From Candidatus Bathyarchaeota archaeon (GTDB lineage: Archaea > Thermoproteota > Bathyarchaeia > Bathyarchaeales > Bathycorpusculaceae), in assembly GCA_963733095.1 (NCBI GenBank), contig CAVTBV010000013.1, forward strand, positions 32,001 to 96,000: a DNA stretch of 64,000 nucleotides. The letters are read 5' to 3'. The position numbers and the translations under genes are program-made. The stretch's first letter is position 1, and each line of letters begins with the position of its first letter. Of the stretch, positions 1-64,000 are shown in pieces. Under the pieces are notes generated by a model that worked only from the letters and a program-made list of their open reading frames with translations, was not told the origin of the DNA and did no database searches.

Positions 1-119
1 GAATGTACTCAATTATTGACCCACGAATCTACAAAGCTGTTGATGCACTAACCCCCGAAATAATTACCGTTCTGCAGAAAGAAGTAATGGAACAGATAAG
101 CTGCAGTCCGACAAATTAG
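1..119 (+). CDS. 3' end of a probable ArsR/SmtB regulator (truncated by window edge)
   Basis: Frame reads ..MYSIIDPRIYKAVDALTPEII..SCSPTN*; YSI.D.RI resembles the ArsR wing/C-terminal helix; lies directly upstream of Acr3. Confidence 0.5.
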   Translation, partial: MYSIIDPRIYKAVDALTPEIITVLQKEVMEQISCSPTN

Positions 120-142
120 AATATTTTGAATTGGTCTGCTAA

Positions 143-1195
143 ATGACTTGTGAGACTGAAGAAAAATCGTTAGGCTGGATAAGCAAGCTCCTTGCTCTTT
201 GGATTGCAATAGCCCTGGTTATTGGGCTTGCACTCAGTAAGTTCTTTCCAGTATTTAGTAGTACCCTCCAAATAGGCATCCCCATCGGTTTATTCTTCAT
301 GATTTACCCCGCAATGACCAAAATCGAAATTAGCGAACTTAAAAAAGCCGTAAAAAGCCCCAAACAAACCAGCATTATCGTCTTCTTCAACTACGCCATA
401 AACCCTTTCCTCCTATTTGCTTTAGGGTATATTTTCTTTGAAGTAGTTTTCCCATCTCTTGGACTCGTCGACCTTGTAACTGCGCGTTATCTATGGACAG
501 GACTAATTCTTCTAGGTGTTGCCCCCTGTATCGCGATGGTGTTGGTTTGGACTGACCTGTGCAAAGGAAACGGTCCGCTTGGCATAGTGCTTATGGCATG
601 GAACAGCATAATCCAAATAATCACTACACCCCTGTTCATCGCCCTTCTAATCGGCACCTACATTTCAATCGACATTGCGTCTATCGGCGAGAGCATACTC
701 CTCTATCTAGGATTACCTCTACTTTTTGGAGCAATCACCCGACGAGAAGTCATCAAACACAAATCCCAGCAATGGTTCCAAAAAAAGCTGATTCCATATT
801 TTGATTCGCTTCAGCTTTTGGCATTGCTCTTCACGATGGTTGTCATGTTTGCGTTACGCGGCGGCGTTATCCTCGATAATCCCTCGCTTGTGTGGCTGAT
901 GGCCATTCCAGTGGTTCTTTTCTTCTTTATGCTCTTCAATTTGGTCTATTTTACCACTCGGCGCCTTGGATACAACTATGAAGACTCAGCGACAATGGCA
1001 TTTCACAGTACAGGAAGAAACTTTGAATTGGCTATTGCGATAGCTTTAACCGCGTTTGCTTCGATGCCTATGGTGGCGGTTTCGACAGTGGTTGGTCCAC
1101 TAATCGAAATTCCAGTCATGCTGACGCTTGTGCATTTTGCATTAAGACGAAGAAATCGAATTAGGAGTCAAACGAAACAAGCTACAAACTCCTGA
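143..1195 (+). CDS. acr3: Acr3-family arsenite efflux transporter
   Basis: About 10 TM segments; APCIAMVLVW, GRNFELAIAIA and VGPLIEIPVM motifs. Confidence 0.92.
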   Translation: MTCETEEKSLGWISKLLALWIAIALVIGLALSKFFPVFSSTLQIGIPIGLFFMIYPAMTKIEISELKKAVKSPKQTSIIVFFNYAINPFLLFALGYIFFEVVFPSLGLVDLVTARYLWTGLILLGVAPCIAMVLVWTDLCKGNGPLGIVLMAWNSIIQIITTPLFIALLIGTYISIDIASIGESILLYLGLPLLFGAITRREVIKHKSQQWFQKKLIPYFDSLQLLALLFTMVVMFALRGGVILDNPSLVWLMAIPVVLFFFMLFNLVYFTTRRLGYNYEDSATMAFHSTGRNFELAIAIALTAFASMPMVAVSTVVGPLIEIPVMLTLVHFALRRRNRIRSQTKQATNS

Positions 1196-1776
1196 TTATT
1201 CATCAAATTTACTAATTTACTTAGAGTTCAAAATTTTTAAGCTATCGAGTTTTACACTAACCATAATTGCTAATGGGGCTTTCAGTTTGCAGTATTTTAA
1301 CTTGTTTCAAATGGTACACATCAGCAATATTTTACTCCATATTTGTCACAAAATTTATAACAGATCAGATGCTATTGATTTGTGTAGGTCAGGGAGCAAG
1401 CTTTAGATGCAATGCATCGAGGCATAGATGCGTACTGATTGAAACAGCGAAAAATTGGTGCGCGACCAAGACTTTGCCTCTTTGGGCTGAACATGCATTG
1501 TGTTGAAGCAGCTAAGCGGTGAGCGGCAGGTTCAAAACGGTGCAAGGATCTGCAGCGGTTAAGACATTGTTTAGGTGGGCCGTGTCAACAATAAGGCTCA
1601 GACTTGACCTACTATAATTTAGGTGGAAGAAAAACTTGTACGGGAAACCGTAAAATTCCACTTTTTTATAATTTTTCCAACCAGCAGCTAAGTTAGGCAG
1701 GTTACTTCTAAATTGTTGATGTATGGGTAAAGGTTTAAGTGCAACATGCAAGTTTATTCTGCCAAAGGTGTAAAAT

Positions 1777-1938
1777 ATGCCAACTCACGGTTCACTCTCA
1801 AAAGCTGGAAAAGTCCGCACTCAAACGCCAAAAATCCAAGCTCGAGAAAGAATTTCTCCGAGCCCAAAAACCAGAACCCGACGCACTTACGAGAAGCGCG
1901 TGATTCTGCAGCGGAAAGCTGGCCAAAACTGGGTCTAA
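1777..1938 (+). CDS. rps30e: 30S ribosomal protein eS30 (53 aa; absent from the ORF track)
   Basis: Translates [42 protein letters not shown]..; HGSL.KAGKVR.QTPK is the eS30 signature. Confidence 0.95.
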
Positions 1939-2024
1939 ACGAACTTTTTTTCAAGCTTAATTTTCCATTTTAACTTATAGCTTAGTTTATTTATTTGTAA
2001 TCTTAACCTAATTCGGTACTTTCC

Positions 2025-3617
2025 TTGAACAATCAAGTTGCCCTCAGAGAAATAATCACAACCCTACTTTCTATGCCTTCACCCACGCACGAGGATGTTA
2101 ACCGATTAAAAATCAAGGTGGCAGCAAAGTACCATTTAGAAGCTGTACCGGCAAACGCCGATCTAATAAGTGTTTTAACGGCTGCTGAAACAAAAAAGCT
2201 CCTGCCCATCATCAGACGCAAGAATACTCGCGCAATCAGCGGGGTAACAGTAATCGCCGTCATGACTAAACCGTACCCTTGCCCACAGCCCGAACCCTGC
2301 GCTTACTGTCCTGGCGGACCAACCCAAGGCAGCCCCCAAAGCTACACGGGATATGAACCAGCTGCGTTACGGGGAACCCAAAACAGTTTTGACCCCTATG
2401 AGCAGGTCAAAAGCCGCATCCGGCAACTCACCGCCATTGGGCACAAAGTGGACAAAGTCGAGTTGATCGTTATGGGTGGAACCTTCCCAGCTACACCCAT
2501 TGAGTACCAAACATGGTTTATCCAACGCTGCCTAGACGCCCTAACAGGCAAAACCTCCGCGAATCTAGAAGAGGCTATGGCGAATGCGGAAGTAAGCAAA
2601 ACTCGCAACGTCGGCATAACCGTCGAAACCCGCCCCGACTGGGCCAAACAACCCCACATCGACGTAATGCTCGACATGGGCGTGACACGAGTTGAGCTTG
2701 GGGTGCAGAATCCAGATAACGAAATTTACCGTTTAGTCGGCAGAACACACACCGTCGCGGATGTAGTTGAAGCCACTCGCATTGCCAAAGATTCGGGATT
2801 AAAAATTGTCTATCATTTGATGCCTGGTATGCCAGGTTCTAACCCTGAAAAAGACATTACTGCATTCAAACGAGTCTTCTCAGATTCAGCCTTCAAACCT
2901 GACATGATAAAAATCTATCCTTGCCTAGCCATCGCTGGAACCAAAGCCTACGAATGGTACCAGAAAGGCACATTTGAACCTTACACCACTGAACAAGCCG
3001 CGAACGTCATCGCAGAAATCAAAAAAACCATCCCACAATGGGTAAGGGTGATGCGTGTGCAACGGGACATCCCCGCAAGACTCATTTTGGCAGGAGTAAA
3101 AAAGAGCGATGTACGAGAGCTTGTCCAATCCAAACTCAAGGCGCAAGGTAGCCAATGCCGATGTATCCGCTGCCGCGAAGTAGGACACCGATTGGCAGTT
3201 GACCACATAAAACCAGATCTGGAAAAAATCAAAATTCTAACGCAGAAATATGAAGCTTCGGAAGGACAGGAATTTTTCATATCCGCCGAAGACCCAGAAA
3301 ACAACATATTGTTGGGGTACTTGCGTATGCGTTTTCCATCAGCAAAAGCTCATAGACCAGAAATCACCGCTGTGCCGTCCGCTATTGTGCGTGAACTCCA
3401 TGTTTACGGCCAACTTGTCCCCGTTGGAAAACATTCCGAGGGCGCTTGGCAACATAAGGGCTATGGACAAATCCTTTTAAAAGAAGCTGAAAGATTGGCT
3501 GGCGAGGCGCTCGGTTTGAAAAAGCTTTTAGTTATCAGTGCGTTAGGAACAAGAAGGTATTACATGCGTTTTGGGTACGAGCGTGATGGAGTTTACGTTT
3601 CAAAGAGGTTGAATTAA
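2025..3617 (+). CDS. elp3: Elp3 tRNA U34 carboxymethylation radical-SAM/GNAT enzyme
   Basis: PCP...CAYCPGG, PQSYTGYEPA, ETRPD, RVQRDIP, CRCIRCRE, VRELHVYG, WQHKGYG. Confidence 0.95.
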   Translation: MNNQVALREIITTLLSMPSPTHEDVNRLKIKVAAKYHLEAVPANADLISVLTAAETKKLLPIIRRKNTRAISGVTVIAVMTKPYPCPQPEPCAYCPGGPTQGSPQSYTGYEPAALRGTQNSFDPYEQVKSRIRQLTAIGHKVDKVELIVMGGTFPATPIEYQTWFIQRCLDALTGKTSANLEEAMANAEVSKTRNVGITVETRPDWAKQPHIDVMLDMGVTRVELGVQNPDNEIYRLVGRTHTVADVVEATRIAKDSGLKIVYHLMPGMPGSNPEKDITAFKRVFSDSAFKPDMIKIYPCLAIAGTKAYEWYQKGTFEPYTTEQAANVIAEIKKTIPQWVRVMRVQRDIPARLILAGVKKSDVRELVQSKLKAQGSQCRCIRCREVGHRLAVDHIKPDLEKIKILTQKYEASEGQEFFISAEDPENNILLGYLRMRFPSAKAHRPEITAVPSAIVRELHVYGQLVPVGKHSEGAWQHKGYGQILLKEAERLAGEALGLKKLLVISALGTRRYYMRFGYERDGVYVSKRLN

Positions 3618-3618
3618 G

Positions 3619-4965
3619 ATGAGTCAAATTGAAGATTCTGGTTACCAGGGCGAAGCGTTGCGCCTGCTAAAACAAGCCGACTGCAACGTCGGCGACATCC
3701 TTAAAGTCACAAGCAAAGGCAAAACCTACGAGGGCATACTGATTCCTCGCTCAGGCGAAGGCACAGCCATCATAGTTAAAATGAAGAGCGGCTACAACAT
3801 CGGCATCCAAGCCGCCGCAGAGGTTAAAATTGAAAAAATCGGCAAAGGAACCAAACCAACATTCGCTTCCCCGCCTATCCCCAAACAGAACCCAGCCCTG
3901 CCACACGTCGTTATATTGAGTACTGGCGGAACAATCGCCAGCCGAGTAGACTACCGCACAGGCGCCGTGCGTTCAGCCATGTCCGCCAGCGACCTCTACG
4001 GAGTTGTCCCAGAACTCGCAGATGTTGCCCGAGTAGACACAGAAATTGTTTACAGCATTTACAGCGAAAACCTCACCCAAAAAAACTGGAGCGAACTCGC
4101 CCAAACCGTAGCCAAACACATCGAGCAAGGCGCAGACGGAGTAGTCATTGCTCACGGAACGGACACGATGGCTTACACTTCCGCCGCATTGAGCTTCGCA
4201 CTCCAGAACTTGCCTGTTCCAGTCATTCTTGTTGGGGCTCAACGATCTTCTGACCGACCAAGCAGCGACGCAGCAACCAACTTAATCGGCGCAGTAAAAG
4301 CCGCTGGAGAAGCACCCTTCGCAGAAGTTGGATTAGCGATGCATGAAACCATCTCCGACGCCGCGATTGTAGTTCATAGAGGTACCAAAGTGCGAAAATG
4401 CCACACCAGCCGTCGAGACACATTCAAATCCATCAACGGATTTCCCATCGCCAAAGTCCAAAACCTCCAAGTAACCATGAAAACAGACCAATACCAGCGC
4501 CGCAACCCAAAGAAAAAGCTGGTCCTCAAACCAGACTTCAGCGAAAAAGTCGCATTAGTCAAATTCTACCCTGGATTTGACCCCTCAATCATCGACTACT
4601 ATGTCCAAAAAGGAATCAAAGGAATTCTGCTTGAAGGTTCAGGTTTAGGTCATGTGAGCAAATTCTGTTTTGAAGCAATCAAGAACGCTGTGTCTAAGGA
4701 TGTGGTGGTTGCGTTGGCTTCCCAGTGCATATGGGGTAGAGTAAACATGAACGTCTATGACACTGGACGGGATCTGTTGTCCTTTGGCGTCGTCCCGCTT
4801 GATGATATGTTCCCTGAAACAGGGCTTGTCAAGCTCATGTGGGTTCTTGGGCAAACCGACATTCCCCAAGAAGCAATCAAGCTTCTAAAAACCAACTTTG
4901 CAGGCGAGTTCTCGGCTCGAACCTTCCTACAAGAAGAAAAACTTCAGTACCAAGGAGACCAATAA
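3619..4965 (+). CDS. gatD: Glu-tRNA(Gln) amidotransferase subunit D
   Basis: KMKSGYNIG N-domain, STGGTIASRVDYRTGAV, HGTDT, GAQRSSDRPSSDA, RKCHTSRRD. Confidence 0.96.
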   Translation: MSQIEDSGYQGEALRLLKQADCNVGDILKVTSKGKTYEGILIPRSGEGTAIIVKMKSGYNIGIQAAAEVKIEKIGKGTKPTFASPPIPKQNPALPHVVILSTGGTIASRVDYRTGAVRSAMSASDLYGVVPELADVARVDTEIVYSIYSENLTQKNWSELAQTVAKHIEQGADGVVIAHGTDTMAYTSAALSFALQNLPVPVILVGAQRSSDRPSSDAATNLIGAVKAAGEAPFAEVGLAMHETISDAAIVVHRGTKVRKCHTSRRDTFKSINGFPIAKVQNLQVTMKTDQYQRRNPKKKLVLKPDFSEKVALVKFYPGFDPSIIDYYVQKGIKGILLEGSGLGHVSKFCFEAIKNAVSKDVVVALASQCIWGRVNMNVYDTGRDLLSFGVVPLDDMFPETGLVKLMWVLGQTDIPQEAIKLLKTNFAGEFSARTFLQEEKLQYQGDQ

Positions 4966-4966
4966 A

Positions 4967-6865
4967 ATGACCATCGACTACGCAAAAGTCGGCTTAAAAG
5001 TAGGCTTAGAAATCCACCAGCAACTAAACGTAAATAGCAAACTCTTCTGCATTTGCCCACCCGAACTCTTCAAAGAAGACCCTGAAATCACTTTCCTACG
5101 CAGACTCCGACCAACCCAAAGCGAATTAGGACAAATTGACCCAGCTGCGTACTTTGAGTTTCAGAAGGGCGTAAAAATTCTCTATGAAGCCAGCCGAAAA
5201 AGTAGCTGTCTTGTCGAGATGGATGAGGAGCCGCCTCACCCGATCAACTTGGATGCGGTTGAAGTGGTTTTAACTGCTTCGCTTATGATGAATATGCAGC
5301 CTGTCGATGAAGTGCATGTTATGCGTAAGACTGTTATTGACGGCTCAAACACCACTGGGTTTCAGCGCACCTGCATCATTGCGTTGGACGGCTGGATAAA
5401 GGTCGGTGAAAAAATCATCCCCATGCAAGCGGCAAGCCTAGAAGAAGATGCAGCACGCAAGACTGGAACTCAGGATGAGGGCAAAACCATCCGTTACCGC
5501 ATCGACCGTTTAGGAATCCCCCTTATCGAAGTCGCTACTGCACCAGTGATTTATTCACCCATGGAAGCCCAAGAAGTCGCGTTTGCCATTGGTAGAATCC
5601 TCAGGGATACAGGCAAAGTCATGCGAGGGTTAGGAACCATTCGTCAAGACCTCAACGTTTCTTTGCCAAACGGCGCTTTGATTGAGATTAAAGGTGTTCA
5701 GGAGCTTGAGTTGATTTCCACGGTTGTAGAGTATGAGGTTCAACGTCAACTCGGATTAATCGAGATAAAAGAGGAACTTGCCAAACGCGGCATCAAACCT
5801 GAATCGCTTAAACCCGAATTCGTAGATGTTACCACTATTTTCAAAGATAACAAAAGCAAAGTTATCCGAAAAGCAATCGACAAAAACCATAAGGTCTTAG
5901 CTGTGAAACTTTCAGGGTTCGCCGGTTTGACGGGCAGAGAATTGATGCCTAGTTTCCGCTTAGGTTCCGAACTGTCTGATCGTGCCAAATTCTGGGGCAG
6001 AGTCGGAGGAGTATTTCACACCGACGAAAACCTCTCCAACTACGGCGTAACACCCGCAGATGTGGAAGCGTTGCAAAAAGCCGTCGGCGCAACCCAAGCC
6101 GATGCAGTGGTGTTCGTTGCTGACACAGCCGAAAACACCCAAGACGCACTCAAAGCAGTTGTGGAGCGTGCGCAGGAAGCCTGCACAGGTATCCCAGCCG
6201 AAACACGCACCGCCAAAGACGACGGGACCACACGGTACATGCGTCCCCGTCCAGGCGCAGCAAGAATGTACCCCGAAACCGATATCCCAGCCCAACCCAT
6301 AACAGAAAAGCTCGTAGCGAAGGTTTGTGCGCATCTGCCTGAACCAGCCGACAAAAAGCTTGCACGCCTCATAAAGCAGTACGGGTTAAATGAAAAATTA
6401 GCCAAGCAACTCATCGATTCCGAATACAACCTCCTCTTTGAGGAAACTGCCAAAACCAGTTGTGTCTCAGCTTCAACGGTTGCCGCATTTCTAACCGAAA
6501 CTGTCAAGGCGCTCAAACGTGAAGGTGTCCAAACATCAAACGTCACAGACGACCAAATCCGCGCCATCTTCAACGCTGTCGGCTCAGGAGACATAGCAAA
6601 AGAAGCAATCGCAAGTGTTTTCAGCTGGTTATCCAAGAACGAAGACAAAACAGTGTCGGACGCAGTGGATGCTTTAGGCTTAAAAATGTTCACCGAATCA
6701 GACTTAGCACCAATAATCGACCGAATAGTCACTTCCAACAAGCAACAAATCGAAAAACTCGGAAAGAATGCTCAGGGCATGCTTATGGGTGCGGTGATGA
6801 AAGAAGTCCGTGGAAAGGCTAATCCTGAACTTGTAGGCAAACTTTTGCATGAGCGTCTAAAATAG
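4967..6865 (+). CDS. gatE: Glu-tRNA(Gln) amidotransferase subunit E
   Basis: KVGLEIHQQL, MRKTVIDGSNTTGFQRT, RGLGTIRQDLNVS, MRPRPGAARMYPETDIP; ATG at 4967 just after the gatD stop. Confidence 0.96.
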   Translation: MTIDYAKVGLKVGLEIHQQLNVNSKLFCICPPELFKEDPEITFLRRLRPTQSELGQIDPAAYFEFQKGVKILYEASRKSSCLVEMDEEPPHPINLDAVEVVLTASLMMNMQPVDEVHVMRKTVIDGSNTTGFQRTCIIALDGWIKVGEKIIPMQAASLEEDAARKTGTQDEGKTIRYRIDRLGIPLIEVATAPVIYSPMEAQEVAFAIGRILRDTGKVMRGLGTIRQDLNVSLPNGALIEIKGVQELELISTVVEYEVQRQLGLIEIKEELAKRGIKPESLKPEFVDVTTIFKDNKSKVIRKAIDKNHKVLAVKLSGFAGLTGRELMPSFRLGSELSDRAKFWGRVGGVFHTDENLSNYGVTPADVEALQKAVGATQADAVVFVADTAENTQDALKAVVERAQEACTGIPAETRTAKDDGTTRYMRPRPGAARMYPETDIPAQPITEKLVAKVCAHLPEPADKKLARLIKQYGLNEKLAKQLIDSEYNLLFEETAKTSCVSASTVAAFLTETVKALKREGVQTSNVTDDQIRAIFNAVGSGDIAKEAIASVFSWLSKNEDKTVSDAVDALGLKMFTESDLAPIIDRIVTSNKQQIEKLGKNAQGMLMGAVMKEVRGKANPELVGKLLHERLK

Positions 6866-6944
6866 TCTTTTTCATGTCAAAAGAACCTATTAGCCACAAA
6901 TCCTAAATGACATCTACGAGTATAGAATGTAGACGAGGCTTAGC

Positions 6945-7424
6945 TTGATGAAACGCATTGAAGCACGGATTAAAACTCAGTTCGGCGAAGTCGTAATCGA
7001 AGGCGAAAGCCCACAAGACATAATGAACATGCTTGAAACGATACCTGAGGATTTTGTTGAGAAACTCTCCGATTTTGTCTCTAACCGCTTAACTCCTTCA
7101 GGAGCACAACTAAAGGGCATCATCGAACTCACTACCGAAGGACCAGTTATAGTTACCCGCGAAAACCTCACTCATTACGAAGCCGTTGGGCTGGTGCTGT
7201 ATGCTTCGGAAGAAAGAAAAAACACAGCTGCCCAAATCCAAAAGCTCTTAGAATCCAGCGGCATAAAAAGCATGGTGCCAGCACGATTAAACGAGATGAC
7301 TAAACGCGGCCAAGTCTTCAAACCTGACCCGAGCAAACCCGAGTTCAAACTGACTATTCAGGGCGAAAAATGGGTAGAAGAAGACGTTCTCTCCAGACTC
7401 CGAGGCAAGATGAGTGAGCGCTAA
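6945..7424 (+). CDS. Hypothetical protein with probable C-terminal winged helix
   Basis: LT..EAVGLVLY..., VPARLNEM..RG.V, FKLT..GEKWVEE pattern; paralog of the next ORF. Confidence 0.6.
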   Translation: MMKRIEARIKTQFGEVVIEGESPQDIMNMLETIPEDFVEKLSDFVSNRLTPSGAQLKGIIELTTEGPVIVTRENLTHYEAVGLVLYASEERKNTAAQIQKLLESSGIKSMVPARLNEMTKRGQVFKPDPSKPEFKLTIQGEKWVEEDVLSRLRGKMSER

Positions 7425-7926
7425 ACCCGAAAAAATTCATATACAAATAAAATACAAAGATTTTGAGCAACAGTTTTCCGCTGACCCACAAGAAGCATGG
7501 CTGCTTCTAAACAAGTTCTTCAACAAGATGATTCCCTCTTTTGAAATAGCCCAAAAACTCTGGTTAAACATAGACACTGAGCAGCTTGCCAAAGACTTAA
7601 ACGGCATAGTTGCTTTTTCAAGCGACGGCGTGAGCCTTCTGGTTCCTAAAACCAAGTTAACGGATAATGAAGCTTTGTTGATTTGGCTTGCAGCATATTA
7701 TTTGGGACAAAAGCTAAGCCTACTAAACAATGATTCATTTTCGAAAGATGAGTTGCAGGTTAAGCTAGGTAAAAGTGGTAAAATAACCAGCACGCGACTG
7801 GGCGAACTGGTAAAGAATAATTTTGTAGGCAAGACTTCGGATGAAAAGTTTAGGATAACAACATTTGGAGTTTTGCAGGTTCAAAAAGAGGTTATTCCAA
7901 AAATCAAATTAAAAATGGCTCCATAA
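7414..7926 (+). CDS. Hypothetical winged-helix protein, paralog of upstream ORF
   Basis: Shares L.GI..., LT..EA, RL.EL.K, F.IT.FG pattern; overlapping start. Confidence 0.6.
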   Translation: MSAKPEKIHIQIKYKDFEQQFSADPQEAWLLLNKFFNKMIPSFEIAQKLWLNIDTEQLAKDLNGIVAFSSDGVSLLVPKTKLTDNEALLIWLAAYYLGQKLSLLNNDSFSKDELQVKLGKSGKITSTRLGELVKNNFVGKTSDEKFRITTFGVLQVQKEVIPKIKLKMAP

Positions 7927-7956
7927 AATTTCTGGGCGCCCTAACCTGTTTAGGGA

Positions 7957-8241
7957 ATGCTTATTACTTACTGGCTCCAATTTTTTATTGAGGTCTTTCT
8001 GTTGAATTATGCCTTAATGACAATTGTCTTTTCTATCTTGGGCAGTTTAGGACTTAGCCTTACAGCTCTCATTATCTTAGTTATAATCGGCTTGATAATC
8101 GTAATCCTCATCAAACTGTTTCTAGTTCTGATTCCAGCAATTCTTGTAGCCGTTGTGGTGTACTTTTTAACTGGAGATTTGTTCTGGACGGGCATTGCTT
8201 TCCTTGTGATTGCGGCGCTGTCAATACTGGCGAAGTTGTAG
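7957..8241 (+). CDS. Small hydrophobic membrane protein (start uncertain)
   Basis: Almost entirely hydrophobic, about 3 TM. Confidence 0.55.
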   Translation: MLITYWLQFFIEVFLLNYALMTIVFSILGSLGLSLTALIILVIIGLIIVILIKLFLVLIPAILVAVVVYFLTGDLFWTGIAFLVIAALSILAKL

Positions 8242-8802
8242 GCTGATTTATTTCTCCCCTACCCTTATTTTCGTTTAAGGAAAAAGGAAAAGACCATCTG
8301 CAAATGAGTGATTGATCTCAGTTTACCCTTCTGCACCAGTTTATATTTTAATAAAATCCGTAATTTGGAATCATTAATAATTAAGATTCAGCCGCCCATA
8401 GGCTATAGCCACATTCAGAAGCGCGCGCTGGGTCTTTCTTCGTTATTTACTTGTAAGCTATTATAGGCATTGTCTATGCAAGGCATAATCTGTTTTTGAG
8501 GTTGTTTATAACCTTAAAATGGGTCCCTTTTTCGTACACATGGAAATGCGGCTTGAGTTCCATTAACAAAACAGCATATGCAATCAGCACCAACAACAAA
8601 ACACAACGTAAACCGAAAAGACATTAGAATAGTCGTGACATAGCAACCAAACCACAACAACAAGTAGCTCAAAAATCAAGCATTACATTTACTTTTATTA
8701 ACTAAACACTTTTTTGCTATTTGACTATGGATCTCTTTCATAAGGCTTTTATATTTGGTAGGGGGTTCTTGCATATTAACAGGAATGGACAGGGAACCAA
8801 TT

Positions 8803-9051
8803 ATGTCGATGATGGAACCAAGTAAAAAACCATTAAACGTACTCATTAAACAACTGCACGGCAACATCGAAGTTGTTCTGAAAAACGGCTATGAATACAA
8901 GGGAAAAATGATAAAGTGCGATGGGCACATGAACATCCTCTTGGAAGGCGCCACAGAATTCAAAGAAGACCAACTGATGACCAACTATGGTAACGTGTTG
9001 CTTCGAGGAAACAACATACTATACATAATTATGGACGCCAACAAGCACTAA
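8803..9051 (+). CDS. Sm-like (Lsm) RNA-binding protein
   Basis: Sm1 V.LKNG..Y.G.....DGHMNILL and Sm2 G.VLLRGNNI. Confidence 0.93.
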   Translation: MSMMEPSKKPLNVLIKQLHGNIEVVLKNGYEYKGKMIKCDGHMNILLEGATEFKEDQLMTNYGNVLLRGNNILYIIMDANKH

Positions 9052-9947
9052 AAAACTAAGCTTCTGGCTTCTCCAGTAACATAATTGCAGGCTGCTTGTG
9101 CAGCCAATTCCAGATTAAATTTTCGGCTGAAATAAGTTAGCACATTTTTAATGTCTCTTTCCAGAAGTTCCGCCGCGTTCGCATGATCAGTTTTTACGGC
9201 TTGCGGCCAATCAATAATCAGAATATGGCCATCAGGTTGCAGGATCAAGTTATACTCGCTGATATCTGCGTGAATTAGATGGGCTTTAACATAGGCTTTT
9301 CGTAGGTTTCTTAGAATTTCGCGCAAAACTTTTTCAGGTTTTCCAATATCTTTATATTTGGAAAGTTGGGCTCCTTCAATCATCCCCATAGCTACAACGT
9401 GGCGGTTTTGGCTGATTGGTTCAGGTACTGAAACGCCGTTTTCATAAGCATTTTTCATAGCTTGGAACTCTCTTTCAGCAGCCAGATGCGATTGAAAGAG
9501 CCATGTGGAATGTTCGCGTGTGTAGCCTCGTTTGCGTCTAGTTTGCCGAAAACTAATTCTGCCTAATCGGTGAAATTTGATAGCTAGGCGTTTGCCTTCT
9601 GAGTTTAAGGCGTCATAGACATCGGCTTCTTTTCCAACACCTAATGATTGCCCAAAAGACACTATGACGCCTGCTTTAACAAGTGCATTGATAGCTAAAC
9701 AATCGTACCCCGCGTAGTTTAGGGTGTGTCCGTTGTAGGTTTCTTTAGTTCGAAAGGTTAAGCCCAGCTTGTTTAATTTGCCCAAGGTAAAGTCTATGCG
9801 GTCCATGGGAACTTTGGCGTACCTTTGAATCTGTTCTATCGGGACAAATTCGTGTTTGCTCATACCAGCCTCAATTACATTTAAGATTCGAAAATCTTCA
9901 ATTTCTAACTCTTTGAATACGTGTACAGCTACTTCAGCGCTTGACAT
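9048..9947 (-). CDS. rio2: RIO2 serine/threonine kinase
   Basis: N-terminal wHTH (GYDCLA), GVGKEADVY, KFHRLGRISFR, HADISEYN, IIDWPQ. Confidence 0.94.
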   Translation of the reverse strand: MSSAEVAVHVFKELEIEDFRILNVIEAGMSKHEFVPIEQIQRYAKVPMDRIDFTLGKLNKLGLTFRTKETYNGHTLNYAGYDCLAINALVKAGVIVSFGQSLGVGKEADVYDALNSEGKRLAIKFHRLGRISFRQTRRKRGYTREHSTWLFQSHLAAEREFQAMKNAYENGVSVPEPISQNRHVVAMGMIEGAQLSKYKDIGKPEKVLREILRNLRKAYVKAHLIHADISEYNLILQPDGHILIIDWPQAVKTDHANAAELLERDIKNVLTYFSRKFNLELAAQAACNYVTGEARSLVF

Positions 9948-10106
9948 ACAACTATTTAATAGATAGATTTTAGCTATTAAAACTAAGTATTCGGTCGCCA
10001 GTTTTTCTGAGCTTGACTTATATGGGAGAAAAGAGTCTTAATGGGCTATGCCAAAGGCGTCCGTAAATAAGATACCAATATCTAGTAAACCGTATGGTTT
10101 TAAAAC

Positions 10107-10844
10107 ATGGCAGTAGAACAGGGAAATGTCTCAAAGATACTTTCAGTCCTTTCGCATCCACTACGAAGGGAAATACTACTAAACCTTAGCAACAATGGCG
10201 AATCTTCCTTTACAGACTTGCTGAATTTGCTGAAGGTAGATACTGGAAAACTTAGTTTTCACCTTCGCTCACTATCACCCTTCATAGAGCAAACTGCCAA
10301 TGGCAAGTACAAACTCAGTAGGGCTGGCGAAAGCGCAGTTCGGGTTATTCACGATGTTGAGGGTTGGGCAGAAGTTGCTGATGTGCAAGGGAAAGCAAGT
10401 TCACTTCCGCTTGCATCTTTTAGGACCAGGGCTTTGGCATTTCTAGTTGATTTTGCGTTGATATTAGCCATTACGATGGCGATTACTTTCCTCCCAGCGG
10501 TGCTTTCTCTTTCAACCACCGATTTTTTGGGCGGAGATAGCGTTAGCTCAGTTATTTTCATAACAGTGGGTCTGCTTTGGCTCTACTCAACTCTGCTTGA
10601 AGGATTTAATGGTCAAAGTATAGGCAAACGGTTCATAGGTTTAAAGGTGGTTAGGACTGATGGAAAAAAAATGTCTTATGACCACGCGGCAGTGAGGAAC
10701 TTTGGGAAAGTTTTACCCTTGCTTCCATTCGACTTGCTTGTAGGATGGACAATAAAAAATAACGCATTCATAAGGTACTTTGACAAGTTTGCAGGAACAA
10801 CCGTGATAGATTTACGTTCGCATGCTCCTGAAAAAACCGTTTAG
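10107..10844 (+). CDS. Winged-HTH (ArsR-like) plus RDD membrane domain fusion
   Basis: LSHPLRREIL..SFTDL..TGKLSFHL..YKLS; then R.LAFLVD, GQSIGKR..GLKVV, D.FAGT.V. Confidence 0.8.
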   Translation: MAVEQGNVSKILSVLSHPLRREILLNLSNNGESSFTDLLNLLKVDTGKLSFHLRSLSPFIEQTANGKYKLSRAGESAVRVIHDVEGWAEVADVQGKASSLPLASFRTRALAFLVDFALILAITMAITFLPAVLSLSTTDFLGGDSVSSVIFITVGLLWLYSTLLEGFNGQSIGKRFIGLKVVRTDGKKMSYDHAAVRNFGKVLPLLPFDLLVGWTIKNNAFIRYFDKFAGTTVIDLRSHAPEKTV

Positions 10845-10901
10845 TTTTTTTGAGTAAAATCTTATTTGTTGCTTGTGTGTAGCTTCTACGGGAGAAACTG
10901 T

Positions 10902-11366
10902 ATGAGTGACATGGAGCTTAGGGTTTCCAAAATCAAAGACGGAACAGTCATCGACCACATCCGCGGTGGATACGCGTTAGATGTGGTGAAAATCCTAGGC
11001 ATAACTGGAAAAGAAAAAAGAGTAATGACCATCACAATCAACGTTCCCAGCAAACGTTTCGGCGCTAAAGATATTGTTAAGATAGAGGGAAAAGCGCTCA
11101 ACTCGCAGGAAGTTAACAGGATTGCTCTAGTTGCTCCGCATGCGTCAATAAACATAGTTCGAAACTATGCGGTAGTTGAAAAATTGGAGGTAAAACTGCC
11201 TAAAGTCATTGAAAGCATCGTTAAATGCGCAAACCCCTGCTGTATAAGCAACGCCGACGAACCGGTAGTCTCCAAATTCTATGTTATAACAGAGGAACCG
11301 TTACTGCTGAAATGCCACTATTGCGGAGTCACACTGGAGCAAGCAGATGTTCTAAGGCAACTCTAA
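10902..11366 (+). CDS. pyrI: Aspartate carbamoyltransferase regulatory chain
   Basis: IKDGTVIDHI, KDIVKIE, C.NP.CISN..EPV, LKCHYC. Confidence 0.95.
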   Translation: MSDMELRVSKIKDGTVIDHIRGGYALDVVKILGITGKEKRVMTITINVPSKRFGAKDIVKIEGKALNSQEVNRIALVAPHASINIVRNYAVVEKLEVKLPKVIESIVKCANPCCISNADEPVVSKFYVITEEPLLLKCHYCGVTLEQADVLRQL

Positions 11367-11788
11367 GGTAACCTTTCCTGAGCCAGCAAAAACAGCGCTT
11401 CAAAATCCTTTCTAGCCACCGTTCTTCCTTTACCAATTCCGGGGCACTCAACTGTAAAATCGAAAACATGATGGTTTTTGTCTGAGTCAAATTTTAATTC
11501 AAATGGATAAAACCTGCAGATTAAGGGTCTAAACTTGTAGATGCTGCATTGGTTGTCTTTTAAAAAGAAGCATTTGCCTTCACCGCTCTTTTTCATCTCA
11601 TAGCAATATGGGTTTTTGTCAGTGATTCGTTTGGTGAAGACTTGTCTGGGCAGGGAAGTCTCTTTTTCAATCGCGTTTGCTTCTTTCTCCAAAACTAGTA
11701 TGTTCCTTGTTTTTTGTTCGGTGTCACCACAGCATAAACCGCATTTGCTGCACTCGAAAAGCACATTATTTGGGCAGGTGAAATCCAA
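11363..11788 (-). CDS. YkgJ-family cysteine cluster protein
   Basis: FECSKCGLCC, C.FL....CSIY..RPLICRFYPF, CPGIG. Confidence 0.85.
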   Translation of the reverse strand: MDFTCPNNVLFECSKCGLCCGDTEQKTRNILVLEKEANAIEKETSLPRQVFTKRITDKNPYCYEMKKSGEGKCFFLKDNQCSIYKFRPLICRFYPFELKFDSDKNHHVFDFTVECPGIGKGRTVARKDFEALFLLAQERLP

Positions 11789-11859
11789 TTTGCTTCAACA
11801 AACGATAATCAGAGTCTTGTCAAATAAAACTTTAGTTGTTACTTTCGGTTTTCTTCTGG

Positions 11860-12195
11860 CTACTTTTTTCGGTGTCCTTCACCATACTGGAAAGGCCTTC
11901 CCAAATTTTTCTCAAGCTTCTTCTTGAAAACTTCATCCATATTCATGTTTGGACAAGCTAAACGGCTTGCATCCAAAACATAAAAGATAACGTCAATTAA
12001 TTCCTCTGCAATTTTTTCCTCAGGCAAACCTTTCTTCCATGCATCACTAGCTTCGCCGAGTTCTATGAACGCAAAAAGCAGCTTCTTAGGAATATCCTCC
12101 GGCTTGTTGTAAAAACCTTTAGCTAATACTAAGGCTTCGATTTCCTTCTTCATCTCTTCCAACTGCAACTTACCTACTCTCCTTAGTTCTCTCAA
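11860..12195 (-). CDS. MazG-like nucleotide pyrophosphohydrolase (start uncertain)
   Basis: ELGEA..AW, EELIDVIFY, KKLEKN..R. Confidence 0.8.
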   Translation of the reverse strand: MRELRRVGKLQLEEMKKEIEALVLAKGFYNKPEDIPKKLLFAFIELGEASDAWKKGLPEEKIAEELIDVIFYVLDASRLACPNMNMDEVFKKKLEKNLGRPFQYGEGHRKK

Positions 12196-12534
12196 AAACT
12201 ATAATCTCTTATATAAAGCGTCGATTGTCAGTTGCGTTGTCTCTATTTGGTGGATTACTGAGGTGTTTGTTTTTATTAGTAGTTTTGGCAGAAAACTCCG
12301 AATTTAACAGCTGCAGTGGTTCATGGAAAATATTGCGTTGTCATCGCCCTAAGGAAAAGGTTGCTTTCTGGTAGCAAGTATTCACAAGCAATGTGGTTAA
12401 AACTAATGAAACTGCCAAAAGAACGCTGCAAATCCCAAAAACTTGACTCTTACTTCTGACCTTTGCAAGCGAGTTTATTTGATGTGGCTATACAATCGCT
12501 TAAAAGCCGGTTCCTTGCAAGCATATTTTGTCAG

Positions 12535-12681
12535 CTAAAACTCAGAACAACACCTAAATGTGGTTCCACAAGCTCCACATCTGAAAAGTGCTATGCAAAA
12601 AACAGGGTTCTCCAGTTTCTTCACTGGCTTATCGAGCACTTTTCCGCATTTTGGACAGTTAGCTTTATTGCATGAAATCAA
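12535..12681 (-). CDS. 48-aa Zn-ribbon protein resembling Cren7-like chromatin proteins (absent from ORF track)
   Basis: TTG start; ISCNKANCPKCGKVLDKPVKKLENPVFCIALFRCGACGTTFRCCSEF*. Confidence 0.55.
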   Translation of the reverse strand: MISCNKANCPKCGKVLDKPVKKLENPVFCIALFRCGACGTTFRCCSEF

Positions 12682-13046
12682 GAAATCAACTTCATATTAC
12701 TGGTAAATGTACTATATATGAAAACTTGTTGTCTCAAACAGGAACAACAACATTCTGTCATCTCGCTTGTAAACCTCAGAAAATAGAAAGCAAAAGCATT
12801 TTTTGTGGTTGTTTGGGTACTCCCACAAATTCTTATTTTCTATCAAATCGGTAAGTATTTGCCGAGAAAATATCTGTCGTTTGGCAGGCAAACCTACAGC
12901 CGATCAAGGCTCTGTTTGCCAGTTATGCAATATGGGGCTTAGGCTCCCAAATGTGTATATCTGGGCACCCTTTTACGGCAATTAGGTGCTTGCCAAACGG
13001 CACCTACTAAAATTAATTCTAAAACTTTTCATGGGAGAGCCCCTTA

Positions 13047-14285
13047 TTATTTTGGCTTAAGAAGGACCGTTGATAAACAGTCCTCTTGAAGATAAGTGTT
13101 GGCAGTGTCCATTATTTCCTCGGTTGAAACAGCTTTGATTTTACCGATGTAATCCACCAATGCTCTTTCGCTTTTGAATTGCCTTTCCATGTAGGCAATA
13201 ATTTCTGAGCATTCATGCGGATTGTCCATTCCTCTGAGGATTTCTGCTAAAATCAGGTTTTTGTTTCTTTCAAGTTCTTCTGTTGGCACGTCGTTTGTTC
13301 TTAGCTTGTATAATTCTTTGAGGATCAAGTCTTTAGCCTTTGACAATTTTTGGTCTTTCACTGCGCAGTTAATGCTGAAGTACCCAAAATCTGTGCCTTT
13401 GTTGTGGTCACAAGTTACGTCGTAGGTTAAAGCGTTCTTTTCCCTCAATTCAACAAAGAGTCTTGAACTAGTGCCTCCGCTGAGTAATGCACTCATCAAA
13501 TCAAGCTTGGGTGAATCTTTATGACTTGAACAAACCGTTCTCGCACCGATGGTCAAATAGGTTTGAGCTATTCCAGGTTTTTTCTCAACAACCATCGATT
13601 CAGGTTTAGCTGTCTCAACAGGAAAATTTTTCTTTGAATACGTCTCCTCAACAGTTCTGTTTTCAAAGTTCTCAAGAACCCTAACTGCCGCGTTTTCAGT
13701 TAAATTGCCCGTTAAAGTTAATATCATGTTTGGGGGAAAATAGTTGGATTTATGAGCATGGTCTAACTGGCTTAAAGTTAATTTTTTTACGGTTTCTGGA
13801 AAGCCTCCGACAGGCCGTTTTACAGGGTGATTTTTGAACAAGGTTTTTAGGAGTAATTCTTCAATTCTTTCTGTTGGATCATCTAAAGCTTCAGAGAGTT
13901 CGTTGAGGATTATTTTTCTTTCTTTTTTGAATTGTTGATCCTCAAAATCCCTGTTAAAGAGCAATTCAGAGATTATACTTGACGCTTCGATTAACTTGTC
14001 AGGTAAAATATCCATCGTGGTCATCATATGTTCGTGGTCTGTGTAAAAATCTAAAATTCCGCCTGAATCCTCGATACTTCTGGAGAGTTGTATACGATTT
14101 TCGGATCCACCCGCAAGCATGTGTTCTATGAAATGGGCAACTCCGGCGAGTTCTGCGGGTTCCTGATTTGAACCATATCCAACTGAGACAGAAAGCTGTG
14201 TAGTGTTCGCGTTTTCCCGGGGAAAGAGCAGCACTGTTAGACCATTCGGAAGGATGTTCCTGCGCCAAAACATGTCAGTAGTCAT
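13047..14285 (-). CDS. M16 (pitrilysin-like) zinc peptidase
   Basis: LPNGL, G.AHFIEHM (HxxEH), ER..IL.E, SSRLFVELREK..LTY. Confidence 0.9.
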   Translation of the reverse strand: MTTDMFWRRNILPNGLTVLLFPRENANTTQLSVSVGYGSNQEPAELAGVAHFIEHMLAGGSENRIQLSRSIEDSGGILDFYTDHEHMMTTMDILPDKLIEASSIISELLFNRDFEDQQFKKERKIILNELSEALDDPTERIEELLLKTLFKNHPVKRPVGGFPETVKKLTLSQLDHAHKSNYFPPNMILTLTGNLTENAAVRVLENFENRTVEETYSKKNFPVETAKPESMVVEKKPGIAQTYLTIGARTVCSSHKDSPKLDLMSALLSGGTSSRLFVELREKNALTYDVTCDHNKGTDFGYFSINCAVKDQKLSKAKDLILKELYKLRTNDVPTEELERNKNLILAEILRGMDNPHECSEIIAYMERQFKSERALVDYIGKIKAVSTEEIMDTANTYLQEDCLSTVLLKPK

Positions 14286-14403
14286 ATCCAAAATCAAACA
14301 AGTGCTTCTAAAAAAGATTAACAACCAAACAGCCACTTCGGGAAGGATACAGGGCAATTTTGATTGTGCTAATGCGATGCGTTTCTGATTTGGTTGACAG
14401 TGG

Positions 14404-14760
14404 TTATTGTTTTTGGTTGTGTTCGCCTTCTAAGTGGAAATGGTGCAGGAACCTGTGTATGATTGGAGCGGCAAAAATGCCGATTGCTATTAACTCAATT
14501 AATCCGCAGTACAGTGCGTATATTCCAGCGAACACTTTTCCCGCATCTGTATGCAAGGTGCCAACTGGTCCCATTCCGCCCATAAGCATAGCAGCATTTA
14601 GGAATGAGTCAACCCATGAGTAACCTTCAAACCCATGGTAACCAACCATGCCAATCACCAAAGACACAAGCACCAGACAGAGGGATATCAGTGCGTATTT
14701 GGCGAAACGTTTGAGGAATAGGCGTCTTGGCAAAAGTTTTTCGTGGTGATGCTCAAACAT
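14404..14760 (-). CDS. Small 2-TM membrane protein resembling a K+ channel pore module
   Basis: GYHGFEGYSWVDSFLNAAMLMGGMGP..T..GKVFAGIYALY; His-rich ends. Confidence 0.6.
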   Translation of the reverse strand: MFEHHHEKLLPRRLFLKRFAKYALISLCLVLVSLVIGMVGYHGFEGYSWVDSFLNAAMLMGGMGPVGTLHTDAGKVFAGIYALYCGLIELIAIGIFAAPIIHRFLHHFHLEGEHNQKQ

Positions 14761-14888
14761 TCCTGTTTACCTCTTGCTTAATCTCTAACTGTTAGTTTAC
14801 GTGTGCCTTTATACTTTTCACAAGCAAAAATCATCCTAACCAAACAAACGTTTTAATCTCCAAACGGCATTTCACAAGCTCGATTGAC

Positions 14889-15155
14889 ATGGCCCGAGTA
14901 AAATGTAAAAAATGCGGCAACGTTTTTGAACAAGGTCTTGGCGGAGCAGCCTTGGCGCCGCATATTGGTCCCCTGCACTACGTTAAATGCCCCGCTTGCG
15001 GAAAAAGAAGCTGGCTCAATGTTTACTCATCAGTCAAAGACCCCATCACCTGGCCTCCAGAAGAAGCAAAACAGCAACAGGTTGCTCCACCAGAGCTAAC
15101 CGAGGAAGAACTGGAGAAGAAGCGCATAGAAGAATCCAAGTACGAAAAACTGTGA
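14889..15155 (+). CDS. Zn-ribbon hypothetical protein
   Basis: CKKCG and CPACGK; acidic tail. Confidence 0.7.
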   Translation: MARVKCKKCGNVFEQGLGGAALAPHIGPLHYVKCPACGKRSWLNVYSSVKDPITWPPEEAKQQQVAPPELTEEELEKKRIEESKYEKL

Positions 15156-15209
15156 CATCGTTAAAAGAGATTCTCCATTTGTAAAAGTTCATGAAATGGA
15201 TGTCTTGGA

Positions 15210-15584
15210 ATGGGCCAATTACTCAGCGCATCAATCGGTGGACCATATGTCGAATTGATCCTTGTGGTCGTAGTCTTGGTTTTGGCGATAACTTTTCGGC
15301 TTTACCTGATTAAAAATCCTGGTAGAATGCGTGCGAAATGTAAAAAATGCGGAAATGTATTTGACGCTTCACGTAGCATTTCCATGTTTCATATTGGGCC
15401 TCTCAAACAATTAACGTGCCCCTCATGCGGCAAAACAAGCCTAATGAACACTTATGTGAAAGACCCCCTCACTTGGCCAACTGAAGAAAAAAGGTCGGAA
15501 CCACAAACTGACTATCAATTGACGCCAGAAGAGTTAGAGCAAAAAAGCATCGAAGAATCTAAATATGAAAAGCATAATTTATAG
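15210..15584 (+). CDS. Membrane-anchored Zn-ribbon protein, paralog of upstream ORF
   Basis: N-terminal TM plus CKKCGNVF..HIGP..CPSCGK..VKDP.TWP..IEESKYEK. Confidence 0.7.
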   Translation: MGQLLSASIGGPYVELILVVVVLVLAITFRLYLIKNPGRMRAKCKKCGNVFDASRSISMFHIGPLKQLTCPSCGKTSLMNTYVKDPLTWPTEEKRSEPQTDYQLTPEELEQKSIEESKYEKHNL

Positions 15585-15602
15585 AAAATCTGAAGGCGCC
15601 AA

Positions 15603-16535
15603 TTGATGATTGACACCCAAAACCTTACCCGAAAATTCGGCAACCTAACAGCCGTAGACAACGTTACCTTGCACGTTGAAGAAGGCGAGGTTTTTGGTTT
15701 TCTCGGTCCCAACGGAGCAGGAAAAACCACCACTGTTAGAATGCTCTGCTGCTTAATCGGCAAAACGAGCGGTGAAGCCAAAATAGGTGACTACTCTGTT
15801 GATAACGAAGATAGCTGTCTTAAAATCCGAAAAATGGTCGGTTTTCTCCCTGAAAGCGTAGGGTTATATGATAGTTTAAGCGCTTATCGGAACCTTGACT
15901 TTTACGGGGAACTCTATGAGGTTCCAGAGCAAAAACGCAAAGAAAACATCGAACATCTCCTTACTCTTCTTGGAATCTGGGAACGTCGAGAAGACGCCGC
16001 GGGCACTTTCAGCAAGGGCATGAAACAGAAACTTGCAATAGCCCGATCTTTAATTCATGACCCCAAGGTCTTGTTTTTGGATGAGCCCACGGCGAACCTT
16101 GATCCTGAAGCCGCTAAGACCGTGAGGGATTTCGTTTTGGAGCTCAAGAAAGAGAAGCGGACAATTTTCATTAACACTCACAACTTGGATGAAGCTGAAC
16201 GTCTCTGCGACCGAATTGCCATCCTGAAAACCAAGCTGGTCGCAGTTGATTCGCCAAAAAATTTGGAGCGAAGCCTCTACAATCGAAAGACGATTGTGCA
16301 TCTGGATCATGTAACAAGTGGTGTTGCGTCGGCTGTAGAAAAATTGGGTTTTGTTAAGAATTTGCGTACCAGCGACAATAAGTTGGTTCTTGATATTGAT
16401 AACCCTGAGAAAGACAACCCTGAGGTTGTAAGAGCCATCGTAGAGGCAGGCGGCAACATACAATACGTCACCGAACTGCGTTCCACACTGGAGGATGTTT
16501 ATCTTAAACTTATTCGGGAGGCTTCCGTTCAATGA
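15603..16535 (+). CDS. ABC-2 type exporter ATP-binding subunit
   Basis: GPNGAGKTT, FSKGMKQK, LFLDEPT, TH.LDEAE. Confidence 0.93.
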   Translation: MMIDTQNLTRKFGNLTAVDNVTLHVEEGEVFGFLGPNGAGKTTTVRMLCCLIGKTSGEAKIGDYSVDNEDSCLKIRKMVGFLPESVGLYDSLSAYRNLDFYGELYEVPEQKRKENIEHLLTLLGIWERREDAAGTFSKGMKQKLAIARSLIHDPKVLFLDEPTANLDPEAAKTVRDFVLELKKEKRTIFINTHNLDEAERLCDRIAILKTKLVAVDSPKNLERSLYNRKTIVHLDHVTSGVASAVEKLGFVKNLRTSDNKLVLDIDNPEKDNPEVVRAIVEAGGNIQYVTELRSTLEDVYLKLIREASVQ

Positions 16536-17293
16536 GACTTTGGAAATCATGGATAGTAACCAGAAAAGACTTGAGCGTTTTCCGAAAGAACAAGTACGTT
16601 CTCTATTCCCTCATTGCTATGCCAATCATAATTGGCGTAGTTTTGCCCATAATTTTTATATTTGCTCTAAACTCAGAAATTGGTTCTGGAACGCTTACTC
16701 ATGACCAAGTTTTGGCTGCCGTAAACCAGATTGTGAGTATAGCAACAATGTACTTTGTTCTCATTCCAGCGGTTCTCCCATCGATCATTGCATCGTACAG
16801 TTTTGTTGGAGAAAAAATCGAGAAAAGCCTCGAACCCCTGCTGGCAACCCCAACCACTGACGGCGAACTGCTGCTCGGCAAAAGCTTAGCTGCTTTTGTT
16901 CCATGCATGGTTGTAACATACGTTGGCGCCGCTATATCCGCGGTAATCGTAGATTTCTGGTCATACACAACCCCCCAAATACACGCCTTCCTAATCCCAA
17001 ATCCCTACTGGCTTCTAGTAATTGGAGTAATAGCGCCCTTGGCCTGCATAATGAGTGTTGAAGCAAACATAATAATTTCTTCCAGAGTAAACGACATACG
17101 CGCTGCCCAGCAGCTTGGAGGTTTAGTTGTTTTGCCATTGATTTTCTTAGTAATCTTCGCTTCAACTAGTGCCCAACTCTCAACGTTGTTGGCTATAGGT
17201 GTTTCAGGTGCCCTGGCAGCGGCAGACATTGCCTTGTTCTACCTCAGCAAAGCCACCTTCCAGAGAGAAGAAATACTGACTAAATGGAAATAA
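16532..17293 (+). CDS. ABC-2 type exporter permease
   Basis: SFVGEK..KSLEPLLATP....LLLGK; 6 TM; ATGA overlap with the ATPase. Confidence 0.88.
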   Translation: MRLWKSWIVTRKDLSVFRKNKYVLYSLIAMPIIIGVVLPIIFIFALNSEIGSGTLTHDQVLAAVNQIVSIATMYFVLIPAVLPSIIASYSFVGEKIEKSLEPLLATPTTDGELLLGKSLAAFVPCMVVTYVGAAISAVIVDFWSYTTPQIHAFLIPNPYWLLVIGVIAPLACIMSVEANIIISSRVNDIRAAQQLGGLVVLPLIFLVIFASTSAQLSTLLAIGVSGALAAADIALFYLSKATFQREEILTKWK

Positions 17294-17391
17294 AATGGTT
17301 TTTTCTTTAATTTTTAGGTTTTAACTCCAAGTTTTTTCGAAACCCCTTTAAGCCGAACGTATTCTATTGTACGGTTTAAGGTGGCGAGTTC

Positions 17392-20300
17392 ATGGAGAAA
17401 GCACTGCAAAATGGCGATAATCTAAACGACTCTTCAGTTGCCAAGACGCAGCCTATGCTTACCTCCGAAGACATGGTAAACCTTCCTATAGAAGAACTCA
17501 TGGGACGCTTAAACTCGTCACAGCGGGGACTTACCTCTGAGCAAGCTGTCGAACGGCTTGAAGTTTACGGCAGCAACGAACTTGCCCGAGGACACAAACA
17601 CTCAGCCGTCAAAGAGTTCCTTCTGCATTTCAAGAGCCCTCTCGTAATTATACTCTTGATTGCAGGGATTATTTCGGGTTTTTTTGGTGAAATAGCCAAT
17701 ACTGCAATTATCTTAAGCATAATTTTCATCAGCGTCATACTCGACTATTACCAAGAAAATAAAGCAGAAAAAGCTGCTCAACTGCTTAAACAAAAAGTCA
17801 CCTCGACGGCCACGGTAATTAGGGATAATATTAAACAAGAAATAAAATTCCCAGACATCGTTCCTGGAGACATAATCTATCTTTCAGCCGGCGACATTGC
17901 ACCTGCTGACTCAAGAGTAATCAGCGCCAAAGACTTGTTCGTTAACCAGTCTTCCTTAACTGGGGAGTCATTTCCCGTCGAGAAAGCTGCAAGCACCATC
18001 ACAAGCAAGGAGGGTGCAATTACCGAATGGAGCAACTTTTGTTTCATGGGCACCTCCGTGGTCAGTGGCAGTGCAACTGCGATGGTTGTTAAAACCGGTA
18101 GTGCAACCGAATACGGGAAAATCGCGAAAAAACTCATAGAGAAAGCCCCTGAAACCGAATTCGAACGCGGCATCCGAAGCTTTGGTTTCCTCATCATGCA
18201 GGTAACCTTCTTGTTGGTTATCTTTGTGTTTTTAATAATTTCTTTGCGCAACCCCACCACCGATGGGGTCGTTACAGCTCTACTGTTCGCTGTCGCGTTG
18301 GCAGTTGGGTTGACACCTGAATTGCTGCCAATGATAATAACCATTAACCTCTCCAGAGGCGCCATGGCTATGTCCAAGAAAGGCGTTATCGTGAAACGAT
18401 TATCCGCCATAGAGAACTTTGGTAGCATGAACGTTTTATGCACTGACAAAACGGGTACCCTTACAGAAAACCGCATAAAACTCATATTGAACGTGGATAT
18501 GGAAGGCGACGAAGACGAAAAAGTATTCATGTATTCATTCCTCAACAGCAACTTCCAAACGGGATTGAAAAGCCCACTTGACGAAGCAATCCTGAAACAT
18601 AAAGAAATTGACACTTCAAAGTTTCTCAAGATAGATGAAGTGCCGTTTGATTTTATTCGAAGACGCGTTTCCGTAGTTGTGGAACGTGAGGGGCAAAGAT
18701 ATTTCATAGCTAAAGGTGCCCCCGAAGAAATCCTCAAAGTCTGCTCCTACTATGAGTTACGCAGAACAGTAGCGGACCTCACTGATAAGACAAAGAGGCA
18801 AATTGAGCAAAAATACCATGGCTACAGCGCCGAAGGACTACGAGTCTTAAGTATCGCATACAAGCGAATCAAAGAAGAAAAAGGGGTCTACTCGATAAAC
18901 GATGAAACCGACATGGTGTTTCTGGGCTTTGTAGCTTTCCTTGACCCACCCAAAGAAACAGCCAAACAATCGCTTCAAATGCTGACTAAGGCAGGAATTG
19001 AACTCAAAGTTCTCACAGGCGACAACGAACTTGTTACCCGAAAAGTTTGTGAAGAGCTGGGTTTTGAGATTAAGGGTGTTGCGCTTGGTCCAGATATAGC
19101 TAATATGTCAGATGAAGCGTTGACGGCTGTAGTTGAAGAGGCAACAATTTTCTGCCGCGTTAACCCCATTCAAAAAGACCGCATAATTGCTTTGTTAAAG
19201 AGAAACGGCCACGTAGTAGGCTACATGGGCGATGGAATAAACGATGCACCCTCACTGAAAACTAGCGACGTTGGAATCTCTGTTGACAATGCTGTAGATG
19301 TGGCAAGAGAATCAGCCGACATCATTCTCTCCAAAAACGATCTGACAGTTTTGGCAGAAGGTGTTTTTGAAGGACGCAAAACCTTTGGCAACACAATGAA
19401 ATACATCATGCTTGGCGTAAGCTCCAATTTTGGCAACATGTTTAGCGTTGCAGGAGCTTCTATATTCTTGACTTTTCTGCCTATGCTTCCAGTTCAGATT
19501 CTCTTAAACAATCTTCTCTACGACGTTTCCCAATCCACAATCACAACCGACCGCGTTGACGATGAATATGTTGAGAGACCAAAACGGTGGGATATCGGCT
19601 ACATTAGACAATTCATGCTGTATATGGGCCCAGTTAGTTCACTCTTTGACTTCTTAACTTTCTTCATTATGATAGTAGCCTTCAACATCCCTCTGGTAGG
19701 TTCCACCCTTCATGATCAATCACTATTCCAGACAGCTTGGTTTATCGAATCCCTCTGCTCACAAATCCTAGTTGTATTCGTAATTAGAACGCGACGAAAA
19801 CCATTCTGGAAGAGCAAGCCAAGCAAATACTTGATAGTCAGCGCCTTAACCATTCTTGCCTTCGCCTTAATATTGCCCTTCACGCCGCTTGGCGAAATAT
19901 TTGGGTTTATTGCGCCGCCTTCCTTGTTCTTTATAATCTTAACGCTTTTGCTAGGCGCATATTTGTTGCTTGCTGAAGTTATAAAGAACTGGTTCTTCAA
20001 ACGGCATGCCTATCGCCTAGAGCAAACCTTGGTTCCGAAACGAACTTACTACGTAACCAGAACGGCAAAACTGATGCAGGACATGATTGCAACAATTAGC
20101 CTAAGGGATGAAGATGAATTCACGATCGAATCGTTAACTGAGGACTTAAACAGCGCCATAACCTACCCTGTTAACTCAAACCAGATGGCGCGCAACCTCC
20201 AGTACCTGAGACGCTCTGGCCTAATCAGTGTAGACTGGAATAAACGTATTCTAAAGCGCGAAAAATCTATGAGCGAATATGTTAAGAAAAGCATAATCGG

Positions 20301-20412
20301 AGGTCCAATGTGGCCATCCGTAAGCGAGGAATGGCGAAAAATAAACAATATACTCCTAAACAAGCACGGCACAGTTAACGCGGAGTACCAGCAGCTAATT
20401 CCAAAACAATAA
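17392..20412 (+). CDS. mgtA: Mg2+-translocating P-type ATPase with extra C-terminal domain
   Basis: TGES, TPELLP, DKTGTLT, IDEVPFDFIRRR, GDGINDAP, SSNFGNMFS, NLLYD. Confidence 0.93.
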   Translation: MEKALQNGDNLNDSSVAKTQPMLTSEDMVNLPIEELMGRLNSSQRGLTSEQAVERLEVYGSNELARGHKHSAVKEFLLHFKSPLVIILLIAGIISGFFGEIANTAIILSIIFISVILDYYQENKAEKAAQLLKQKVTSTATVIRDNIKQEIKFPDIVPGDIIYLSAGDIAPADSRVISAKDLFVNQSSLTGESFPVEKAASTITSKEGAITEWSNFCFMGTSVVSGSATAMVVKTGSATEYGKIAKKLIEKAPETEFERGIRSFGFLIMQVTFLLVIFVFLIISLRNPTTDGVVTALLFAVALAVGLTPELLPMIITINLSRGAMAMSKKGVIVKRLSAIENFGSMNVLCTDKTGTLTENRIKLILNVDMEGDEDEKVFMYSFLNSNFQTGLKSPLDEAILKHKEIDTSKFLKIDEVPFDFIRRRVSVVVEREGQRYFIAKGAPEEILKVCSYYELRRTVADLTDKTKRQIEQKYHGYSAEGLRVLSIAYKRIKEEKGVYSINDETDMVFLGFVAFLDPPKETAKQSLQMLTKAGIELKVLTGDNELVTRKVCEELGFEIKGVALGPDIANMSDEALTAVVEEATIFCRVNPIQKDRIIALLKRNGHVVGYMGDGINDAPSLKTSDVGISVDNAVDVARESADIILSKNDLTVLAEGVFEGRKTFGNTMKYIMLGVSSNFGNMFSVAGASIFLTFLPMLPVQILLNNLLYDVSQSTITTDRVDDEYVERPKRWDIGYIRQFMLYMGPVSSLFDFLTFFIMIVAFNIPLVGSTLHDQSLFQTAWFIESLCSQILVVFVIRTRRKPFWKSKPSKYLIVSALTILAFALILPFTPLGEIFGFIAPPSLFFIILTLLLGAYLLLAEVIKNWFFKRHAYRLEQTLVPKRTYYVTRTAKLMQDMIATISLRDEDEFTIESLTEDLNSAITYPVNSNQMARNLQYLRRSGLISVDWNKRILKREKSMSEYVKKSIIGGPMWPSVSEEWRKINNILLNKHGTVNAEYQQLIPKQ

Positions 20413-20557
20413 AAAAACTGTTTGTCGACTTTTCTTAAGTATTTGTTAAGTTGAAAACTGGTTTTAGTGAAGCCAAGTGAACAGATTATCTTGCGTCACA
20501 ATCTGGTAAACGTTGCAGAAAAACTGTTTTTAGTAATAAAAAATGGTGAAAAGAGGT

Positions 20558-20893
20558 TTATGCGCTAGTCGTTAGCTCTTTTAGTTGTTTTTTGGTTAAC
20601 CCCAATCCTGGCGTGGCGTCAAGTCTCTTTTTAACTTGTCCTTTGTTGAAAAGCAGAACGGTGGGGTAGTAGTCGATTTCGTATTTTTCGCATAAGTCTG
20701 GATTGTCATCTATCACGACGCTTATGCACTCCTGCGGATTGGTCTTGGCGTAGTCTTCAAAAATCGGCAGAAACCGTTGCGAGTAAGGACACCACGACGC
20801 ATAGAATAGAACGAATGCCTTCTCTTTGGAATTCCAGGAATCGTCAACGTTACTCTTTGCCTGTTTGGACTTTACTTTTTCAGCTTTGCTCAT
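20558..20893 (-). CDS. Thioredoxin-family protein (CxxS)
   Basis: FYASWCPYS, YPTVLLF..G. Confidence 0.85.
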   Translation of the reverse strand: MSKAEKVKSKQAKSNVDDSWNSKEKAFVLFYASWCPYSQRFLPIFEDYAKTNPQECISVVIDDNPDLCEKYEIDYYPTVLLFNKGQVKKRLDATPGLGLTKKQLKELTTSA

Positions 20894-21633
20894 TTTATCA
20901 CCTCTCTATCTTCTTCAGGATAATGACTGCTGTCACAAAACGGCTTGTTAGTGGATTTTCCGCAGCGACAAAGCGTCACGCGGTTCCTGACTTCATAGGG
21001 TTTTCCTTCAGCCGAGTAGATGGGTATTGCGCCGCGAACCCAAATCGGGCCGTCCCCTCCTATGCCTGGATCGTCAATTAACCCAATCGATTTTTCAAGT
21101 GACGGCTCAATTGTTTTTCCCGTTTCTTTATCTACAACTACCAATCGACCAGATGGGCAGTCGCAGGCGTTGTCAATTGCGTTTTTCTTTGCCCATGACT
21201 CGTCTGATTGGAGGACTACCTGCCATATATCGCCTCCTCGATGGCAGAATCGTGCAGACGCGCAAAGTATCTCAGCATCCTTTAGTATTAATTTTGGGCT
21301 ATCGATAACCTTCGCCATTTTTTCGTAAAGTTCATTGTCGCTGGTTTCTGTTCCGTCAAAGTTTACTTTTTTATGAGTTCCATCGCAGAAAGGTTTGGTC
21401 TTTGATTGTCCGCATCGGCAAAGAGAATAGCTTTCTTTGGTCTGCAGTTTTTCGCCCATCACCCATTTCGCAGGTATGCCCTTAGAATCGCATTGAATCA
21501 ACATTTTAATTAAAGGAATGTTTCCAGACACACGGTAGGGTCCATTTTTTAAGACTCGTATTTTGGAGTTATCGCTTGATTTTGCATTTTCTTTATTTTC
21601 CAAGGCTTCATCTCTCTCAAACAAATTAAGCAC
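20890..21633 (-). CDS. CDGSH iron-sulfur domain protein (two CDGSH domains flanking a Cys-rich middle domain)
   Basis: LCRCGQSKTKPFCDGTH, LCRCGKSTNKPFCDSSH, central C.SARFC..CPSGRL. Confidence 0.9.
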   Translation of the reverse strand: MLNLFERDEALENKENAKSSDNSKIRVLKNGPYRVSGNIPLIKMLIQCDSKGIPAKWVMGEKLQTKESYSLCRCGQSKTKPFCDGTHKKVNFDGTETSDNELYEKMAKVIDSPKLILKDAEILCASARFCHRGGDIWQVVLQSDESWAKKNAIDNACDCPSGRLVVVDKETGKTIEPSLEKSIGLIDDPGIGGDGPIWVRGAIPIYSAEGKPYEVRNRVTLCRCGKSTNKPFCDSSHYPEEDREVIK

Positions 21634-21854
21634 TAAAAATATTAACCGATTATTACTTCAAAAGAACCCTTCTCGGATAGTTAAATTTTTTGTAGTTTCA
21701 TTTTATTGCCAAAAAATATTCTTTAAATGCGAAACTATGCAGGAGGCTACAGTTAATGAATTAAGCTTGTTACTGATGTGTTGCAACCACAAAGTATATA
21801 TTAAATAAAAAATGACACTACTATTTGAGTGAATTTCTCATATATTGAAGGTTT

Positions 21855-22082
21855 TTGATGAAAATAGGTTTATTCAAGTTTTCTTTTCAAAATATTTGGC
21901 GATTTACAAAACTCATATTTGTAATTCAACTTTTCAACTTGGCTATAAGTTACTTCGTTTGGTTATCTTATGAGTACATTGTGTCAGGCTGGACAATTGT
22001 TGCATTATCTATTGGTTACACAGCAATAATCTTGGCAATTAAAAATGCTCAAGAAAACCAAGCCAGAGTAGCCTTCAAGTAA
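21855..22082 (+). CDS. Small 2-TM hypothetical protein
   Basis: Two hydrophobic stretches in 75 aa. Confidence 0.4.
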   Translation: MMKIGLFKFSFQNIWRFTKLIFVIQLFNLAISYFVWLSYEYIVSGWTIVALSIGYTAIILAIKNAQENQARVAFK

Positions 22083-22269
22083 GTAAAAATTTCGAAAACT
22101 TTTATTAACGCTTCAACCTTAGAAATTACAGTAAAATTCTACGTCAAAACCATGCAATCAGGTACGTTCTAATGCATTTTCTGTAAACTGCTGACTATGT
22201 TGTCAATGCAACGCAGTAACGTGGTTATCGAGCTACATGAAAACAGTTTTGGAAAGGAGGTGAATTGGT

Positions 22270-22833
22270 TTGTCTGAGGAAAAAAAGAAGAAAATGTACT
22301 ATTATTATGGCGGTAAAGAGAAAAAAGCTGGCGAAATCAAAAAACACGCCGAAGAAATTGCCCCTTTCTCTTCTAGTGCGTTTCAGCGGGATTTTGACAG
22401 AATGATGAAGAGTTTCCAACGTGAATTTGACGACTTCTGGGAAACGCCCTCGCGGTGGGGTCGTGGAATGCGGTGGAGGCATGGCTTTCCAATTATGCCT
22501 TTCAGAGATACAATGATGCCTTCAGTTGACCTTGAGGATCGCGGGAAGGATTTCCGTTTGACGGTGGATTTGCCCGGTTTTACCAAGGAAAATGTGGAAA
22601 TCGAAGTAACCGATGATTCAGTGGCAATTCAGGCGAAAAAAAGCGTTGAAGAAGAAGAGAAAAAGAAAAATTATGTTCGTCGTGAAAGAGCAGCTCAAAC
22701 TTTCTACCGTAGAGTTCAGTTGCCCGCAATGGTGCGGTCAGATGATGCAAAAGCAAACCTGAACAATGGCGTACTGGAGATTACGCTGCCCAAGAAAGAG
22801 CCAAAAGAAACCAAAAAAGTTGCCATAGAATAG
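22270..22833 (+). CDS. Hsp20/alpha-crystallin small heat-shock protein
   Basis: PSVDL.D, DLPG..KE, RRER....FYR.V.LP, A.LNNGVLEITLPK; GGAGGTGA SD. Confidence 0.93.
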   Translation: MSEEKKKKMYYYYGGKEKKAGEIKKHAEEIAPFSSSAFQRDFDRMMKSFQREFDDFWETPSRWGRGMRWRHGFPIMPFRDTMMPSVDLEDRGKDFRLTVDLPGFTKENVEIEVTDDSVAIQAKKSVEEEEKKKNYVRRERAAQTFYRRVQLPAMVRSDDAKANLNNGVLEITLPKKEPKETKKVAIE

Positions 22834-23045
22834 GCAGGGAAGGTTTTTTCTTTCCTTTTCTTGCTTAAAATTTTTTGTCAAATACATTAACCCAGTGTTT
22901 TACCATTTTAACGGGAGTCGTAGAACAATCATTCTTCTAATTCGTTATTTTTTATGGAGTTGCGAGAGAATTAAACAATAAAAAAGGTTATTGTTTCAGA
23001 AAGAATTTATTAGTATAAGTGCGTTATAAAACAAATGCGATAAAC

Positions 23046-23402
23046 ATGGATCCTCAATGCGAAATAATAGGCAAATATGTTCTACCAATTTTTAGGTCAA
23101 TGCTAGCCAAAGAACTCGTACAAAAATACCATCTCTCGCAGACAGAAGCCGCAAAAAAATTGGGCACCACCCAAGCCGCAGTAAGCCAATACCTAAGTTC
23201 AAAACGTGCTTACAAAGGCACTGAGCAAGTTGAGCAGTACTTGCCCAAAATACAAAGTATGGCTGCTGAAACTGCCCAAAAGCTTGTAAGTAATGAAATT
23301 GCAGCCAAAGATGTTACCTTTGATTTCTGCAAGCTCTGCGTCACTTTTTGTACAAAAGATTCAGTGAAAACTAACGTTCTAAGCCCTGAATATTACATTT
23401 GA
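23046..23402 (+). CDS. HTH transcriptional regulator (COG2522-like)
   Basis: PQCE....VLP..R..LAKEL, SQ.EAAKKLG.TQAAVSQYL..KR, C.LC. Confidence 0.8.
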   Translation: MDPQCEIIGKYVLPIFRSMLAKELVQKYHLSQTEAAKKLGTTQAAVSQYLSSKRAYKGTEQVEQYLPKIQSMAAETAQKLVSNEIAAKDVTFDFCKLCVTFCTKDSVKTNVLSPEYYI

Positions 23403-23416
23403 CACTCAAAGCAGGC

Positions 23417-23971
23417 TTAAAGCATCCGTAGCAAATCTGCTTTCGTAATGATGCCTACCACGACGCCTTTCTTTGATACTAAAACCGCCGAGTACGTCTG
23501 CAAAAGACTTGTGATTAGCGATAATGGTGCATCCTCGTTTATCTGAGGGAATGCTTCTTCCATGATGTCTTCTGTGGGCAATTTGGATATTTGTTCCAAG
23601 TCTTTTCCTGAAAGAATTTGATGCAGGATTGCTTTCTCTGAGATGCTGCCAACAGACTGTTTTCCACTGAACACGGGTAGTTGAGAGTAGCCGTGGTCTT
23701 TCATTATTTTTACGACTTCTGAGATTAGCTGGTCTTTTTGGATGCTTAGGACGTCCGTGTGAACTATCTTTTCTGTTTGAACTTTTGTTTTGAATTCTAA
23801 GCGTTCGAGCACGTCGAATATTGTTTTTACTGTGGTGTATGATGAATCTGTGGTGCCTGATTCGAGTTTGGCGATTAGTGATTGGCTGACGCCTGCCATT
23901 TTGGCTAATTCGGATTGTTTTAGGCATAGTTGTTTGCGGCGTTTGGCGATGTCTTCTATTGTGGGAAACAT
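23417..23971 (-). CDS. XRE-HTH plus CBS-pair regulator (COG3620-like)
   Basis: RRK.L.L.Q.ELA..AGVSQSLIAK.ESG; SQLPV, GIITKADLL. Confidence 0.88.
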   Translation of the reverse strand: MFPTIEDIAKRRKQLCLKQSELAKMAGVSQSLIAKLESGTTDSSYTTVKTIFDVLERLEFKTKVQTEKIVHTDVLSIQKDQLISEVVKIMKDHGYSQLPVFSGKQSVGSISEKAILHQILSGKDLEQISKLPTEDIMEEAFPQINEDAPLSLITSLLQTYSAVLVSKKGVVVGIITKADLLRML

Positions 23972-24082
23972 GGATAGTAATTGTTTTGCTCTGGTAATAT
24001 TCTTTTTGGAATATTTTTTGCAAGAACCAATATAACGCCGTTATTCATATTTTGTTTTAACCAAAAACAGAGGCAACAAAAA

Positions 24083-25384
24083 GTGCCAAACAAAAAAATA
24101 GACACAATAGCCCTCCACGCAGGGCAAGAAACTCCTGACCCAACCACAGGATCAAGAGCCGTCCCTATCTACCAGACCAGCTCATACGTATTCAAGAGCA
24201 CAGAGTATGCAGCAAACCTATTTGCCCTAAAAGAAATAGGAAACATTTACACCAGAATGAACAACCCTACAAACGATGTTTTCGAAAAAAGAGTCGCCGC
24301 CATCGAAGGCGGAACAGGAGCGTTAGCCGTAGCATCAGGTCAATCCGCAATATCACTGGCACTGTTAACCATAACCCAAGTAGGTGACGAAATCGTAGCA
24401 GCCAACAACCTCTACGGCGGAACCTACAGCCTACTCCACTACACCTTCCGCAAACTGGCCAGAACAACAACATTTGTTGACTCCCAGAAACCCAGCGAAT
24501 TCAAAAAAGCCATAACGTCCAAAACCCGCGCAATCTACGCTGAAACCATAGGAAACCCCAAACTCGACGTTCCTGACTTTGAGGCATTAGCAAAAATAGC
24601 CCATGAAGCAGGCGTACCCTTAGTTGTGGATAACACAGTTGGCGTAGGCTTAGTAAAACCAATCGACTTTGGCGCAGACATAATCGCAACTTCAGCAACC
24701 AAATACATCGGCGGGCATGGAACAAGCATCGGCGGTGTAATCGTTGACTCTGGCAAATTCAAATGGAACAACGGCAAATACCCGGAATTCACCGAGCCAG
24801 ACCCCAGCTACCATGGAGTAAAATACTGGGATAACTTTGGCAATTTTCCAGGCTTAGGAAACGTCGCCTTCATCATCAAAGCCCGAGTCCAACTCCTACG
24901 CGACTTAGGGCCAGCTTTAAGCCCCTTCAACGCCTTCCTGTTCCTCCAAGGGCTAGAAGATTTGCCACTAAGACAACGCAGACACTCTGAAAACGCCCTG
25001 CAGGTGGCTCAGTTCCTGAAAAATCACCCATTAGTTAGCTGGGTTAATTATCCAGGGTTAACTGACAACCCCAATCACAAGTTAGCCTCAAAATACCTCA
25101 AAAAACACTACGGCGGTTTAGTCGGCTTTGGCATCAAAGGCGGTTTAGCATCAGGCAAAAAATTCATCGAATCTGTAAAGCTACTCTCGCATCTAGCCAA
25201 CATCGGCGACGCAAAAAGCCTCGTCATCCACCCAGCATCAACCACACACCAGCAACTCACCACACAAGAACAAGCCACAACAGGCGTAACTCCCGACTAC
25301 ATCAGACTCTCAATCGGCATAGAAGACCCCGAAGACATAATCGCCGACATAGACCAAGCACTCAAAGTGTCAGCCAAGCCGTAA
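24083..25384 (+). CDS. metY: O-acetylhomoserine aminocarboxypropyltransferase
   Basis: [24 protein letters not shown] (PLP Lys), [23 protein letters not shown]. Confidence 0.93.
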
Positions 25385-25406
25385 ATACCACAAATTTTTC
25401 TTTTTT

Positions 25407-26540
25407 ATGGAGGCAAATAAACTAATAACCAACGAAAAAACTGACCCAACCCAAAACTTCACTTTCGCTCATCCTCCAGATGAGTTAACGTTAGAATCAG
25501 GCGAAAAACTAGGCCCAATAACGCTTGCATACGAAACATACGGCAAACTTAATGCACAAAAATCAAACGCAATTCTGGTTCTTCATGCACTCACAGGGGA
25601 TGCTCATTCTGCTGGTCCAGGCGGGTGGTGGCAGAACCTTATCGGCTCAGGCAAAGGTATTAACACTGACAAGTATTTTGTGGTATGCAGCAATGTTGTT
25701 GGGGGCTGCAAAGGCTCCATCGGTCCCACTTCAATTAATCCAAAAACAGGAAAGCCGTATGGTCTTAGTTTTCCCTTAATCAGCATCGGCGATATAGTTC
25801 AAGCCCAAAAACATCTCATCGACCACTTGGGAATTGAGAAGCTTTTAGCCGTCATTGGCGGCTCAATGGGCGGCATGCAAGTTTTGCAATGGATGGTTTC
25901 TTACCCAAACAAAATTCGCTCAGCAATTCCCATCGCAACAACAATGAAACATACGCCACAGCAGATAGCCTTCAACGAAGTCGGACGGCAAGCAGTGATG
26001 TCTGACCCTGACTGGAAAAATGGTAACTATTACGACTATGATCCTCCCGCTAAGGGTTTAGCTCTTGCAAGGATGATTGGACACATAACTTACATGAGTG
26101 ACACTTCGATGACTGAGAAGTTTGGGAGAAAAACCCGTGCCGACAAAGAGCCCTTCAAATTCAGCGCTGACTACGAAGTTGAAGGTTACCTCCGCTACAG
26201 AGGCGACAACTTCGTTAAACGCTTCGATGCAAACAGCTACCTCTACCTAACAAAAGCCATCGACAACTTCAACCTCCTCAACGGACACCCCCTAAGTAGC
26301 GTATTTGGTGGCTTAAAGGCGAAAGTGCTGGTTTTAGCGTTCAAATCTGACTGGCTCTACCCAGCCTACCAAAGCCAAGAAATCGTTAAAGCCTGCAAAT
26401 TAGCAGGCGTAGAGGCAAGCTATTGCGAAATAAACAGCACCTACGGACACGACTCTTTCCTTTTAGAAACTGAGCAGGAAACGCAGCTAATCGGAGGCTT
26501 TCTAAAAGCTGTATCCAACACAGGTGGGAGCAACAACTAA
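25407..26540 (+). CDS. metX: Homoserine O-acetyltransferase
   Basis: [33 protein letters not shown]. Confidence 0.93.
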
Positions 26541-26542
26541 AC

Positions 26543-27136
26543 ATGACAAAACAAACTCATGTAATCGAACACAGAGTCATTTCAAGCTGGGTTAGTAGCC
26601 GAGCATCCGTGTTAGATTTGGGCTGCGGCGATGGCGAACTACTTAATTTGCTAATTCGAAACAAGCAAGTGCACGCTCAGGGCGTTGAGCTAAGCGAACA
26701 AGCCATCCATAACTGCGTTGCAGCGGGATTAAGCGTGTTCCAACAAGACATCGACACGGGATTAACAGAATACGCCGACAAAAGCGTAGATTACGTTATT
26801 TTGAACCAGACGCTGCAGCAAGTCAAAAAACCAGATTTTGCCATAAAAGAAGCCCTACGCGTCGGCAAAAAAGTTATCGTTGGCTTCCCCAACTTCTGCT
26901 ACGTAACAGATAGGTTCCAGATTTTCTTCCGCGGAAAAGTCCCCGTTACCCCTTCACTACCCTACGAATGGTACGATACACCTAACCTGCACTTCCTAAG
27001 CATTGCAGACTTCAAAGAATACTGCAGAAAAAACCAACTAACCGTTGTGGATGCGGCGTTTATTTCAAAAAACCGTCTGGTTAGGTTTTTGCCCAATCTT
27101 TTTGGTGAAGTGGGGCTTTTTCTGCTTTCAACATAA
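26543..27136 (+). CDS. metW: Methionine biosynthesis protein MetW
   Basis: VLDLGCGDG, YVILNQTLQ, LPYEWYDTPNLH; follows metX. Confidence 0.92.
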   Translation: MTKQTHVIEHRVISSWVSSRASVLDLGCGDGELLNLLIRNKQVHAQGVELSEQAIHNCVAAGLSVFQQDIDTGLTEYADKSVDYVILNQTLQQVKKPDFAIKEALRVGKKVIVGFPNFCYVTDRFQIFFRGKVPVTPSLPYEWYDTPNLHFLSIADFKEYCRKNQLTVVDAAFISKNRLVRFLPNLFGEVGLFLLST

Positions 27137-27377
27137 AGCTCTCGTTTCTGAATTGAGTTACTAATAGGATCCAAAATACGCTCCAAATATGCTTGAAGCC
27201 TTTGTCGGGTTCCTTGTTTAGACCTCTTGAGTAGTAAAATTTTGTTAGTCAAGGAATCTTGACGAAAAAGGTTTTATTTCTAAGTCACTGAACTCACCCT
27301 TGAGCAATCCATGGGCAAAAATGTTAGCGGTTGTTTGCAAAAATATATGAAGACAGAGCACCAATGGGTTTGCATGG

Positions 27378-29006
27378 GTGGGGTTAGGTATTAAACAGCG
27401 GATGCTTCTCTGTTTATCTATTGCTTCCCTAGTCGTCGTTTACTTTCTTAGCGTACAAGTTGCTCCAACCGACTCCTGCTATGGTCCCTGCATAACTGCA
27501 GACATCGACAAAACTCAACTTAATATCAACCAAACCGTCACTGTGACCGGGCAAGTGTGTCCTCCCGCAGAAAATAAGACCATACGGGTTGCCTTCACAC
27601 GACCAGACTACACCTACGTTGAACAGTACGTGCTAACGGACCCAGTTACAGGAAATTTTAGTGTTACCCAAAAACTCGACATGGCGGGCTACTGGAACAT
27701 ATTTCCAATAGATGGTCACATCAGCGACAGATTATTTGCCCACGTAACTGACCCTGCAAACCCCAATGCACCATCTCCAACACCGAGCATAGCATTGCCA
27801 TACAAGCCCAACTGGTCAGTTATCGGCGTAACCGTTGCTTTTCTAAGTGCAGGCACCATTGTTTTGTTTTTTGGAACCCGAAACAAAACCCGAAAGATCA
27901 GTTCCCTGCGCTTGTTTGTCCAAATATGTTTAATCTTTGTTCTCTTTGCAGGAATATTCGTCGACCACTACGGTTTGCCCGTGCCTGCATCTCAGATTGC
28001 TCCTCACGAATTAGACATAGGAACCAGCGTGCTTGGCGTGGGTATGCCTGATGGGTTGCCTGCACCCTTCTTTGGCTGTTTCTATCCTTGCGGAAGAGTC
28101 TCGACTTGTGCGCTTTGGCAGATTCAAGCTTACATTTACCCGTTCTTTGATGTTGCCGGCGGTTGGGGCGTACATTACGACTCAACTGGGTTGGCAAGGT
28201 TAGCAGTGGTCTTTGGCATAATCATTCTGGCAGCGGTGGTTTTGGGAAGGTTTTGGTGCGGTTGGGTCTGCCCCTTTGGCTTATACGTGGATTTGATGAC
28301 GCGTCTGCGCAAAGCGTTGAAGATTAAGCGACGCAACTTTTCAGACAAGTTTAACGAGCGGTTCCACCAGTTAAGCTACCTCATACTAGCATTAATCATA
28401 ATTCTAAGCGTGGTCTTTGCTTCTCAAGCCCTCTCAGGCACCCAACTGGTAGCTGGAACCCAAAAAGGCGGATTCGTCTACACCTACTTCTCAGCGCCCT
28501 TCTGCCAAGTCTGCCCCATGAAACCCCTCTGCATCTTAACAGAGACCGGCGTAGGCTTAATGAAACCTGCATGGATAACCCAGAACACCACCGGACAATT
28601 CTGGCAACTAGGATACTACGTAACCTCAACCAACCTCATAATATTCGGCTTGGTTACGGCAGCAGCGTTCTTCTTCCGCCGGTCCTGGTGCAGAATATGT
28701 CCACTGGGCGCTTTGATTGCACTCTTTAACCGTTTTCCACCCTTCAAATGGGTCAGCGGCGTACGCCTAAACAAGATAGAGGAAAAATGCACCAAATGCG
28801 GCATATGCAAACGGGTTTGTCCCACCCAAGTAAAGGAGGTTTACGAGCAAAAAAGCGGCGACGTGGCGAGTTCGCAGTGTATTTACTGTTTGCGTTGCGT
28901 AGAGATGTGTCCCAACGAGGATTGTCTGCAGTTCAAGTTTGCGGGGAAGACCGTTTGTCGGTCGAGGAATTGGTTAAATAAATCTGACAGTGTAAGGATG
29001 GAATAA
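27378..29006 (+). CDS. NapH/MauN-like polytopic ferredoxin membrane protein with extracellular Ig-like N-domain
   Basis: Signal peptide; GRFWCGWVCPFG, FCQVCP, WCRICPLG, two CxxCxxCxxxCP motifs. Confidence 0.8.
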   Translation: MGLGIKQRMLLCLSIASLVVVYFLSVQVAPTDSCYGPCITADIDKTQLNINQTVTVTGQVCPPAENKTIRVAFTRPDYTYVEQYVLTDPVTGNFSVTQKLDMAGYWNIFPIDGHISDRLFAHVTDPANPNAPSPTPSIALPYKPNWSVIGVTVAFLSAGTIVLFFGTRNKTRKISSLRLFVQICLIFVLFAGIFVDHYGLPVPASQIAPHELDIGTSVLGVGMPDGLPAPFFGCFYPCGRVSTCALWQIQAYIYPFFDVAGGWGVHYDSTGLARLAVVFGIIILAAVVLGRFWCGWVCPFGLYVDLMTRLRKALKIKRRNFSDKFNERFHQLSYLILALIIILSVVFASQALSGTQLVAGTQKGGFVYTYFSAPFCQVCPMKPLCILTETGVGLMKPAWITQNTTGQFWQLGYYVTSTNLIIFGLVTAAAFFFRRSWCRICPLGALIALFNRFPPFKWVSGVRLNKIEEKCTKCGICKRVCPTQVKEVYEQKSGDVASSQCIYCLRCVEMCPNEDCLQFKFAGKTVCRSRNWLNKSDSVRME

Positions 29007-29938
29007 TGAAAGCGCTAAAAATCAAAAAAACGTTCGTATTGGTGGCGTTCTTCTTAGTGCTTACTTTAATACCCGCTGTTTGTGTAAAGCCTGCAAACCC
29101 TCAGGTGTCCCTCGCAACGGTTATTATTCTGCCTGACGGGTCCGTTTCGCCTTCAACCGCGCCGATTATGCAGAATGGAAACACCTACACCTTAACAGGC
29201 GACCTAAACGCCGCCATTAAAATTCAGAAAAGCAACATAGTACTAGATGGTGCTGGCTACACGCTCTCAGGCATATTCAACGGAAACTCAACCGACATTT
29301 GGGTAGTAGGAACAGGACCAGACCCAAATAAGCTGGATTACTACACAATTGGTGTCGATTTAGGCGGCAGCGACGTGGATGGAATTACTGTAAAGAACAT
29401 TAAAGTCGAAAACTTTAGCATCGGTATGTACATTTGGACCCAAAATAACACGGTGACGGAAAATTCTGTCTCAAACAACATCGTTGGCTTGCTCATTTCA
29501 GGATCAAATGGTACTATAACCAAAAATTATATCTCAGAAAACATAGACGGCCTCTTTTTTGGGTCCAACTCCGCTTCAGGAGAATCCCCACCCGACATGA
29601 TTGTTCACCAAAACTCATTCATAGAAAACAACGTGCAAATCAGCGGGTGCCAATGCAAAACCTACAACCTCACAGAAACCCCCCACTACTGGGATAACGG
29701 CAAAGCAGGCAACTACTGGAGCGACTACAACGGCACCGACGCCAACGGCGATGGCATAGGAGACACAGCTTACGTAATCGATCCGCTAGACCTCGACCGT
29801 TATCCACTTATGCAAAGTCCAGTCCAATCTACCCTTCAGACGGCAACAATTCCCCTTGAATCCATAACTTTTGGTGTCTTAGCGATGACTGTTGTGGTTG
29901 CTGCAGTGTTTGTCTATAGGCAAAGAAAGAAAAAGTAG
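29006..29938 (+). CDS. Secreted NosD/CASH right-handed beta-helix protein with C-terminal TM anchor
   Basis: Signal peptide; NIVLDGAG, WDNG..GNYWSDY.G.D.NGDGIGD..Y.I...D.YPL. Confidence 0.8.
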   Translation: MKALKIKKTFVLVAFFLVLTLIPAVCVKPANPQVSLATVIILPDGSVSPSTAPIMQNGNTYTLTGDLNAAIKIQKSNIVLDGAGYTLSGIFNGNSTDIWVVGTGPDPNKLDYYTIGVDLGGSDVDGITVKNIKVENFSIGMYIWTQNNTVTENSVSNNIVGLLISGSNGTITKNYISENIDGLFFGSNSASGESPPDMIVHQNSFIENNVQISGCQCKTYNLTETPHYWDNGKAGNYWSDYNGTDANGDGIGDTAYVIDPLDLDRYPLMQSPVQSTLQTATIPLESITFGVLAMTVVVAAVFVYRQRKKK

Positions 29939-29995
29939 GGTTGGTTGCGGTATTCTTTTATCTCAATTCCTAATTTACCTGTTAATGGTGATTTA

Positions 29996-30571
29996 GTGAA
30001 AGTTGTTGCCATTAATGGGAGTGCACGAAAAGACGGAAACACCGCCATACTAATCAAGCGTGTTTTGAGTGTTTTGGAGAGTGAAGGCATAGAAACCGAA
30101 TTAATCCAGCTTGCAGGCGAACAAATCCACGGTTGCACCGCATGCGGAATCTGCCAAAAAGTCCAGAACAAACAGTGCAAAATCGTAAACGACAACGTTA
30201 ACCTCTTTATCGAAAAGATGGCGGCGGCAGATGGCATAATTCTTGGGTCGCCCACATACTTTTCCATGATGACTACTGAGATGAAGGCGCTTATTGACCG
30301 TGCGGGGTTTGTGGGCAGGTCAAACGGGGACCTCTACAAACGCAAAGTCGGCGCTGCAGTCGTGGCCGTGAGGCGGGCAGGCGGCATACCAACCTTCGAC
30401 GCCATAAACCACTTCTTCCTCATCAACCAAATGATTGTTCCTGGCTCATCCTACTGGAACATAGGCGTGGGCTTAGCGAAGGGCGATGTGGAGAAAGACG
30501 AGGAAGGACTCAAAACCATGGATGACTTGGGCAAGAACATGGCGTGGCTACTCAAAAAAGTAAACTCTTAA
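29996..30571 (+). CDS. Iron-sulfur flavoprotein (Isf/flavodoxin family)
   Basis: [37 protein letters not shown]. Confidence 0.88.
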
Positions 30572-30966
30572 CGCCACTGCATCATGAGTTCAACGCCAGG
30601 TATCTTCTTTCTCTCGTAGATTACGTCCATTATTTTTGAGAACCCAGTTATCGACACTAAGTAAATTGCACCGATAAAAATCCAGACATGCCCTCGGAGC
30701 GTGATTCCTGCAGCTGTCAAATCATAAAGCCCTACCAATGCTAGGGTGGAGGTGCTTTTTGTTCGGCGTCTTAAACTCTATTTTTCTGAAGGCCAGCATA
30801 ACTGCAAGCAGGGTGATGCAGGAAACGAGGAAACGCCAGAAAACAAACGTGAAAGGGTCGATGGTATTTAACCCACTCTTTATGATTGGAAACGAAGTAC
30901 CCCCGAGTGCGCCAGCCAAAATAGTGAGAAGACTGCTTTGGCTTTATTGCTAAACGGGTGGGGCAA
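30568..30966 (-). pseudogene. DMT/EamA transporter remnant (frameshift plus large internal deletion)
   Basis: N-terminal L.GTSFPIIKSGL..IDPFTFVFWRF joined to a C-terminal-like ..FIGAIYLVS segment; only about 400 bp. Confidence 0.6.
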
Positions 30967-31068
30967 GGGTTGTCTCCTTTCCCTGTTAGGCAGAGCTTCT
31001 TAGATAAAGCGTTTATGCCTAAAAAAATCGGGGGTGATATGAAAAAAGTTAGAAAAAAGTTGGGATAT

Positions 31069-32685
31069 TTATTTCATTATGGCTTTGAGGTCTTCATCTG
31101 GCGTCTTGATCGGCATAATGTTGAATTTTTCAACAAGAACGTTTAGGATGTTTGGTGTTATGAAGGCTGGTAGACTTGGTCCAATGCGCATGTCTTTTAT
31201 GCCCAGATACAATAGCGATAGCAAGATTGCAACGGCTTTTTGCTCATACCATGAGAGCACTATTGAGAGAGGCAAATCGTTAATTTCCACGTGGAACGCT
31301 TCTGCCAAGGCTTGAGCAATTTTTACTGCCGAGTAAGCATCGTTGCACTGTCCAATGTCGAGCAGGCGTGGGATGTCGTCGATTGTTCCTAGTTCTTTGT
31401 CGAAGAATCGGAATTTTCCGCAGGCAAGCGTCATTATGATGGTGTTGCTGGGTGCTTTCTCCACAAATTCTGTGTAGTAGCTGCGTCCGGGTTTTGCTCC
31501 GTCGCATCCGCCGACAAGTATGAAGCGTTTGATGTGTCCACTCTTTACTGAATCTATAACTTTGCCCGCAACACTTAGAACCGCGTTTCTGCCGAATCCA
31601 ACCAGGACCGTTTTGCCTTCAACATCATCTGGGAACCCTGGCATCTCCAGCGCTTTCTTTATTACTGGTGAGAAGTCTTTGCCGCTAATATGCGTCACGC
31701 CTGGGTAGCCGACCGTTCCAGCTGTGAAAATGTTGCTCTTGTAGCTTTCGATTGGGCGCTGGATGCAGTTGGTTGTCATTAGTATGGCGCCTGGAAACTG
31801 TGCGAATTCTTTCTGCTGGTTTTGCCATGCGGTTCCGTAGTGGCCGTAGAAGTTGGGATATGCTTTGAGTTTTGGGTAGCCGTGGGTTGGGAGCATTTCG
31901 CCGTGGGTATAGACGGTGATGCCTGTGCCTTGGGTTTGTTTTAGTATGTTTTCTAAGTCGATGAGGTCGTGTCCTGAAACGACGATGGCTTTGCCTTTTT
32001 TGTGTCCAAGGGGCACTTTGGTTGGGACTGGGTGTCCGTAGGTTTCTGTATTTCCTGCGTCGAGTAGTTCCATGGCGCGGATGTTGATTTCTCCGCATTT
32101 GAAAACTAAACTGACGAAATCGTTTACAACAAGTGATTTGTTGAATGGGGCTACTAATCCTTCGTGGATGAAGTCAAAGACTTTCTGGTCTTTTTTGCCC
32201 AAAAGGTATGCATGGTACGCATACGCTGCGACGCCTTTTAACCCATAGGTCAAAAGCCACTGCAACCCGTGCAAGTCAGGGTCCATGTTGGGTTCAGAGT
32301 TTATCCCATGTTGTTTGCCCTGAGCAATTAACCCTTCCATCGTGTTTTCTAAGGGCAAATAGTCAGCTTTGACGCCTAGCTGCTTGTGTAGTTTGTCGTG
32401 GAGTTCAGCGGTTTTTCTGATGTACGCAACGATTGCTTCTGGATCAAAATTCACGTTTGTCAAAGTAACAAAAAGAGCTTCAGCTGTGAAAACGCTTGTT
32501 TGCTCATCCTTTATTCCCGCTTTTCCTGCTTGGATTACGAGTTGACTAAGTTCGCGTAGTTTGTAGACTAAAAGATCTTGAAGGTTTGAGACGTCAGCGG
32601 TTTTTCCGCAGACCCCTACGATTGTGCAGCCTGTGCCTTTGGCTGTTTGTTCACATTGGTAACAGAACATTTGATTTTGGCTCAT
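31069..32685 (-). CDS. hcp: Hybrid cluster protein (hydroxylamine/NO reductase)
   Basis: MFCYQCEQT..GC...GVCGK, HGEMLP, TTNC, GGCDG, ACGK, GQCND, SWYEQKA. Confidence 0.96.
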   Translation of the reverse strand: MSQNQMFCYQCEQTAKGTGCTIVGVCGKTADVSNLQDLLVYKLRELSQLVIQAGKAGIKDEQTSVFTAEALFVTLTNVNFDPEAIVAYIRKTAELHDKLHKQLGVKADYLPLENTMEGLIAQGKQHGINSEPNMDPDLHGLQWLLTYGLKGVAAYAYHAYLLGKKDQKVFDFIHEGLVAPFNKSLVVNDFVSLVFKCGEINIRAMELLDAGNTETYGHPVPTKVPLGHKKGKAIVVSGHDLIDLENILKQTQGTGITVYTHGEMLPTHGYPKLKAYPNFYGHYGTAWQNQQKEFAQFPGAILMTTNCIQRPIESYKSNIFTAGTVGYPGVTHISGKDFSPVIKKALEMPGFPDDVEGKTVLVGFGRNAVLSVAGKVIDSVKSGHIKRFILVGGCDGAKPGRSYYTEFVEKAPSNTIIMTLACGKFRFFDKELGTIDDIPRLLDIGQCNDAYSAVKIAQALAEAFHVEINDLPLSIVLSWYEQKAVAILLSLLYLGIKDMRIGPSLPAFITPNILNVLVEKFNIMPIKTPDEDLKAIMK

Positions 32686-32850
32686 TCTTTACACCTTTAC
32701 ATACTTATTGTGCAAGTTCCAAAATAGGTATTGTCCCTAACATTTTAGGGATTTAAAAAATAATGTTGCTACCTACAAGAAATAAAAAAGTAAAACCACT
32801 ATTTGTCTCTTGTGTTTGAGCCTTAATTGCAAAGTTAGGCGAGCGAAAGG

Positions 32851-33480
32851 TTGAAAACAACAGGTGAAGAAGATACCCTGTTGGAACAAACAATGGTTGA
32901 CACATTCTACCTGCACTTAGAATTCACAGGCAAACAGGGCAACTGGTCGATTAACCTTCCCTTCTTATGCAATAAATGCGGAATCTGCTGTACACTTGAA
33001 GACTTCTTAACCGCTGGAGAAATCAACGCCAACCCCTCGGAACCCCCCGAAGTTCACGCAAAAATAAAAGTGCTTTTTGAATCCTTGGGAAAGATCTGGG
33101 AGGAAGACGTAGCAAAATACGACAAATACGTGATGGACAATCGATGTCCTTTTCTGATAAATAATTCTTGTTCAATCTATGCAATCCGACCTGATGGCTG
33201 TCGGCTCTTTCCAAAAACCGCGTTCGGCATGCAAACCACAGATTGCGAAGCCCTTAACCGATTCAAAAAAATGCGAAGCGCCCTAAAAAAAGGCAGAAAC
33301 ACAAAAGAGGACTATTACTTTACGGGACAAACTACAAAATTAATGCGGGGTAACGAAACGATAAAACCAGCAAAATTCGATGAAAAACAGTTCCTTGCGT
33401 GCATTGTTAAATTGCGCAAATTAGGTATAACAGATGATGAATTGGTTCTGTTTAAATGGTTCAATGAAAACCGAATGTAA
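32851..33480 (+). CDS. YkgJ-family cysteine cluster protein
   Basis: CNKCGICC, CPFL....CSIY.IRP.GCR.FP. Confidence 0.75.
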   Translation: MKTTGEEDTLLEQTMVDTFYLHLEFTGKQGNWSINLPFLCNKCGICCTLEDFLTAGEINANPSEPPEVHAKIKVLFESLGKIWEEDVAKYDKYVMDNRCPFLINNSCSIYAIRPDGCRLFPKTAFGMQTTDCEALNRFKKMRSALKKGRNTKEDYYFTGQTTKLMRGNETIKPAKFDEKQFLACIVKLRKLGITDDELVLFKWFNENRM

Positions 33481-33687
33481 CTCTGCAACCTAATTCATTG
33501 GCTTCACTCAATATTTTGATCCTAATATCTAACCTATACAAAGCCCCTTAGAGGAACAGGACAACACGAAACTATTTAGATTCTTAGGGGTTCTATGTTG
33601 AAAAGATGAAGGGTGAGTCAAAAGCCCCTGAAGGGGTAGTCGTATTGACAATAAACCAGTACATTAGCATTTTAAAATATTAGGCTA

Positions 33688-34899
33688 TCAACTATCCAGG
33701 CTTTTTAAACTTAAAACCAAAGGCACAGTTACGAGAGAAATCATGGCCGAAAACACAAAGGCCAACCCATCAAAACCCACAGAAACCCCCAAAGAAAATG
33801 CGCTCGCCGCCAAAACAGGCGCAACTGTCTGCGCTAACCCTGCAATTGCCCAAGCAACCCCCAACGCGCCACCTTGAGCATTCTCAGGAGTATTGGTGGA
33901 AATCAGAGTGTTTAGGGTAACGATTTGGATTCCAAAGCCGATGGAAAATACAGCAGCGATTACGGAGAATACTGCGAGGCTTGACGTTACCGATAGAGCC
34001 ACAAGTCCAATGACCAGAAAGGCGATTCCAAGCAAAGTCAGATTTAATCGGTTAAACAATTTGCCAAGCATAGGCAACAGTACGGCTTGGGTAAGCACGC
34101 TAACCCCGCCTATAAAAAAGAAAACCAGCCCTGTCTCAAATGAACCATAGCCAAAGACTGTTTGCAGCCAAGGCGAGAGAGCAGCCTGCAGAAAAACAAA
34201 CGACACAAAAAACAAAAAGTAAATCGCCAACAGCAAAGCGACCCTCTGCTTTCTAAGGACTCTTAGAAGAGTGCCAAAGGAAACTACCGTTCTTTTTATG
34301 TTAAAACTTGCGGGTTCAGGCAAAAGAAAATACGCTAAAGCAAAATTCGTAAACGCCAAACCAGCCGCTAGAAAAGATGGTACCCCATAGCCAAAGAGGG
34401 TGCTTAGTGTTCCGCCGATTGCTGGACCAAAAATGAACGCTAAACCTGCCGCTGCCCCCAAAAGCCCCAGGTACCTTAACCGCGCGTTTTTGGTGGTAAC
34501 ATCTGCAACGTAGGCTTGGGCAACAGGTACCGTGGCAGCGGTTGTTCCTGACAGCATCCTGCCCAAGAAAAGCAGCCAAATAGCCTGTGCTGCCCCAAAC
34601 AAGAAATAACTAAAACTCGCTACTAACAAAGCGGCAAGCAGGATTTTTCTTCTTCCATACCGATCACTGAATCTTGAGACAAGGGGCGTGAAAATGAAGG
34701 ACATGAGGCTGTATGAAGCCAAGAGTACGCCGTAGAGGATTGTGGAGCCACCCAAGGCAACAACATAGAAGTACAAGTAGGGCACCACTATGGCGAATCC
34801 TAAGTTGTCGAGGAAAACAACGGAGAACAGAACGCTAAAAGTGGAGCGACTAGCCGAAACACCATTGGCGGTTGAGTTGTCGTTGACCAAAACTTTCAC
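33688..34899 (-). CDS. MFS transporter (TetA/DHA1-like; start uncertain)
   Basis: D.LGF.IV.P, SDRYGRRK, GR.LSG, AYVAD, GP.IGG; 12 TM. Confidence 0.88.
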   Translation of the reverse strand: MKVLVNDNSTANGVSASRSTFSVLFSVVFLDNLGFAIVVPYLYFYVVALGGSTILYGVLLASYSLMSFIFTPLVSRFSDRYGRRKILLAALLVASFSYFLFGAAQAIWLLFLGRMLSGTTAATVPVAQAYVADVTTKNARLRYLGLLGAAAGLAFIFGPAIGGTLSTLFGYGVPSFLAAGLAFTNFALAYFLLPEPASFNIKRTVVSFGTLLRVLRKQRVALLLAIYFLFFVSFVFLQAALSPWLQTVFGYGSFETGLVFFFIGGVSVLTQAVLLPMLGKLFNRLNLTLLGIAFLVIGLVALSVTSSLAVFSVIAAVFSIGFGIQIVTLNTLISTNTPENAQGGALGVAWAIAGLAQTVAPVLAASAFSLGVSVGFDGLAFVFSAMISLVTVPLVLSLKSLDS

Positions 34900-35060
34900 T
34901 AACAAGTTAACGACGGCTGAGCAGATAAGCATTTTGAGAACTTGGAATTCTCGGAAGTTGATAGCGGAAACAATAATATTCACTAATACTGTTAGTCTAT
35001 GGGCATTCTTGTGAAGCAAATGCTTAATGGGAATTGAAAAAAATTTTGGATGTGAAAAAT

Positions 35061-36395
35061 ATGGGTGTTTTAATGCAAGGCTTCTATTGGGACTGTCCCA
35101 AGCTTGAAAATGTCGAATTCAACTGGTGGCTATACGTTAAAAATAAACTTCCCACTTTGAAGAAAGCCGGATTCACCGCCATTTGGCTCCCCCCGCCGGG
35201 CAAGGCAGCAAGCAACCCCTCGATGGGATACGACATCTATGACTACTTTGACTTGGGTGAATTCAACCAGAAAGGATCCATGCGCACCTGGTTTGGTTCA
35301 AAAGATGAAATAGTCGATCTAATAAAATCCGCCCACAACAACGGATTACAAGTCTACGCCGACGTCGTTTTAAATCACAACAGCGGCGGCGACCAAGAAG
35401 AACTAAACCCCATCGACCACAAAAAACGATGGACCAAGTTCAACCCAAAAAGCCAAGAATTCGAACGAAACTGGAAATGTTTCCATCCTTCACCATACGA
35501 AAGATGGGACGATAAAACCTTCGGCGCCATGCCCGATTTATGCCACCGAAACCCAAAAGTCCTCGGAAACATGCTCAAATACGTCAGGTGGCTCATCGAA
35601 GAAATTGGATTTGACGGTTACCGCTATGACTTTGTTAAAGGTTACGGCAGCTGGATAGCAACCTCAATCCAAGACCTCCGCGTTAGGAAGAACGGCAAAT
35701 TCATCAACCCCTTCGGCGTAGGGGAATGCTGGGACGAATATTCAGTCATAAAAGAGTGGCTCACCGAAACCAACGTATTGTCAGATAATCCCGCAAGCGC
35801 CTTCGACTTCCCCCTCCACTACAGGCTCAAAAACTTATGCGATACCTTCGGCTACAGCCTAAAGAACCTCACTCAACCTGGAACATTGCTAAACGATTAC
35901 CCCCAATACGCCGTTACATTCGTTGACGACCATGATACAGCACATGAAGAACCAATTGTCAATGATAAAATCTTGGCCTATGCGTTCATCTTGACAAATG
36001 AAGGTTACCCCTGCGTACTTTGGCAGGATTATTTCAACTATCAATTGGCTAAAGAAGACACGGCAAACGGAATAGACGCACTAATCAAAGTTCACGAACA
36101 ACACGCTGGTGGCACAACTTCAGTTCTCTATGTTGACGACGACCTATATATCATGCAGCGAAACGGGGCTGGAGATCAAGAAGGCTTGATTTTTGTTCTC
36201 AACAACCGAGGAGACAGCTGGAACGGACGTTTTGTACCAACAAAGTGGAGAAATACTAAACTCAAAGCAGAAGCCTGGGGAACTAACACAATCAATGTTC
36301 AAGCTCCCTTGGAACAGTTGACGCAGGAGAATGGTTGGGGCGAATTCTATGCGCCGCCAAGAGGATATGCAGTCTACGTACCTCAACGTACCTGA
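35061..36395 (+). CDS. GH13 alpha-amylase (no signal peptide)
   Basis: MQGFYWD, GYD.YDYFDLG, DVVLNH, DGYRYDFVKGY, GECWD, FVDDHDT. Confidence 0.9.
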   Translation: MGVLMQGFYWDCPKLENVEFNWWLYVKNKLPTLKKAGFTAIWLPPPGKAASNPSMGYDIYDYFDLGEFNQKGSMRTWFGSKDEIVDLIKSAHNNGLQVYADVVLNHNSGGDQEELNPIDHKKRWTKFNPKSQEFERNWKCFHPSPYERWDDKTFGAMPDLCHRNPKVLGNMLKYVRWLIEEIGFDGYRYDFVKGYGSWIATSIQDLRVRKNGKFINPFGVGECWDEYSVIKEWLTETNVLSDNPASAFDFPLHYRLKNLCDTFGYSLKNLTQPGTLLNDYPQYAVTFVDDHDTAHEEPIVNDKILAYAFILTNEGYPCVLWQDYFNYQLAKEDTANGIDALIKVHEQHAGGTTSVLYVDDDLYIMQRNGAGDQEGLIFVLNNRGDSWNGRFVPTKWRNTKLKAEAWGTNTINVQAPLEQLTQENGWGEFYAPPRGYAVYVPQRT

Positions 36396-36409
36396 AACGA
36401 GGGCTGAAT

Positions 36410-36757
36410 ATGAAGTCAAAGTTTGGCTGGATAAAAGCTAACGGCATCAAATACGAAAAAGACATAATTCTACATACAGACGGCTCAATTACCAAACGGC
36501 AGAAGAAAAAATCCAAGGATTTAAAACCAATTTATGGTCACACACCGCTCTCAGAACGTGAACTTGATTTTCTTATGCAAGAAAATCCCAAAGTCGTTTA
36601 CATTGGAATTGGCCATCAGTCAGCACTGCCCATAACGCAAGAAGCCATGGCTATTCTAAAAAAATATGAAACCATTATTCTGCCCACAAATGAGATAACC
36701 GAAAAAATCGACAACGAGGACAGAAAAATGGTGGCGTTAATTCACGTCACCTGTTGA
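36410..36757 (+). CDS. Mth938-like domain protein
   Basis: FGWI..NG..YEKDI, GHTPL, IGIG....L, ALIHVTC. Confidence 0.8.
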   Translation: MKSKFGWIKANGIKYEKDIILHTDGSITKRQKKKSKDLKPIYGHTPLSERELDFLMQENPKVVYIGIGHQSALPITQEAMAILKKYETIILPTNEITEKIDNEDRKMVALIHVTC

Positions 36758-36779
36758 CCTCAAAATTAGCTTTAAAAAT

Positions 36780-37283
36780 TTAGGATTGGTGCTGTTTTAT
36801 GAATTTGGTCATGTTAACGATCTCTAAGTCGCCTTGACATCTGGGACAGGTACTTTGGATTTCAGGTCCTTTCAGACCTATTTTCATGGGCGTCCCACAG
36901 TGACAGCAGTAGATGGTTAGATTTTGTCCTTTCTCAACGAGCTTTTTGACGAGGGCAGCGGCTTCTTTTTGCTGTTCCGTTGGTTCATTCTTCTTTTTTA
37001 AGGTGCCTTTATGCTCAGTAGAGAAGTCTTTGCATGTTTCCGCCTGAACAAAATAAGTGTTAAACCCAACCTTCACAGGCGTCAAGTTTTTTCCACGTTT
37101 CTCACAGGATTCCTCATCGAAGAAGCCGCAGTCTTCACAAGCCTTTTTCTGACTGTATTCTTTCTGAAGCTTCCAGAGGCAATCCGCACAATAAGTTCGT
37201 TCCTCACCATTTAGACTTACAATTAAGCCATTGCCGGAGAAGGATTTCTTGCAACCGTAACATTCGGACCGCATAATGTTCAC
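36780..37283 (-). CDS. Cys-rich (multi Zn-finger) hypothetical protein
   Basis: Five CxxC pairs. Confidence 0.6.
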   Translation of the reverse strand: MNIMRSECYGCKKSFSGNGLIVSLNGEERTYCADCLWKLQKEYSQKKACEDCGFFDEESCEKRGKNLTPVKVGFNTYFVQAETCKDFSTEHKGTLKKKNEPTEQQKEAAALVKKLVEKGQNLTIYCCHCGTPMKIGLKGPEIQSTCPRCQGDLEIVNMTKFIKQHQS

Positions 37284-37414
37284 TTTGGAAATTACATTTG
37301 TGGGGTTTTATTTATTGTTTGATTTAGGTTTTTTGGAAATGCCCCTTTGTATACTAAAAAGCCGTCAACAGGTTGAAACGGATTAAGCTTTGAAAAAATT
37401 TTATTTAAAGAAAA

Positions 37415-38323
37415 TTATTTGAGGATTTTTTCCCAACCAGCAACCCTGACAAGGACTTCTTGCACAGGTTTTTGCCCATAACTCTTAAGTCTCTCTCTTA
37501 ACTGAGTGTTCCCAACTACAGCTTTCTGGAAATCTAACATTTGGCTTGCACCGTCAGTTAAGTAGAGGAAGCCGTCTGCTCCTGCTCTTGCACAGCGAAC
37601 CGTAACTGTCAGTAGTTCCTCGGAGGTTGGTACATCTTTGGGGTCGTCGCCTGGACCGAAGACGTATAGGCTGATGTGGAAGGGTTTTTTCAGCAGTTTT
37701 TTAAAGCCGCGTGCAAGCATTTCCCAGTACCATGGGGTTGCGTAGTTTTTGCTAAACATTACAACGTTGAATGCATCAGCGTATTTGGCTTGGTCGTCGA
37801 AGTCTACACCGTAACGCTCGCAGGATGTTATGGGGTCAGGCTGGAGGCTTAAGACGAGTTCTTTTTTAACTACGTCTCGGATTTGCGCTATGTATTCGGT
37901 GATTTCTTTTCTGCGCCATTCAAACCAGCCAAGACCACTTTTCTGCCACAGCTCTTTGCATCGTGGGCAGGTGCAGTGTCCATGGTCGGCAAAATATTGG
38001 CTGTTTAACCAAATTCCCGGGGATTGCCTATCCACTTCGGCGATGTATTTGAGTTGCTCTTCTCGATATTCTGGATGTGTTGCGCATATGACGCTCCAGT
38101 AAATGTTGAAGTTGTTGTTTCCAAATTTGGCTGGACCTAGCGGGGATTGGGAAACCCAGTCAGGGTGATTTTGTACGGTTTGTGTGTCTGCGAAGACAGC
38201 TATATTGCTGTACATGTCTTTCACTGGCTGGAGCCTTATGCCAGTTTCAGGTTTGACTCGCAAAACGTGGAAGTCGAAGCCTTGAGGTTTTTGAGGTTGA
38301 AACGTGAATGAACCAAACTTCAT
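37415..38323 (-). CDS. Hypothetical TIM-barrel protein, glycoside-hydrolase-like
   Basis: HPDWV, C.T.P.YR, HCTCPRC, W.EWR...IT, YGVD. Confidence 0.5.
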   Translation of the reverse strand: MKFGSFTFQPQKPQGFDFHVLRVKPETGIRLQPVKDMYSNIAVFADTQTVQNHPDWVSQSPLGPAKFGNNNFNIYWSVICATHPEYREEQLKYIAEVDRQSPGIWLNSQYFADHGHCTCPRCKELWQKSGLGWFEWRRKEITEYIAQIRDVVKKELVLSLQPDPITSCERYGVDFDDQAKYADAFNVVMFSKNYATPWYWEMLARGFKKLLKKPFHISLYVFGPGDDPKDVPTSEELLTVTVRCARAGADGFLYLTDGASQMLDFQKAVVGNTQLRERLKSYGQKPVQEVLVRVAGWEKILK

Positions 38324-38716
38324 AATCTTGTACGCCTTTTGGGCAAAGAAGCGGTTGTGGTGTTATAAGTTTTTTTGTGCCTTGTGGATTTTGCGGTGTT
38401 TTTGTGTTTGGACCTGTTTTGAAGGCAGAATTGTATATTTCTTAAACAAGTGAATGGTGGTGTACATTTGAAAAGAAGTTTGCGCTGCTGTTATTGATGT
38501 TTTGAGGTTTTGTTGGTTTTTTTGCATGAATTTTTGAATTTTGCCTGAATTGCTGAAAAAGAGTTGGCAAAATCACGTGTTTGGGTATGATATTTGGATT
38601 ATCATCCATAAATATTGGAATTTTACAATCAGATGGATAGTTTTAAATATAAGTTTGAGATAATTGCACAGTCATTATAAAAATAAATCAACAAATGTTA
38701 AATGGTGTATTAAAAA

Positions 38717-39994
38717 ATGAGTGTAACCACTTTGACTTCAAACTCTGGAGATGTAGCATGGGTTCTGACATCAACCGCCCTAGTAATGATAATGACTCCC
38801 GCACTAGGCTTCTTTTACGGCGGCTTAGTGCGCAAGAAAAACCTTGTATCCACAATCGCTCAATGCTTTATCATATTTGCCGTAATCAGTCTAACTTGGG
38901 CGTTGTGGGGCTACAGCATGGCTTTTGGCCCCAGCTACCGCGGAATAATAGGAAACCTGTCTCTGGCAGGGTTAAACGGCGTAGGCATACACGACATCAA
39001 CCCTGCCCTCGCAGCGACAATACCCACACTGCTCGTCTTCGCCTTTCAGCTAAAATTCGCCGCAATCACACCCGCATTAATAATCGGTGCATGCGCAGAA
39101 AGAGTTCGCTTCCGTTCACTGCTAATATTCATAATCCTTTGGTCAACCCTCATCTACGTGCCAATCGCACACTGGGTTTGGAACCCGGATGGCTGGCTCA
39201 AAGGCATAGGCTCAATCGACTTCGCGGGAGGTCTAGTCGTACACATATCCGCAGGTGTCTCAGCTCTTGCAGCAGCGTTAGTCATTGGCAGACGTAAAGG
39301 CTGCGCTGTTCCATGGAAGAAACACATGAAAGAAATCGACCAAAAAGAGAAAGTAGAATTCAAACCAACTAACATTCCCTACGTCCTGTTGGGTGCAGCA
39401 CTGTTGTGGTTTGGCTGGTTCGGATTCAACGCAGGCAGTGCTTTAGCAGCAAACGACCTTGCCGTTTCCGCTCTAGTCGTCACAAACTTAGCCGCTGCAG
39501 CAGCCGCAGTAAGCTGGATGCTTATGGATTGGCTCCTCAAAGGCAAACCATCAGCAGTTGGGATGGCAGTCGGTGCAGTCGTTGGATTAGTCGTCATAAC
39601 CCCTGCTTCGGGCTTCGTTACCCCTCAAGCAGCAATAATCATGGGTTTAATCGGCGGCATAATATCTAACCTCGTTGCAAGCTGGAGAGCTGGCAGATCA
39701 CGAATAGACGATACATTGGATGTCTTTGCGTGCCACGGAGTTGGCGGTATATGGGGTGCAATAGGCACAGGCATATTCGCTTCCATCGGTGCAACAGGAC
39801 TCATATACGGGAACGTTCACCAATTCCTCGCTCAGCTCTTAGCTGTCGGTGTAGTGGTGCCGTTTTCTTTCGTCGGTTCCTGGCTGTTGCTTAAGGCGGT
39901 CAACCTGTTCTCGCCTCTCAGAGTAAGCCCTGAAGCTGAAGATGCAGGCTTAGACCTCAGCGAGCATGGTGAAGAAGCCTTTCAACTAGATTAG
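38717..39994 (+). CDS. amt: Ammonium transporter (copy 1)
   Basis: MTP.L.FFYGGLVR, FQL.FA, DFAGG.VVH, WFGWFGFNAGS, DDTLDVF..HG, GLD.SEHGE. Confidence 0.95.
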   Translation: MSVTTLTSNSGDVAWVLTSTALVMIMTPALGFFYGGLVRKKNLVSTIAQCFIIFAVISLTWALWGYSMAFGPSYRGIIGNLSLAGLNGVGIHDINPALAATIPTLLVFAFQLKFAAITPALIIGACAERVRFRSLLIFIILWSTLIYVPIAHWVWNPDGWLKGIGSIDFAGGLVVHISAGVSALAAALVIGRRKGCAVPWKKHMKEIDQKEKVEFKPTNIPYVLLGAALLWFGWFGFNAGSALAANDLAVSALVVTNLAAAAAAVSWMLMDWLLKGKPSAVGMAVGAVVGLVVITPASGFVTPQAAIIMGLIGGIISNLVASWRAGRSRIDDTLDVFACHGVGGIWGAIGTGIFASIGATGLIYGNVHQFLAQLLAVGVVVPFSFVGSWLLLKAVNLFSPLRVSPEAEDAGLDLSEHGEEAFQLD

Positions 39995-40260
39995 AGCACT
40001 TCACTGCTCTATTTTTCTCTTTTTTGTTCTTACTGAAATTGGCTGTTTTCATTTTAGACAAGATGCTTTTTTGGCGTAGTTTTTTTGGACAATTTTGCGA
40101 TTATCTGGCTGCATATGAAAAATTGTTGTGTGTTTATGCTGATTGTATGGTAAAGTGTTGTACATTTATCGATTTTTAGCCTTTTATTTAATGCGAATGT
40201 ATAGTTTAAATATTGGTTCTGACAAAAAAGGGGAATAATTAAGCACAAACGGGGAAAGAG

Positions 40261-41550
40261 ATGTCTTACAATCCAGCTGACATTGCATGGGTTCTAACGT
40301 CAACAGCGCTCGTTATGCTGATGACTCCGGCCTTAGCCTTCTTTTACGGCGGCTTAGTCCGAAGAAAAAACCTTGTCTCAACCCTTGTCCAATGTATCGC
40401 CATCTTCGCCGTCGTCAGCTTAGTTTGGTTCTTATGGGGCTACAGCCTCGTTTTTGGACCCAGCATCGGCGGCGTCATCGGAAACTTATCTTTGGCAGGC
40501 TTAAACGGCATTACAATAAACCAAGTTAACACCACCTATGCAGCCGGTATCCCTGAAATCTTGTTCTTCGCGTTCCAGCTAAAATTTGCCGCAATCACAC
40601 CAGCCCTGATCATAGGTGCCTGCGCCGAGCGAATTCGCTTCAAATCCCTGCTTATCTTTGTTGTTTTATGGTCGACTCTCATTTACTCGCCAATAGCCCA
40701 CTGGCTCTGGAACGTCAACGGTTGGTTACACGTTTTAGGCGCCTGGGATTTTGCAGGGGGCATAGTAGTTCACGTCGCGGCTGGGTTGTCAGCCTTGGCA
40801 GCGGCTTTGATTGTAGGTAGACGAAAGGGTTGTGTTTACTGGAAAGACCAAATGAAAGCATTAGACCGCAAAGACGTCAGCGCCCCCGCGATGGGAACCG
40901 AATTCAAACCCACAAACATACCCTATGTGATTTTGGGCGCCGGGCTCCTGTGGTTTGGCTGGTTTGGCTTCAACGGAGGCAGCGCATTAGCAGCTGATAG
41001 CATCGCCGTTTCCGCAGTGGTCGCAACCAACTTGGCGGCGGCGGCAGCGGCGGTAAGTTGGATGCTTATGGATTGGGTAATTAAAGGCAAACCATCCGCC
41101 ATTGGAATCTCTGTTGGTGCAGTTTGTGGTATGGCAGCGGTTACGGCAGCTGCAGGATACATTAACTTCACAGACGCAGTAATCATTGGGTTATCTGCGG
41201 GCATAATCTCAAACTTGGTTGCTAACTGGCGTGCCGGCAGATCGCGAATAGACGACACACTCGACGTTTTTGCCTGCCACGGAATCGGCGGCATCATTGG
41301 CGCGGTGGCGGTTGGTTTGTTTGCTACTGCAGCTGTGAACCCTCTTGTTCGAGGATTATTCTATGGTAACGCGGCTCAGCTCGGCATTCAAGCGCTCGCT
41401 GTCACGGTTGTGGCTGCCTTCGCATTCGTCGGCTCCTACCTTCTTCTAAGGCTGGTGGACGTTTTTTCGCCATTGCGTGTTAGTCCCAAAGAAGAGGATG
41501 AAGGCTTAGATATGAGCCAACACGGCGAAGAAGCCTATCACCTAGATTAA
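40261..41550 (+). CDS. amt: Ammonium transporter (copy 2)
   Basis: Same Amt motifs; close paralog of copy 1. Confidence 0.95.
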   Translation: MSYNPADIAWVLTSTALVMLMTPALAFFYGGLVRRKNLVSTLVQCIAIFAVVSLVWFLWGYSLVFGPSIGGVIGNLSLAGLNGITINQVNTTYAAGIPEILFFAFQLKFAAITPALIIGACAERIRFKSLLIFVVLWSTLIYSPIAHWLWNVNGWLHVLGAWDFAGGIVVHVAAGLSALAAALIVGRRKGCVYWKDQMKALDRKDVSAPAMGTEFKPTNIPYVILGAGLLWFGWFGFNGGSALAADSIAVSAVVATNLAAAAAAVSWMLMDWVIKGKPSAIGISVGAVCGMAAVTAAAGYINFTDAVIIGLSAGIISNLVANWRAGRSRIDDTLDVFACHGIGGIIGAVAVGLFATAAVNPLVRGLFYGNAAQLGIQALAVTVVAAFAFVGSYLLLRLVDVFSPLRVSPKEEDEGLDMSQHGEEAYHLD

Positions 41551-41770
41551 AAGCTGCAGCCTAAGCTGCATGAGTCCCAATTTAACCACAAAATTTTACT
41601 TGTGAATGGGCTGGTGCATTTTTCTGTCAATACCAACGTACCTCTATAAGGTTTCTCAAAATGAGATTCTTTTAGGATTGGGCCCGTGGAGTAAGCGCTT
41701 CTGACCCAGGTTTAAATGGTTTATAATTTAGACTGGGAGCGCTTTAGTCCACATCGGCAGAATTATGAAA

Positions 41771-41840
41771 TGCCGCGGGATGTTTAGATTTACACCCACG
41801 TTCAAATTCCCCACGAAGAAACAAGAAAAGGGTAGTAGAA
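41771..41840 (-). repeat. Degenerate tRNA-Ser 3'-end att-like copy plus flank shared with the 53077 copy
   Basis: TGCCGCGGGATGTTTAGATTTACACCCACGTTCAAATTCCCCACG nearly matches 53077-53120. Confidence 0.75.
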
Positions 41841-41993
41841 CTTCCCTCTCCAAACTCAGACGAGATCAAACCCTATAACGCTAAATGGGGGAAACTAACA
41901 CAAATTTACCTGATAAAAAGATATCAAGGTAGGAACGAACCTAACTTACCCGCGGGTGGGTATGCTTGTGCTACAGTTTCAAGGTAAGTAGCC

Positions 41994-42764
41994 TCAATCA
42001 ATCTGAATGCCTGGATACCATTTTCTTGCTGTTTCCCAATAATATGTAAAGAGGTCCCGGCATAATTTGAGGAACTTCTCGTCTTTCCCAAAAAAACCAA
42101 TGTAATCCAGACCGCCGTTATGCGTGCGAAGAACAATATTAGCTTCTTTTTCACTGATTAACAGTGCAACAGGGACTTGTTCTATATACCTACTGCCCAC
42201 CAAAAGCTCTTCCTTGCTGTTTTTAAATTTTTTTGCTAGGGCTTTTGGCATAATGAACTTGAAGTCAAGACCCTTAGATACTTTTTCTTTTGTTGGTTGA
42301 ACGTGACTTGATTCAACCGTTTCACCCATGGCATAAATGAATTTTTCTGCGTCATAAACGATTTTTCGAACCCCGTTTAGGGTGGCTAAAGTGTCTCCAC
42401 AAAACTCTCCACCCGACAACTCACCAAGCCTGTTAACGAACTCATATGGAAGGGCGGAAACATTGTGTTCCAAGAAGTAATCTCCATTTTTCAAAATGAA
42501 ATTGAAACTTGACAGAAGACCCGTCGCCAAACTGCCCAAAGACGTTATTGCGTAGGTGCCGTCAACTTTTTTCTCCACCAACTTGGCTTCACTTAGCCTT
42601 TGCAGGTGCCTGAATGTCTCAGTTACTGTCATGTCAAGTGATTTGGATATTTGCTGCATCTTGAAACCTTGTTTTTCCACCTCAAAAAGTATGCTTGCCC
42701 TTCGGTTGCTGGCAAGCTCAAAAAGAACCTTGGAGATTTCCGATTCTTCTTCGCTCTTGGACAT
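41994..42764 (-). CDS. Winged-HTH regulator (COG4742/DUF1724-like), module 1
   Basis: LFELAS..R..IL, M......LD.T.TE.FR.L.RL, YFL.H....LP..FVNR.GEL, DLF.YYW. Confidence 0.82.
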   Translation of the reverse strand: MSKSEEESEISKVLFELASNRRASILFEVEKQGFKMQQISKSLDMTVTETFRHLQRLSEAKLVEKKVDGTYAITSLGSLATGLLSSFNFILKNGDYFLEHNVSALPYEFVNRLGELSGGEFCGDTLATLNGVRKIVYDAEKFIYAMGETVESSHVQPTKEKVSKGLDFKFIMPKALAKKFKNSKEELLVGSRYIEQVPVALLISEKEANIVLRTHNGGLDYIGFFGKDEKFLKLCRDLFTYYWETARKWYPGIQID

Positions 42765-42857
42765 GCTTATTTTTTCGCATCCTTGCAAACTTATTCGTAT
42801 TAACGTCAAATAAATCTTATCACAAAAGTTCGCTATCATTAATTCTGAGGAACAAAC

Positions 42858-43121
42858 ATGAACAACAAAGAAAGCGAAAATGATGAACGCGACTTCTCCA
42901 TCGAACTCGCCTCAAACAGGTATCTGATGCGGTTCTCAACCTCCTCAAACGGCGGTGCCTGCGGCGTCTTAATAGAAGGAACGCTTGGAAGACTTCGACA
43001 TGCCCTCTTTGTGGAACCTCAAATACTGGAAGTTAAGGGCAGCTGCGGAGTTCTCAGATTAAACTTGACATTTAACGAAGTTAAAGATCCAGTTAAAAAA
43101 ACTGGAGGTGAAGAACTATGA
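42858..43121 (+). CDS. Small beta-rich hypothetical protein, module 1
   Basis: FSIEL.S..VLIEGTLG.L....F.E..ILEV.G..GVLR; paralog at 50438-50695. Confidence 0.75.
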   Translation: MNNKESENDERDFSIELASNRYLMRFSTSSNGGACGVLIEGTLGRLRHALFVEPQILEVKGSCGVLRLNLTFNEVKDPVKKTGGEEL

Positions 43122-43351
43122 AGTTAAAAGAAAAAGTCATGTTCACCGTATTTGGAGTATTGATTTTCTTCATATCAGGCGGTGTTGCTTGCACATACGG
43201 TAGTACAGGCGCCGTTAACCCAGTCTTGGCAGTCACGCTAGGCGTTTTGGTTTTCTTCATTGCAGGTGCAGCCGCATGCACATACAGCAACAATAGAATT
43301 GCCCAACAGAAAATAAACCAAACCGTGCCTAAAGCAAGCGCTGAGGCATGA
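43118..43351 (+). CDS. 2-TM miniprotein with duplicated ACTY motif
   Basis: GVLIFFISGGVACTY / GVLVFFIAGAAACTY; GGAGGTGA SD, ATGA overlap. Confidence 0.7.
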   Translation: MKLKEKVMFTVFGVLIFFISGGVACTYGSTGAVNPVLAVTLGVLVFFIAGAAACTYSNNRIAQQKINQTVPKASAEA

Positions 43352-43369
43352 AAGGAGCCGACTTGTAAT

Positions 43370-43902
43370 TACTGAGATCAAAAGTCCTCCAAAGCTTTCT
43401 CTTTTTCTGTCGTAGCTGCAGTTTTGATTTTAAGTAATGCAGTACTCCTTGGCGTTGTAGCAGGGTGGTTTATTGGAATAATCCCTACCCTTCCAGGGTC
43501 CGCTGGTAATGATCCGGTGGTTCTGTACTGTCTTTCAGTTGCGGGGTCGGTGTTTGGGGTTCTGGTTTTACTTGGATGGAAAAAGAAGTACTTCTTAAGG
43601 GGTATCAGAGTTTTGATACCTTTAGATCAGTCATTAAGACTATAGCTGGAGACACTATAAAGGAAGTAATTCCACACAAGTCAGAAGAAAATGTCTTGGA
43701 GTTCATAAGAAAACATGGACAAGTTGCACCAGTTGAAATTCAGGTCTCTTTTGACTATTCAAATAAGGAAGTTCAGTCTATTATTGAAAGTTTAAACGCA
43801 AGGAATCTAATTCAAGTCATTCCGGCAGGAAATGGATCTCTAATAAAACTTTCAAAGGAACCTTCTTCTTGTGATTCAAATTCTGGTGTTTGCAGCATTT
43901 AA
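43370..43902 (+). pseudogene. Chimeric remnant: N-part of a membrane protein joined to a DsbA/YjbH-like C-terminal fragment
   Basis: Membrane frame (..IIPTLPGSAGNDP..) switches near 43575 to EKEVLLKGYQSFDTF...VLEFIRKHG.VAPVEI; neither part looks complete. Confidence 0.5.
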
Positions 43903-43970
43903 GAGTCGTGTAGCTTACTTTGAGCAAAACCTGACAAAGACAAACTTGAAAGACTTGGAATTTATGAAGT

Positions 43971-44050
43971 CAATTTAAGCTTAATTATTGAAAATATCTT
44001 CAAAAATAGGATTAAAATGAAAATAATGGCGCGGATTGTGAGAATTGAAC
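43971..44050 (-). repeat. Degenerate att core (21/24 match) plus left flank shared with 53024-53063
   Basis: TGGCGCGGATTGTGAGAATTGAAC at 44027-44050; flank 34/40 identical to 53024-53063. Confidence 0.75.
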
Positions 44051-44735
44051 ACCTTGTTTTTCCGCGGGTTATTTAATTTTTCCATGGTCGGTTATTATTT
44101 GACATGTGTGGTAGCCCGGAAGTTACCCTTCCCAGACTCGAATTTATTTCGAAAAATCCCTTTTTTATCTTATTGAAATCTACTATTAAAAAAGGTCACA
44201 ATTAAAACTAGAGTTAGGAATTGGAGTTGAACCCATATATGTTGGCGACATCGCCAATTCTGCTTCTCCTAAGCAGCTACTTTCTCTTTTTTTAACAATT
44301 CCTTCTATTCATTGGCGGGTATGGCAGGTTATCGCTCATGAACACAGGTCATTTGTACTTTTTCCCCTTTTTAGTATAAAAAAAAGTTTTTCGTGGAACT
44401 ACTATGAACTCCTGGCGTTATGCGATTTTAGTTTTCATTTAAGGCGTTCAAACTGGGCTGTGTAGGCTTCTTGTTAACGTTTACGATATTTGCATTATCG
44501 TAATGATTTTTTTCTCCTTAAGAATCTTTCCAGAAGCCTCAACAAACCATTGGAAGCAAAAATCTTTTCCGGTCAGATATATGACTGATTCGCGTTTCTC
44601 GCTTCATTTGATTTCCGCATTATTTATTTCGCTTTTAATTGGTAAGTACTGTCCTCTTTTTGAGACTCGCTACAAATAAGCAAAGCTTATTAGCCGGGTA
44701 TTAAACGCTTTTGTACCCAAAAGGAGAGAAGAAAA

Positions 44736-47435
44736 ATGCAATTTAAAACAAAAACAACTATTTTGATCGCAACATTTCTGATATTGACAATGGCTATACC
44801 TGCCATAATTCATCCTGCTAACGCACAGACTTCTAGCCAAATGAAATCATACGCTTTCATGGCGGTTGAGCCAAACCCAGTTGGTGTAGGTCAAACCACC
44901 TACATCGCAATGTGGGTTGACGTTCCACTACCTGGAGCATCAGAAGCCAACGATATCCGAAAGCATAACTATCTACTCACTATTACTGCACCCGACGGTA
45001 CTACACAAACACAAACTTGGGCTGTAGTTGCAGACACAACCGGTGCTCAATCAACATCCTTCACACCTACCCAAGTAGGAACCTACAAATTCGCCTTTAG
45101 CTACCCCAACCAAAATTACACATGGACCTCAGCAACTTACTTAGGTAACAACGCCTACACTGGCGTCATATTCTTAGGTGCCAATGCAACCGCAACCCTA
45201 ACAGTCCAAGAAAATCCAGTACCTCAAACACCAAATTCACCTCTGCCAAGTGAATACTGGACAAGACCAATTTACGGAGAAGATTTCAACTGGTACACTA
45301 TAGGATCACAATGGCTTGGAAGTGGTAGTTCCTATACTGCTGCCAGTAGCAACTACTTCGGCTCCTTCCAGCAAGGTGGTATGAACTTATGGCAACAAGG
45401 TGGAACAGGACCAGAAAGTTCACACGTTGTCTGGACAGCTCCATTTGAAGATGGAGGAGTCGTCGGCGGAATAAACACAGGTATCACTGGCGCAACCTTC
45501 TATTCAGGCGGTTCTTACGAAGGCAGATTCCAAAACGCATTGATTATAGACGGTAGACTCTACTACAAAGCACCATTAGGTGACCAAGTCAGCACAACTG
45601 CTACCGGCGCAGGGACCTATACATGCAGAGACTTACGTACAGGCGAAGTCCTTTGGACTAACGACAACATCAACCCAACATTCGGCGAACTATATGACTA
45701 CGAATCTCCAAACCAGCATGGAGTAGTTCCAAATGGCTACCTATGGCAAGCAGTAAGCCAATCATCTACAACACAGACATGGATAGCTTATGACTCATTA
45801 ACTGGCAAATGGTTATTCAATATTACCGATGTACCATCAACAGGCACAATCGCATATACCAGCCAAGGTGAAATCGTCAAATACATTCTAAGTTACAACA
45901 ACGCTGCAAAATCAGGTTGGCTAGCACTCTGGAACTGGACAAGTGCAAACGGAGTTCCTGCAAGTTCTACAACTGCTAATGGGGTACAATTAAATGGACC
46001 CGGATCAGGTACTAACTATCTACAGTTCAGACCAGTCGGCAGAATCATAAACGCAAGCACAGCATACTCATGGAACGTCACAATCGGCGACATAATGGGT
46101 CCATCAAACTCACAACTCGTTCCAGGCACTACAACAACGCAAAACCCAACAATACAGTATGTACTTCCAGGCGATTTACTATTTGGCACAACACCAAACA
46201 TTGCACCAGGTGTTCTATCAATAAGAGGCACCCCTAACCCATACACAGTTTGGACAATTAGCTTAGCAGACAGCGACAAAGGCACAATCATGTGGAAGAA
46301 AACATACGATGCACCAACAGGCAATATGACGCTCAATCTTGGCCCAATAGACCCAGTGAACCGCGTCTGGACCACGACTACCGCTGAAGACATGCAATAC
46401 CAAGGCTATAGTCTGGCTGACGGAAGTAAACTGTGGTCAACTAATACCGATGTACGCGCATTCCAATGGTTCAGCAGCGGCTCAGGCGCAGGCCAAAGAT
46501 GTGTAACTGCATACGGAAACATCTATACCCAAGGCTTCGGCGGCGAAATGTTTGCCTATGCAGCAAACAACGGCACTCTACTGTGGAAATTCAATGACAC
46601 AGCCAGCGGCATGGACACCCCTTGGGGTAACGTACCAATATTCATCGCTGCAATTGCAGACGGCAAAGTCTATGCATTCAACAACGAACACTCACCTAAC
46701 TCACCACTATACAAAGGATACAGCATCTACAGTCTAAACGCTACCACAGGCGAGGAAATCTACAAGATGCTCAGCTGGGCAGGACAAACCGGCGGACAAG
46801 GCTTAAGCACCTCTGTTCTAGCAGACGGCACACTAGTTTACTACAACTACTATGACAACTCACTCTATGCAATCGCTAAAGGTCCAAGTCAAACCACCGT
46901 AACCGCTTCACCGAAAGTCTCAACAAACGGTGACAAAGTCCTGGTAGAAGGCACAGTCACCGACATATCAGCAGGTACAAAACAAAACGAGCAAGCGGCA
47001 AGATTCCCTGCAGGCGTTCCAGCAGTCTCTGATGCAAGCCAAGCAGCATGGATGGAATACGTTTACATGAAACAAGAACGGCCAACCAATGCGACAGGCG
47101 TTCCAGTAACCTTAAGCGTACTCGACCCCAACGGCAACTACTACACTGTCGGCACAACCACAAGCGATTCAATGGGCAACTTCAAGCTGGCATTCACTCC
47201 ACAGGTACCGGGCGAATACAATATCTACGCAAACTTTGCAGGTTCTGGTGCATACTATGGTTCAGGCGCTGAAACCGCAATCGTCGTCGACAATACTGCA
47301 GCATCACCCACACCAGTCGCAACACAAGCACCATCAATGGCTGACCTATACTTTGTCCCAGGCATAATCGGCGTTATCATTGCGATAATCGTCGTTGGTG
47401 CGGTTCTACTCTTAGCTCTTAGAAAGCGTCCATAA
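44736..47435 (+). CDS. Large secreted PQQ-like beta-propeller surface protein with C-terminal TM anchor
   Basis: Signal peptide, PNPVGVGQ, PLP.EYWTRPI, DLRTGE.LW, IADGKVY....EHS, VTDISAGT.Q...ARFP.GVPAVSD, TM+RKRP. Confidence 0.85.
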   Translation: MQFKTKTTILIATFLILTMAIPAIIHPANAQTSSQMKSYAFMAVEPNPVGVGQTTYIAMWVDVPLPGASEANDIRKHNYLLTITAPDGTTQTQTWAVVADTTGAQSTSFTPTQVGTYKFAFSYPNQNYTWTSATYLGNNAYTGVIFLGANATATLTVQENPVPQTPNSPLPSEYWTRPIYGEDFNWYTIGSQWLGSGSSYTAASSNYFGSFQQGGMNLWQQGGTGPESSHVVWTAPFEDGGVVGGINTGITGATFYSGGSYEGRFQNALIIDGRLYYKAPLGDQVSTTATGAGTYTCRDLRTGEVLWTNDNINPTFGELYDYESPNQHGVVPNGYLWQAVSQSSTTQTWIAYDSLTGKWLFNITDVPSTGTIAYTSQGEIVKYILSYNNAAKSGWLALWNWTSANGVPASSTTANGVQLNGPGSGTNYLQFRPVGRIINASTAYSWNVTIGDIMGPSNSQLVPGTTTTQNPTIQYVLPGDLLFGTTPNIAPGVLSIRGTPNPYTVWTISLADSDKGTIMWKKTYDAPTGNMTLNLGPIDPVNRVWTTTTAEDMQYQGYSLADGSKLWSTNTDVRAFQWFSSGSGAGQRCVTAYGNIYTQGFGGEMFAYAANNGTLLWKFNDTASGMDTPWGNVPIFIAAIADGKVYAFNNEHSPNSPLYKGYSIYSLNATTGEEIYKMLSWAGQTGGQGLSTSVLADGTLVYYNYYDNSLYAIAKGPSQTTVTASPKVSTNGDKVLVEGTVTDISAGTKQNEQAARFPAGVPAVSDASQAAWMEYVYMKQERPTNATGVPVTLSVLDPNGNYYTVGTTTSDSMGNFKLAFTPQVPGEYNIYANFAGSGAYYGSGAETAIVVDNTAASPTPVATQAPSMADLYFVPGIIGVIIAIIVVGAVLLLALRKRP

Positions 47436-47447
47436 ATGAAAATCAAT

Positions 47448-47472
47448 GGGAAATATTTTCCCTCCCTTTTTT
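47448..47472 (+). terminator. Hairpin plus T-tract after the surface protein gene
   Basis: GGGAAA-TAT-TTTCCC then TCCC-TTTTTT, 13 nt after the stop. Confidence 0.5.
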
Positions 47473-47783
47473 AGTCTTAGTCTAAGCGTTTTAAATGGGC
47501 TCAGAGTGCTTCTGGAATAAATTTACGAAGTTCTTCCATCAAGGTACAATCGTAAAGTACGGTTTGGGTTCCACCCAAAGATTCCATAAAAAAATTACAG
47601 CTTTTGAACCTTAGAAAACAGCAGACAACTATATAGGATTCGGTCGTGGAGCTGGGGATGGATGGGAGTTGCATCCCTTTCAGTTGGAGACGTCTCCCTC
47701 AAGACTCCCATTTTTGTTAATTCAAGAGAAAAGAGAGATGGTAGAACAATCCAGTTTTTCTGATTGGAATAGCAATTAAGTTT

Positions 47784-48074
47784 TTATTTGCTGTAATCCT
47801 TTATCGGTGCAAGTGGTATGGTGGAAGTTTCAGTAACGCCTTCTATTAACCGAATCTTGTCTGCCACAAAATCTAAGGCGTTCGTGTTGGTGTCTGCTTG
47901 AAATAGAAGAGCGAAATCCCATTGTCCAAAAGCTCGGTATGCTTCCTCCAGCTTCACGCCTTCCACAGGTTTTTCGGTGAATTCCATTAATGGTTCATAA
48001 ACTTTTGCAGTCATATTAGGACTTAGTTTAATCATCAACAGATATTTCTGAACTGTTTTTTCCGTTTTAATCAC
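47784..48074 (-). CDS. GYD/Lrp-AsnC ligand-binding-like small protein
   Basis: YL.L.K, Y..FGQWDF, I..IEGV.ETST. Confidence 0.7.
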   Translation of the reverse strand: MIKTEKTVQKYLLMIKLSPNMTAKVYEPLMEFTEKPVEGVKLEEAYRAFGQWDFALLFQADTNTNALDFVADKIRLIEGVTETSTIPLAPIKDYSK

Positions 48075-48564
48075 CTTACGAAAACTTGAAGGTGTTTGAA
48101 TCTAAAAAATGTGTTGCTTAGCAGTTTAAAGTGAGAAAATCTGCCTCAAAACCCCTTTTTTAGTAGTTCTGTCACTTTGGATAATTAGAAATAAAGAGAC
48201 TTTTCACACAATCTGATTTGGGTTCAAATCCCCGGGGTCTTTACAGGTACTGATTTAACTGTAAATAGCAAATCTTAAGTGCAAATTCCAATAAACTTCT
48301 GTAAGCGGCGAGTTACATACAACATTTTTCATTGAGAATAGTAAGGATGAAATCTTTTTAAATCAGATTATATTAACTTAATAAAGAATCAAAAAGTTAT
48401 GTCTCATAATACGGGAAAAGAAGAACTTGTTAATACCCCTGCTGGACCAAGACCAAAAAATTCTGTGCACGCGATAAAACCTGGCGGAGTTATCCTAGAA
48501 GAGAAAGGCAGAATAAGTATCCAAGTCTGTAAAACCATAAAAAATCTCCAAGGCGAGCATAACG

Positions 48565-48921
48565 TTGACTTATCGTAAGATCAAAAGATGTGACTGGACA
48601 AAATCATTAACTTTCATAGGAATCTATGTAGCAGTCATTTCAATTACCGCTTTTATTCTGCTTGTCACATACTGGTATCTCTGGATAGTATTGGTAGTGG
48701 GCGGATTGTTTATCCTTGTCTTGTGGCACAAAAAATCCACTGCATATCACTGCCCAATATGCGGCAACGAATTCGAAATATCCTTCTTAACCGACTTCTT
48801 TAGCCCCCACGGAGTAACCAAAAACGGGGGCGGTTGGACCTACCTAAAATGTCCCAAATGCTCTAACAGAACAAAAATGGAAATACTTGTAAAGACAAAA
48901 AAACAAATAAAAACTAATTGA
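48565..48921 (+). CDS. 2-TM plus Zn-ribbon hypothetical protein
   Basis: Two TM, YHCPICGNEFEIS...SPHG...YLKCPKC. Confidence 0.7.
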   Translation: MTYRKIKRCDWTKSLTFIGIYVAVISITAFILLVTYWYLWIVLVVGGLFILVLWHKKSTAYHCPICGNEFEISFLTDFFSPHGVTKNGGGWTYLKCPKCSNRTKMEILVKTKKQIKTN

Positions 48922-49073
48922 AACAGAAGAATGGAAGCAGGCCAACGCAGAGGCAAAAAATTAAACGCTTAATCCAATTAGGCAAAAAACACGAGAAAAA
49001 ATAAATAGGATTGGGCTCAAATAAAAAAATTGGTTTGCGAGTAAAATCACGCGCGATAACCGGAAGACCGAAA

Positions 49074-49985
49074 ATGTCCTTTAGATTCAATATTAAACAG
49101 AACATTTACACAATAGGCAAAGTAAAGGTAGGCGGCCAGCCGGGGGAGCTTCCCACTTTTCTGATAGGCTCATTATTTTGGCTAGGTCAGAAAATCGTTC
49201 AAGACGCAAACAAAGGCCTTTTTGATGAACAGCAAGCAGAAAAAATAATCAACACCATGCAAACGCAAAGCGACATAACAGGCATAAAATTTGGCTTTGA
49301 CATAGTTGGAACAACCGAGATTGCCTTTGAGAAATACATAGACTTTGTAGCAAAACATACTGACGCCCCGTTGGTATTAGACGCGATGAGTCCTAAAGCT
49401 CGTATGGCAGCATCGAGCATGGTTAAAAAAATGGGGCTTGCAGACAAGTGCATATACGACTCAGTCTACAAGGGCGTTACAGAATCAGAAATTGCAAAGT
49501 TGAAGGAAAGTGGAATAGAGGCAGCAATTGTTTTAGCAGATAACCAAAAAGACAACAGCTTGGACGGAAAAATGGCTATAGTGCAGGAGGCGCTTGCATT
49601 AGCCAAAAGAGCCGGGATCACAAAACCGCTTATAGATACAGCTATTCCAGCATTTGCACCAGATATGGGTACATCAGTTAGAGCCATACCTGCCATGAAA
49701 GAGAAGTATGGTCATCCTGTAGGCTTGGGTAGCGGGAACGTTGTTACAACCATGGGTTGGGTAAAAGCCAACGTTGCTAAAGAATTTCGTAAGGGATGTG
49801 TAACCGCAACCAACTCGATAATGCAAACGGCAGGCGCTAACTATTTAATGTTCGGACCAGCTGAACAAGCTGAATGGGTATTCCCAGCCGTCGCAGTAAC
49901 TGTCACATACATTGCTTCAGCAGCAGCCGACCTTGGAACAAGACCCCTCGAAGAGTCTCATCCAATCTACAAAGCCTTCCTTTAA
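49074..49985 (+). CDS. mtrH: Stand-alone MtrH-family pterin-dependent methyltransferase
   Basis: F...Q....IG.VK.GGQPGELPT.L.GS.F...KIV.D..KG.FD, KPLIDTA, G.PVG.G..N, GA..L.FGP. Confidence 0.82.
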   Translation: MSFRFNIKQNIYTIGKVKVGGQPGELPTFLIGSLFWLGQKIVQDANKGLFDEQQAEKIINTMQTQSDITGIKFGFDIVGTTEIAFEKYIDFVAKHTDAPLVLDAMSPKARMAASSMVKKMGLADKCIYDSVYKGVTESEIAKLKESGIEAAIVLADNQKDNSLDGKMAIVQEALALAKRAGITKPLIDTAIPAFAPDMGTSVRAIPAMKEKYGHPVGLGSGNVVTTMGWVKANVAKEFRKGCVTATNSIMQTAGANYLMFGPAEQAEWVFPAVAVTVTYIASAAADLGTRPLEESHPIYKAFL

Positions 49986-50228
49986 ATTGCATAGCATCGC
50001 CCTCTTTTAGTTCTGTCTGAACACGACAAATTAGATGTATCCAAAAGCGCGCCTGATTGGTTCTCAATGACACGAGACCCAGTTTCTAGTTATAAACTTT
50101 TCAATTTAGGGACAAGCCAGCGCGGCGTTTCAAGGTTTGGTCAGGAAATCCATTTCTACGTCGCTCATGAACAAAGAAAAGCGAACATTGTAGCGGTCAA
50201 CGCTTTCAGTCGGTAATTCTGCTTTTGG

Positions 50229-50441
50229 TTATCCCGTCAACAATGCCTTTGAAACGAAGATAACGATTACGTCTGCGACTACCAAGATTCCAGTGCTTAT
50301 GGGCGTGAAGGTGCAGGTTGCTCTGTACCCTAATAGGCATGGTTTACTTGCTTGAGCGTTGGGTATAACTGTCTTAGCTGCCGCAACCGTCAGTGCAAGA
50401 ATGACTAATGCAAAAACTGCGATGAGTGTTGTTGCATTTAT
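50229..50441 (-). CDS. 70-aa 2-TM Cys-loop miniprotein, module 2 (ATA at expected start; absent from ORF track)
   Basis: INATTLIAVFALVILALTVAAAKTVIPNAQASKPCLLGYRATCTFTPISTGILVV..; overlaps upstream stop as ATAA. Confidence 0.6.
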   Translation of the reverse strand: MNATTLIAVFALVILALTVAAAKTVIPNAQASKPCLLGYRATCTFTPISTGILVVADVIVIFVSKALLTG

Positions 50442-50695
50442 TTCACCCCTTTAATCTCTTTCGGCAGTGCCATCTTGAACTCCTGTGGGCTGACGTCTAC
50501 ACGCAAAACGCCGTTGCTACCAACTATCTCCACGATTATCGCTTCAGCAAAATTCACTCGTTCCAAATCGCCTAAGACGCCGTCGATAAGAACGTTCTGA
50601 GATAAGTCATTGGTCAACGTTAGATTTTTGAGGTTAGCTTTTGATCTGAGTTCGATTGAGAAAGAACATGTTTTGTTTCTGGTTTCTTTTTCCAT
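50438..50695 (-). CDS. Small beta-rich hypothetical protein, module 2
   Basis: FSIELRSK..VLIDGVLG.L....FAE.IIVEIVG..GVLRVD; paralog of 42858-43121. Confidence 0.75.
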   Translation of the reverse strand: MEKETRNKTCSFSIELRSKANLKNLTLTNDLSQNVLIDGVLGDLERVNFAEAIIVEIVGSNGVLRVDVSPQEFKMALPKEIKGVK

Positions 50696-50804
50696 CTTTT
50701 GGTGCCTCAATAGCAGTAGAGGTAACGGAATGTGATTAGTTTTATTTGCTAAGCATGTGTAATATTTCACATTGAATCCAAATTCTTAACAAGAGTGGTT
50801 CGAA

Positions 50805-51524
50805 TTGAAGGAAGTTGAAGAGTTGGACAGGTTGTTCTTTGAGTTTGCGAGCGAAAGCAGGCTCAGTATACTCCGCATATTGCAGACTGAGAATTTAAAA
50901 ATGCAGGAAGTTGCTCGTCGACTAGACTTGACAGCGACGGAGGCTTTCAGACAGCTAGAAAGGCTCAGTGTCGCGATTCTGGTGCAAAGGCAACCCGATG
51001 GCTCTTACGCTCTAACACCATCCGGCAGACTCGAGCTGCACCTTGCCTCTTCGATGGGCTTCATTCTTAGCCACAAGCAGTACTTTTTAACCCATGACAT
51101 CTGGGAACTTCCCATGCAATTCGTAAATCGCATTGGCGAGCTCTCGCAAGCAATGCTGAAGATGGGCCTCATAGAAAGTACGTTTAAGTCTTCCCAGCTA
51201 ATTGGAGAAGCCAAGCACTATATGTGGGCCGTTTCACCTGAACTGCTACCCCAAACTTTTGAGGCGATAGCAAAACAAATCCCCAAAGGCGTACAATACA
51301 GAATCCTTTCTCCTCAGTCACCTGTGAAACTGCCGAATCTGGAAAACCGGACTCTGATTGACTGCCCAGCAATCTTTGCAATCACCGAAAATGAGGCCGC
51401 CTTGTGTTTCCGGTTTCTTGACGGAAGAGTGGATTATGCAGGCTTCATTGGGAATGACGATACCTTCCTCAGATGGGTCACAGACCTATTTCTTTACTAC
51501 TGGGATAAGGGAAAACGAGCGTGA
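50805..51524 (+). CDS. Winged-HTH regulator (COG4742/DUF1724-like), module 2
   Basis: Paralog of 41994-42764 (FE.AS..R, KMQ....LD.T.TE.FR.L.RL, FVNR.GEL, DLF.YYW). Confidence 0.82.
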   Translation: MKEVEELDRLFFEFASESRLSILRILQTENLKMQEVARRLDLTATEAFRQLERLSVAILVQRQPDGSYALTPSGRLELHLASSMGFILSHKQYFLTHDIWELPMQFVNRIGELSQAMLKMGLIESTFKSSQLIGEAKHYMWAVSPELLPQTFEAIAKQIPKGVQYRILSPQSPVKLPNLENRTLIDCPAIFAITENEAALCFRFLDGRVDYAGFIGNDDTFLRWVTDLFLYYWDKGKRA

Positions 51525-51881
51525 CGCAGCCCCAATTATTTCCAGCGTTATTTTGGGCTCATTTTCGTCCTTGGCGCGCTACTTTACCCCGATATTAAGT
51601 TTGAAGAATGTTGGTGATATCGCCTTATCTGGTCTTCCGAGGTTTTAAGATGCTTCTCCGTTTAAAATCAACTAACTCTATTCCCACTTGCCATTTGTTT
51701 GTTTAAACTGCATCTGAACCACACGGCAATCCTCGCACCAAAACATGCGCATCTTCGAGACAGGACTATAATGAGTGTCTTTGGTGTATCCTCTGGGTCG
51801 ATAAACTAGTTGGTTCGATTAAAGTTTGGGTCCCCCAATCAAAAGCGCGTGCCGTAACCGTAACTCACATCTGGATTTCTA

Positions 51882-52761
51882 TTAGAGATTTGAGAAAATT
51901 CCAATGAAGATGGGTATGTCGGTTCCTGCGTGCAATAGAATTGGTCCGATTATGCTGTCTGTTCTCCGCATAACATAACCTAACACCAAACCGAGAAGAA
52001 ACGTAGCGACAACAAGAACTGAAATGTATTGTGTGTACTGTGTTATGCCAATTCCAGCTACCGAGTGGCTGAGGGAAAAAATCAGCGCTTGCAAAAGGAT
52101 GGATAGACCGTTTCCCAGCAAACCCTCGAATTTTCTCAAGAAGAGACCAACGATACAACAGTTCCTCTCTCAATCCGTTAGCTAAAACAATTGGTAGTAT
52201 CCAAGGCATCCAGGAAACCAATTTTGATATCGTGAGGTTTTGACCCTCAAATAGATAATTGGCTCCTGGAATGGATAATGCAACAAACACAAGGAAACCT
52301 GCCAATCCAACGAGAACTCCAAGTCTTATTTTTCCCTTCGATAAAAAGACAGAGTACATGCTGCCACCGGAGAATCTCGTTAATACAATTATTGAGGTAA
52401 CTACTAGTGCAGTGCTTGATAGCATGGCTAAGACTATTCCATTCATTGTGGTGGTTTCAAAACCTAACCAGCCGCTAATTGCTTGCAAATTCAGTGCGAA
52501 AGAGGCGATGAAAAAAGCTATCGCGATTTGCCAATATTTCTTGAAACGCTTGTTTCTATAGAAAAATACTGCCAATGTTAGAAAGAAAAATGAGAGGATA
52601 ATTAAGTAAATTTGCCATAGACTATTTGGTATCAATGAGAAAGGAAAAATCAACAAACCAGACAGTGCCGGAAGACTTAGACCAAATACTAAGAAGATCA
52701 CGAACAACTCGACTCGGTACGCTGAAATGTGAATGGTTCCCATTGGTTTACCCGTCAACAA
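51882..52761 (-). pseudogene. CPBP/CAAX intramembrane protease with 1-nt frameshift
   Basis: EELLYR, then an extra T at about 52149-52150; GLFLRK..IFSLSH..S..G.ILLHAG.D continues in another frame. Confidence 0.8.
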
Positions 52762-53023
52762 TAACTTCTAAGATTGCATATAAAATTAACCACCTTAGTG
52801 TAAAGGCTTGAATCGGTCCCAATTGGAGATTTTTCTTGAATGCTTGCTTATTGTTTTTTGGTATTATTCGTTTTTCTTTTCAGTGCTTATTCGCACGTTT
52901 CTGGTCTCACACCACGAATGGTGCAAGTCTCTGCGCGGAGCTCAGCCCCAAAACTTGGAACAGATTTGAGTTGGAGTGGCTTCAAACAATAGACCGTAGG
53001 GTATAGTGCATTTTTTCCTATCG

Positions 53024-53146
53024 CAATTTGAGCTTAATTATTAAAAAGAGGTTCATAAATAGGTTGAATTTGGTAATGGCGCGGGATGTTAGATTTACAC
53101 CCACGTTTAAATTCCACACGAAAAAATAAAAAGACGGTTAGGAGAA
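53024..53146 (-). repeat. tRNA-derived att-like site carrying both shared flanks
   Basis: 53077-53105 matches tRNA 62365-62393 at 24/29; left flank like 43971, right flank like 41771. Confidence 0.78.
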
Positions 53147-53148
53147 GG

Positions 53149-53550
53149 CTAACCTTCCTGTTTAGGCCACTTCCATGCATGCCAAACAATTAGTGCAATA
53201 AACACAACTTCTAAAATCTCATAAAATGAATAATAAGCCCAAGTCTCTCCTGGGACAAGCAGTGCAGGGACCAAAACACCAGCATAGACTATACCTACAA
53301 TGATGTTTACCCAGCGATTCACTTTAGCCGGCAATGCCAGGGACAAGAAAATCATAAAAATCGGAATCGCCATTAATATTGCAGCTAAAAACAAGGATAC
53401 TTGATTAAGTGCGATTTCTCCTGATAGTACTTTCTCCACTATATCTTGCCTATAGAATCCGAAAACATCGTTATACAAATAAAAAAACATTAAAGCTACC
53501 CATAATGCTGAAAGCTTAATCTTCACATTTATCTTCACATCTTCTAACAT
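53149..53550 (-). CDS. DUF6326-like 4-TM membrane protein
   Basis: KI.VK.KLSALW...MF.YLY.D, LPAK.NRW.NI, IVW.AWKWP. Confidence 0.7.
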   Translation of the reverse strand: MLEDVKINVKIKLSALWVALMFFYLYNDVFGFYRQDIVEKVLSGEIALNQVSLFLAAILMAIPIFMIFLSLALPAKVNRWVNIIVGIVYAGVLVPALLVPGETWAYYSFYEILEVVFIALIVWHAWKWPKQEG

Positions 53551-53818
53551 AGGCTTCTCTCTCTCCTCATTCGAGTATTTAGGGCATTACCTGTTGATTT
53601 GGATTTAACACTATTGGTCAAATACACTAAGAAAGGAAAGAAACTCTTCCTATAAAATGTCAAGAAACTTAAGTGCTCTCTAGCAGTCCTTACGGTATAG
53701 TTCATCAATTGGTTAAATTGGAAGAAAGCAAGGCCAGCACAATACCAAACATGGCAGACTCAACTCAATAGGGACGGCATTAAAGAAAACCGTTTTTATG
53801 TTCATTAGAGTAGCAATT

Positions 53819-54790
53819 TTACTCCACAGCTATTACTATTTTTCCTCGTTGTTTTCCTTCCTCGAGATACCGTAGAGCCTCAGCAGTCTCACTCAACGAA
53901 TAACATCTATCTATAACAGGCACCACATTGCCGGATTCAATAAGCTCTTTTACAAAAACCAAATCTTCTCTTTTGTTTGGTTCCATAGGAATACCCATTT
54001 TCTTGCTTCCAGTCATTGAAATCAACGGACCTATGAACAAAGCTTGGAAAATTGCAGTCCTAGAACCTCCGACTATAAGATAAATGCCCTTGGAACTCAA
54101 AGCACACTTGTAATCGAAAATAGAGTGATGTGCCGCAACATCAAGAATCAGGTCATATGTCTGCCCATTTTTGGTGAAATCTTCTTTAGTGTAATCAATG
54201 ACGTGGTCTGCACCAATTGAGCGCAGCATGTCCAATTTATCCGTGCTATCCACGCCAGTCACCTCAGCCCCAAAGTACTTGGCAATCTGCACCGCGAATG
54301 TACCTATACCACCGCCTGCACCATTAATCAAAACTTTTTGTCCTTGCTCAATTTTTCTTTTAGCACGAAGATACTTCATGGCGATAGCGGCTCTTGAGGT
54401 TACGGTCGCTGCTTCTGCAAATTTCATGCTGACTGGTTTTAGTACTAAAGCATCTTCAGGTGCACATACATACTCTGCAAAAGCGCCAAAACCATAGTTG
54501 GTTAAGTCTCCGAATACGTCATCACCTGGCTGAAACTGCTGTATGTTTCTGCCAACCGCTTCAACCCGCCCCGCTATGTCAGAACCGAGTATCTTGTATT
54601 TTGGTCTTAAAGGCCCAATTAAGCGGACAGCGATCGTACCTCTCAGGTGTTCTAAGTCATCTACGTTTACAGATGCTGCATATACTTTTACCAGCACTTC
54701 GTTGTCCATTGGAATGGTTTTTTCTACCTCTTTGAGCTGGAGAACATCTGGTGATCCGTATTTAGTGCGTATAATTGCTTTCATTTTCAC
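53819..54790 (-). CDS. NAD(P)-dependent MDR-family oxidoreductase
   Basis: KYGSPDVL, LGSDIAG.VEAVG, NGAGGGIGTFAVQIAK, GAD.VIDY, GK.V. Confidence 0.9.
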   Translation of the reverse strand: MKMKAIIRTKYGSPDVLQLKEVEKTIPMDNEVLVKVYAASVNVDDLEHLRGTIAVRLIGPLRPKYKILGSDIAGRVEAVGRNIQQFQPGDDVFGDLTNYGFGAFAEYVCAPEDALVLKPVSMKFAEAATVTSRAAIAMKYLRAKRKIEQGQKVLINGAGGGIGTFAVQIAKYFGAEVTGVDSTDKLDMLRSIGADHVIDYTKEDFTKNGQTYDLILDVAAHHSIFDYKCALSSKGIYLIVGGSRTAIFQALFIGPLISMTGSKKMGIPMEPNKREDLVFVKELIESGNVVPVIDRCYSLSETAEALRYLEEGKQRGKIVIAVE

Positions 54791-55129
54791 ACATGCTAAT
54801 CACTTTTAACGTATATAAGAGCGCTCGCTAACCAGACCAAAATTATGCTTGTCCGTACAGCTTTTTGTATAGATAGCCAACAACTATTCCTGGGAAGAGA
54901 AACCTTGGAATGTTCATTACTGTGTCGACCAAAAGTAGACATAGGTATTGCTTAGATTGCCAAAAGTTGAAAGGACTTCGATGATGACTAAGGCAACAAA
55001 GCTAAGGATCAAGGCTTATAGAATTGGGCTGAAAAATTCAGAAATTTGCAAGCACAATGATTTTTATCTTTTTCCTGAGCCCTTTTTTGGTAAATAACAA
55101 AAAATTAAGCTCTGTTTGGCAAAAGGAGC

Positions 55130-56017
55130 GTGGCGCGGGATGTGGGAATTGAACATACTGCTCCTGAGTTTATGGTCTATCTTAAACAGAATATTAGGGA
55201 AGTTACTGCTAAAACATACGTTAAACGGCTAGGACTTCTTAGTAAGGTAGCTAATCTGGATGATGCTGAGAAGACTAAAAATGTGATTTGTAGTTATCCA
55301 TGTACCGAATCGTTTAAGGAATTAATGGCTAGTGCATATGATTACTATGTTCGTTACAAAGGTCTAACTTGGAATAAACCCAGATTCACAAGAGATGATA
55401 AACCATTCTTTATTCCGTTAGAAACTGAGATAGACCAACTAATCAGTAAATCTAGAAAGAAGATGTCTGTGTTTCTACAGTTGCTTAAGGAGACTGGTGC
55501 CGATTCTGGTGAAGCATGGAAACTAAGATGGCTTGATGTTAACCTTGAAAATAAAACTGTTGCTATCACACCTACAAAGAATCATAATTCTAGGGTATTG
55601 CCGATTTCTAATAATTTGCTGTCTAGAATGCTAAGTTTGCAACGTGAGAATGAAAGAGTATTTGGTTGTAATGCTCATACGCTCGATGATTTCAGACGTA
55701 GATTTGAAGACATGAAGAATGCGCTTAGTATAAAACTAGAGAATCCCAGATTAAAGGAGATAGCATTCCGTTCATTTAGGCATTGGAAAGCAACAACTGA
55801 GTACCATAAAACAAAGGATATTTTGCATGTTAAATGGTTGCTGGGTCATAAACGGATTGAGAACACGTTAGTCTATACGCATCTAGTAAACTTTGATAGT
55901 GATGAATACGTCTGTAAGGTTGCTAAGACTCTTGATGAGGCTTCTGTTCTGATTGAATCTGGATTTGAATATGTTACGGAGATGAATAGTGTTAAATTGT
56001 TCAAAAAACGCAAATAG
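55130..56017 (+). CDS. Tyrosine integrase, int(C) portion
   Basis: Begins within att (VARDVGIE); ETG..GEA..L.W.DV, F.SFRHWKAT, LLGH..IENT.VY. Confidence 0.9.
   Translation: MARDVGIEHTAPEFMVYLKQNIREVTAKTYVKRLGLLSKVANLDDAEKTKNVICSYPCTESFKELMASAYDYYVRYKGLTWNKPRFTRDDKPFFIPLETEIDQLISKSRKKMSVFLQLLKETGADSGEAWKLRWLDVNLENKTVAITPTKNHNSRVLPISNNLLSRMLSLQRENERVFGCNAHTLDDFRRRFEDMKNALSIKLENPRLKEIAFRSFRHWKATTEYHKTKDILHVKWLLGHKRIENTLVYTHLVNFDSDEYVCKVAKTLDEASVLIESGFEYVTEMNSVKLFKKRK
55131..55154 (-). repeat. att site (duplicate of tRNA-Ser 3' end)
   Basis: TGGCGCGGGATGTGGGAATTGAAC identical to 62365-62388. Confidence 0.95.
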
Positions 56018-56108
56018 TTAATTTAAATAGTAGCTTCCAACAAATGCTTTCTTGTCTGGCGAAATTAGTTTGGCTGTTAGACCAATAAAAAAATAACGGA
56101 CTAGGCAA

Positions 56109-56684
56109 ATGAGCGACATAAACAATAATTGGAGATTTACTCGAACACCAGTAGCCCCAGACAAACTAAAACAACTAAAGCAACAATCAAAAGCAAAAAC
56201 TATTGAGTTTTTAATATCTCAAGTACCACAGGGAATTGAACTTTGCAAACAAAATATTGCAGATTTTATAAATGATGCGAGAATCATAAATGAGAAAGGC
56301 AGACTTTGTCACGCATATGTATCTTTCGAGTTTGCTCTTGAAGAATTTGGGAAAATAATGATGTTAAAAGAAGCACTAATTAATTCGGTAGTCAACGATA
56401 AAATTGTTGTAAGTAAAGACTTTTTTAAACACAATAGAAAGTGTGAGAAAGCGATTGAAAAATTGGGTGCTGAGTTCAAATCTGTGTATGATATGAATTG
56501 GTTTCTAAGAGAAACGCTCGGACTATATCCTTTATGGTATGGCACTAAAACCAGCCACGAGACAAGAACAGACTGTGCTTTTGTAAATTATAGAAACGAT
56601 GAATTTGTAATTGGAAGACCAATTGACTCCGTGAAATTTATTAAACTCATAAATCAATTAGAAGAAAAAACAATGTTGGAATAA
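56109..56684 (+). CDS. AbiV-like (HEPN) abortive infection protein
   Basis: N...F..DA..., FALEEFGK, F..H..K, R..C.FV. Confidence 0.7.
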   Translation: MSDINNNWRFTRTPVAPDKLKQLKQQSKAKTIEFLISQVPQGIELCKQNIADFINDARIINEKGRLCHAYVSFEFALEEFGKIMMLKEALINSVVNDKIVVSKDFFKHNRKCEKAIEKLGAEFKSVYDMNWFLRETLGLYPLWYGTKTSHETRTDCAFVNYRNDEFVIGRPIDSVKFIKLINQLEEKTMLE

Positions 56685-56836
56685 TTTACTGCAAGGACGA
56701 ATTCCCGTAAATGTTTTCATAAGACACTACTGGAGTCCTAAGTTAGTTGAGTTGCGAGACAGAATCCTTAAGGCATTAGAGCTTTTAGATAAAGAACGAC
56801 AGCAACCATTAGTAACAAGATGACGTATTCTGGAAA

Positions 56837-57349
56837 CTAAGTAAACGTAAATCGATTTGATGACTTATGTTCTTCCTGTTTTTTTGTTATTTGTTTAAAT
56901 TCGTTTTGTAATGGTATATAAACTGTTGTTATCGAAACTATTCCAACATAAAAGAATGCGGCAGAAGCTACCATGAAAATACCCACTATATAATAGCCTC
57001 CTGTATTGTCGGGATTTTGAACAGTTAACCAAAGAGCATCAATTACTACCGAACCTAAATAAAGTACAAAAGTAATTATAACTCCAAAGAACAGACGTAC
57101 AGGCATTTTTTTCAAGTAATTTATGTCTTTACGCAATTTGGTAAGTTGCTTCATTTCTTTATTATTGGAAACAGGTGTAATATTACTTTTGACTTCTTCA
57201 AATTTCGCTAACTTATCGTTTAACTCCGTATTTAATTCTTCAAAAACTCGATGAAACATTGGTATAATCAGCGCGTATGCAGCAAGAACCAATCCAGCTC
57301 CAGTTATACTCGCTTCCATGAAACCAATAACAATGGATGAGTCTATCAA
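56837..57349 (-). CDS. Membrane protein (TM-coiled coil-2TM), unknown function
   Basis: Three hydrophobic segments around a helical linker. Confidence 0.6.
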   Translation of the reverse strand: MIDSSIVIGFMEASITGAGLVLAAYALIIPMFHRVFEELNTELNDKLAKFEEVKSNITPVSNNKEMKQLTKLRKDINYLKKMPVRLFFGVIITFVLYLGSVVIDALWLTVQNPDNTGGYYIVGIFMVASAAFFYVGIVSITTVYIPLQNEFKQITKKQEEHKSSNRFTFT

Positions 57350-58448
57350 ATTCTCGTCCCTACACCATTATATTTCAATGATGCTCGCATTTAAGACTTC
57401 TCACTAACAGAACATACGAGTTAGAATTTCATAAACTATCCCTTACTAACGCCATAACCCAATACTCAATAACCGTATATACAACTACAGATGCCCATCT
57501 GACTGTATCGACACCTTCTAGTCGATTATGTTTATTCACTAAGATGTCAATTTTATTTCTCTCATTCATATATTTGTTTATTTGTGTTATTTCATTACAA
57601 AGATTTCTTGTCTAGATTCCAACTGCATTTGCTCTATCGTCACATAATAGCATTTATATTATAGATTTGCTTATCTTTACATGCTACAAGGGTGTTACGG
57701 AAATCGTTTTACTCATGGAGTAGTCGGTTTAAAAACCTATTACAGAAGCGTCTGTACCTCAATGAGGCTAAGTGTGGATTAATGGCTAGTTCCCCTAGGC
57801 ATAGGCTTCAGGATATTAAGAACTAGTAAACAAGCAGATTAGTAAAACCGCTAGTGAAATTGCTATTAGGATAAACTATGTCTCTAGTGATGTATTATTT
57901 CTCTATTGATATAGTATGTCTTTAGTGTGTCTAAGTATATGCATTTATCCAAACCGTTCATCTAGCTTGGTTATCTGTCTGTTTTAGTTACCGACTTATT
58001 TTTATTAAACGGATTTTTGTAGTTAAATTGGGAAAATGATGTGGGAAGCATCTTTCGTTGTGTGAAATCTTGGTTAAAAGTTGAGTGTGGGTAAAATCTC
58101 TATGAAAGGTTGTTTTTGTAATTGTTATAAGAAAAAGAATAACTGTTGGAGAGATAAAAACCATTGCTACATGGATGAAACGAAACAAATCTCTAACAGG
58201 CATATTTAGTTGATGTAAGAGTGGTGAATTATTTAAGGGTTAGTGGTGAGTTGGTATAGATGCAAAGAAATCTCTAATTGTTGGTGTATTAGTTGGAATG
58301 TATTTTGTTGGAAATCTTTAGATGTGGGAAGTATAATTTTAGTGTAGATGAACATCTGGTAAATTAATCGATGAAGTGATTATAGGTCTATTTAGGTACA
58401 TATATTAGGGGGCATTTAGTAGTGTTTAAGTATGGGGGATAAGATGAT

Positions 58449-58811
58449 ATGAGTGAAATTGGGGATAATTATATAGCAGTTATTAATTCAGAAATAAAAG
58501 CTGGATTGTTAAAGTGTGATAAGTTGCAAACTATTGTAAAAGATGCTTTAGGAGAAGATGACTACCAAACGGCACGGCGGGCTGGGAATGAATTCCGAAT
58601 GGAAATTGCAGTTATAATGCAGAAGAATGATGAGCAGATGGTTGAGGTACTTAAAAGACAACGTGTAGATGCATTTGGTGGGTATATGCCAACAACGCTC
58701 TCAGGTGGGTCAAAAAACAGAGATGTTACAAAAAGTGATGATGAAAGTGAAATTATCAGCAGAATATTAAGAGGAGAAATCAAAAGTGTTAGAACGGCTA
58801 TGGAATCGTAA
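58449..58811 (+). CDS. Element hypothetical protein
   Basis: 120-aa ORF, first of a co-oriented cluster. Confidence 0.6.
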   Translation: MSEIGDNYIAVINSEIKAGLLKCDKLQTIVKDALGEDDYQTARRAGNEFRMEIAVIMQKNDEQMVEVLKRQRVDAFGGYMPTTLSGGSKNRDVTKSDDESEIISRILRGEIKSVRTAMES

Positions 58812-58845
58812 AAAAACGGGTAAAAAGGCAGTTGAGGTTACAGAA

Positions 58846-59016
58846 ATGCAAACAGCAATTCCTAAAGTGAATAGAGGCTGTGTTCGTTGTAGATATGCGA
58901 TTATAAAAGATGGTTGGCACGTTGAGTTAAACCGATGCCTTTCGAGGGGTTTGGTATTAGGCAAAGATATAACGAAAGAGGATGGCTGTGAGAAATTCAG
59001 TCCTTTGGAGGGTTAA
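58846..59016 (+). CDS. Small Cys4 (Zn-finger) protein
   Basis: CVRC...C...C; GAGG upstream of ATG 58846. Confidence 0.5.
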   Translation: MQTAIPKVNRGCVRCRYAIIKDGWHVELNRCLSRGLVLGKDITKEDGCEKFSPLEG

Positions 59017-59018
59017 AA

Positions 59019-59201
59019 TTGCCGAGGCGTATGGGGATTTATCCAAGAAAACCAATAAGCATAACTTTAGACGTTGAAACGATAGCAATGTTGCAAGCGG
59101 TTAAAACCGTAATGGGTATGAGTTCTTTGAGTTCTACGATTGAGGACTTATGTATTATTGGAATCAAGAATTCAAAATTTCCGCAAGGGAGTAGAGATTA
59201 A
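59019..59201 (+). CDS. Ribbon-helix-helix DNA-binding protein
   Basis: RKPISITLD.E....L......SLS..IE; GGAGG SD. Confidence 0.65.
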   Translation: MPRRMGIYPRKPISITLDVETIAMLQAVKTVMGMSSLSSTIEDLCIIGIKNSKFPQGSRD

Positions 59202-59202
59202 A

Positions 59203-59712
59203 ATGAGCGGAAACTTAATCGTAAAAGATTCATGCATAGAATGTAAACACGTTTCAGAAAAAATAGAGTTTGGTTACTGTGACTGTGACACTAACGATTA
59301 TTCAAAAGGAGAAAAATCGCAAGCCGAAATATCTTGGCTAAGACGACACGGCAAACTGTCAGAAATTAAAAAACCGTTAAGCTATACGATTGCTTCGGTT
59401 GAACAACCCTTAGAAAACGTAATTTCTGCAATGCAGAGGCTATCTGACGAAAGCGCTAGACTACACGGAATCACAAAATCGCTCAGTGATGACTTACAGA
59501 GAAAAAATCGTAAGAGAAAACTTAGATATACAAAATTGAAATTGGAAGTCTCAGTTTCTAAAAGGCTAGAAAAATCAAAGACGCAATTAGAAAAGGGTAA
59601 AAATGAGGTGCTGAAGAAAAGTGACAACTTTGTGGTTTTGGGTGCGCTTAATGGCATGAAAGGCGTTGAAATTACTGGATGGATTGAAAAGAAATTAGTG
59701 GATGGTAACTAA
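59203..59712 (+). CDS. Cys-motif plus coiled-coil hypothetical protein
   Basis: CIEC..CDC, basic coiled coil. Confidence 0.55.
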   Translation: MSGNLIVKDSCIECKHVSEKIEFGYCDCDTNDYSKGEKSQAEISWLRRHGKLSEIKKPLSYTIASVEQPLENVISAMQRLSDESARLHGITKSLSDDLQRKNRKRKLRYTKLKLEVSVSKRLEKSKTQLEKGKNEVLKKSDNFVVLGALNGMKGVEITGWIEKKLVDGN

Positions 59713-60112
59713 AATGGTTGGTAAGACAGAGAAGTTTATTTTAACTAGTGGGTTGCAGACTGTAGCGTCTGGGTTAGCAACTGCTTTTAGTGTCGATGGT
59801 ACGGGTAAGCTAAGGCATCTTAACATATTGAATGATGGTACGTCTGGTACAGTAACAGTTTGTATTTATTCTGATTCTGGGTTAGTAGTGACTTATGGCA
59901 CAGCTACGCTTGGTTCTGGTGGTTTCGTTCCTGATGTGGATATTATTGGGAGTGCATTGCAGGGGTCTGGTGCGGTTTTAGTTTCAGGTTCTCCAACATT
60001 GAATCAAGAAATAAGTTTCGTGACTAATTTGACAGTGCAGTATTTTAAAACTAGTGGTACAGTGACTTTGACGGGAATAGCGGACATTAACAAAAACATC
60101 ATTCAAACTTGA
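59702..60112 (+). CDS. Beta-rich Gly/Thr/Ser protein, possible virion structural protein
   Basis: Alternating-hydrophobic beta strands, few charged residues, no TM. Confidence 0.5.
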   Translation: MVTKMVGKTEKFILTSGLQTVASGLATAFSVDGTGKLRHLNILNDGTSGTVTVCIYSDSGLVVTYGTATLGSGGFVPDVDIIGSALQGSGAVLVSGSPTLNQEISFVTNLTVQYFKTSGTVTLTGIADINKNIIQT

Positions 60113-60136
60113 GCGAAATGAAGGAAGTAAATCTCT

Positions 60137-60385
60137 ATGGTAGTTTCACTCGGAATTTTACATAATAAAGTGAGACCTCGAAAGGCATGGGGTAGTCAAG
60201 ATTCCGTAAAATGCAGTGGATGCGGTAGGGTGCTTTTGACGAATGAACAGGTTTATCGTATTGGTAAACTCAGACAATCGTATGTTTATAGAGGATTTAA
60301 AATTGATTCAAAACAAGGATACCGCCTTAGATATTTTGGGGATTGTTGCATTAATCAAGTTTATGTTGATGGAGATGAAAAGTAA
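60137..60385 (+). CDS. Small Zn-finger-like protein
   Basis: CSGCG ... GDCC. Confidence 0.5.
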   Translation: MVVSLGILHNKVRPRKAWGSQDSVKCSGCGRVLLTNEQVYRIGKLRQSYVYRGFKIDSKQGYRLRYFGDCCINQVYVDGDEK

Positions 60386-60804
60386 TGAAAGATAAACCTA
60401 TTGTCCCAACCGAAAAAGAGTTGAAAGAGGATTATGGAAAGGCTAATTTACGTGAAAAGCATTTTAGGATTCATCCCGATATTGACGATTTGATTAAAAA
60501 ATACTCTAAGATTCTGAGACGTTCAGAGGCAGATATAGCTAATGAAATGATGAGAATTGGCATTTTATCGTTTCAATTGAAGCACGGGTTGCGGTCTAAG
60601 TTGGCACCGTTGATGATTGGTCGGGATTCAGATTTAACTAAACAGTTGAACGACAGAGTTAATTTGATTCTGGAAAAGAAAAAAGCGGAACGTGCAAAGA
60701 AGGCAAATGACCTAAGCGATGCGTTTAGTAAAAAGATAGCTCATGGTTCAAAGGAAGACTGGGAACAGTATAATGATTATAGCGGTAACGTTGAAGAGCA
60801 TTAA
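60385..60804 (+). CDS. Possible RHH-type DNA-binding protein
   Basis: KHFRIHPDIDDLI...SEADIANEMMR. Confidence 0.5.
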   Translation: MKDKPIVPTEKELKEDYGKANLREKHFRIHPDIDDLIKKYSKILRRSEADIANEMMRIGILSFQLKHGLRSKLAPLMIGRDSDLTKQLNDRVNLILEKKKAERAKKANDLSDAFSKKIAHGSKEDWEQYNDYSGNVEEH

Positions 60805-61140
60805 TTTACTAGGTAATCTAAGATAGGGGGATTTTTAAGAGTAAAAAAACGGTTATTGTGATACATCTTTCCATGGAAAAACAGATAGAGATTGAATAGA
60901 ACAGTAATGAATAGCATGGTAAAATCCCTATGTAATAACCTATGTGTCAATGTCAATAGGGGTATGGCTGGGACTGTGGACGATGGTATTTCTTATTTAG
61001 TGAATTTATGTTCTCGGTTATTTTTGAGGTTTGCTGTTTAGTTAACAGGTCGGGGGCTACAGTATTACGTGTTTCTGGGATTTTTGTGAGTTTTTTGTCC
61101 TGCAACATTTTAAATACCTAAAGCAATAATAGGAGATTTT

Positions 61141-61818
61141 ATGAGTGAAGAGGATTCTATTTTTGACAAGCTAATGGATAGAATTATTTATGTTCTTATA
61201 ATAGTCGCTGTGATAACAGGAGTTGCTGATTATTTTCGTGATTCTTTAGGCACTTGGTTTCGTCAAAATTGGATAGGTGTTACAGTAGCGGTTGGTGTAT
61301 CTTTTCTAGTATGGTTTTTAGTTTTGATATTGCAAGTTTTCTTAGAAGGCTCAAGTGAATATGGTAAGAAAGTGAAGTTAAAGAAATCAATTATAAGAAA
61401 AAGAATTCTGAAGGAAAGACTCAAAGAACTTGAAGGTCTTGATTTGACAACAGAAGAAAAAGAGTTACAGATTAGTGAATGGGTTGAGAAGGCGTATCAT
61501 AACGAAATTTTAGGTATCTCTACATCAGCATCAACGGAGTCTAAAATAGAACCAGATGTCGAAAAAGTCCCATCTTTATCACAGAGAGAGAAAGAAATAA
61601 TGATAAACAAAGTTAGTACTCGATGCTGTTATCCGAATTGTAGGGAGTCCATCTCTTTAGAGGTACACCATATAATACCGAGAAGTGAAGGCGGAACAAA
61701 CAAAGAAAATAACTTAATTGTTTTATGCAATAATCACCATCATTTAGCAGACAGAGGCGCAATTTCAAGAGATAGATTAAAAATGTACAGCGTAGCAAAA
61801 ATGAAAGATGAATTTTGA
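61141..61818 (+). CDS. HNH endonuclease with two N-terminal TM helices
   Basis: RCC.PNC....LEVHHIIP.SEGG.N..NNLI.LC.NHH. Confidence 0.85.
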   Translation: MSEEDSIFDKLMDRIIYVLIIVAVITGVADYFRDSLGTWFRQNWIGVTVAVGVSFLVWFLVLILQVFLEGSSEYGKKVKLKKSIIRKRILKERLKELEGLDLTTEEKELQISEWVEKAYHNEILGISTSASTESKIEPDVEKVPSLSQREKEIMINKVSTRCCYPNCRESISLEVHHIIPRSEGGTNKENNLIVLCNNHHHLADRGAISRDRLKMYSVAKMKDEF

Positions 61819-61991
61819 AGTATTAGAATATTCAATTATTAAGGCATATCTGATATGATTGGATTACGTATGGGCTCTAGCAAAATAGCTAGGCAATACA
61901 TCTGAGTTAATGGGTTAATTTTTAGGACTTTTATTGGGTGGAAACTCTTATATGCTTATAGGTGTATGATTATGTTGGAAGGGATAAGAAA

Positions 61992-62303
61992 ATGGTTAAC
62001 GATTATGAATTTGAAGAAGTGGAAAATCTCCCTACAGTAAAAAGAAATAGAATTGGATTGTACACGACTCTTTTAGAACAGTTTAATGCTAGCGGTAAAT
62101 CTAAGGTTCGGTTGAATTGGAAAGGCAAAGCCGCTCTAGACACGGTGGCTGTCAGTTTAAGAAAAGCAGTTAAGATTAATCCATCGTTGAAAGTTGACGT
62201 TATGTCTGTAAGCAAAATAAATCCAGATAGCAAAAAACGAGAAGTCTGTGAAATCTATCTGTCTAAAACTGTAGAAACAGAACATAAAAAGAAGAGTAGG
62301 TGA
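61992..62303 (+). CDS. Small basic hypothetical protein directly upstream of int(N)
   Basis: 103-aa Lys-rich ORF; TATA-like CTTATATG upstream. Confidence 0.6.
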   Translation: MVNDYEFEEVENLPTVKRNRIGLYTTLLEQFNASGKSKVRLNWKGKAALDTVAVSLRKAVKINPSLKVDVMSVSKINPDSKKREVCEIYLSKTVETEHKKKSR

Positions 62304-62309
62304 GTAAAC

Positions 62310-62388
62310 ATGAAAGACTCTGCTAATAATGGTCAAACACTAAAGACGCTGTGGGTTCAAGGAATGGCGCGGGATGTGGGAATTGAAC
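62310..62388 (+). CDS. Integrase N-terminal fragment int(N)
   Basis: MKDSANNGQTLKTLWVQG-MARDVGIE enters the att in the same frame as int(C); GGTGA SD-like sequence upstream. Confidence 0.75.
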
Positions 62389-62451
62389 CCACGCGGCCTT
62401 TCGACCACAGACTTAGCAGGCCTGCCCCATACCAGGCTTGGGGAATCCCGC
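62365..62451 (-). tRNA. tRNA-Ser(GCT), CCA encoded, no intron
   Basis: GCGGGAT/ATCCCGC acceptor, CAGGC-CTGCTAA-GTCTG anticodon arm, long variable arm, GTGGG-TTCAATT-CCCAC T arm, G73. Confidence 0.96.
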
Positions 62452-62615
62452 ACGCTAGTTCAGCCAATCCATTATGCTGTATTTCAATTAAACCTTTCTG
62501 GAAATTAAAACTAGCGGATTCGACAAACATTCTTCGCCCATACTTACCATTAAATCTAAATCTGACAAGCCAAAAATAAACAGAGGACAACTACCTTGTT
62601 TTGTGTGGGAAGCAT

Positions 62616-62978
62616 ATGGCGCCTAAGAAACAATTTAAAAATATAGATGACTACCTCTCAATTTTTCCTAAAGAAGTCCAAATTATTTTAGAAGAGATGC
62701 GGCAAGAGATTCGAGCGGCTGCACCGGAAGCGGAAGAGGTGATTAGTTATCAGATGCCTGCTTTCAAACAGAAAGGCGTTTTGGTGTGGTTTGCAGCATT
62801 TAAAGATCACATCGGGTTTTTTCCAACCGCTTTAGGTGTTGAAGCGTTTAAAGAGGAATTGTCCGGTTACGAAACAAGCAAGGGAACAATCCGATTTCCC
62901 ATAGATAAGCCAATTCCACTCGATTTGGTGAAGAAGATAGTGGAGTTTCGTGTGAAGGAAAATTTGGGTAAACGCTAA
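62616..62978 (+). CDS. DUF1801/YdhG family protein
   Basis: IDDYL, P.AEE.ISY.MPAF, FAAFK.HIGF.P, SKGTIRFP..KPIP..LV. Confidence 0.85.
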   Translation: MAPKKQFKNIDDYLSIFPKEVQIILEEMRQEIRAAAPEAEEVISYQMPAFKQKGVLVWFAAFKDHIGFFPTALGVEAFKEELSGYETSKGTIRFPIDKPIPLDLVKKIVEFRVKENLGKR

Positions 62979-63111
62979 TTTATGTAAGCTAATGGAGATA
63001 GATTTTTTAGAAGGATTTGGTTTAGCTGTTTCAATATAGTTTAAAAGGTTGACCTTGTTAACTATTGTCTTGCAGGTTTTTCTGCAAAAATAATGCCGTG
63101 TTGGTGCCAGA

Positions 63112-63543
63112 ATGGGGATTAAACTTTCAAAGTCAGATATAGCGTTTGTTAAACAATTACCAGTTTGCCGACTTGCAACAGCAACCGAAGAATGCGAACC
63201 CGTCGTACGCCCAGTCTGGGCTATTTTCGATGGCGCAAACATCTACATAGCCTCTGACCCCGATACACCCAAGCTGGAGCACATCGAAGCAAACCCACAG
63301 GTGTCGCTGGTCTTTGACGATTACGACGAGAAAAACTGGTCAATTATCAAAGGCATCCGTGTGCAGGGTGAAGCAGAGATTATGTGGAATGGCAAAGAAT
63401 ACCGTTACGCCCATGACCTTCTCAAAGAAAAGTACCCTGAATATGCGAGCCCCGAAGGAAGCTGGAAAGAAGGAGACGTGCCGATAATCAAGGTTACGCC
63501 GACATCTTTTAACAAGTGGTCTTTTGGGCAATGGAAAAAATAA
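63112..63543 (+). CDS. Pyridoxamine 5'-phosphate oxidase-like (possibly F420-binding) protein
   Basis: RLAT....P.V.PVW, K...I.ANP.V.LV.D.Y, G..V.G.A, L..KYP.Y. Confidence 0.8.
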   Translation: MGIKLSKSDIAFVKQLPVCRLATATEECEPVVRPVWAIFDGANIYIASDPDTPKLEHIEANPQVSLVFDDYDEKNWSIIKGIRVQGEAEIMWNGKEYRYAHDLLKEKYPEYASPEGSWKEGDVPIIKVTPTSFNKWSFGQWKK

Positions 63544-63629
63544 TCGCGCCCAATGGTCATTCCTTTCTTTAATCAGCGCTTAGCTTAAAGACGCTTACCC
63601 AAAAAATTTTGAAGCCCAGACCAACTAAA

Positions 63630-64000
63630 CGGAATTATTCAAAACATCGGGGCCTGATGGTTTATTGATATTTGAAACGCTGCTTTCACAAAGAAGTTTG
63701 GATGTACTCGCTAATCACTTACGGAGTCGCCATCGCCTTGAAGTATTCGGTGCAGATTCCAACTATAAACCAAGTAACCAACATCTTTGGAGCTCACAGC
63801 GTTGGATTAGGATTCTACTATGGGTTGCAAACGGATAGTTTTTGAAGTCGGCTTAGCCTTCGTGGTTGCTTGGTGGGCGGTTTCGAAGGACAAACTTGAT
63901 AGGCGGGACGCAGAAGCATACGGTCCGGGTTAGCTTTTTTGGAAAACGCCGCATTCCTAAGTGCCTTGTCACTATTCAACCTGGTTACTACTATGTTATT
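63630..64000 (+). pseudogene. YhfC-like intramembrane protease remnant with several frameshifts
   Basis: AIALKYSVQIPT..GLGFYYGLQT / FEVGLAFVVA..DAEAYG / ..ENAAFLSAL in shifting frames. Confidence 0.55.

Follow-up and report, generated by a model that had tools for sequence, protein, structure and literature searches.

Stacked insertions behind a tRNA-Ser(GCT) gene

The window, meaning the whole 64,000-nt stretch of DNA analysed here, derives from an uncultured wetland archaeon whose genome has intron-bearing tRNAs and archaeal-type domains. One integrase-bearing element and three units lacking an integrase are stacked behind an intact tRNA-Ser(GCT) gene, with the following features (strand given where assigned).

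38717..41550, plus strand: two ammonium-transporter genes in the chromosomal flank outside the array (PF00909; synteny)
41771..44026: unit U4, 2.26 kb, no integrase; starts with a damaged B arm (41771-41821; 51.7 bits) and ends with arm A (43888-44026)
41994-42839, minus strand: FilR1-like regulator, U4 cargo
44027..53076: unit U3, 9 kb, no integrase; on the left a degenerate tRNA-like copy and a 140-nt "C" arm (44026-44166), on the right arm A
52940..53125, plus strand: A-core-B joint between U3 and U2 (arm A 52940-53074, core 53075-53089, arm B 53090-53125)
53077..55130: unit U2, 2.05 kb, no integrase; arm B at its start, a D-type arm (~55060-55130) at its end
53149-53550, minus strand: DUF6326 membrane protein, U2 cargo
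53819-54790, minus strand: zinc-type dehydrogenase, U2 cargo
55131..62364: element E1, 7.2 kb, recognised by a perfect 24-nt direct repeat at its bounds, its composition and its genes
55130..56017, plus strand: tyrosine recombinase, open frame of 295 aa (PF00589, 2.4e-14; PHROG integrase)
56109..56684, plus strand: AbiV-type HEPN protein, E1 cargo (PF18728, 2.8e-9)
61141..61818, plus strand: HNH endonuclease-domain protein, E1 cargo (PF01844, 3.1e-7; PHROG HNH families)
62365..62451, minus strand: intact tRNA-Ser(GCT), the sole tRNA-Ser(GCT) called (ARAGORN)

Direct partial copies of the tRNA-Ser 3' end were found at 41771, 44027, 53077 and 55131 (repeat family D2), with identities of 31/46, 31/47, 31/45 and 33/47 in global alignments to the tRNA end. 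The 11-mer GCGCGGGATGT, with at most one mismatch, occurred five times in the window versus 0.43 expected, and none of 100 shuffles reached five; the fifth match, at 31366 inside an ORF, is probably due to chance. The shuffle control and genome-wide E-values hence bear out the initial annotation, which had recognised the four direct copies, as to their being real and non-random. The 44027 copy is poor: its core has a 1-nt deletion, and the copy scores 3 bits against the B profile. Common to all joints, when core identity was compared across them, is a 15-nt core, AATGGCGCGGGATGT, comprising the last 13 nt of the tRNA and 2 downstream nt (62363-62377, plus strand). Direct repeats at the far borders are perfect over 24 nt for E1 (55131-55154 equals 62365-62388) and degenerate for the older units, the tRNA being intact at the near border.

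E1 is the tRNA-proximal and youngest insertion, with low G+C (0.33-0.39) and a strongly positive GC skew. The first codon of its integrase frame is a GTG within the core copy, the first ATG being codon 15, and the protein lacks the N-terminal zinc-ribbon domain of the ~380-430 aa paralogues encoded elsewhere in the genome. The E1 core was the only one of 182 followed by more than 110 in-frame codons, and at the tRNA end 18 in-frame codons precede the core (62310-62364). Integrases at least 59% identical to that of E1 were encoded at only three loci in 81 genomes, namely the window, G002 and contig C6 of G016; in both G016 and G002 the frame begins beside the tRNA and runs in the opposite orientation. 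The G002 gene is broken and adjoins tRNA-Ser, and that of G016 belongs to the element closest to the tRNA in an array that follows a tRNA-Arg-like gene.

The three remaining intervals had been described as free of integrase, which we confirmed, as no ORF in 41771-55130 had an integrase domain by Pfam or was matched by tblastn with the 55130-56017 protein. In five relatives, the arms that adjoin the tRNA or a B site are 80-83% like 55080-55154, at the D arm of U2. U3 encodes an 899-aa PQQ-repeat surface protein, an MtrH-family methyltransferase, a FilR1-like regulator and small ORFs, together with a membrane-protein gene (51865-52761) that is probably broken; no further sites were detected inside U3, even at E up to 50, and a second copy of its C arm is present in G000 (C13:450169-450310). 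U4 also holds four small ORFs. Beyond U4, the ammonium-transporter block is kept in relatives and is inverted here.

Conserved unit ends and the anatomy of the joints

Alignment of flank A (43971-44010 vs 53024-53063) returned exactly the 34/40 identities reported initially, extending to 78% over 54 nt (repeat D3) and, by BLASTN against the whole genome, to a match over 83 nt with E = 1.3e-6. Flank B, which had been noted as common to the 41771 and 53077 copies, is likewise real and non-random (41784-41833 vs 53089-53138, 86%, repeat D5; 94% over 34 nt, E = 3.9e-8), the two copies being a 1-nt insertion apart and position 41773 being C where the core has G. A and B were always linked to the core and did not behave as free dispersed repeats. 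Neither is chromosomal sequence: each is a conserved terminus of integrase-less units that form a family in the genus.

At the tRNA-distal end, a unit has the 15-nt core and ~35 nt of arm B, with the motif CGTTTAAATTCCACACG; its tRNA-proximal end is formed by an AT-rich arm, either A-type or D-type. Intact A and D arms carry the 17-nt motif of B inverted, ~107-130 nt before the core. The inverted motif was present at 26 of 121 cores (at most 4 mismatches), versus 0 of 121 for the forward orientation, and its offsets are fixed at -106/-107 in A and at -116/-117 and -129/-130 in two D subtypes. The site is discrete, pairwise identity averaging 77% in the core and 71% in B versus 28-31% over the 45-56 nt that border it on either side. 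In G016, the cores attached to B-type arms and to the inverted motif are Arg-derived. E1 and the units have only the core in common, the arms of E1 lacking the B motif.

The joint at 52940..53125 contains the 17-nt motif at 53104-53120 and the top B score of the window (67 bits), and the inverted motif has decayed within its arm A. Its A-core-B order had been read as the product of circularisation, an argument that we do not retain: such a joint arises whenever a unit starting with B sits tRNA-proximal to one ending with A, it needs no circle, and joints of this kind are common in the arrays of relatives. Arms in the window lack the inverted motif, hence these copies look old, and their core and B have indels; the unit copies of the window are decayed and probably no longer mobile.

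Unit-wise variation among relatives

We searched genomes of the genus with a 126-nt A-core-B query, which matched 54 of 81 (G000 included; E <= 0.01), a count that includes genomes matching only via the tRNA's own end; matches were often clustered 0.7-3 kb apart. Extra sites occurred downstream of tRNA-Ser in 8 of 15 relatives, and 41 B sites (at least 35 bits) were located in 22 of the 33 genomes fetched, a sample in which 20 loci had been chosen for having matches. No B-type site was found in 15 genomes from the family's remaining genera, and 95 genomes of other families yielded only two weak partial matches.

Units of 0.7-10 kb are arrayed at tRNA-Ser across relatives, with common units at differing positions. 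Seven families, each present in at least two genomes, accounted for 24 of 57 units (lipocalin, Fic, PNPOx-like, SnoaL-like, ABC transporter, a Pfam-less two-gene pair and metallophosphoesterase), and their array positions and neighbours vary between genomes. A ParE/RHH pair was also seen, in a unit other than the Pfam-less two-gene pair. An example of empty and occupied states is the A arm of the lipocalin unit, which adjoins the tRNA in G044 and a core-B site with a peptidase unit in G095. Homology between genomes ended within 60 nt of a site in 29.6% of 226 cases, whereas random placement gave 8.2% (and never more than 14.2% over 1000 trials). Hence relatives did not share fixed, identical content; it varied unit by unit. 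The smallest units, of 0.7 kb, consist of one ordinary cellular-type gene and keep both conserved ends, and cargo ORFs lie on both strands within arrays.

No recombinase domain was detected in the 100 unit ORFs searched (0/85 and 0/15), no long ORF was seen to start at B, and none of 41 metagenome contigs carrying exact B encoded an E1-like integrase. No autonomous element with the same ends was found in the 81 genomes, IMG/VR (0 matches) or the 41 metagenome contigs. Most arrays of relatives had no E1-type integrase within 20 kb, many well-arrayed genomes have no E1-clade integrase at all, and some are nearly devoid of tyrosine recombinase matches. Serine recombinases were not found in G000 or in three of five array-rich genomes, and in the other two none was near the arrays.

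Common units are 73-92% identical, about as similar as neighbouring chromosomal genes compared between those genome pairs, hence vertical inheritance with differential loss may apply. Because every genome is a metagenome assembly, repeats may have been joined wrongly; for the units of the window we saw no circles, excision joints or empty site, the public-run contigs being of low depth and containing no joints.

Interpretation and comparison with known systems

We consider it somewhat probable (roughly 0.55) that the tRNA-Ser(GCT) island was built by repeated conservative site-specific insertion at the core, of integrase-less units with conserved ends and with a recombinase acting in trans. 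The anatomy, the conserved ends, the absence of a recombinase from the units and the unit-wise differences between species are direct observations. Conserved ends recur at the same tRNA with varied genes and orders, and hence the site behaves like a gene-capture array. Mechanistically, a circular unit (arm-core-B) would recombine with the tRNA core or an internal core, through a tyrosine integrase made elsewhere, most plausibly by E1-clade elements, and the paired motifs may be protein-binding arm sites; we infer circular intermediates, the identity of the recombinase and any present-day activity. Newer units would push older units away from the tRNA; the newest insert is the 7.2-kb E1, with its own integrase, and the three older inserts are without one. 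The initial annotation had proposed non-autonomous cassettes mobilised in trans by the adjacent integrase family. Its cassette-like array is upheld by units without recombinase and by unit-wise variation; the case for its mobiliser is weakened, since E1 has only the core in common with the units and most arrays of relatives lack such an integrase. Mobilisation by the neighbouring E1 integrase is only weakly supported. More tentatively, the genus may possess a tRNA-anchored cassette system of non-autonomous, often single-gene units with two conserved ends, which a transiently present E1-clade integrase would insert and excise in trans and whose tRNA targets (Ser, Arg) would be switchable.

Rather unlikely, yet the most serious competitor, is that the units are the remains of autonomous integrative plasmids or viruses that lost their integrase and most genes, with no mobilisation in trans and with species differences due to differential loss and homologous recombination between the repeated 50-150-nt arms. 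Unit identities no higher than those of the chromosomal flanks, the degenerate sites of the window and the persistence of arrays in genomes without a cognate integrase all agree with such a pile-up. So does the literature: integrase loss after integration and tandem integration are noted in the accessible part of a review of archaeal tyrosine recombinases (PMC8371274), and tandem arrays of archaeal elements, formed by re-use of one site, in that of a second source (PMC6563490). Decay of this kind, however, sits poorly with the failure to find any integrase fragment among 100 unit ORFs or, using tblastn, within most arrays, and with 0.7-kb one-gene units that keep both ends and an inverted motif at fixed spacing. 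Nor does it account readily for a B arm nearly as conserved as the core beside bases at random-level identity, or for the B-type arms of G016 joined to the core of a different tRNA. Local duplication of tRNA flanks or chance similarity, with no recombination sites at all, could be invoked for the poor 44027 copy; it is contradicted by the shuffle control, the genome-wide E-values and the recurrence of these joints across dozens of genomes and in 41 metagenome contigs, and we regard it as extremely improbable.

The array had also been called integron-like. A true integron analogue, in which the inverted motifs fold as single-stranded DNA like attC, the tRNA serves as attI, a dedicated integrase acts and a promoter in the arm expresses the cassettes, is improbable, although the intact joint L097 does fold as single-stranded DNA with its motifs paired (-26.2 kcal/mol, z = -4.1, a fold equalled by none of 200 shuffles). 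Unit cargo includes toxin-antitoxin pairs, lipocalin, glyoxalase and GNAT proteins, and the cargo of chromosomal integrons is similar. However, the motifs do not covary, a unit's own two differing at 3.21 of 17 positions (14 pairs) and those of unrelated neighbours at a joint at 3.22 of 17 (18 pairs), and, in contrast to attC, the stem closes around ~118 nt with the core inside. Cargo genes face both ways, the arrays have no integrase gene fixed next to them, and serine recombinases show the distribution given above; we accordingly dropped the integron-like label.

Genomic islands beside tRNA genes are commonly taken for graveyards of viruses and plasmids that once integrated. In the present arrays, two specific and conserved ends persist on integrase-less pieces in many species of a single archaeal genus, and genomes differ from one another unit by unit, which points to exchange of single accessory genes in archaea, including toxin-antitoxin pairs, transporters, redox enzymes and regulators. 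The 15-nt core, the 17-nt arm motif and a candidate integrase would offer a defined substrate for tests of trans-mobilisation. No comparable archaeal cassette family was found in the limited collection of literature searched, and the accessible part of the archaeal recombinase review contains neither "cassette" nor "non-autonomous" (0 occurrences each; PMC8371274).

The units resemble the CIMEs (cis-mobilizable elements) and the ICE-IME accretions of streptococci in being att-flanked, in lacking recombination or transfer genes, as in CIMEs, and in standing in tandem with an integrase-bearing element, by or with which the integrase-less part could therefore be excised. CIMEs are bacterial att-flanked elements without recombination genes, regarded as having arisen from ICEs by deletion. 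The present units differ in being archaeal, in many cases single-gene, in sharing two conserved ends that include an inverted motif, and in being stacked up to four or five deep. In the tycheposon islands of Prochlorococcus, successive integrations at tRNA genes have partial tRNA copies between them, older elements are displaced inward as newer ones arrive, and accessory cargo and degenerated remnants accumulate, as described in the accessible part of the source (bioRxiv 10.1101/2020.12.28.424599). Tycheposons differ in having their own integrase, usually replication genes, and bacterial hosts, and the accessible main text calls integrase-less parts "remnants" or "island genes" and describes no family with conserved ends (10.1101/2020.12.28.424599). 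ORF domain searches of our units, unlike tycheposons, revealed neither replication nor integrase genes.

Resemblance to SSV-type elements lies in integration at tRNA 3' ends, tandem arrays, trapped genes without a working integrase and an E1 integrase frame that opens inside an att copy. SSV-type (class I) integrase genes contain attP within the ORF and are divided on insertion into Int(N) and Int(C); here, no such halves flank the integrase-less units. She et al. reportedly described SSV-type integrase partition and "gene capture" at archaeal tRNA genes in 2001 and 2004. Archaeal integrative elements at tRNA genes are treated by Badel et al. 2020 (PMC7253208, accessible part). With integrons, the arrays share small, mostly one- or two-gene, promoter-poor units, a conserved site per joint, accessory cargo and apparently polar insertion beside a fixed anchor. 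Classical integrons themselves are said to have been found in archaeal metagenome genomes by Ghaly et al. in 2022. Our arrays differ in that no IntI-type integrase lies beside them, the E1 integrase gene being inside a mobile element, in that the anchor is a tRNA gene, and in that the sites do not look attC-like and orientation is mixed; if the cassette system outlined above is real, it would amount to a functional counterpart of integron cassettes with an evolutionary origin in tRNA-integrating elements.

Repeats of the tRNA-Ser 3' end and the elements behind them

Because tRNA-Ser(GCT), the sole tRNA gene in the window, lies on the minus strand, sequence downstream of it has lower coordinates. 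In agreement with the initial annotation, direct-orientation copies of its 3' end recurred at 55131, 53077, 44027, and 41771. Allowing at most one mismatch, the 11-mer GCGCGGGATGT occurred five times in the window against 0.43 expected, and none of 100 shuffled sequences reached five. All joints (arm-core-arm junctions) share a 15-nt core, AATGGCGCGGGATGT, consisting of the final 13 nt of the tRNA (including CCA) and two downstream bases. The 34/40 identity of the A flanks also held, as did the B flank with identical substitutions at 41771 and 53077, except that the 41771 copy carries an insertion of 1 nt and has C in place of G at one position. These observations are confirmed, and the region contains the following features.

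62365-62451, minus strand: tRNA-Ser(GCT)
55130-56017: tyrosine recombinase of E1, the element next to the tRNA (PF00589; PHROG integrase)
53077-55130: unit U2, left arm B, right arm D-type; DUF6326 membrane protein, zinc-type dehydrogenase
44027-53076: unit U3, left a degenerate tRNA-like copy and a 140-nt C arm, right arm A; 899-aa PQQ-repeat protein, MtrH-family protein, FilR1-like regulator, and others
41771-44026: unit U4, left a damaged B, right arm A; FilR1-like regulator, small ORFs

The tRNA-proximal unit, E1, is an ordinary integrated element. It spans 7.2 kb bounded by a perfect 24-nt repeat (55131-55154 and 62365-62388), has a G+C content of 0.33 to 0.39 compared with approximately 0.43 for the genome, a strong GC skew, and encodes, besides the integrase, an AbiV-type HEPN protein, an HNH protein, and small ORFs lacking matches. 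The integrase frame has a GTG start within the repeat, and more than 110 in-frame codons follow the core here alone among 182 cores from all loci, two rows of that set being the E1 locus itself. SSV-type splitting of this gene would fit the core-internal GTG and the 18 in-frame codons preceding the core at the tRNA end of E1, yet the first ATG is codon 15. The nearest relatives of the integrase, in G016 and G002 of the same genus, have the opposite orientation, with their start adjoining the tRNA. The home genome also encodes around ten longer integrase paralogs with an N-terminal zinc ribbon, mostly adjoining other tRNA genes, and a second tyrosine recombinase family. An archaeal host is indicated by tRNAs with introns and by the domain content. 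Two relatives of the E1 integrase on viral contigs were rejected as the cognate element, sharing 42 to 43% identity with it.

As initially proposed, the intervals beyond E1, occupied by the older units U2 to U4, contain no integrase, tblastn with the E1 integrase returning nothing across 41771-55130. A relaxed profile search (E up to 50) detected no extra sites inside U3 (44027-53076). The A-core-B arrangement at 53077 is the joint of U3, which ends in A, with U2, which starts with B. The structure stands, but taken alone it is no sign of circularization.

Several further features were observed in and beside these units. Two paralogous divergent pairs, each a FilR1/HVO_A0261-type regulator and a small protein of ~90 to 110 aa with a common motif, occupy separate units (41994-43121 in U4 and 50438-51524 in U3). 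Four noncoding stretches of 70 to 175 nt (48933-49048, 50054-50124, 51644-51788, and 54852-55027) each have two to eight further copies in the genome at 70 to 97% identity, and could represent leaders, miniature elements, or remnants of arms. The 298-aa membrane-protein ORF at 51865-52761, whose final third appears out of frame by eye, is probably a broken gene; an 84%-identical stretch occurs in the array region of G010. The segment 36780-41550, carrying a 167-aa ORF, a 302-aa ORF, and two ammonium-transporter (amt) genes, is inverted relative to G003, G012, G001, and G072, where it is the 36780-type gene rather than amt that faces the array. At the opposite break of this inversion (~36760), an inverted core was not detected.

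Conserved unit ends and unit-wise variation across the genus

Searched with a 126-nt A-core-B query, 54 of the 81 genomes in the genus gave matches, the home genome among them (E ≤ 0.01), a count that includes genomes matching through the tRNA's own end alone. Many matches were clustered at 0.7- to 3-kb spacing, and many B copies were ~98% identical. The sequences compared were the stretch downstream of tRNA-Ser in 15 relatives and 20 match clusters; eight of the 15 relatives had extra sites behind tRNA-Ser. Within the arrays, a unit ends on the tRNA-distal side in the core and B, with cargo beginning immediately past B, and on the tRNA-proximal side in an arm from one of a few families (A, its variant A2, D, and E), the arm at 55060-55130 being a member of the D family. 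In about ten genomes an A-type arm abuts the intact tRNA, and array-less genomes have an unrelated flank there, which indicates that A is element-borne and not native chromosome. Mean pairwise ungapped identity was 77% for the core and 71% for B, against 28 to 31%, the random level, for the bases on either side (41 sites in 22 of the 33 genomes examined; the choice of loci enriched this set). Outside the genus, B-type sites were not found in 15 genomes representing the family's other genera, and a further 95 from other families yielded two weak partial B matches. The possibility that B is the start of a lost integrase gene was rejected, as none of the 182 cores has a long frame running on from B.

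The distal 17-nt motif of B, CGTTTAAATTCCACACG (53104-53120), has an inverted copy in the proximal arms. Its spacing from the core is constant: -106/-107 in A arms and, for the two D subtypes, -116/-117 or -129/-130. With up to four mismatches, the inverted motif accompanied 26 of 121 cores, compared with 0 of 121 for the forward-orientation control. At one well-kept joint the two motifs could pair as single-stranded DNA (z = -4.1). However, there was no covariation: mismatches averaged 3.21 between a unit's own motifs (14 pairs) and 3.22 between unrelated neighbors (18 pairs). Given that own motifs are no more alike than those of neighbors, a selected hairpin is disfavored and a putative shared protein-binding motif fits better. 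The inverted motif is gone from all five left arms in the window, and the 53077 joint shows no fold as single-stranded DNA (z = +0.8). Hence the units in the window look old, consistent with the indels seen at 41771 and 44027.

Cutting the arrays at their sites gave 57 units of 0.3 to 12 kb, 24 of which belong to seven families, each present in at least two genomes. Cargo order at this tRNA varied unit by unit among relatives, with shared units occupying other positions beside other neighbors. Relative to a Fic unit, for example, a lipocalin unit is tRNA-proximal in G044 and G020, as is a VapC unit in G019 and an ABC/GNAT unit in G003. The lipocalin unit abuts the tRNA in G044 and is fourth from it in G091; in G095 at least a peptidase/inhibitor unit starting with the core and B intervenes. 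A PNPOx-like unit is the most distal in both G053 and G016, whose proximal units differ. Of 226 end points of between-genome homology, 29.6% were no more than 60 nt from a site, a figure somewhat inflated because the sites themselves are homologous, against 8.2% at random (maximum 14.2% in 1,000 trials). Shared units were 73 to 92% identical, approximately matching the identity of chromosomal flanks in the genome pairs concerned, which counts against recent transfer.

Unit cargo is accessory and includes lipocalin, MFS and ABC transporters, PNPOx-like, SnoaL-like, cupin, pirin, thioredoxin, flavodoxin, glyoxalase, GNAT, ParE/RHH, PIN, and Fic proteins, dehydrogenases, a helicase, and an IS200 fragment, with genes in mixed orientation. 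None of 85 unit ORFs, nor any of 15 ORFs in a 10-kb unit of G080, encoded a recombinase domain.

Related sites also occur elsewhere in the home genome. Joints resembling A-core-B occur singly, away from tRNA-Ser genes, at C16:120977-121038 (minus strand), flanked by cobalt-transport (cbiM) and homocysteine-biosynthesis genes, and at C12:505905-505937. A Ser-type core with the 140-nt C arm of U3 (82% identity) is found at C13:450169-450310, 7.7 kb from tRNA-Val, the interval holding two DDE transposase genes; on the far side of the tRNA is a zinc-ribbon integrase. Partial copies of the tRNA-Arg(CCT) 3' end at C14:4955, C9:109646, and C15:30500 are followed by their own conserved arm. It is likely that further tRNA genes in the home genome serve as anchors for arrays of this kind.

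Candidate recombinases for the integrase-less units

The initial annotation had the units mobilized in trans by the adjacent integrase family. Integrases at least 59% identical to that of E1 occur at three places in the 81 genomes: the window, G002, where the gene is broken and adjoins tRNA-Ser, and G016, which has the closest intact relative (62% identity; G016:C6:574001-594000). The latter resides in an element of 5.4 kb that immediately follows a tRNA-like gene; this gene has a CCT (Arg) anticodon loop and received no ARAGORN call. Further out, the G016 array carries B-type arms and the inverted motif on Arg-derived cores, and one joint with a Ser-like core; B-type ends are thus not tied to tRNA-Ser. 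This second co-occurrence of B-type ends with an E1-clade element is the best support for trans-mobilization by the clade, to which it points weakly. Counting against it, the array-rich genomes G053, G072, G051, G012, and G010 have no E1-like integrase and few distant PF00589 matches, the arms of E1 itself lack the 17-nt motif, and no E1-like integrase was present in any of the 41 metagenome stretches recovered by an exact-B scan. The link between the units and the adjacent integrase is only suggestive. A serine recombinase was rejected as the partner, being absent from the home genome, G053, G056, and G045 and from the surroundings of the arrays in G091 and G003.

In five of the 41 metagenome stretches tRNA-Ser adjoined the B site. 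Also counting against trans-mobilization by the E1 clade, none was a circular contig with matching ends, many being cut pieces, and neither of the two B patterns matched any IMG/VR viral contig. Logan contigs from four metagenome runs, whose labels point to wetland (depth ~2 to 4), contained no circular or excision joints at any site. These runs partly covered 42500-55172 and the tRNA, and E1 (55173-61842) had almost no cover (one bin in one run, depth 0.33), an absence that is no evidence either way. A loose end at 53089 in one run (X4) was rejected as a joint, representing the 41771 locus placed on the look-alike 53077 site. An 86-nt skip at 47353-47440 in a Logan contig of one run is unrelated to the sites.

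Relation to known integrative elements

The cassette-like part of the proposed integron-like array is supported at the genus level, a statement that does not extend to present activity in the home genome. The integron analogy fails on defining features. Streptococcal cis-mobilizable elements (CIMEs) are att-flanked elements without an integrase, as are the units described here. The tycheposon islands of Prochlorococcus arise at tRNA genes from successive integrations separated by partial tRNAs, and resemble the window in this respect. In archaea, tandem reuse of one att site and integrase gene loss have been described (PMC6563490, PMC8371274); the latter article, a review of archaeal recombinases, mentions neither "cassette" nor "non-autonomous". 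No description of such a cassette family was found in the openly accessible main texts searched. CIMEs, tycheposons, and archaeal tandem integration differ from the case described here, in which very small units without an integrase, sharing two conserved ends, make up a coherent family within an archaeal genus.

Follow-up and report, generated by a model that had tools for sequence, protein, structure and literature searches.

Two diverged copies of a regulator and beta protein cassette with an exchangeable third gene in a Candidatus Bathyarchaeota archaeon

Organization of the two modules

A stretch of 64,000 nucleotides from Candidatus Bathyarchaeota archaeon (GCA_963733095.1 CAVTBV010000013.1:32001-96000), hereafter called the window, was used for the analysis. 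ORF calling in the window revealed the same three-gene layout twice, as the original prediction had described, with each module comprising a regulator, a small beta protein and a miniprotein with two transmembrane (TM) helices. The coordinates of both modules are listed in Table 1. The shorter form of regulator 1 was taken as the gene because the alignment of its relatives begins at the 26th codon of the longest ORF.

Table 1. Positions of the genes and control regions of the two modules in the window.
Feature	Position	Strand	Description
Regulator 1, longest ORF	41994-42839	-	281 aa
Regulator 1, likely gene	41994-42764	-	256 aa; start is the 26th codon of the 281-aa ORF (family alignment)
Divergent control region 1	42765-42857		between regulator 1 and beta protein 1
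Beta protein 1	42858-43121	+	87 aa, all-beta family member
Type-A miniprotein	43118-43351	+	77 aa, 2 TM
Type-B miniprotein	50229-50441	-	about 70 aa, 2 TM; start now ATA; open frame spans 50229-50450
Beta protein 2	50438-50695	-	85 aa
Divergent control region 2	50696-50804		between beta protein 2 and regulator 2
Regulator 2	50805-51524	+	239 aa, TTG start

Pairwise comparison of the modules revealed 34% identity between the two regulators over 244 residues (E 5e-54) and 41% identity between the two beta proteins over 78 residues (E 1e-13), with beta protein 2 scoring 97 bits against the beta family profile. Both pairs are thus paralogs, as proposed, and the likeness between the two modules is far beyond chance. 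The type-A and type-B miniproteins gave no alignment with each other at E <= 100, in agreement with their earlier description as unrelated. Each module is closer to the copies of other genomes and phyla than to the other module: regulator 1 shares 62-70% identity with copies from Bathyarchaeota and Thorarchaeota versus 34% with regulator 2. The two modules in the window are copies of a single cassette, conserved in archaea, that diverged long ago. A recent duplication in place, or an artefact of annotation, without functional meaning is a very improbable cause of the likeness between the modules. The type-B miniprotein has lost its ATG and a third beta copy just beyond the window edge is truncated, so some decay is under way, but this explanation is contradicted by the low identity between the regulators, by the closer relatives outside and by the size of the beta family, which comprises at least 453 clusters at 50% identity.

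Analysis of the type-A miniprotein revealed an internal repeat (GG-x-A-C-T-Y), and both of its cysteines were found to be invariant in 15/15 distinct relatives. Its ATG overlaps the stop codon of beta protein 1 (ATGA), and its ribosome-binding site, GGAGGTGA, lies within the last codons of the beta gene. The type-B miniprotein carries Cys-x7-Cys in a loop, one cysteine being present in 5/5 sequences and the other in 4/5; its four relatives are located downstream of the beta genes of loci L010, L011, L015 and L018. The two cysteines previously noted in each miniprotein are thus fully conserved for type A and nearly so for type B. Each miniprotein is present as a single copy in the window's genome.

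The type-B frame contains no ATG, GTG or TTG ahead of the first TM helix, and the ATG at 50437-50435 lies out of its frame by one base. Alignment of the junction between beta protein 2 and the miniprotein places AAATAA of the window against AAATGA of the orthologous loci L010 and L011, and the ancestral ATGA overlap therefore now reads ATAA. Judged from this alignment, the beta stop has been kept and the miniprotein start has mutated from ATG to ATA at 50441-50439. A frameshift was considered as the cause of the missing start and dropped on the same alignment. A contig from another public DNA run, one of four runs with patchy cover elsewhere, matches 50433-50734 with zero differences.

The divergent control region is about 95-110 bp long and contains two direct repeats about 20 nt apart, located between the regulator start codon and an A/T-rich element that closes with TATCAC. 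In control region 1 the repeats are TTCGCAT (42774-42780) and TTCGTAT (42794-42800), followed by the element CAAATAAATCTTATCAC at 42807-42823 and a GAGG ribosome-binding site at 42847-42850; in control region 2 the element is CAAATAAAACTAATCAC (50748-50732, minus strand). The conserved element was found in 30/48 distinct upstream regions, its position being -76 to -92 nt relative to the FSxEL codon, compared with a mean of 0.39 and a maximum of 3 in shuffled controls, and the paired repeats go with it in related loci. TATCAC is a half-site of the TGM motif of TrmBL1/Tgr, given as TATCAC-N5-GTGATA in PMC4158304; the TrmBL1/Tgr site is a palindrome, whereas the element found here has the half-site only. 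A further, Asgard clade carries a conserved inverted repeat of its own in this position upstream of the beta gene. Scanning of 41900-51700 for bacterial-type promoters and terminators gave 16 and 9 sites versus 17.5 and 10.6 expected, numbers that are uninformative for an archaeon.

Domains of the regulators and the beta protein family

The regulators had been called COG4742-like, and domain searches agree with this assignment. Regulator 1 matched the Pfam families HVO_A0261_N (28.7 bits) and FilR1_middle (25.6 bits), both slightly below their cut-offs, and regulator 2 matched FilR1_middle (PF08350, formerly DUF1724) with 29.3 bits, over the cut-off of 27. The winged helix is recognized by HVO_A0261_N (E 1e-6 to 3e-8, below its cut-off) and by several further HTH models. 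Positions 4-81 of the regulator family profile match ArsR/SmtB-type PDB chains (E 4e-5 and weaker), and positions 126-248 match the TrmBL2 C-domain (PDB 5box, E 1.6e-9). Comparison with full-length TrmB using hhalign gave a weak but colinear match (43-248 to 69-277; E 0.035, probability 1.4%) that ends at residue 277 of 389, ahead of the beta-barrel subdomain. The seven-stranded sugar-binding beta-barrel, the second subdomain of TrmB, is absent from the regulators, which end before it. At E <= 0.1 neither a receiver (REC) domain nor PF11495 (Regulator_TrmB) matched the two regulators, in both of which (239 and 256 aa) the DUF1724 core is the last domain; in the close relative at L112, PF11495 barely passed (23.3 bits, cut-off 22.2). 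The ArsR/SmtB metalloregulator model NF033788 scored 28.2 and 28.9 bits, below its cut-off of 55. On these profile matches the regulators consist of a winged helix and a DUF1724/TrmBL2-like core, without a C-terminal input domain.

Searches with the beta protein found no Pfam or NCBIfam family at E <= 0.1, and the best match of the beta family profile to PDB sequences had an E of 0.17. The AlphaFold2 model of beta protein 1 has six strands (mean pLDDT 83.8), arranged as an open antiparallel sheet without a compact known fold. Foldseek comparison of two beta models with the PDB gave nothing at E <= 0.001 and none under E 0.76, and VIA-align over 48,161 chains gave best Z values of 2.9 and 3.2. 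The top matches are single beta-propeller blades and PH/EVH1 domains, which may be read as generic antiparallel sheets; no TrmB chain is present among the listed structural matches, and the best ESM Atlas score (0.76) belongs to unnamed viral clusters and offers no lead. Weak or absent fold matches are not proof of a new fold. The earlier remark that no function has been described is thus in line with the blanks in Pfam, NCBIfam, PDB sequences and clear fold matches. Literature searching found papers on the regulator family, and a small partner is described in none of them; since the beta protein is unnamed and cannot be looked up by name, this is weak evidence for its absence from print.

Ten positions are conserved at 90% or more over 130 diverse beta sequences and are distributed along the whole sheet. 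Conserved charged residues are E16, E40, E58 and R67; no conserved cysteine or histidine was found in the family alignment. Two fusions of the beta domain were found, one with a CPBP protease (P0122) and one with a SAM methyltransferase (P0273), each being one cluster (1 and 2 member sequences). Such a fusion could stem from a single-base error, because the beta and downstream genes overlap. A search for longer, fused relatives gave one match, the methyltransferase fusion. No fusion of regulator and beta protein was seen in this search or among the best 150 of the 453 representative matches, a blank that is weak evidence.

Linkage of regulator, beta protein and downstream gene across archaea

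The survey covered 58 distinct beta genes, drawn from Bathyarchaeia-like, Asgard and Thermoplasmata genomes, with 55 assessable upstream and 49 downstream; the genomes are related and the loci non-independent. The regulator was found directly upstream in 46 of the 55 assessable beta genes (40 divergent, 6 co-directional), and the pairing is kept despite altered gene order (L019, L074-L078) and 16 classes of downstream gene. Both modules of the window have a regulator upstream and a downstream gene at the beta stop, the two features that define the cassette. The remaining 9/55 have no adjacent regulator and still have a downstream gene, for example PNPOx or flavodoxin. Three regulator-less beta loci, extended to about 9-10 kb, contained no such regulator anywhere. 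Two Asgard loci without a regulator (L061 and L064) have a conserved gene of about 411 aa just upstream of the beta gene, which at L064 matches histidine-kinase domains; this gene is a further link of beta genes to signalling proteins.

Linkage was also assessed from the regulator side. The window's genome contains only two full-length regulators of this kind, each paired with a beta gene. Across 401 genomes of the phylum, a beta gene is adjacent in 10/11 fetched regulator loci with >= 240 bits (L103-L113) and in 0/19 fetched loci with <= 210 bits (L114-L132). Patristic distances in the beta and regulator trees are correlated (r = 0.88, 43 pairs; permutation maximum 0.38), a correlation that alone does not amount to interaction because neighbouring genes are co-inherited anyway.

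Analysis of the genes downstream of 49 distinct beta genes revealed 16 classes, including two Cys miniprotein families, flavodoxin, PNPOx-like proteins, an Fe-S membrane protein, 2- to 7-TM membrane proteins, an ABC ATPase and a phosphatase-like protein. The domains identified were Flavodoxin_5, PNPOx_N, Fer4 and ArsC-like LMWPc, and many of the products are flavin or Fe-S proteins. The downstream gene starts <= 7 nt from the beta stop in 41/49 and overlaps the stop in 32. Its class is nearly clade-specific, with 13 changes for 13 classes on the regulator tree. Within the tight type-A clade the miniprotein has been swapped for flavodoxin (L040) and for a 4-TM protein (L036, L044). Together with the 16 classes, these swaps bear out the notion of a swappable slot. 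According to the original prediction, the beta protein should lie consistently next to both this regulator family and a Cys miniprotein. The survey upholds the regulator part (46/55) and not the Cys miniprotein part, such a gene being downstream in 20/49 beta genes only; what stays constant is therefore the pair of regulator and beta protein, and the three genes together do not form a fixed unit.

Possible role of the beta protein

At a probability of roughly 45%, we favour a cassette that regulates itself: the beta protein would be a constant partner of the regulator, in an accessory or input role, and the third gene would be a plug-in output. By binding the direct repeats, the regulator would control the beta operon as well as its own promoter. 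The beta protein would be a dedicated accessory subunit of the regulator, providing signal input in trans or feedback on the regulator, and could fill the place taken by the fused receiver domain of FilR1 and the fused sugar-binding beta-barrel of TrmB. In the operon the beta gene always comes first, followed by a translationally coupled 'output' gene that varies by clade, represented in the window by two unrelated 2-TM Cys miniproteins. The anatomy, conservation, co-inheritance and family assignments of the cassette are established by the results above; from there we infer DNA binding at the repeats, contact between beta protein and regulator, and a signal. The output genes may point to a redox or xenobiotic stress response, a theme that is suggestive only. 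The redox or metal sensing put forward originally fits the many flavin and Fe-S downstream genes; it does not fit the lack of conserved Cys or His in the beta protein or the regulators' 28-29 bits versus 55 on the ArsR/SmtB model.

Comparison with characterized systems revealed both likenesses and differences. Msr regulators of Methanosarcina belong to the DUF1724 regulator family. The window regulators have the wHTH and DUF1724 core in common with FilR1 and the other DUF1724 (PF08350, COG4742) regulators of methanogens. FilR1 of Methanosaeta harundinacea is described in PMC5847659 as wHTH, DUF1724 and a C-terminal REC domain, with input from the kinase FilI; the window regulators are without a receiver domain. 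They resemble TrmBL2 and MreA, TrmB-family regulators of Thermococcales and Methanosarcina, in having a winged helix and then the alpha/beta subdomain with which the TrmB effector-binding domain begins, with nothing beyond; TrmBL2, TrmBL3 and MreA have no C-terminal regulator domain according to PMC4158304. The same text presents TrmBL2 as a chromatin protein of high abundance that acts as a global repressor, whereas the window regulators are locus-specific, form a divergent pair and go with a beta protein. The sugar sensor TrmB of Thermococcus/Pyrococcus serves as a working analogy only: it combines a DNA-binding core with a beta-rich ligand module of about 85 residues, and 6/7 sugar contacts lie in its C-terminal beta-barrel (PMC4158304). 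The domain layouts of FilR1 and TrmB indicate that the input modules of two characterized relatives sit where the window regulators end. The TrmB barrel is fused to its core, whereas the beta protein has a gene of its own. An hhalign comparison of the beta profile with full-length TrmB found no similarity (probability 0.15%). A detached TrmB barrel was accordingly rejected as the identity of the beta protein and is kept as a functional analogy only.

In the CopY-CopZ and ArsR-ArsD systems a repressor is accompanied by a 70-120-aa protein that passes the signal molecule to the regulator and the downstream machinery. These small partners bind metal via Cys motifs; the beta protein differs in having no conserved Cys or His and in its different, all-beta predicted structure.

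Several observations sit uneasily with an accessory partner of the regulator. Nine of the 55 beta genes lack the regulator, the two fusions found join the beta domain to output-type proteins, none being seen with a regulator in the search for fused relatives or among the best 150 of 453, the beta profile is unlike full-length TrmB, and the downstream gene is nearly clade-specific too. The tight coupling is that of the beta gene with its downstream gene, which fits a downstream role equally. The beta protein might in that case act as a cytoplasmic helper (an adaptor or an assembly or stabilizing factor), or its gene as an upstream cistron driving re-initiation, with the regulator as the operon switch. 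The short or overlapping junctions, the ribosome-binding site inside the last beta codons, the downstream genes retained by regulator-less loci and the two fusions with output-type enzymes all agree with such a role, but the downstream proteins are too diverse for a single specific binding partner, conservation over the whole sheet goes beyond the needs of a coupling device, and each fusion is one small cluster and possibly a single-base error. We regard this explanation as rather doubtful. Complex prediction for regulator and beta protein from separate alignments, run twice without controls, scored 0.00 both times and is uninformative either way.

An unlikely explanation is that the beta protein acts by itself as a stress effector, such as an oligomeric ligand or ion binder or buffer, and is the chief product of the regulon, with the downstream genes being optional. 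Among the products of the operon only the beta protein is invariant, it has conserved charged residues, and the modelled open six-strand sheet, with its best Z (3.2) to single propeller blades, may suggest self-association. No ligand-binding family or fold was recognized in it, however, and with no conserved Cys or His there is no obvious metal or thiol chemistry. A stand-alone effector also leaves unexplained why this regulator subfamily, unlike its paralogs, travels with the beta gene.

The accessory-partner reading can be extended, tentatively, to a split transcription factor, in which this clade of TrmB/DUF1724 regulators may have moved its input module to a separate beta protein of 85 residues with an as yet unmatched fold, and whose two-gene unit may move between archaeal phyla, gaining outputs at one fixed junction, the beta stop codon. 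It would then possibly be a modular and portable 'sensor plus socket' of Bathyarchaeia, Thorarchaeota and Thermoplasmata. The near-identical architecture in Bathyarchaeia and Thorarchaeota, with regulators at 62-70% identity, is a clean case of whole-unit transfer between phyla.

Very little work has been done on gene regulation in uncultured Bathyarchaeia and Asgard archaea, and the cassette offers a named target, a family of at least 453 clusters without annotation or recognizable fold, together with a predicted operator. If the beta protein instead serves the downstream proteins, it would be a general helper of a new kind, serving small membrane proteins and flavin proteins. If it is a trans-acting input subunit, this would account for signal reception by 'sensor-less' TrmBL2-like regulators, and the cassette would represent an archaeal switch that is portable and whose output gene can be exchanged.

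Two mirror-image modules in the window

The original prediction described a three-gene layout present twice in opposite orientation, with paralogous regulators and small proteins and with miniproteins unrelated to each other. The ORF list contains both modules, and module 2 is the mirror image of module 1. Pairwise alignment gave 34% identity between the two regulators (E 5e-54) and 41% between the two small all-beta proteins, here called beta proteins (E 1e-13), and zero similarity between the third genes, two-TM miniproteins named type A in module 1 and type B in module 2. The duplicated module is real and well past chance, and the predicted paralogy and the unrelated miniproteins were both borne out.

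Features of the two modules and their surroundings (window coordinates)
Feature	Coordinates	Length	Strand	Basis or remark
Regulator 1	41994-42764	256 aa	-	Likely extent, because relatives align from the 26th codon of the longest ORF (41994-42839)
Direct repeats, module 1	42774-42780 and 42794-42800			Sequence inspection
Beta protein 1	42858-43121	87 aa	+	ORF list
Type-A miniprotein, 2-TM	43118-43351	77 aa	+	ATG overlaps beta 1 stop (ATGA)
Membrane ORF, motif PTLPGSAGND	43424-43645	73 aa	+	3' of type-A miniprotein
ORF with weak winged-helix match (DUF7343)	43576-43902	108 aa	+	Overlaps the 73-aa ORF
Secreted, C-terminally anchored protein	44736-47435	899 aa	+	PQQ-like beta-propeller and Ig-like domains
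Stand-alone MtrH-family methyltransferase	49011-49985		+	PF02007, E 2.9e-76; between modules, convergent with module 2
Type-B miniprotein frame	50229-50450		-	ORF list
Beta protein 2	50438-50695	85 aa	-	ORF list
Regulator 2	50805-51524	239 aa	+	TTG start
CPBP/Rce1-like intramembrane protease	51865-52761	298 aa	-	Adjoins regulator 2; EExxxR motif region present, ends in nonsense
Rce1-like ORF	51882-52139	85 aa		Other frame; E 8.6e-12
Low-G+C stretch	58000-62000			G+C 0.35-0.37; GC skew 0.31-0.38
ORF with motif resembling HNH nuclease	61141-61818			By eye

In Pfam the regulators consist of the winged helix HVO_A0261_N and FilR1_middle (PF08350, formerly DUF1724), with one copy above the cut-off and the other just below. 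A profile of 30 regulators matched the C-terminal domain of TrmBL2 in the PDB (5box, E 1.6e-9), and its N-terminus matched ArsR/SmtB-type winged helices. The alignment to a full-length TrmB encoded by a related genome was weak but colinear and ended at residue 277 of 389, the start of the TrmB beta-barrel. Excerpts of the TrmB literature describe this second subdomain as a seven-stranded barrel holding six of the seven sugar contacts, and report the C-terminal regulator domain as missing from TrmBL2, TrmBL3 and MreA (PMC4158304); an excerpt on FilR1 gives its architecture as wHTH, DUF1724 and a C-terminal receiver domain (PMC5847659). Thus TrmB and FilR1 carry an input module at the C-terminus whereas the window regulators, like TrmBL2, TrmBL3 and MreA, do not. 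The window regulators are therefore the bare core of the TrmB/DUF1724 superfamily. The regulator family is already known.

The element CAAwTAAA-N2-4-wATC occurs in 30 of 48 distinct upstream regions (shuffled sequences: mean 0.39, maximum 3), 76-92 nt (median 87) before the conserved FSxEL codon of the beta gene. It often ends in TATCAC, which in the TrmBL1/Tgr motif forms the half-site (PMC4158304). Between the element and the regulator start codon lie two direct repeats spaced by about 20 nt: in the type-A clade they read TTTCGCAyCC and TTTCGyAT, and in the other clade they are TTCACA or TTAGCA pairs. At the same position, a separate Asgard clade shows its own, different inverted repeat, TCAAGCTCAATCTTGA, which is also conserved. 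Position and conservation mark the A/T-rich element as the beta operon's putative TATA region and the repeats as a putative operator, which would sit 5' of the beta promoter and within the short leader or the promoter of the regulator gene itself.

The type-B miniprotein frame of the window has no ATG, GTG or TTG 5' of its first TM helix, and a nearby ATG (50437-50435) is shifted by one base from that frame. The junction of beta and miniprotein genes reads AAATAA in the window vs AAATGA in the orthologous loci L010 and L011; therefore, the usual four-base stop/start overlap has been altered by one G-to-A substitution, which keeps the beta 2 stop as TAA and leaves ATA (50441-50439) as the miniprotein start. 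The purine-rich AGGGGTGA, which aligns with the ribosome-binding site GGAGGTGA of other loci, is retained upstream, and 50433-50734 is identical in a contig of another public run. This miniprotein may be weakly translated via re-initiation, or its gene may be in decay.

The beta family and its linkage to one regulator clade

No Pfam or NCBIfam model matched either beta copy, and the PDB sequences gave nothing better than E 0.17. A word-based search found 124 relatives, all labelled 'hypothetical', the named ones belonging to Bathyarchaeota and Thorarchaeota MAGs. An exhaustive search with the family profile yielded 453 clusters at 50% identity (E <= 1e-3), 222 of them reaching E <= 1e-10; of the 10 representatives whose names were checked, every one was a metagenomic 'hypothetical protein' or unnamed. 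The conserved positions are F13, E16, S19, E40, G41, G44, L57, E58, G61, G64 and R67; the family alignment contains no conserved Cys or His. AlphaFold2 modelled six antiparallel strands and a short helix with mean pLDDT 79.8 from 37 sequences and 83.8 from 130 (82.8-83.8 over the five models of the larger alignment). Foldseek and an all-against-representatives structural search found nothing convincing, the best Z values (2.9 and 3.2) being to single propeller blades. The model resembles an open sheet, which suggests pairing with itself or with a partner. The conserved Gly-Gly-Glu tail is encoded where the next gene has its GGAGGTGA ribosome-binding site (window 43094-43121 and related loci), and therefore part of the C-terminal 'conservation' probably lies at the RNA level.

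The neighbour survey covered 58 distinct beta genes, including the window's two, of which 55 could be assessed for a regulator; in the other three the upstream DNA was too short. As predicted, the regulator is the usual neighbour: it lies immediately upstream in 46 of these 55 genes, 40 divergent and six on the same strand, in loci that come from related genomes and are non-independent samples. No regulator stands beside the beta gene in L014, L017, L020, L043, L053, L061, L064, L065 and L066; L053 retains a 33-aa regulator remnant, and three of the nine, extended to about 9-10 kb, still had none. A conserved gene of ~411 aa precedes the beta gene in L061 and L064; the two are homologous, and the match to histidine-kinase domains comes from the L064 copy. 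These two loci and L066 are from the Asgard genomes G854, G792 and G977 (L061, L064 and L066, respectively). The variant operon in L064 consists of histidine kinase, beta, PNPOx-like and CPBP protease genes in that order, with a convergent 636-aa gene after them; L066 lacks a ~411-aa gene before beta and has a 755-aa gene comparable to the 636-aa one, both with an apparent ArsR-type HTH at the start (by eye).

The window's genome has six regulator-profile matches, and the only two of full length are the window's pair. Matches in a sample of 401 genomes split into two tiers. In the top tier (>= 240 bits), 10 of the 11 fetched loci (L103-L113) have an adjacent beta gene, the exception being L112. 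In the second tier (<= 210 bits), mostly from one family of small genomes, no beta gene was present at E <= 0.1 in any of the 19 loci fetched (L114-L132). Beta-linked regulators were the input to the profile, which in part explains the higher scores, yet the split remains clearly all-or-none.

Within the window's own phylum, a narrower version of the beta profile found the family in 13 of the 401 genomes sampled; the beta profile also hit two of 301 genomes from the phylum of a Thermoplasmata MAG and 30 of 301 from that of a Thorarchaeota MAG (21 at E <= 1e-18). Scanning species-representative genomes for a sequence pattern yielded 18 loci: nine Bathyarchaeota/Bathyarchaeia, seven Thorarchaeota, one Promethearchaeota and one Thermoplasmata. 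The family is patchy yet present in three archaeal phyla. Quick LG+G4 trees covered the 43 beta-regulator pairs in which the regulator has >= 230 aa, omitting the remaining 15 of the 58 beta genes, and patristic distances of beta proteins and regulators correlated at r = 0.88 (maximum over 500 permutations 0.38). The window modules fall in separate well-supported clades, module 1 with 17 rows (support 100) and module 2 with four rows, the type-B loci of the window's order; therefore, either the duplication is old or each module was acquired on its own. The module 1 clade mixes Bathyarchaeia with Thorarchaeota and Promethearchaeota, so the type-A cassette has crossed phyla. One Bathyarchaeota MAG of the window's genus (L029, L030 and L031; also G366) has three near-identical type-A cassettes on three contigs, one merely 2.2 kb, which suggests recent duplication or a mobile context. 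A third, truncated beta copy lies just upstream of the window (L003 1459-1692, minus strand; about 27340-27573 of G000:C13, the window's own genome); it has no adjacent regulator and precedes a DUF4386 membrane gene (L003 506-1165, E 1e-46), the downstream class also seen in L054.

The exchangeable third gene

The downstream gene could be classified for 49 beta genes: type-A miniprotein (15), PNPOx-like (seven), Flavodoxin_5 (five), type-B miniprotein (five, the window's counted) and 12 further classes, including Fer4 membrane protein, ArsC-like LMWPc, DUF1269, DUF4386, ABC ATPase, ICMT-like methyltransferase, DUF6114 plus alpha/beta-hydrolase, and several membrane proteins without a name. In 41 of the 49, no more than 7 nt separate the beta stop from the start of the downstream ORF, and in 32 the ORF overlaps that stop; because each start was set at the first ATG/GTG/TTG in frame, the overlap may be exaggerated in a few cases. 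On the regulator tree (38 labelled rows) the third gene shows 13 changes for 13 classes, so it is mostly clade-specific, with replacements inside the type-A clade by a flavodoxin (L040) and a 4-TM protein (L036 and L044). The idea of a swappable slot is supported by these replacements and by the 16 classes. A Cys miniprotein, expected as a constant neighbour, follows only 20 of the 49 beta genes (type A and type B), and the rest have other classes.

Downstream genes tend to flavin, Fe-S and thiol chemistry, and an arsenite-methyltransferase-like gene (named by eye) and an ArsC-like gene occur in two loci; therefore, a redox or xenobiotic stress theme is plausible but unproven.

Several features adjoin the cassettes. 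The 73-aa membrane ORF looks truncated compared with the matching third gene of a same-genus genome (174-202 aa, weak DUF6114 match). The CPBP gene looks frameshift-split; CPBP genes occur near beta genes in eight other loci and in a CPBP-beta fusion (protein cluster P0122). The 899-aa protein gene has many variants among public contigs. The 58000-62000 stretch, with strong positive GC skew and few long ORFs, may be a foreign or mobile insert.

Possible role of the beta protein

Our favoured reading, at a probability of about 0.45, is that the beta protein serves the regulator as an accessory or input subunit, because the pairing survives changes of gene order and of the downstream gene and is reciprocal for this regulator clade, because the regulator lacks the input module present in its relatives, and because at least one regulator-less locus (L064) has a histidine kinase adjoining the beta gene. 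However, the regulator is missing from nine beta loci, beta is physically tied most tightly to the downstream gene, and in the two fusion proteins detected the partner of the beta domain is a CPBP protease (P0122) or a SAM methyltransferase (P0273), not a regulator. The link to the downstream gene and the fusions would fit a helper on the downstream side, a role we consider less likely; a stand-alone effector is slightly less likely again.

The literature on the regulator family yielded no description of the small protein family, a weak blank since the beta protein is nameless. The general kind of system, a divergent regulator-operon pair, is known; as far as literature searches show, what is undescribed is a small protein family with a fixed place by one regulator clade and an exchangeable third gene.

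What the first reader, a model, noticed from the sequence alone, without database searches (positions are those of the whole stretch)
55131..62388. Tiny integrated element with an SSV-type split integrase and no recognisable replicase
A perfect 24-bp att lies inside the integrase gene. Excision would join int(N) 62310-62388 in frame to int(C), giving about 313 aa. The remaining ORFs are all under 230 aa, with no Rep, primase, MCM or packaging ATPase visible. It may be a new minimal virus, satellite or defence-carrying element of this lineage.
Basis: partly seen in the sequence, partly recalled or inferred. Interest (0 to 1): 0.78.

Follow-up and report, generated by a model that had tools for sequence, protein, structure and literature searches.

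The report
Small tRNA-integrated element, self-splitting integrase
A 7.2-kb mobile element sits in a serine-tRNA gene of a Bathyarchaeia genome; inserting cut its own integrase gene in two, it carries defence-like genes but no replication gene, and its integrase family is not the one known for this trick.

Summary
A perfect 24-bp direct repeat (55131-55154 and 62365-62388) bounds a 7,234-bp insertion. The right copy is the 3' end, CCA included, of tRNA-Ser(GCT). Three related genomes show the uninterrupted site. Joining int(N) (62310-62388) to int(C) (55155-56017) gives an open 313-codon frame.

The element has 35% G+C against 43% for the genome. No replicase, primase, helicase or packaging ATPase was found in four profile libraries.

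It carries an AbiV/HEPN-like gene and a membrane-anchored HNH nuclease. The HNH gene sits in a slot whose content differs between relatives. A conserved core (o6-o7-o8-o10-o12) recurs in six short metagenome contigs. Core protein o8 (132 aa) models as a jelly-roll, at moderate confidence.

"SSV-type" holds for the gene layout only. The integrase is Xer-like (PF00589, not PF16795), and Asp replaces the first catalytic Arg. At least 12 other Bathyarchaeia elements of 2-11 kb have the same split, with cargo ranging from a lone methylase to Argonaute, a restriction system, and a primase-polymerase or protein-primed DNA polymerase.

Best reading: an intact, recently integrated, non-autonomous cryptic element. 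A virus or satellite is not excluded. It is a new variant of a known kind.

The parts
55131..55154 (.). attL: left copy of the perfect 24-bp repeat, a duplicated tRNA-Ser 3' end
55130..56017 (+). int(C): 295-codon body of the tyrosine recombinase (core-binding and catalytic domains). It opens with GTG one base before the repeat. Asp replaces the first catalytic Arg (GADSGE).
56109..56684 (+). AbiV/HEPN-like protein, 191 aa; accessory, defence-type
   Evidence: PF18728 37.7 bits (cut-off 27.1). TIGR04498 38.6 bits (cut-off 27). Only the N-terminal half of the profile is matched. Paralogue (43% identity) on contig C9.
56837..57349 (-). 170-aa predicted membrane protein, the only gene on the minus strand
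   Evidence: only sub-threshold membrane-family hits
57350..58448 (.). 1.1-kb A+T-rich stretch without a convincing gene. It holds a 19-bp tandem repeat x2.7 at 57877-57927 and scattered GAAATCT-type words. Candidate origin or control region (inferred).
   Evidence: no Rfam family reached its gathering score there
58449..58811 (+). o4, 120 aa, first gene of the rightward operon; no family
58786..59016 (+). o5, up to 76 aa, Cys-rich small protein; no family
59019..59201 (+). o6, 60 aa; weak ribbon-helix-helix likeness (NikR E 0.022). Homologue in L029.
59200..59712 (+). o7, 170 aa: N-terminal Cys cluster plus a basic helical region. Conserved core gene, 35-46% identity in 4 metagenome contigs.
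   Evidence: no PDB sequence match
59714..60112 (+). o8, 132 aa: the most conserved core gene (64-81% identity to the full-length relatives). All-beta, jelly-roll-like model.
60137..60385 (+). o9, 82 aa, Zn-ribbon-like. L026 has a similarly placed 93-aa Cys protein.
60385..60804 (+). o10, 139 aa, conserved core gene. By eye, an N-terminal ribbon-helix-helix-like pattern.
   Evidence: 9 proteins in 5.8 billion
61141..61818 (+). o11, 225 aa: hydrophobic, probably membrane-spanning N-terminal part (read by eye) plus an HNH nuclease domain. It lies in a variable slot between conserved flanks.
   Evidence: PF01844 30.9 bits (cut-off 21.4). Flanks conserved to 61044 and from 61863, content differs in L026 and L027.
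61992..62303 (+). o12, 103 aa from the second Met (the ORF opens at 61962). Conserved core gene directly upstream of int(N); 51% identical in L027.
62310..62388 (+). int(N): ATG, 18 codons, then the 24-bp att read in frame (MARDVGIE). AGGTGA lies 6 nt upstream.
62365..62388 (.). attR: right copy of the 24-bp repeat
62365..62451 (-). tRNA-Ser(GCT), intact, the integration target. It is the only tRNA-Ser that ARAGORN finds in the assembly.

Best explanation
This is an intact, recently integrated mobile element of 7,234 bp in a Bathyarchaeia chromosome. It belongs to a rare family of about ten known copies. Its own tyrosine recombinase inserted it at the 3' end of tRNA-Ser(GCT), using a 24-bp attP that lies 18 codons into the integrase ORF. 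In the excised circle the genes o4 to o12 and int would form one rightward unit ending in a 313-codon int. Integration moves the start codon, and probably the promoter, to the right end and the 295-codon body to the left end. The integrated copy therefore probably makes little or no integrase and stays put. Excision would need read-through from the flank, initiation at the NTG formed at the junction, or an integrase supplied in trans. The element has no replication or packaging enzyme of a known kind, so it is most likely non-autonomous. It would be copied as part of the chromosome and would depend on host enzymes, or on a helper element or virus, when free. It has two parts. The conserved core is made of small DNA-binding-type proteins, Zn-finger proteins and one jelly-roll protein. 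The variable cargo is defence- or addiction-like: an AbiV/HEPN protein, a membrane protein and a membrane-anchored HNH nuclease. Shown: the boundaries, the target, the split frame, the intact ORFs, the foreign composition, the conserved core, the variable slot, and the lack of matches to known replicases. Inferred: silencing by splitting, the 1.1-kb gap as origin or control region, dependence on a helper, and the defence role of the cargo.
For: Boundaries and target. Uninterrupted site in 3 of 5 relatives' regions fetched. G+C is 35.2% for the element against 43.1% for the genome. The repeats are perfect and all ORFs are open.

The split is a family design, not an accident. 20 of 22 fetched homologues start with or contain a tRNA-derived peptide of at least four kinds, and 5 of those 22 carry the same MARDVGIE/MARDVGLE. 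Of 52 integrase loci scanned, 12 have an exact repeat of 16 bp or more between the int 5' end and a site 2.1-10.6 kb downstream. In 8 of those 12, ARAGORN calls a tRNA on the int-proximal copy. In 11 of 13 elements, the window included, a short ATG-started int(N) of 5-33 codons lies in register before the distal att.

Core: o6-o7-o8-(o9)-o10-o12 keep their order in L026-L031. L027 ends o12, int(N), tRNA-Val(TAC). The family is rare: 8 o8 proteins and 9 o10 proteins in 5.8 billion, and 10 o8 hits among 1.84 billion representatives.

Variable slot: DNA similarity to L026 and L027 stops at 61044 and resumes at 61863, around the HNH gene. No replicase or ATPase in four libraries.

Little sign of a larger parent: none of the 11 non-integrase ORFs tested matches IMG/VR contigs that carry related integrases or 48 genome loci. 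Among those ORFs only the HEPN gene has a paralogue elsewhere in the own genome. No hit in phage or plasmid collections.
Against: No relative was seen across the stretch from int(C) to o6, so a replicase lost from exactly that part (56018-58448) cannot be excluded. Lack of profile matches does not prove lack of a replicase; o4, o5, o7 and o12 have no assigned function. Some elements with related integrases do carry replicases (a 700-aa primase-polymerase in L052 and a 737-aa protein-primed PolB in L058), so being non-autonomous is not a family rule. The integrase lacks the first catalytic Arg (Asp in GADSGE), so its activity is unproven. No reads could be examined, so neither excision nor expression is shown (one search listed no run). 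The jelly-roll protein would fit a capsid-forming virus or satellite better than a plasmid-like element. The defence role rests on partial profile matches only.
Confidence: 0.6

Rival explanations
1. It is a very small virus, or a virus satellite, that builds or modifies a capsid. o8 would be a 132-aa single jelly-roll capsid or cement protein and o7 a basic Zn-finger DNA-binding partner. Integration would be its lysogenic state.
For: o8 is the most conserved gene of the core (64-81% identity to the full-length relatives, against 35-53% for o7, o10 and o12). Two independent models are all-beta (pLDDT 58.7 and 68.6, pTM 0.60 and 0.64). In both, the best structural neighbours include a phage cement protein (7dou, Z 9.5 then 9.3), satellite panicum mosaic virus coat protein (1stm, Z 9.4 then 8.4), a nanovirus coat protein (6s44) and the archaeal SPV1 capsid (6oj0, Z 8.2 then 7.9). 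BFVD hits are viral beta-sandwich proteins at E about 2e-4. o7 and o8 are translationally coupled.
Against: The Z values are barely above the stated background of 7-8. Non-viral jelly-rolls (Ena pilins at Z 9.9 and 9.1, PirA, GOLD domains) score the same. Foldseek against PDB gave nothing at E<=0.001. Model confidence is moderate, and residues 79-97 are below pLDDT 50. No packaging ATPase, portal, protease or other hallmark gene was found. No IMG/VR contig carries o8 and there is no phage hit. None of the host's own 29 CRISPR spacers matches the element.
Confidence: 0.2
2. It is a decaying remnant: a larger virus or plasmid lost its replication and morphogenesis genes by deletion after integration and is now trapped.
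For: The stretch 56018-58448 looks patched together: accessory genes, one gene on the opposite strand, and 1.1 kb without a gene. The same tRNA carries older, degraded insertions, with a degenerate att at 53075-53105. The relative G002 has a frameshifted integrase at this tRNA.
Against: The att copies are perfect. All 12 ORFs, including int(C), are open. The order o6-o12-int(N)-tRNA is equally compact in independent metagenome contigs. No larger relative was found in IMG/VR, GTDB genomes, phages or plasmids. Sister elements with the same kind of integrase are also 2-11 kb.
Confidence: 0.1
3. The integrase is not truly disabled by integration. The 295-aa int(C) is made from the GTG at the junction, or from an internal Met, and catalyses excision alone. 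The element would then behave like an ordinary integrative element and the split would be cosmetic.
For: Only 18 of 313 residues are lost, and int(C) keeps the whole region that aligns with XerA and with unsplit paralogues (residues 13-295). The junction always creates an NTG because the att begins with the TG of the tRNA's CCA complement. Gene callers start 4 homologues exactly at MARDVG.
Against: The ATG, the AGGTGA 6 nt upstream and the upstream operon stay at the other end. At attL the GGAG lies only 1 nt before the GTG. A short in-register int(N) with its own ATG is kept in 11 of 13 elements, which suggests it is the real start. For SSV-type enzymes a review reports that truncated forms are inactive in vitro (PMC8371274, passages), but that is another family.
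Confidence: 0.25

Closest known systems
SSV-type (type I, 'suicidal') integrases of SSV1/SSV2, pTN3 and pT26-2 elements
   Same: attP lies inside the integrase ORF, so integration into a tRNA gene partitions the gene into int(N) and int(C) at opposite ends of the element (definition from PMC8371274 passages).
   Different: The protein family differs: PF00589 in 19 of 19 clade members and PF16795 in 0 of 19. The best solved relatives are archaeal XerA (1.8e-12), and no SSV1 integrase chain appears at E<=10. The att is 24 bp here and 16-31 bp in relatives, against the 40-50 bp the review gives for suicidal integrases. int(N) is only 18 codons. The hosts are Bathyarchaeia, and several relatives come from MAGs and contigs whose names suggest peat or sediment samples, whereas the review describes the system in hyperthermophiles. 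Asp replaces the first catalytic Arg.
Cryptic integrated elements of Thaumarchaeota (Krupovic et al. 2019, PMC6563490; passages read)
   Same: Small tRNA- or gene-targeting integrated elements (2.6-98 kb) defined by an integrase and att sites, with no viral or conjugative hallmark genes and short att sites. One of them (NitEve-E3) has an integrase split on integration.
   Different: That set is from another class of archaea. According to the passage read, those elements encode diverse replication proteins, and NitEve-E3 carries an MCM helicase. This element has none, and its core genes have no match outside about ten metagenome copies.
pSSVi / pSSVx satellite plasmids of Sulfolobus spindle-shaped viruses
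   Same: A few kb in size; pSSVi integrates with a split integrase; they depend on a helper virus for spread.
   Different: No helper, no packaging and no sequence relation were shown here. This is an analogy for how the element might spread, not a membership claim.
Archaeal XerA and bacterial XerC/D, integron integrases
   Same: Closest by sequence: NF040815 XerA 2.6e-17 and PDB 4a8e and 5hxy. It shares the K, R-II, H and Y catalytic positions.
   Different: The score is far below the XerA equivalog cut-off (63 against 220 bits). It is carried on a mobile element, targets a tRNA, lacks Arg-I, and has an extra conserved C-terminal module ending ...GFEYV..KLF(R/K)KRK.

Membership tests
SSV-type / suicidal (type I) integrases | The recombination site lies within the integrase ORF, so the gene is partitioned on integration | tested here: met
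   The 24-bp att is read in frame at both ends. The join gives 313 codons with no internal stop. The same design is seen in 11 of 13 related elements.
SSV-type / suicidal (type I) integrases | Phage_integr_3 domain (PF16795), given for the SSV, pTN3-like and pT26-2-like families in PMC8371274 | tested here: not met
   Only PF00589 was found for int(C) at E<=0.1. PF16795 was found in 0 of 19 clade members at E<=1 and PF00589 in 19 of 19.
SSV-type / suicidal (type I) integrases | Detectable sequence relation to the SSV1 integrase | tested here: inconclusive
   The 19-sequence profile searched against all PDB chain sequences listed no chain named as an SSV integrase among its 18 rows at E<=10; XerA was best. 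That a solved SSV1 integrase chain is in the library is recalled, not checked. A fold comparison was not done.
Tyrosine recombinase superfamily (PF00589) | Catalytic domain profile match above the cut-off | tested here: met
   53.9 bits against a cut-off of 27.1.
Tyrosine recombinase superfamily (PF00589) | Canonical catalytic set Arg-I, Lys, His-II, Arg-II, His/Trp-III, Tyr | tested here: not met
   Aligned to XerA, the GLR Arg is Asp (GADSGE) and His-II is Arg. Lys150, Arg217, His240 and Tyr249 are present. Asp or Glu at Arg-I occurs in 17 of 46 family members, always together with His two residues after the Lys. This looks like a variant active site, not decay.
Cryptic integrated element (sense of PMC6563490) | Integrase plus att sites, multigene, no viral, conjugative or transposon hallmark genes | tested here: met
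AbiV / HEPN abortive-infection proteins | Profile match above the curated cut-offs | tested here: met
   PF18728 37.7 bits (cut-off 27.1). TIGR04498 38.6 bits (cut-off 27). No PADLOC model matched.
AbiV / HEPN abortive-infection proteins | HEPN catalytic Rx4-6H motif; anti-virus activity | not tested
   Only profile positions 2-82 of 155 aligned. The motif was not located. Activity cannot be tested here.
Capsid-encoding virus | A major capsid protein of a known fold class | tested here: inconclusive
   o8 gives jelly-roll-like models. The best Z values (9.9 and 9.3) are shared between viral and non-viral jelly-rolls. Foldseek against PDB gave nothing at E<=0.001.
Capsid-encoding virus | A genome-packaging or morphogenesis enzyme | tested here: not met
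   No ATPase, terminase, portal or protease match in Pfam or PHROGs at E<=0.1.

The most novel reading that the evidence does not exclude
The element is the provirus of a minimal archaeal virus or virus satellite of a new kind. The 132-aa jelly-roll protein o8 would form or decorate the shell, and the basic Zn-finger protein o7 would condense the 7.2-kb circle. The element would have no replicase or packaging motor of its own. It would then be among the smallest integrating capsid-encoding elements described for archaea and a new type for Bathyarchaeia. Separately, and more likely, its integrase clade would represent a second, independent origin of the self-splitting ('suicidal') integrase design, in a Xer-like family of Bathyarchaeia not known to be hyperthermophilic.
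Probability: 0.15. Interest if true: 0.85.

Novelty: new variant of a known kind. Interest (0 to 1): 0.55.

Why it matters
A 2021 review (PMC8371274, passages read) treats self-splitting integrases as a single-origin speciality: one PF16795-bearing superfamily in hyperthermophilic archaea. Here the same layout appears in a PF00589, Xer-like family in Bathyarchaeia. In a 46-sequence tree, all 12 members scored as split lie on one side of a branch and all 7 scored as classical on the other (support is weak at 80/82 and the root is a midpoint).

If that holds, the design evolved more than once. It may be a general way to switch the integrase off on insertion. The family also moves very small cassettes (2-11 kb) that carry defence genes: Argonaute, restriction-modification, a lone methylase, and AbiV/HEPN and HNH here. 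That makes it a candidate vehicle for defence-gene exchange in a major uncultured sediment lineage.

The Arg-I to Asp change, coupled to a new His next to the catalytic Lys, is a testable variant of the tyrosine-recombinase active site. The element itself is one modest member of that picture.

Tried and rejected
- **Sequencing runs.** For 54800-62700, none was listed, so attP and attB junction reads and expression could not be examined and read laying was not used.
- **o8 searches.** The single protein and the alignment in IMG/VR gave no relative. The o8 alignment in genome contigs gave none. tblastn of o8 against phages gave none.
- **Whole-element searches.** blastn against phages and plasmids gave no match.
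- **Metagenome scan with o8.** It returned 7 loci. Six (L026-L031) are real but short, at 1.0-3.5 kb. L032 is a 24-residue chance-level match and was dropped.
- **The 6,081-bp contig L046.** I suspected it was the contig of o8 homologue P0004, because the lengths match. It does not encode o8. It is a different 3.3-kb element.
- **Protein Atlas for o12 and o7.** Best scores were 0.86 and 0.82, below the 0.9 the tool asks for, so they were not used.
- **PDB profile searches for o7, o10 and o12.** Nothing better than E 0.26.
- **Rfam over 52800-62700.** Only the tRNA was found; a miRNA-family hit at 23.5 bits against a gathering score of 100 was ignored.
- **CRISPR.** The genome has one array (C1:190709-192915, 29 spacers). 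The best match to the element is 13 nt, which is chance level. Spacers of other Bathyarchaeia could not be searched.
- **Own-genome blastn of the element (word size 16).** Only integrase fragments and short chance-level matches (E 0.1-5). The looser own-genome search also picked up the HEPN paralogue on C9.
- **Methanogen host.** No McrA was found in the genome, which is 95% complete.
- **Rows dropped.** In one search, four rows (L083, L091, L063, L080) are artefacts of overlapping search windows. L076 (13 bp), L050, L057 and L072 (12 bp each) were not counted as att.
- **Literature.** 'suicidal integrase' plus 'Bathyarchaeota' returned 0 papers. 'SSV-type integrase' returned 5 papers, none on Bathyarchaeia. 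The two Bathyarchaeia papers opened mention integrases only in large proviruses (passages only, supplements not opened). The library lacks most subscription journals, so 'not in print' is not established.
- **Earlier notes of this scan.** Look-ups by place and by sequence returned nothing.

Full report
**1. The observation**

The longest exact match between the two ends of the region is 24 bp, TGGCGCGGGATGTGGGAATTGAAC, at 55131-55154 and 62365-62388. These are its only two copies in the 2.84-Mb, 16-contig assembly. About 7e-6 such pairs are expected by chance in 64 kb.

The right copy is the last 24 nt of tRNA-Ser(GCT), 62365-62451 on the minus strand, with the encoded CCA included (ARAGORN; Rfam tRNA 50.7 bits; sequence).

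The frame that opens at ATG 62310 runs 18 codons and then reads the repeat as MARDVGIE. The 295-codon ORF at 55130-56017 reads its copy of the repeat in the same register. Joining 62310-62388 to 55155-56017 gives 942 nt, i.e. 313 codons plus a stop, with no internal stop. My first join, was one base off but gave the same frame.

**2. The boundaries are those of a real insertion**

I fetched five regions around this tRNA from same-genus genomes.
- In three (G003, G019, G010) the window's left flank (55080/55092-55154) runs directly into the tRNA. That is the uninterrupted site.
- In the other two (G012, G001) the tRNA is instead preceded by sequence matching window 52940/53024-53105.

That second flank ends in a degenerate copy of the tRNA end (53075-53105, 84% identical to the att region). 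So 53106-55130, which holds a DUF6326 gene and a Zn-dependent dehydrogenase gene, is an older insertion, and this tRNA is a repeatedly used site. Relatives carry arrays of partial tRNA-Ser copies beside it. The 7.2-kb element is the newest layer: its repeats are perfect, every ORF is open, and its G+C is 35.2% against 43.1% for the genome.

**3. Host**

Most of the 48 genome loci that carry related integrases come from MAGs titled Bathyarchaeia or Bathyarchaeota. One homologue carries that name. The genome has no McrA. I take the host to be a Bathyarchaeia archaeon.

**4. Gene content**

From left to right:
- int(C).
- A 191-aa protein that passes the Pfam and NCBIfam cut-offs for AbiV/HEPN. 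Only the first half of the profile is matched.
- A 170-aa membrane protein on the opposite strand.
- 1.1 kb without a convincing gene, holding a 19-bp tandem repeat x2.7.
- A rightward, tightly packed run o4 to o12 that ends in int(N).

Within that run:
- o6 and o10 look like ribbon-helix-helix proteins (o6 weakly by profile, o10 by eye).
- o5, o7 and o9 have Cys clusters.
- o11 has a hydrophobic, probably membrane-spanning N-terminal part (by eye) plus an HNH nuclease domain (PF01844, 30.9 bits).
- o4, o8 and o12 match no family.

Nothing resembling a Rep, primase, helicase, polymerase, terminase or other packaging ATPase appears in Pfam, PHROGs, PADLOC or NCBIfam at E<=0.1.

**5. Relatives of the element**

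o8 has only 8 relatives among 5.8 billion proteins and 10 hits among 1.84 billion representatives by profile HMM. o10 has 9.

Six short metagenome contigs (L026-L031) keep the order o6-o7-o8-(o9)-o10-o12. L027 ends with o12, an int(N) ORF that runs into tRNA-Val(TAC). A relative therefore uses the same split layout at a different tRNA.

DNA similarity to L026 and L027 stops at 61044 and resumes at 61863. These points bracket the HNH gene. L026 has an unrelated 191-aa gene there and L027 has none. So the element has a conserved core and at least one variable cargo slot.

None of the 11 non-integrase ORFs tested matches the IMG/VR contigs or the 48 genome loci that carry related integrases. Among them only the HEPN gene has a paralogue elsewhere in the own genome. 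The whole element has no match in the phage or plasmid collections. I found no larger parent element. However, no relative covers the stretch from int(C) to o6, so a loss from exactly there cannot be ruled out.

**6. The o8 protein**

Two AlphaFold models were made, from 8 and from 15 sequences. Both are all-beta (pLDDT 58.7 and 68.6, pTM 0.60 and 0.64).

Both give the same structural neighbours:
- a phage cement protein (7dou, Z 9.5 then 9.3);
- Bacillus Ena pilins (7a02, Z 9.9 then 9.1);
- satellite panicum mosaic virus coat protein (1stm, Z 9.4 then 8.4);
- a nanovirus coat protein;
- the SPV1 capsid protein (6oj0, Z 8.2 then 7.9).

The tool states that a best Z of 7-8 is common background. 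Foldseek against PDB found nothing at E<=0.001. I conclude that o8 is a small jelly-roll-type beta-sandwich. That fits a capsid or decoration protein but equally a pilin or lectin.

**7. The integrase**

By sequence it is Xer-like:
- PF00589, 53.9 bits;
- NCBIfam XerA model 2.6e-17, far below that model's cut-off;
- best solved relatives are archaeal XerA, 4a8e and 5hxy.

PF16795 is the domain that the review PMC8371274 (passages read) assigns to the SSV, pTN3-like and pT26-2-like suicidal integrases. It is not hit in 0 of 19 clade members at E<=1, nor by int(C).

The family is large, with 2,470 proteins at E<=1e-20. Of 22 homologues fetched, 20 begin with or contain a peptide that is a translated tRNA end, of at least four kinds. 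Five carry the same MARDVGIE/MARDVGLE. Two (P0019, P0086) are unsplit and have an N-terminal Zn-ribbon-like part.

Of 52 integrase loci scanned, 12 have an exact repeat of 16-31 bp between the int 5' end and a site 2.1-10.6 kb downstream. In 8 of those, ARAGORN calls a tRNA on the int-proximal copy. About 6e-4 such repeats are expected per locus by chance (my estimate). In 11 of 13 elements, the window included, a short int(N) of 5-33 codons with its own ATG lies in register before the distal att. The split is therefore a design of this clade, and an int(N) without the Zn ribbon is normal for it.

Other members of the family are classical, with a tRNA just beyond the 3' end of an unsplit gene: L024, L040, L054, L056, L059, L085, and L004 and L008 in the own genome.

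In a 46-sequence maximum-likelihood tree, the 12 rows I scored as split fall on one side of a branch and the 7 scored as classical on the other. Caveats:
- support is only 80/82;
- the root is a midpoint;
- 27 rows have no label;
- L082 and L085 were left out because their matches were too short;
- I assigned the labels myself.

**8. An odd active site**

Aligned to XerA and to paralogues, the first catalytic Arg is Asp (GADSGE) and the His-II position is Arg. Lys150, Arg217, His240 and Tyr249 are in place.

Across 46 family members, 17 have Asp or Glu at that position. All 17 have His two residues after the catalytic Lys (K-x-H), which none of the 29 Arg-bearing members has. This covariation, together with the many independent insertions, argues for a working variant rather than a dead enzyme. 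Activity has not been tested.

**9. How it most likely works**

In the free circle, o4-o12 and int would form one unit, with AGGTGA 6 nt before the int ATG. Recombination between the 24-bp attP inside int and the tRNA's 3' end rebuilds the tRNA. It also leaves the int body without its start codon and, presumably, without its promoter. The integrated copy would then make little integrase and be stable. This part is inference, by analogy with SSV-type systems as described in PMC8371274.

Because only 18 residues are removed and the junction always creates an NTG codon, int(C) might still be made. I give that rival 0.25.

With no replicase, the element is probably copied as part of the chromosome and depends on host or helper functions when free. 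The 1.1-kb gap with iteron-like repeats is a candidate origin or control region, also by inference.

Sister elements with this integrase type carry the following:
- a lone DNA methylase (L044, 2.1 kb);
- a Piwi/Argonaute gene (L069);
- an NgoPII restriction system with Vsr (L067);
- a primase-polymerase (L052);
- a protein-primed PolB (L058);
- or only unknown genes.

The clade therefore moves small cassettes, some self-replicating and some not.

**10. Comparison with what is known, and novelty**

The layout is that of type I or 'suicidal' integrases. The protein family, the host group, the att length (24 bp against the 40-50 bp given in PMC8371274) and the active site all differ.

As an element it fits the 'cryptic integrated elements' defined for Thaumarchaeota (PMC6563490, passages read). 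One of those has a split integrase.

Searches for this layout in Bathyarchaeia found no paper. The two Bathyarchaeia papers I opened mention integrases only in large proviruses. The paper library is incomplete, and I did not open any supplements.

Earlier notes of this scan report similar split, Xer-like integrases in other genomes. I did not test them.

It is a new variant of a known kind. The most interesting part is the integrase clade rather than this single element. The virus or satellite reading stays open at about 0.15-0.2.

Noticed in passing
window 53075-53122 and 41769-41817: A degenerate copy of the tRNA-Ser 3' end (53075-53105, 84% identical to the att region) marks an older insertion boundary. 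A 49-nt copy of the same variant sequence (92% identical) lies at 41769-41817. Further copies occur on contigs C12 and C16 and in many same-genus genomes. The 11.3 kb between the two window copies holds cellular-type genes (an MtrH-like methyltransferase, FilR1-like regulators, a PQQ beta-propeller protein) and no integrase of this family.
   Followed up: partly
window 53106-55130: A 2-kb segment (DUF6326 membrane protein and Zn-dependent dehydrogenase) lies between the old att remnant and attL. In relatives G010 and G012 these genes lie on other contigs than the tRNA-Ser, so they look like cargo of an earlier insertion.
   Followed up: partly
int(C) residues 125 and 150-152 (window about 55502-55585), and 45 related loci: In 17 of 46 integrases of this family the first catalytic Arg is Asp or Glu. 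All 17 have His two residues after the catalytic Lys; none of the 29 Arg-bearing members does. This may be a rewired tyrosine-recombinase active site.
   Followed up: partly
L044, L069, L067, L058, L052 (elements bounded by att repeats): Sister elements with the same split-integrase design carry a lone N6/N4 DNA methylase (2.1 kb in all), a Piwi-domain Argonaute, an NgoPII restriction-modification system with Vsr, a protein-primed PolB, or a primase-polymerase.
   Followed up: partly
L092 (G002:C4:757000-771500), 12546-13488: In a same-genus genome the same tRNA-Ser(GCT) is followed, co-directionally, by a frameshifted integrase homologue (60% identical). No second att copy with 5 or fewer mismatches was found in the 13.4 kb fetched on that side of the tRNA, so it is a decayed insertion in the opposite att orientation.
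   Followed up: partly
L033 (G003) and L034 (G019): Arrays of three to five partial tRNA-Ser copies lie within 7-10 kb of the tRNA-Ser gene, indicating repeated tandem insertions at this site across the genus.
   Followed up: no
own genome, contig C1:190709-192915: The only CRISPR array found: a 37-nt repeat with 29 spacers of 32-58 nt. No spacer matches the element.
   Followed up: yes
own genome: C16, C2, C5, C14, C13, C6 (loci L002-L008): At least seven further integrases of the same family (29-48% identity), all longer and with an N-terminal CxxC...CxxC Zn ribbon. One (C2:8125-8955) has three internal stops.
   Followed up: partly
L051, L067, L080, L083: Four loci with this integrase family come from MAGs titled delta proteobacterium, Clostridiales, Christensenellaceae and Heimdallarchaeota. 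This could be binning error or real transfer; it was not examined.
   Followed up: no
own genome, contig C9:116203-116676 (L010): A paralogue (43% identical) of the element's AbiV/HEPN-like gene lies elsewhere in the genome. Its surroundings were not examined.
   Followed up: no
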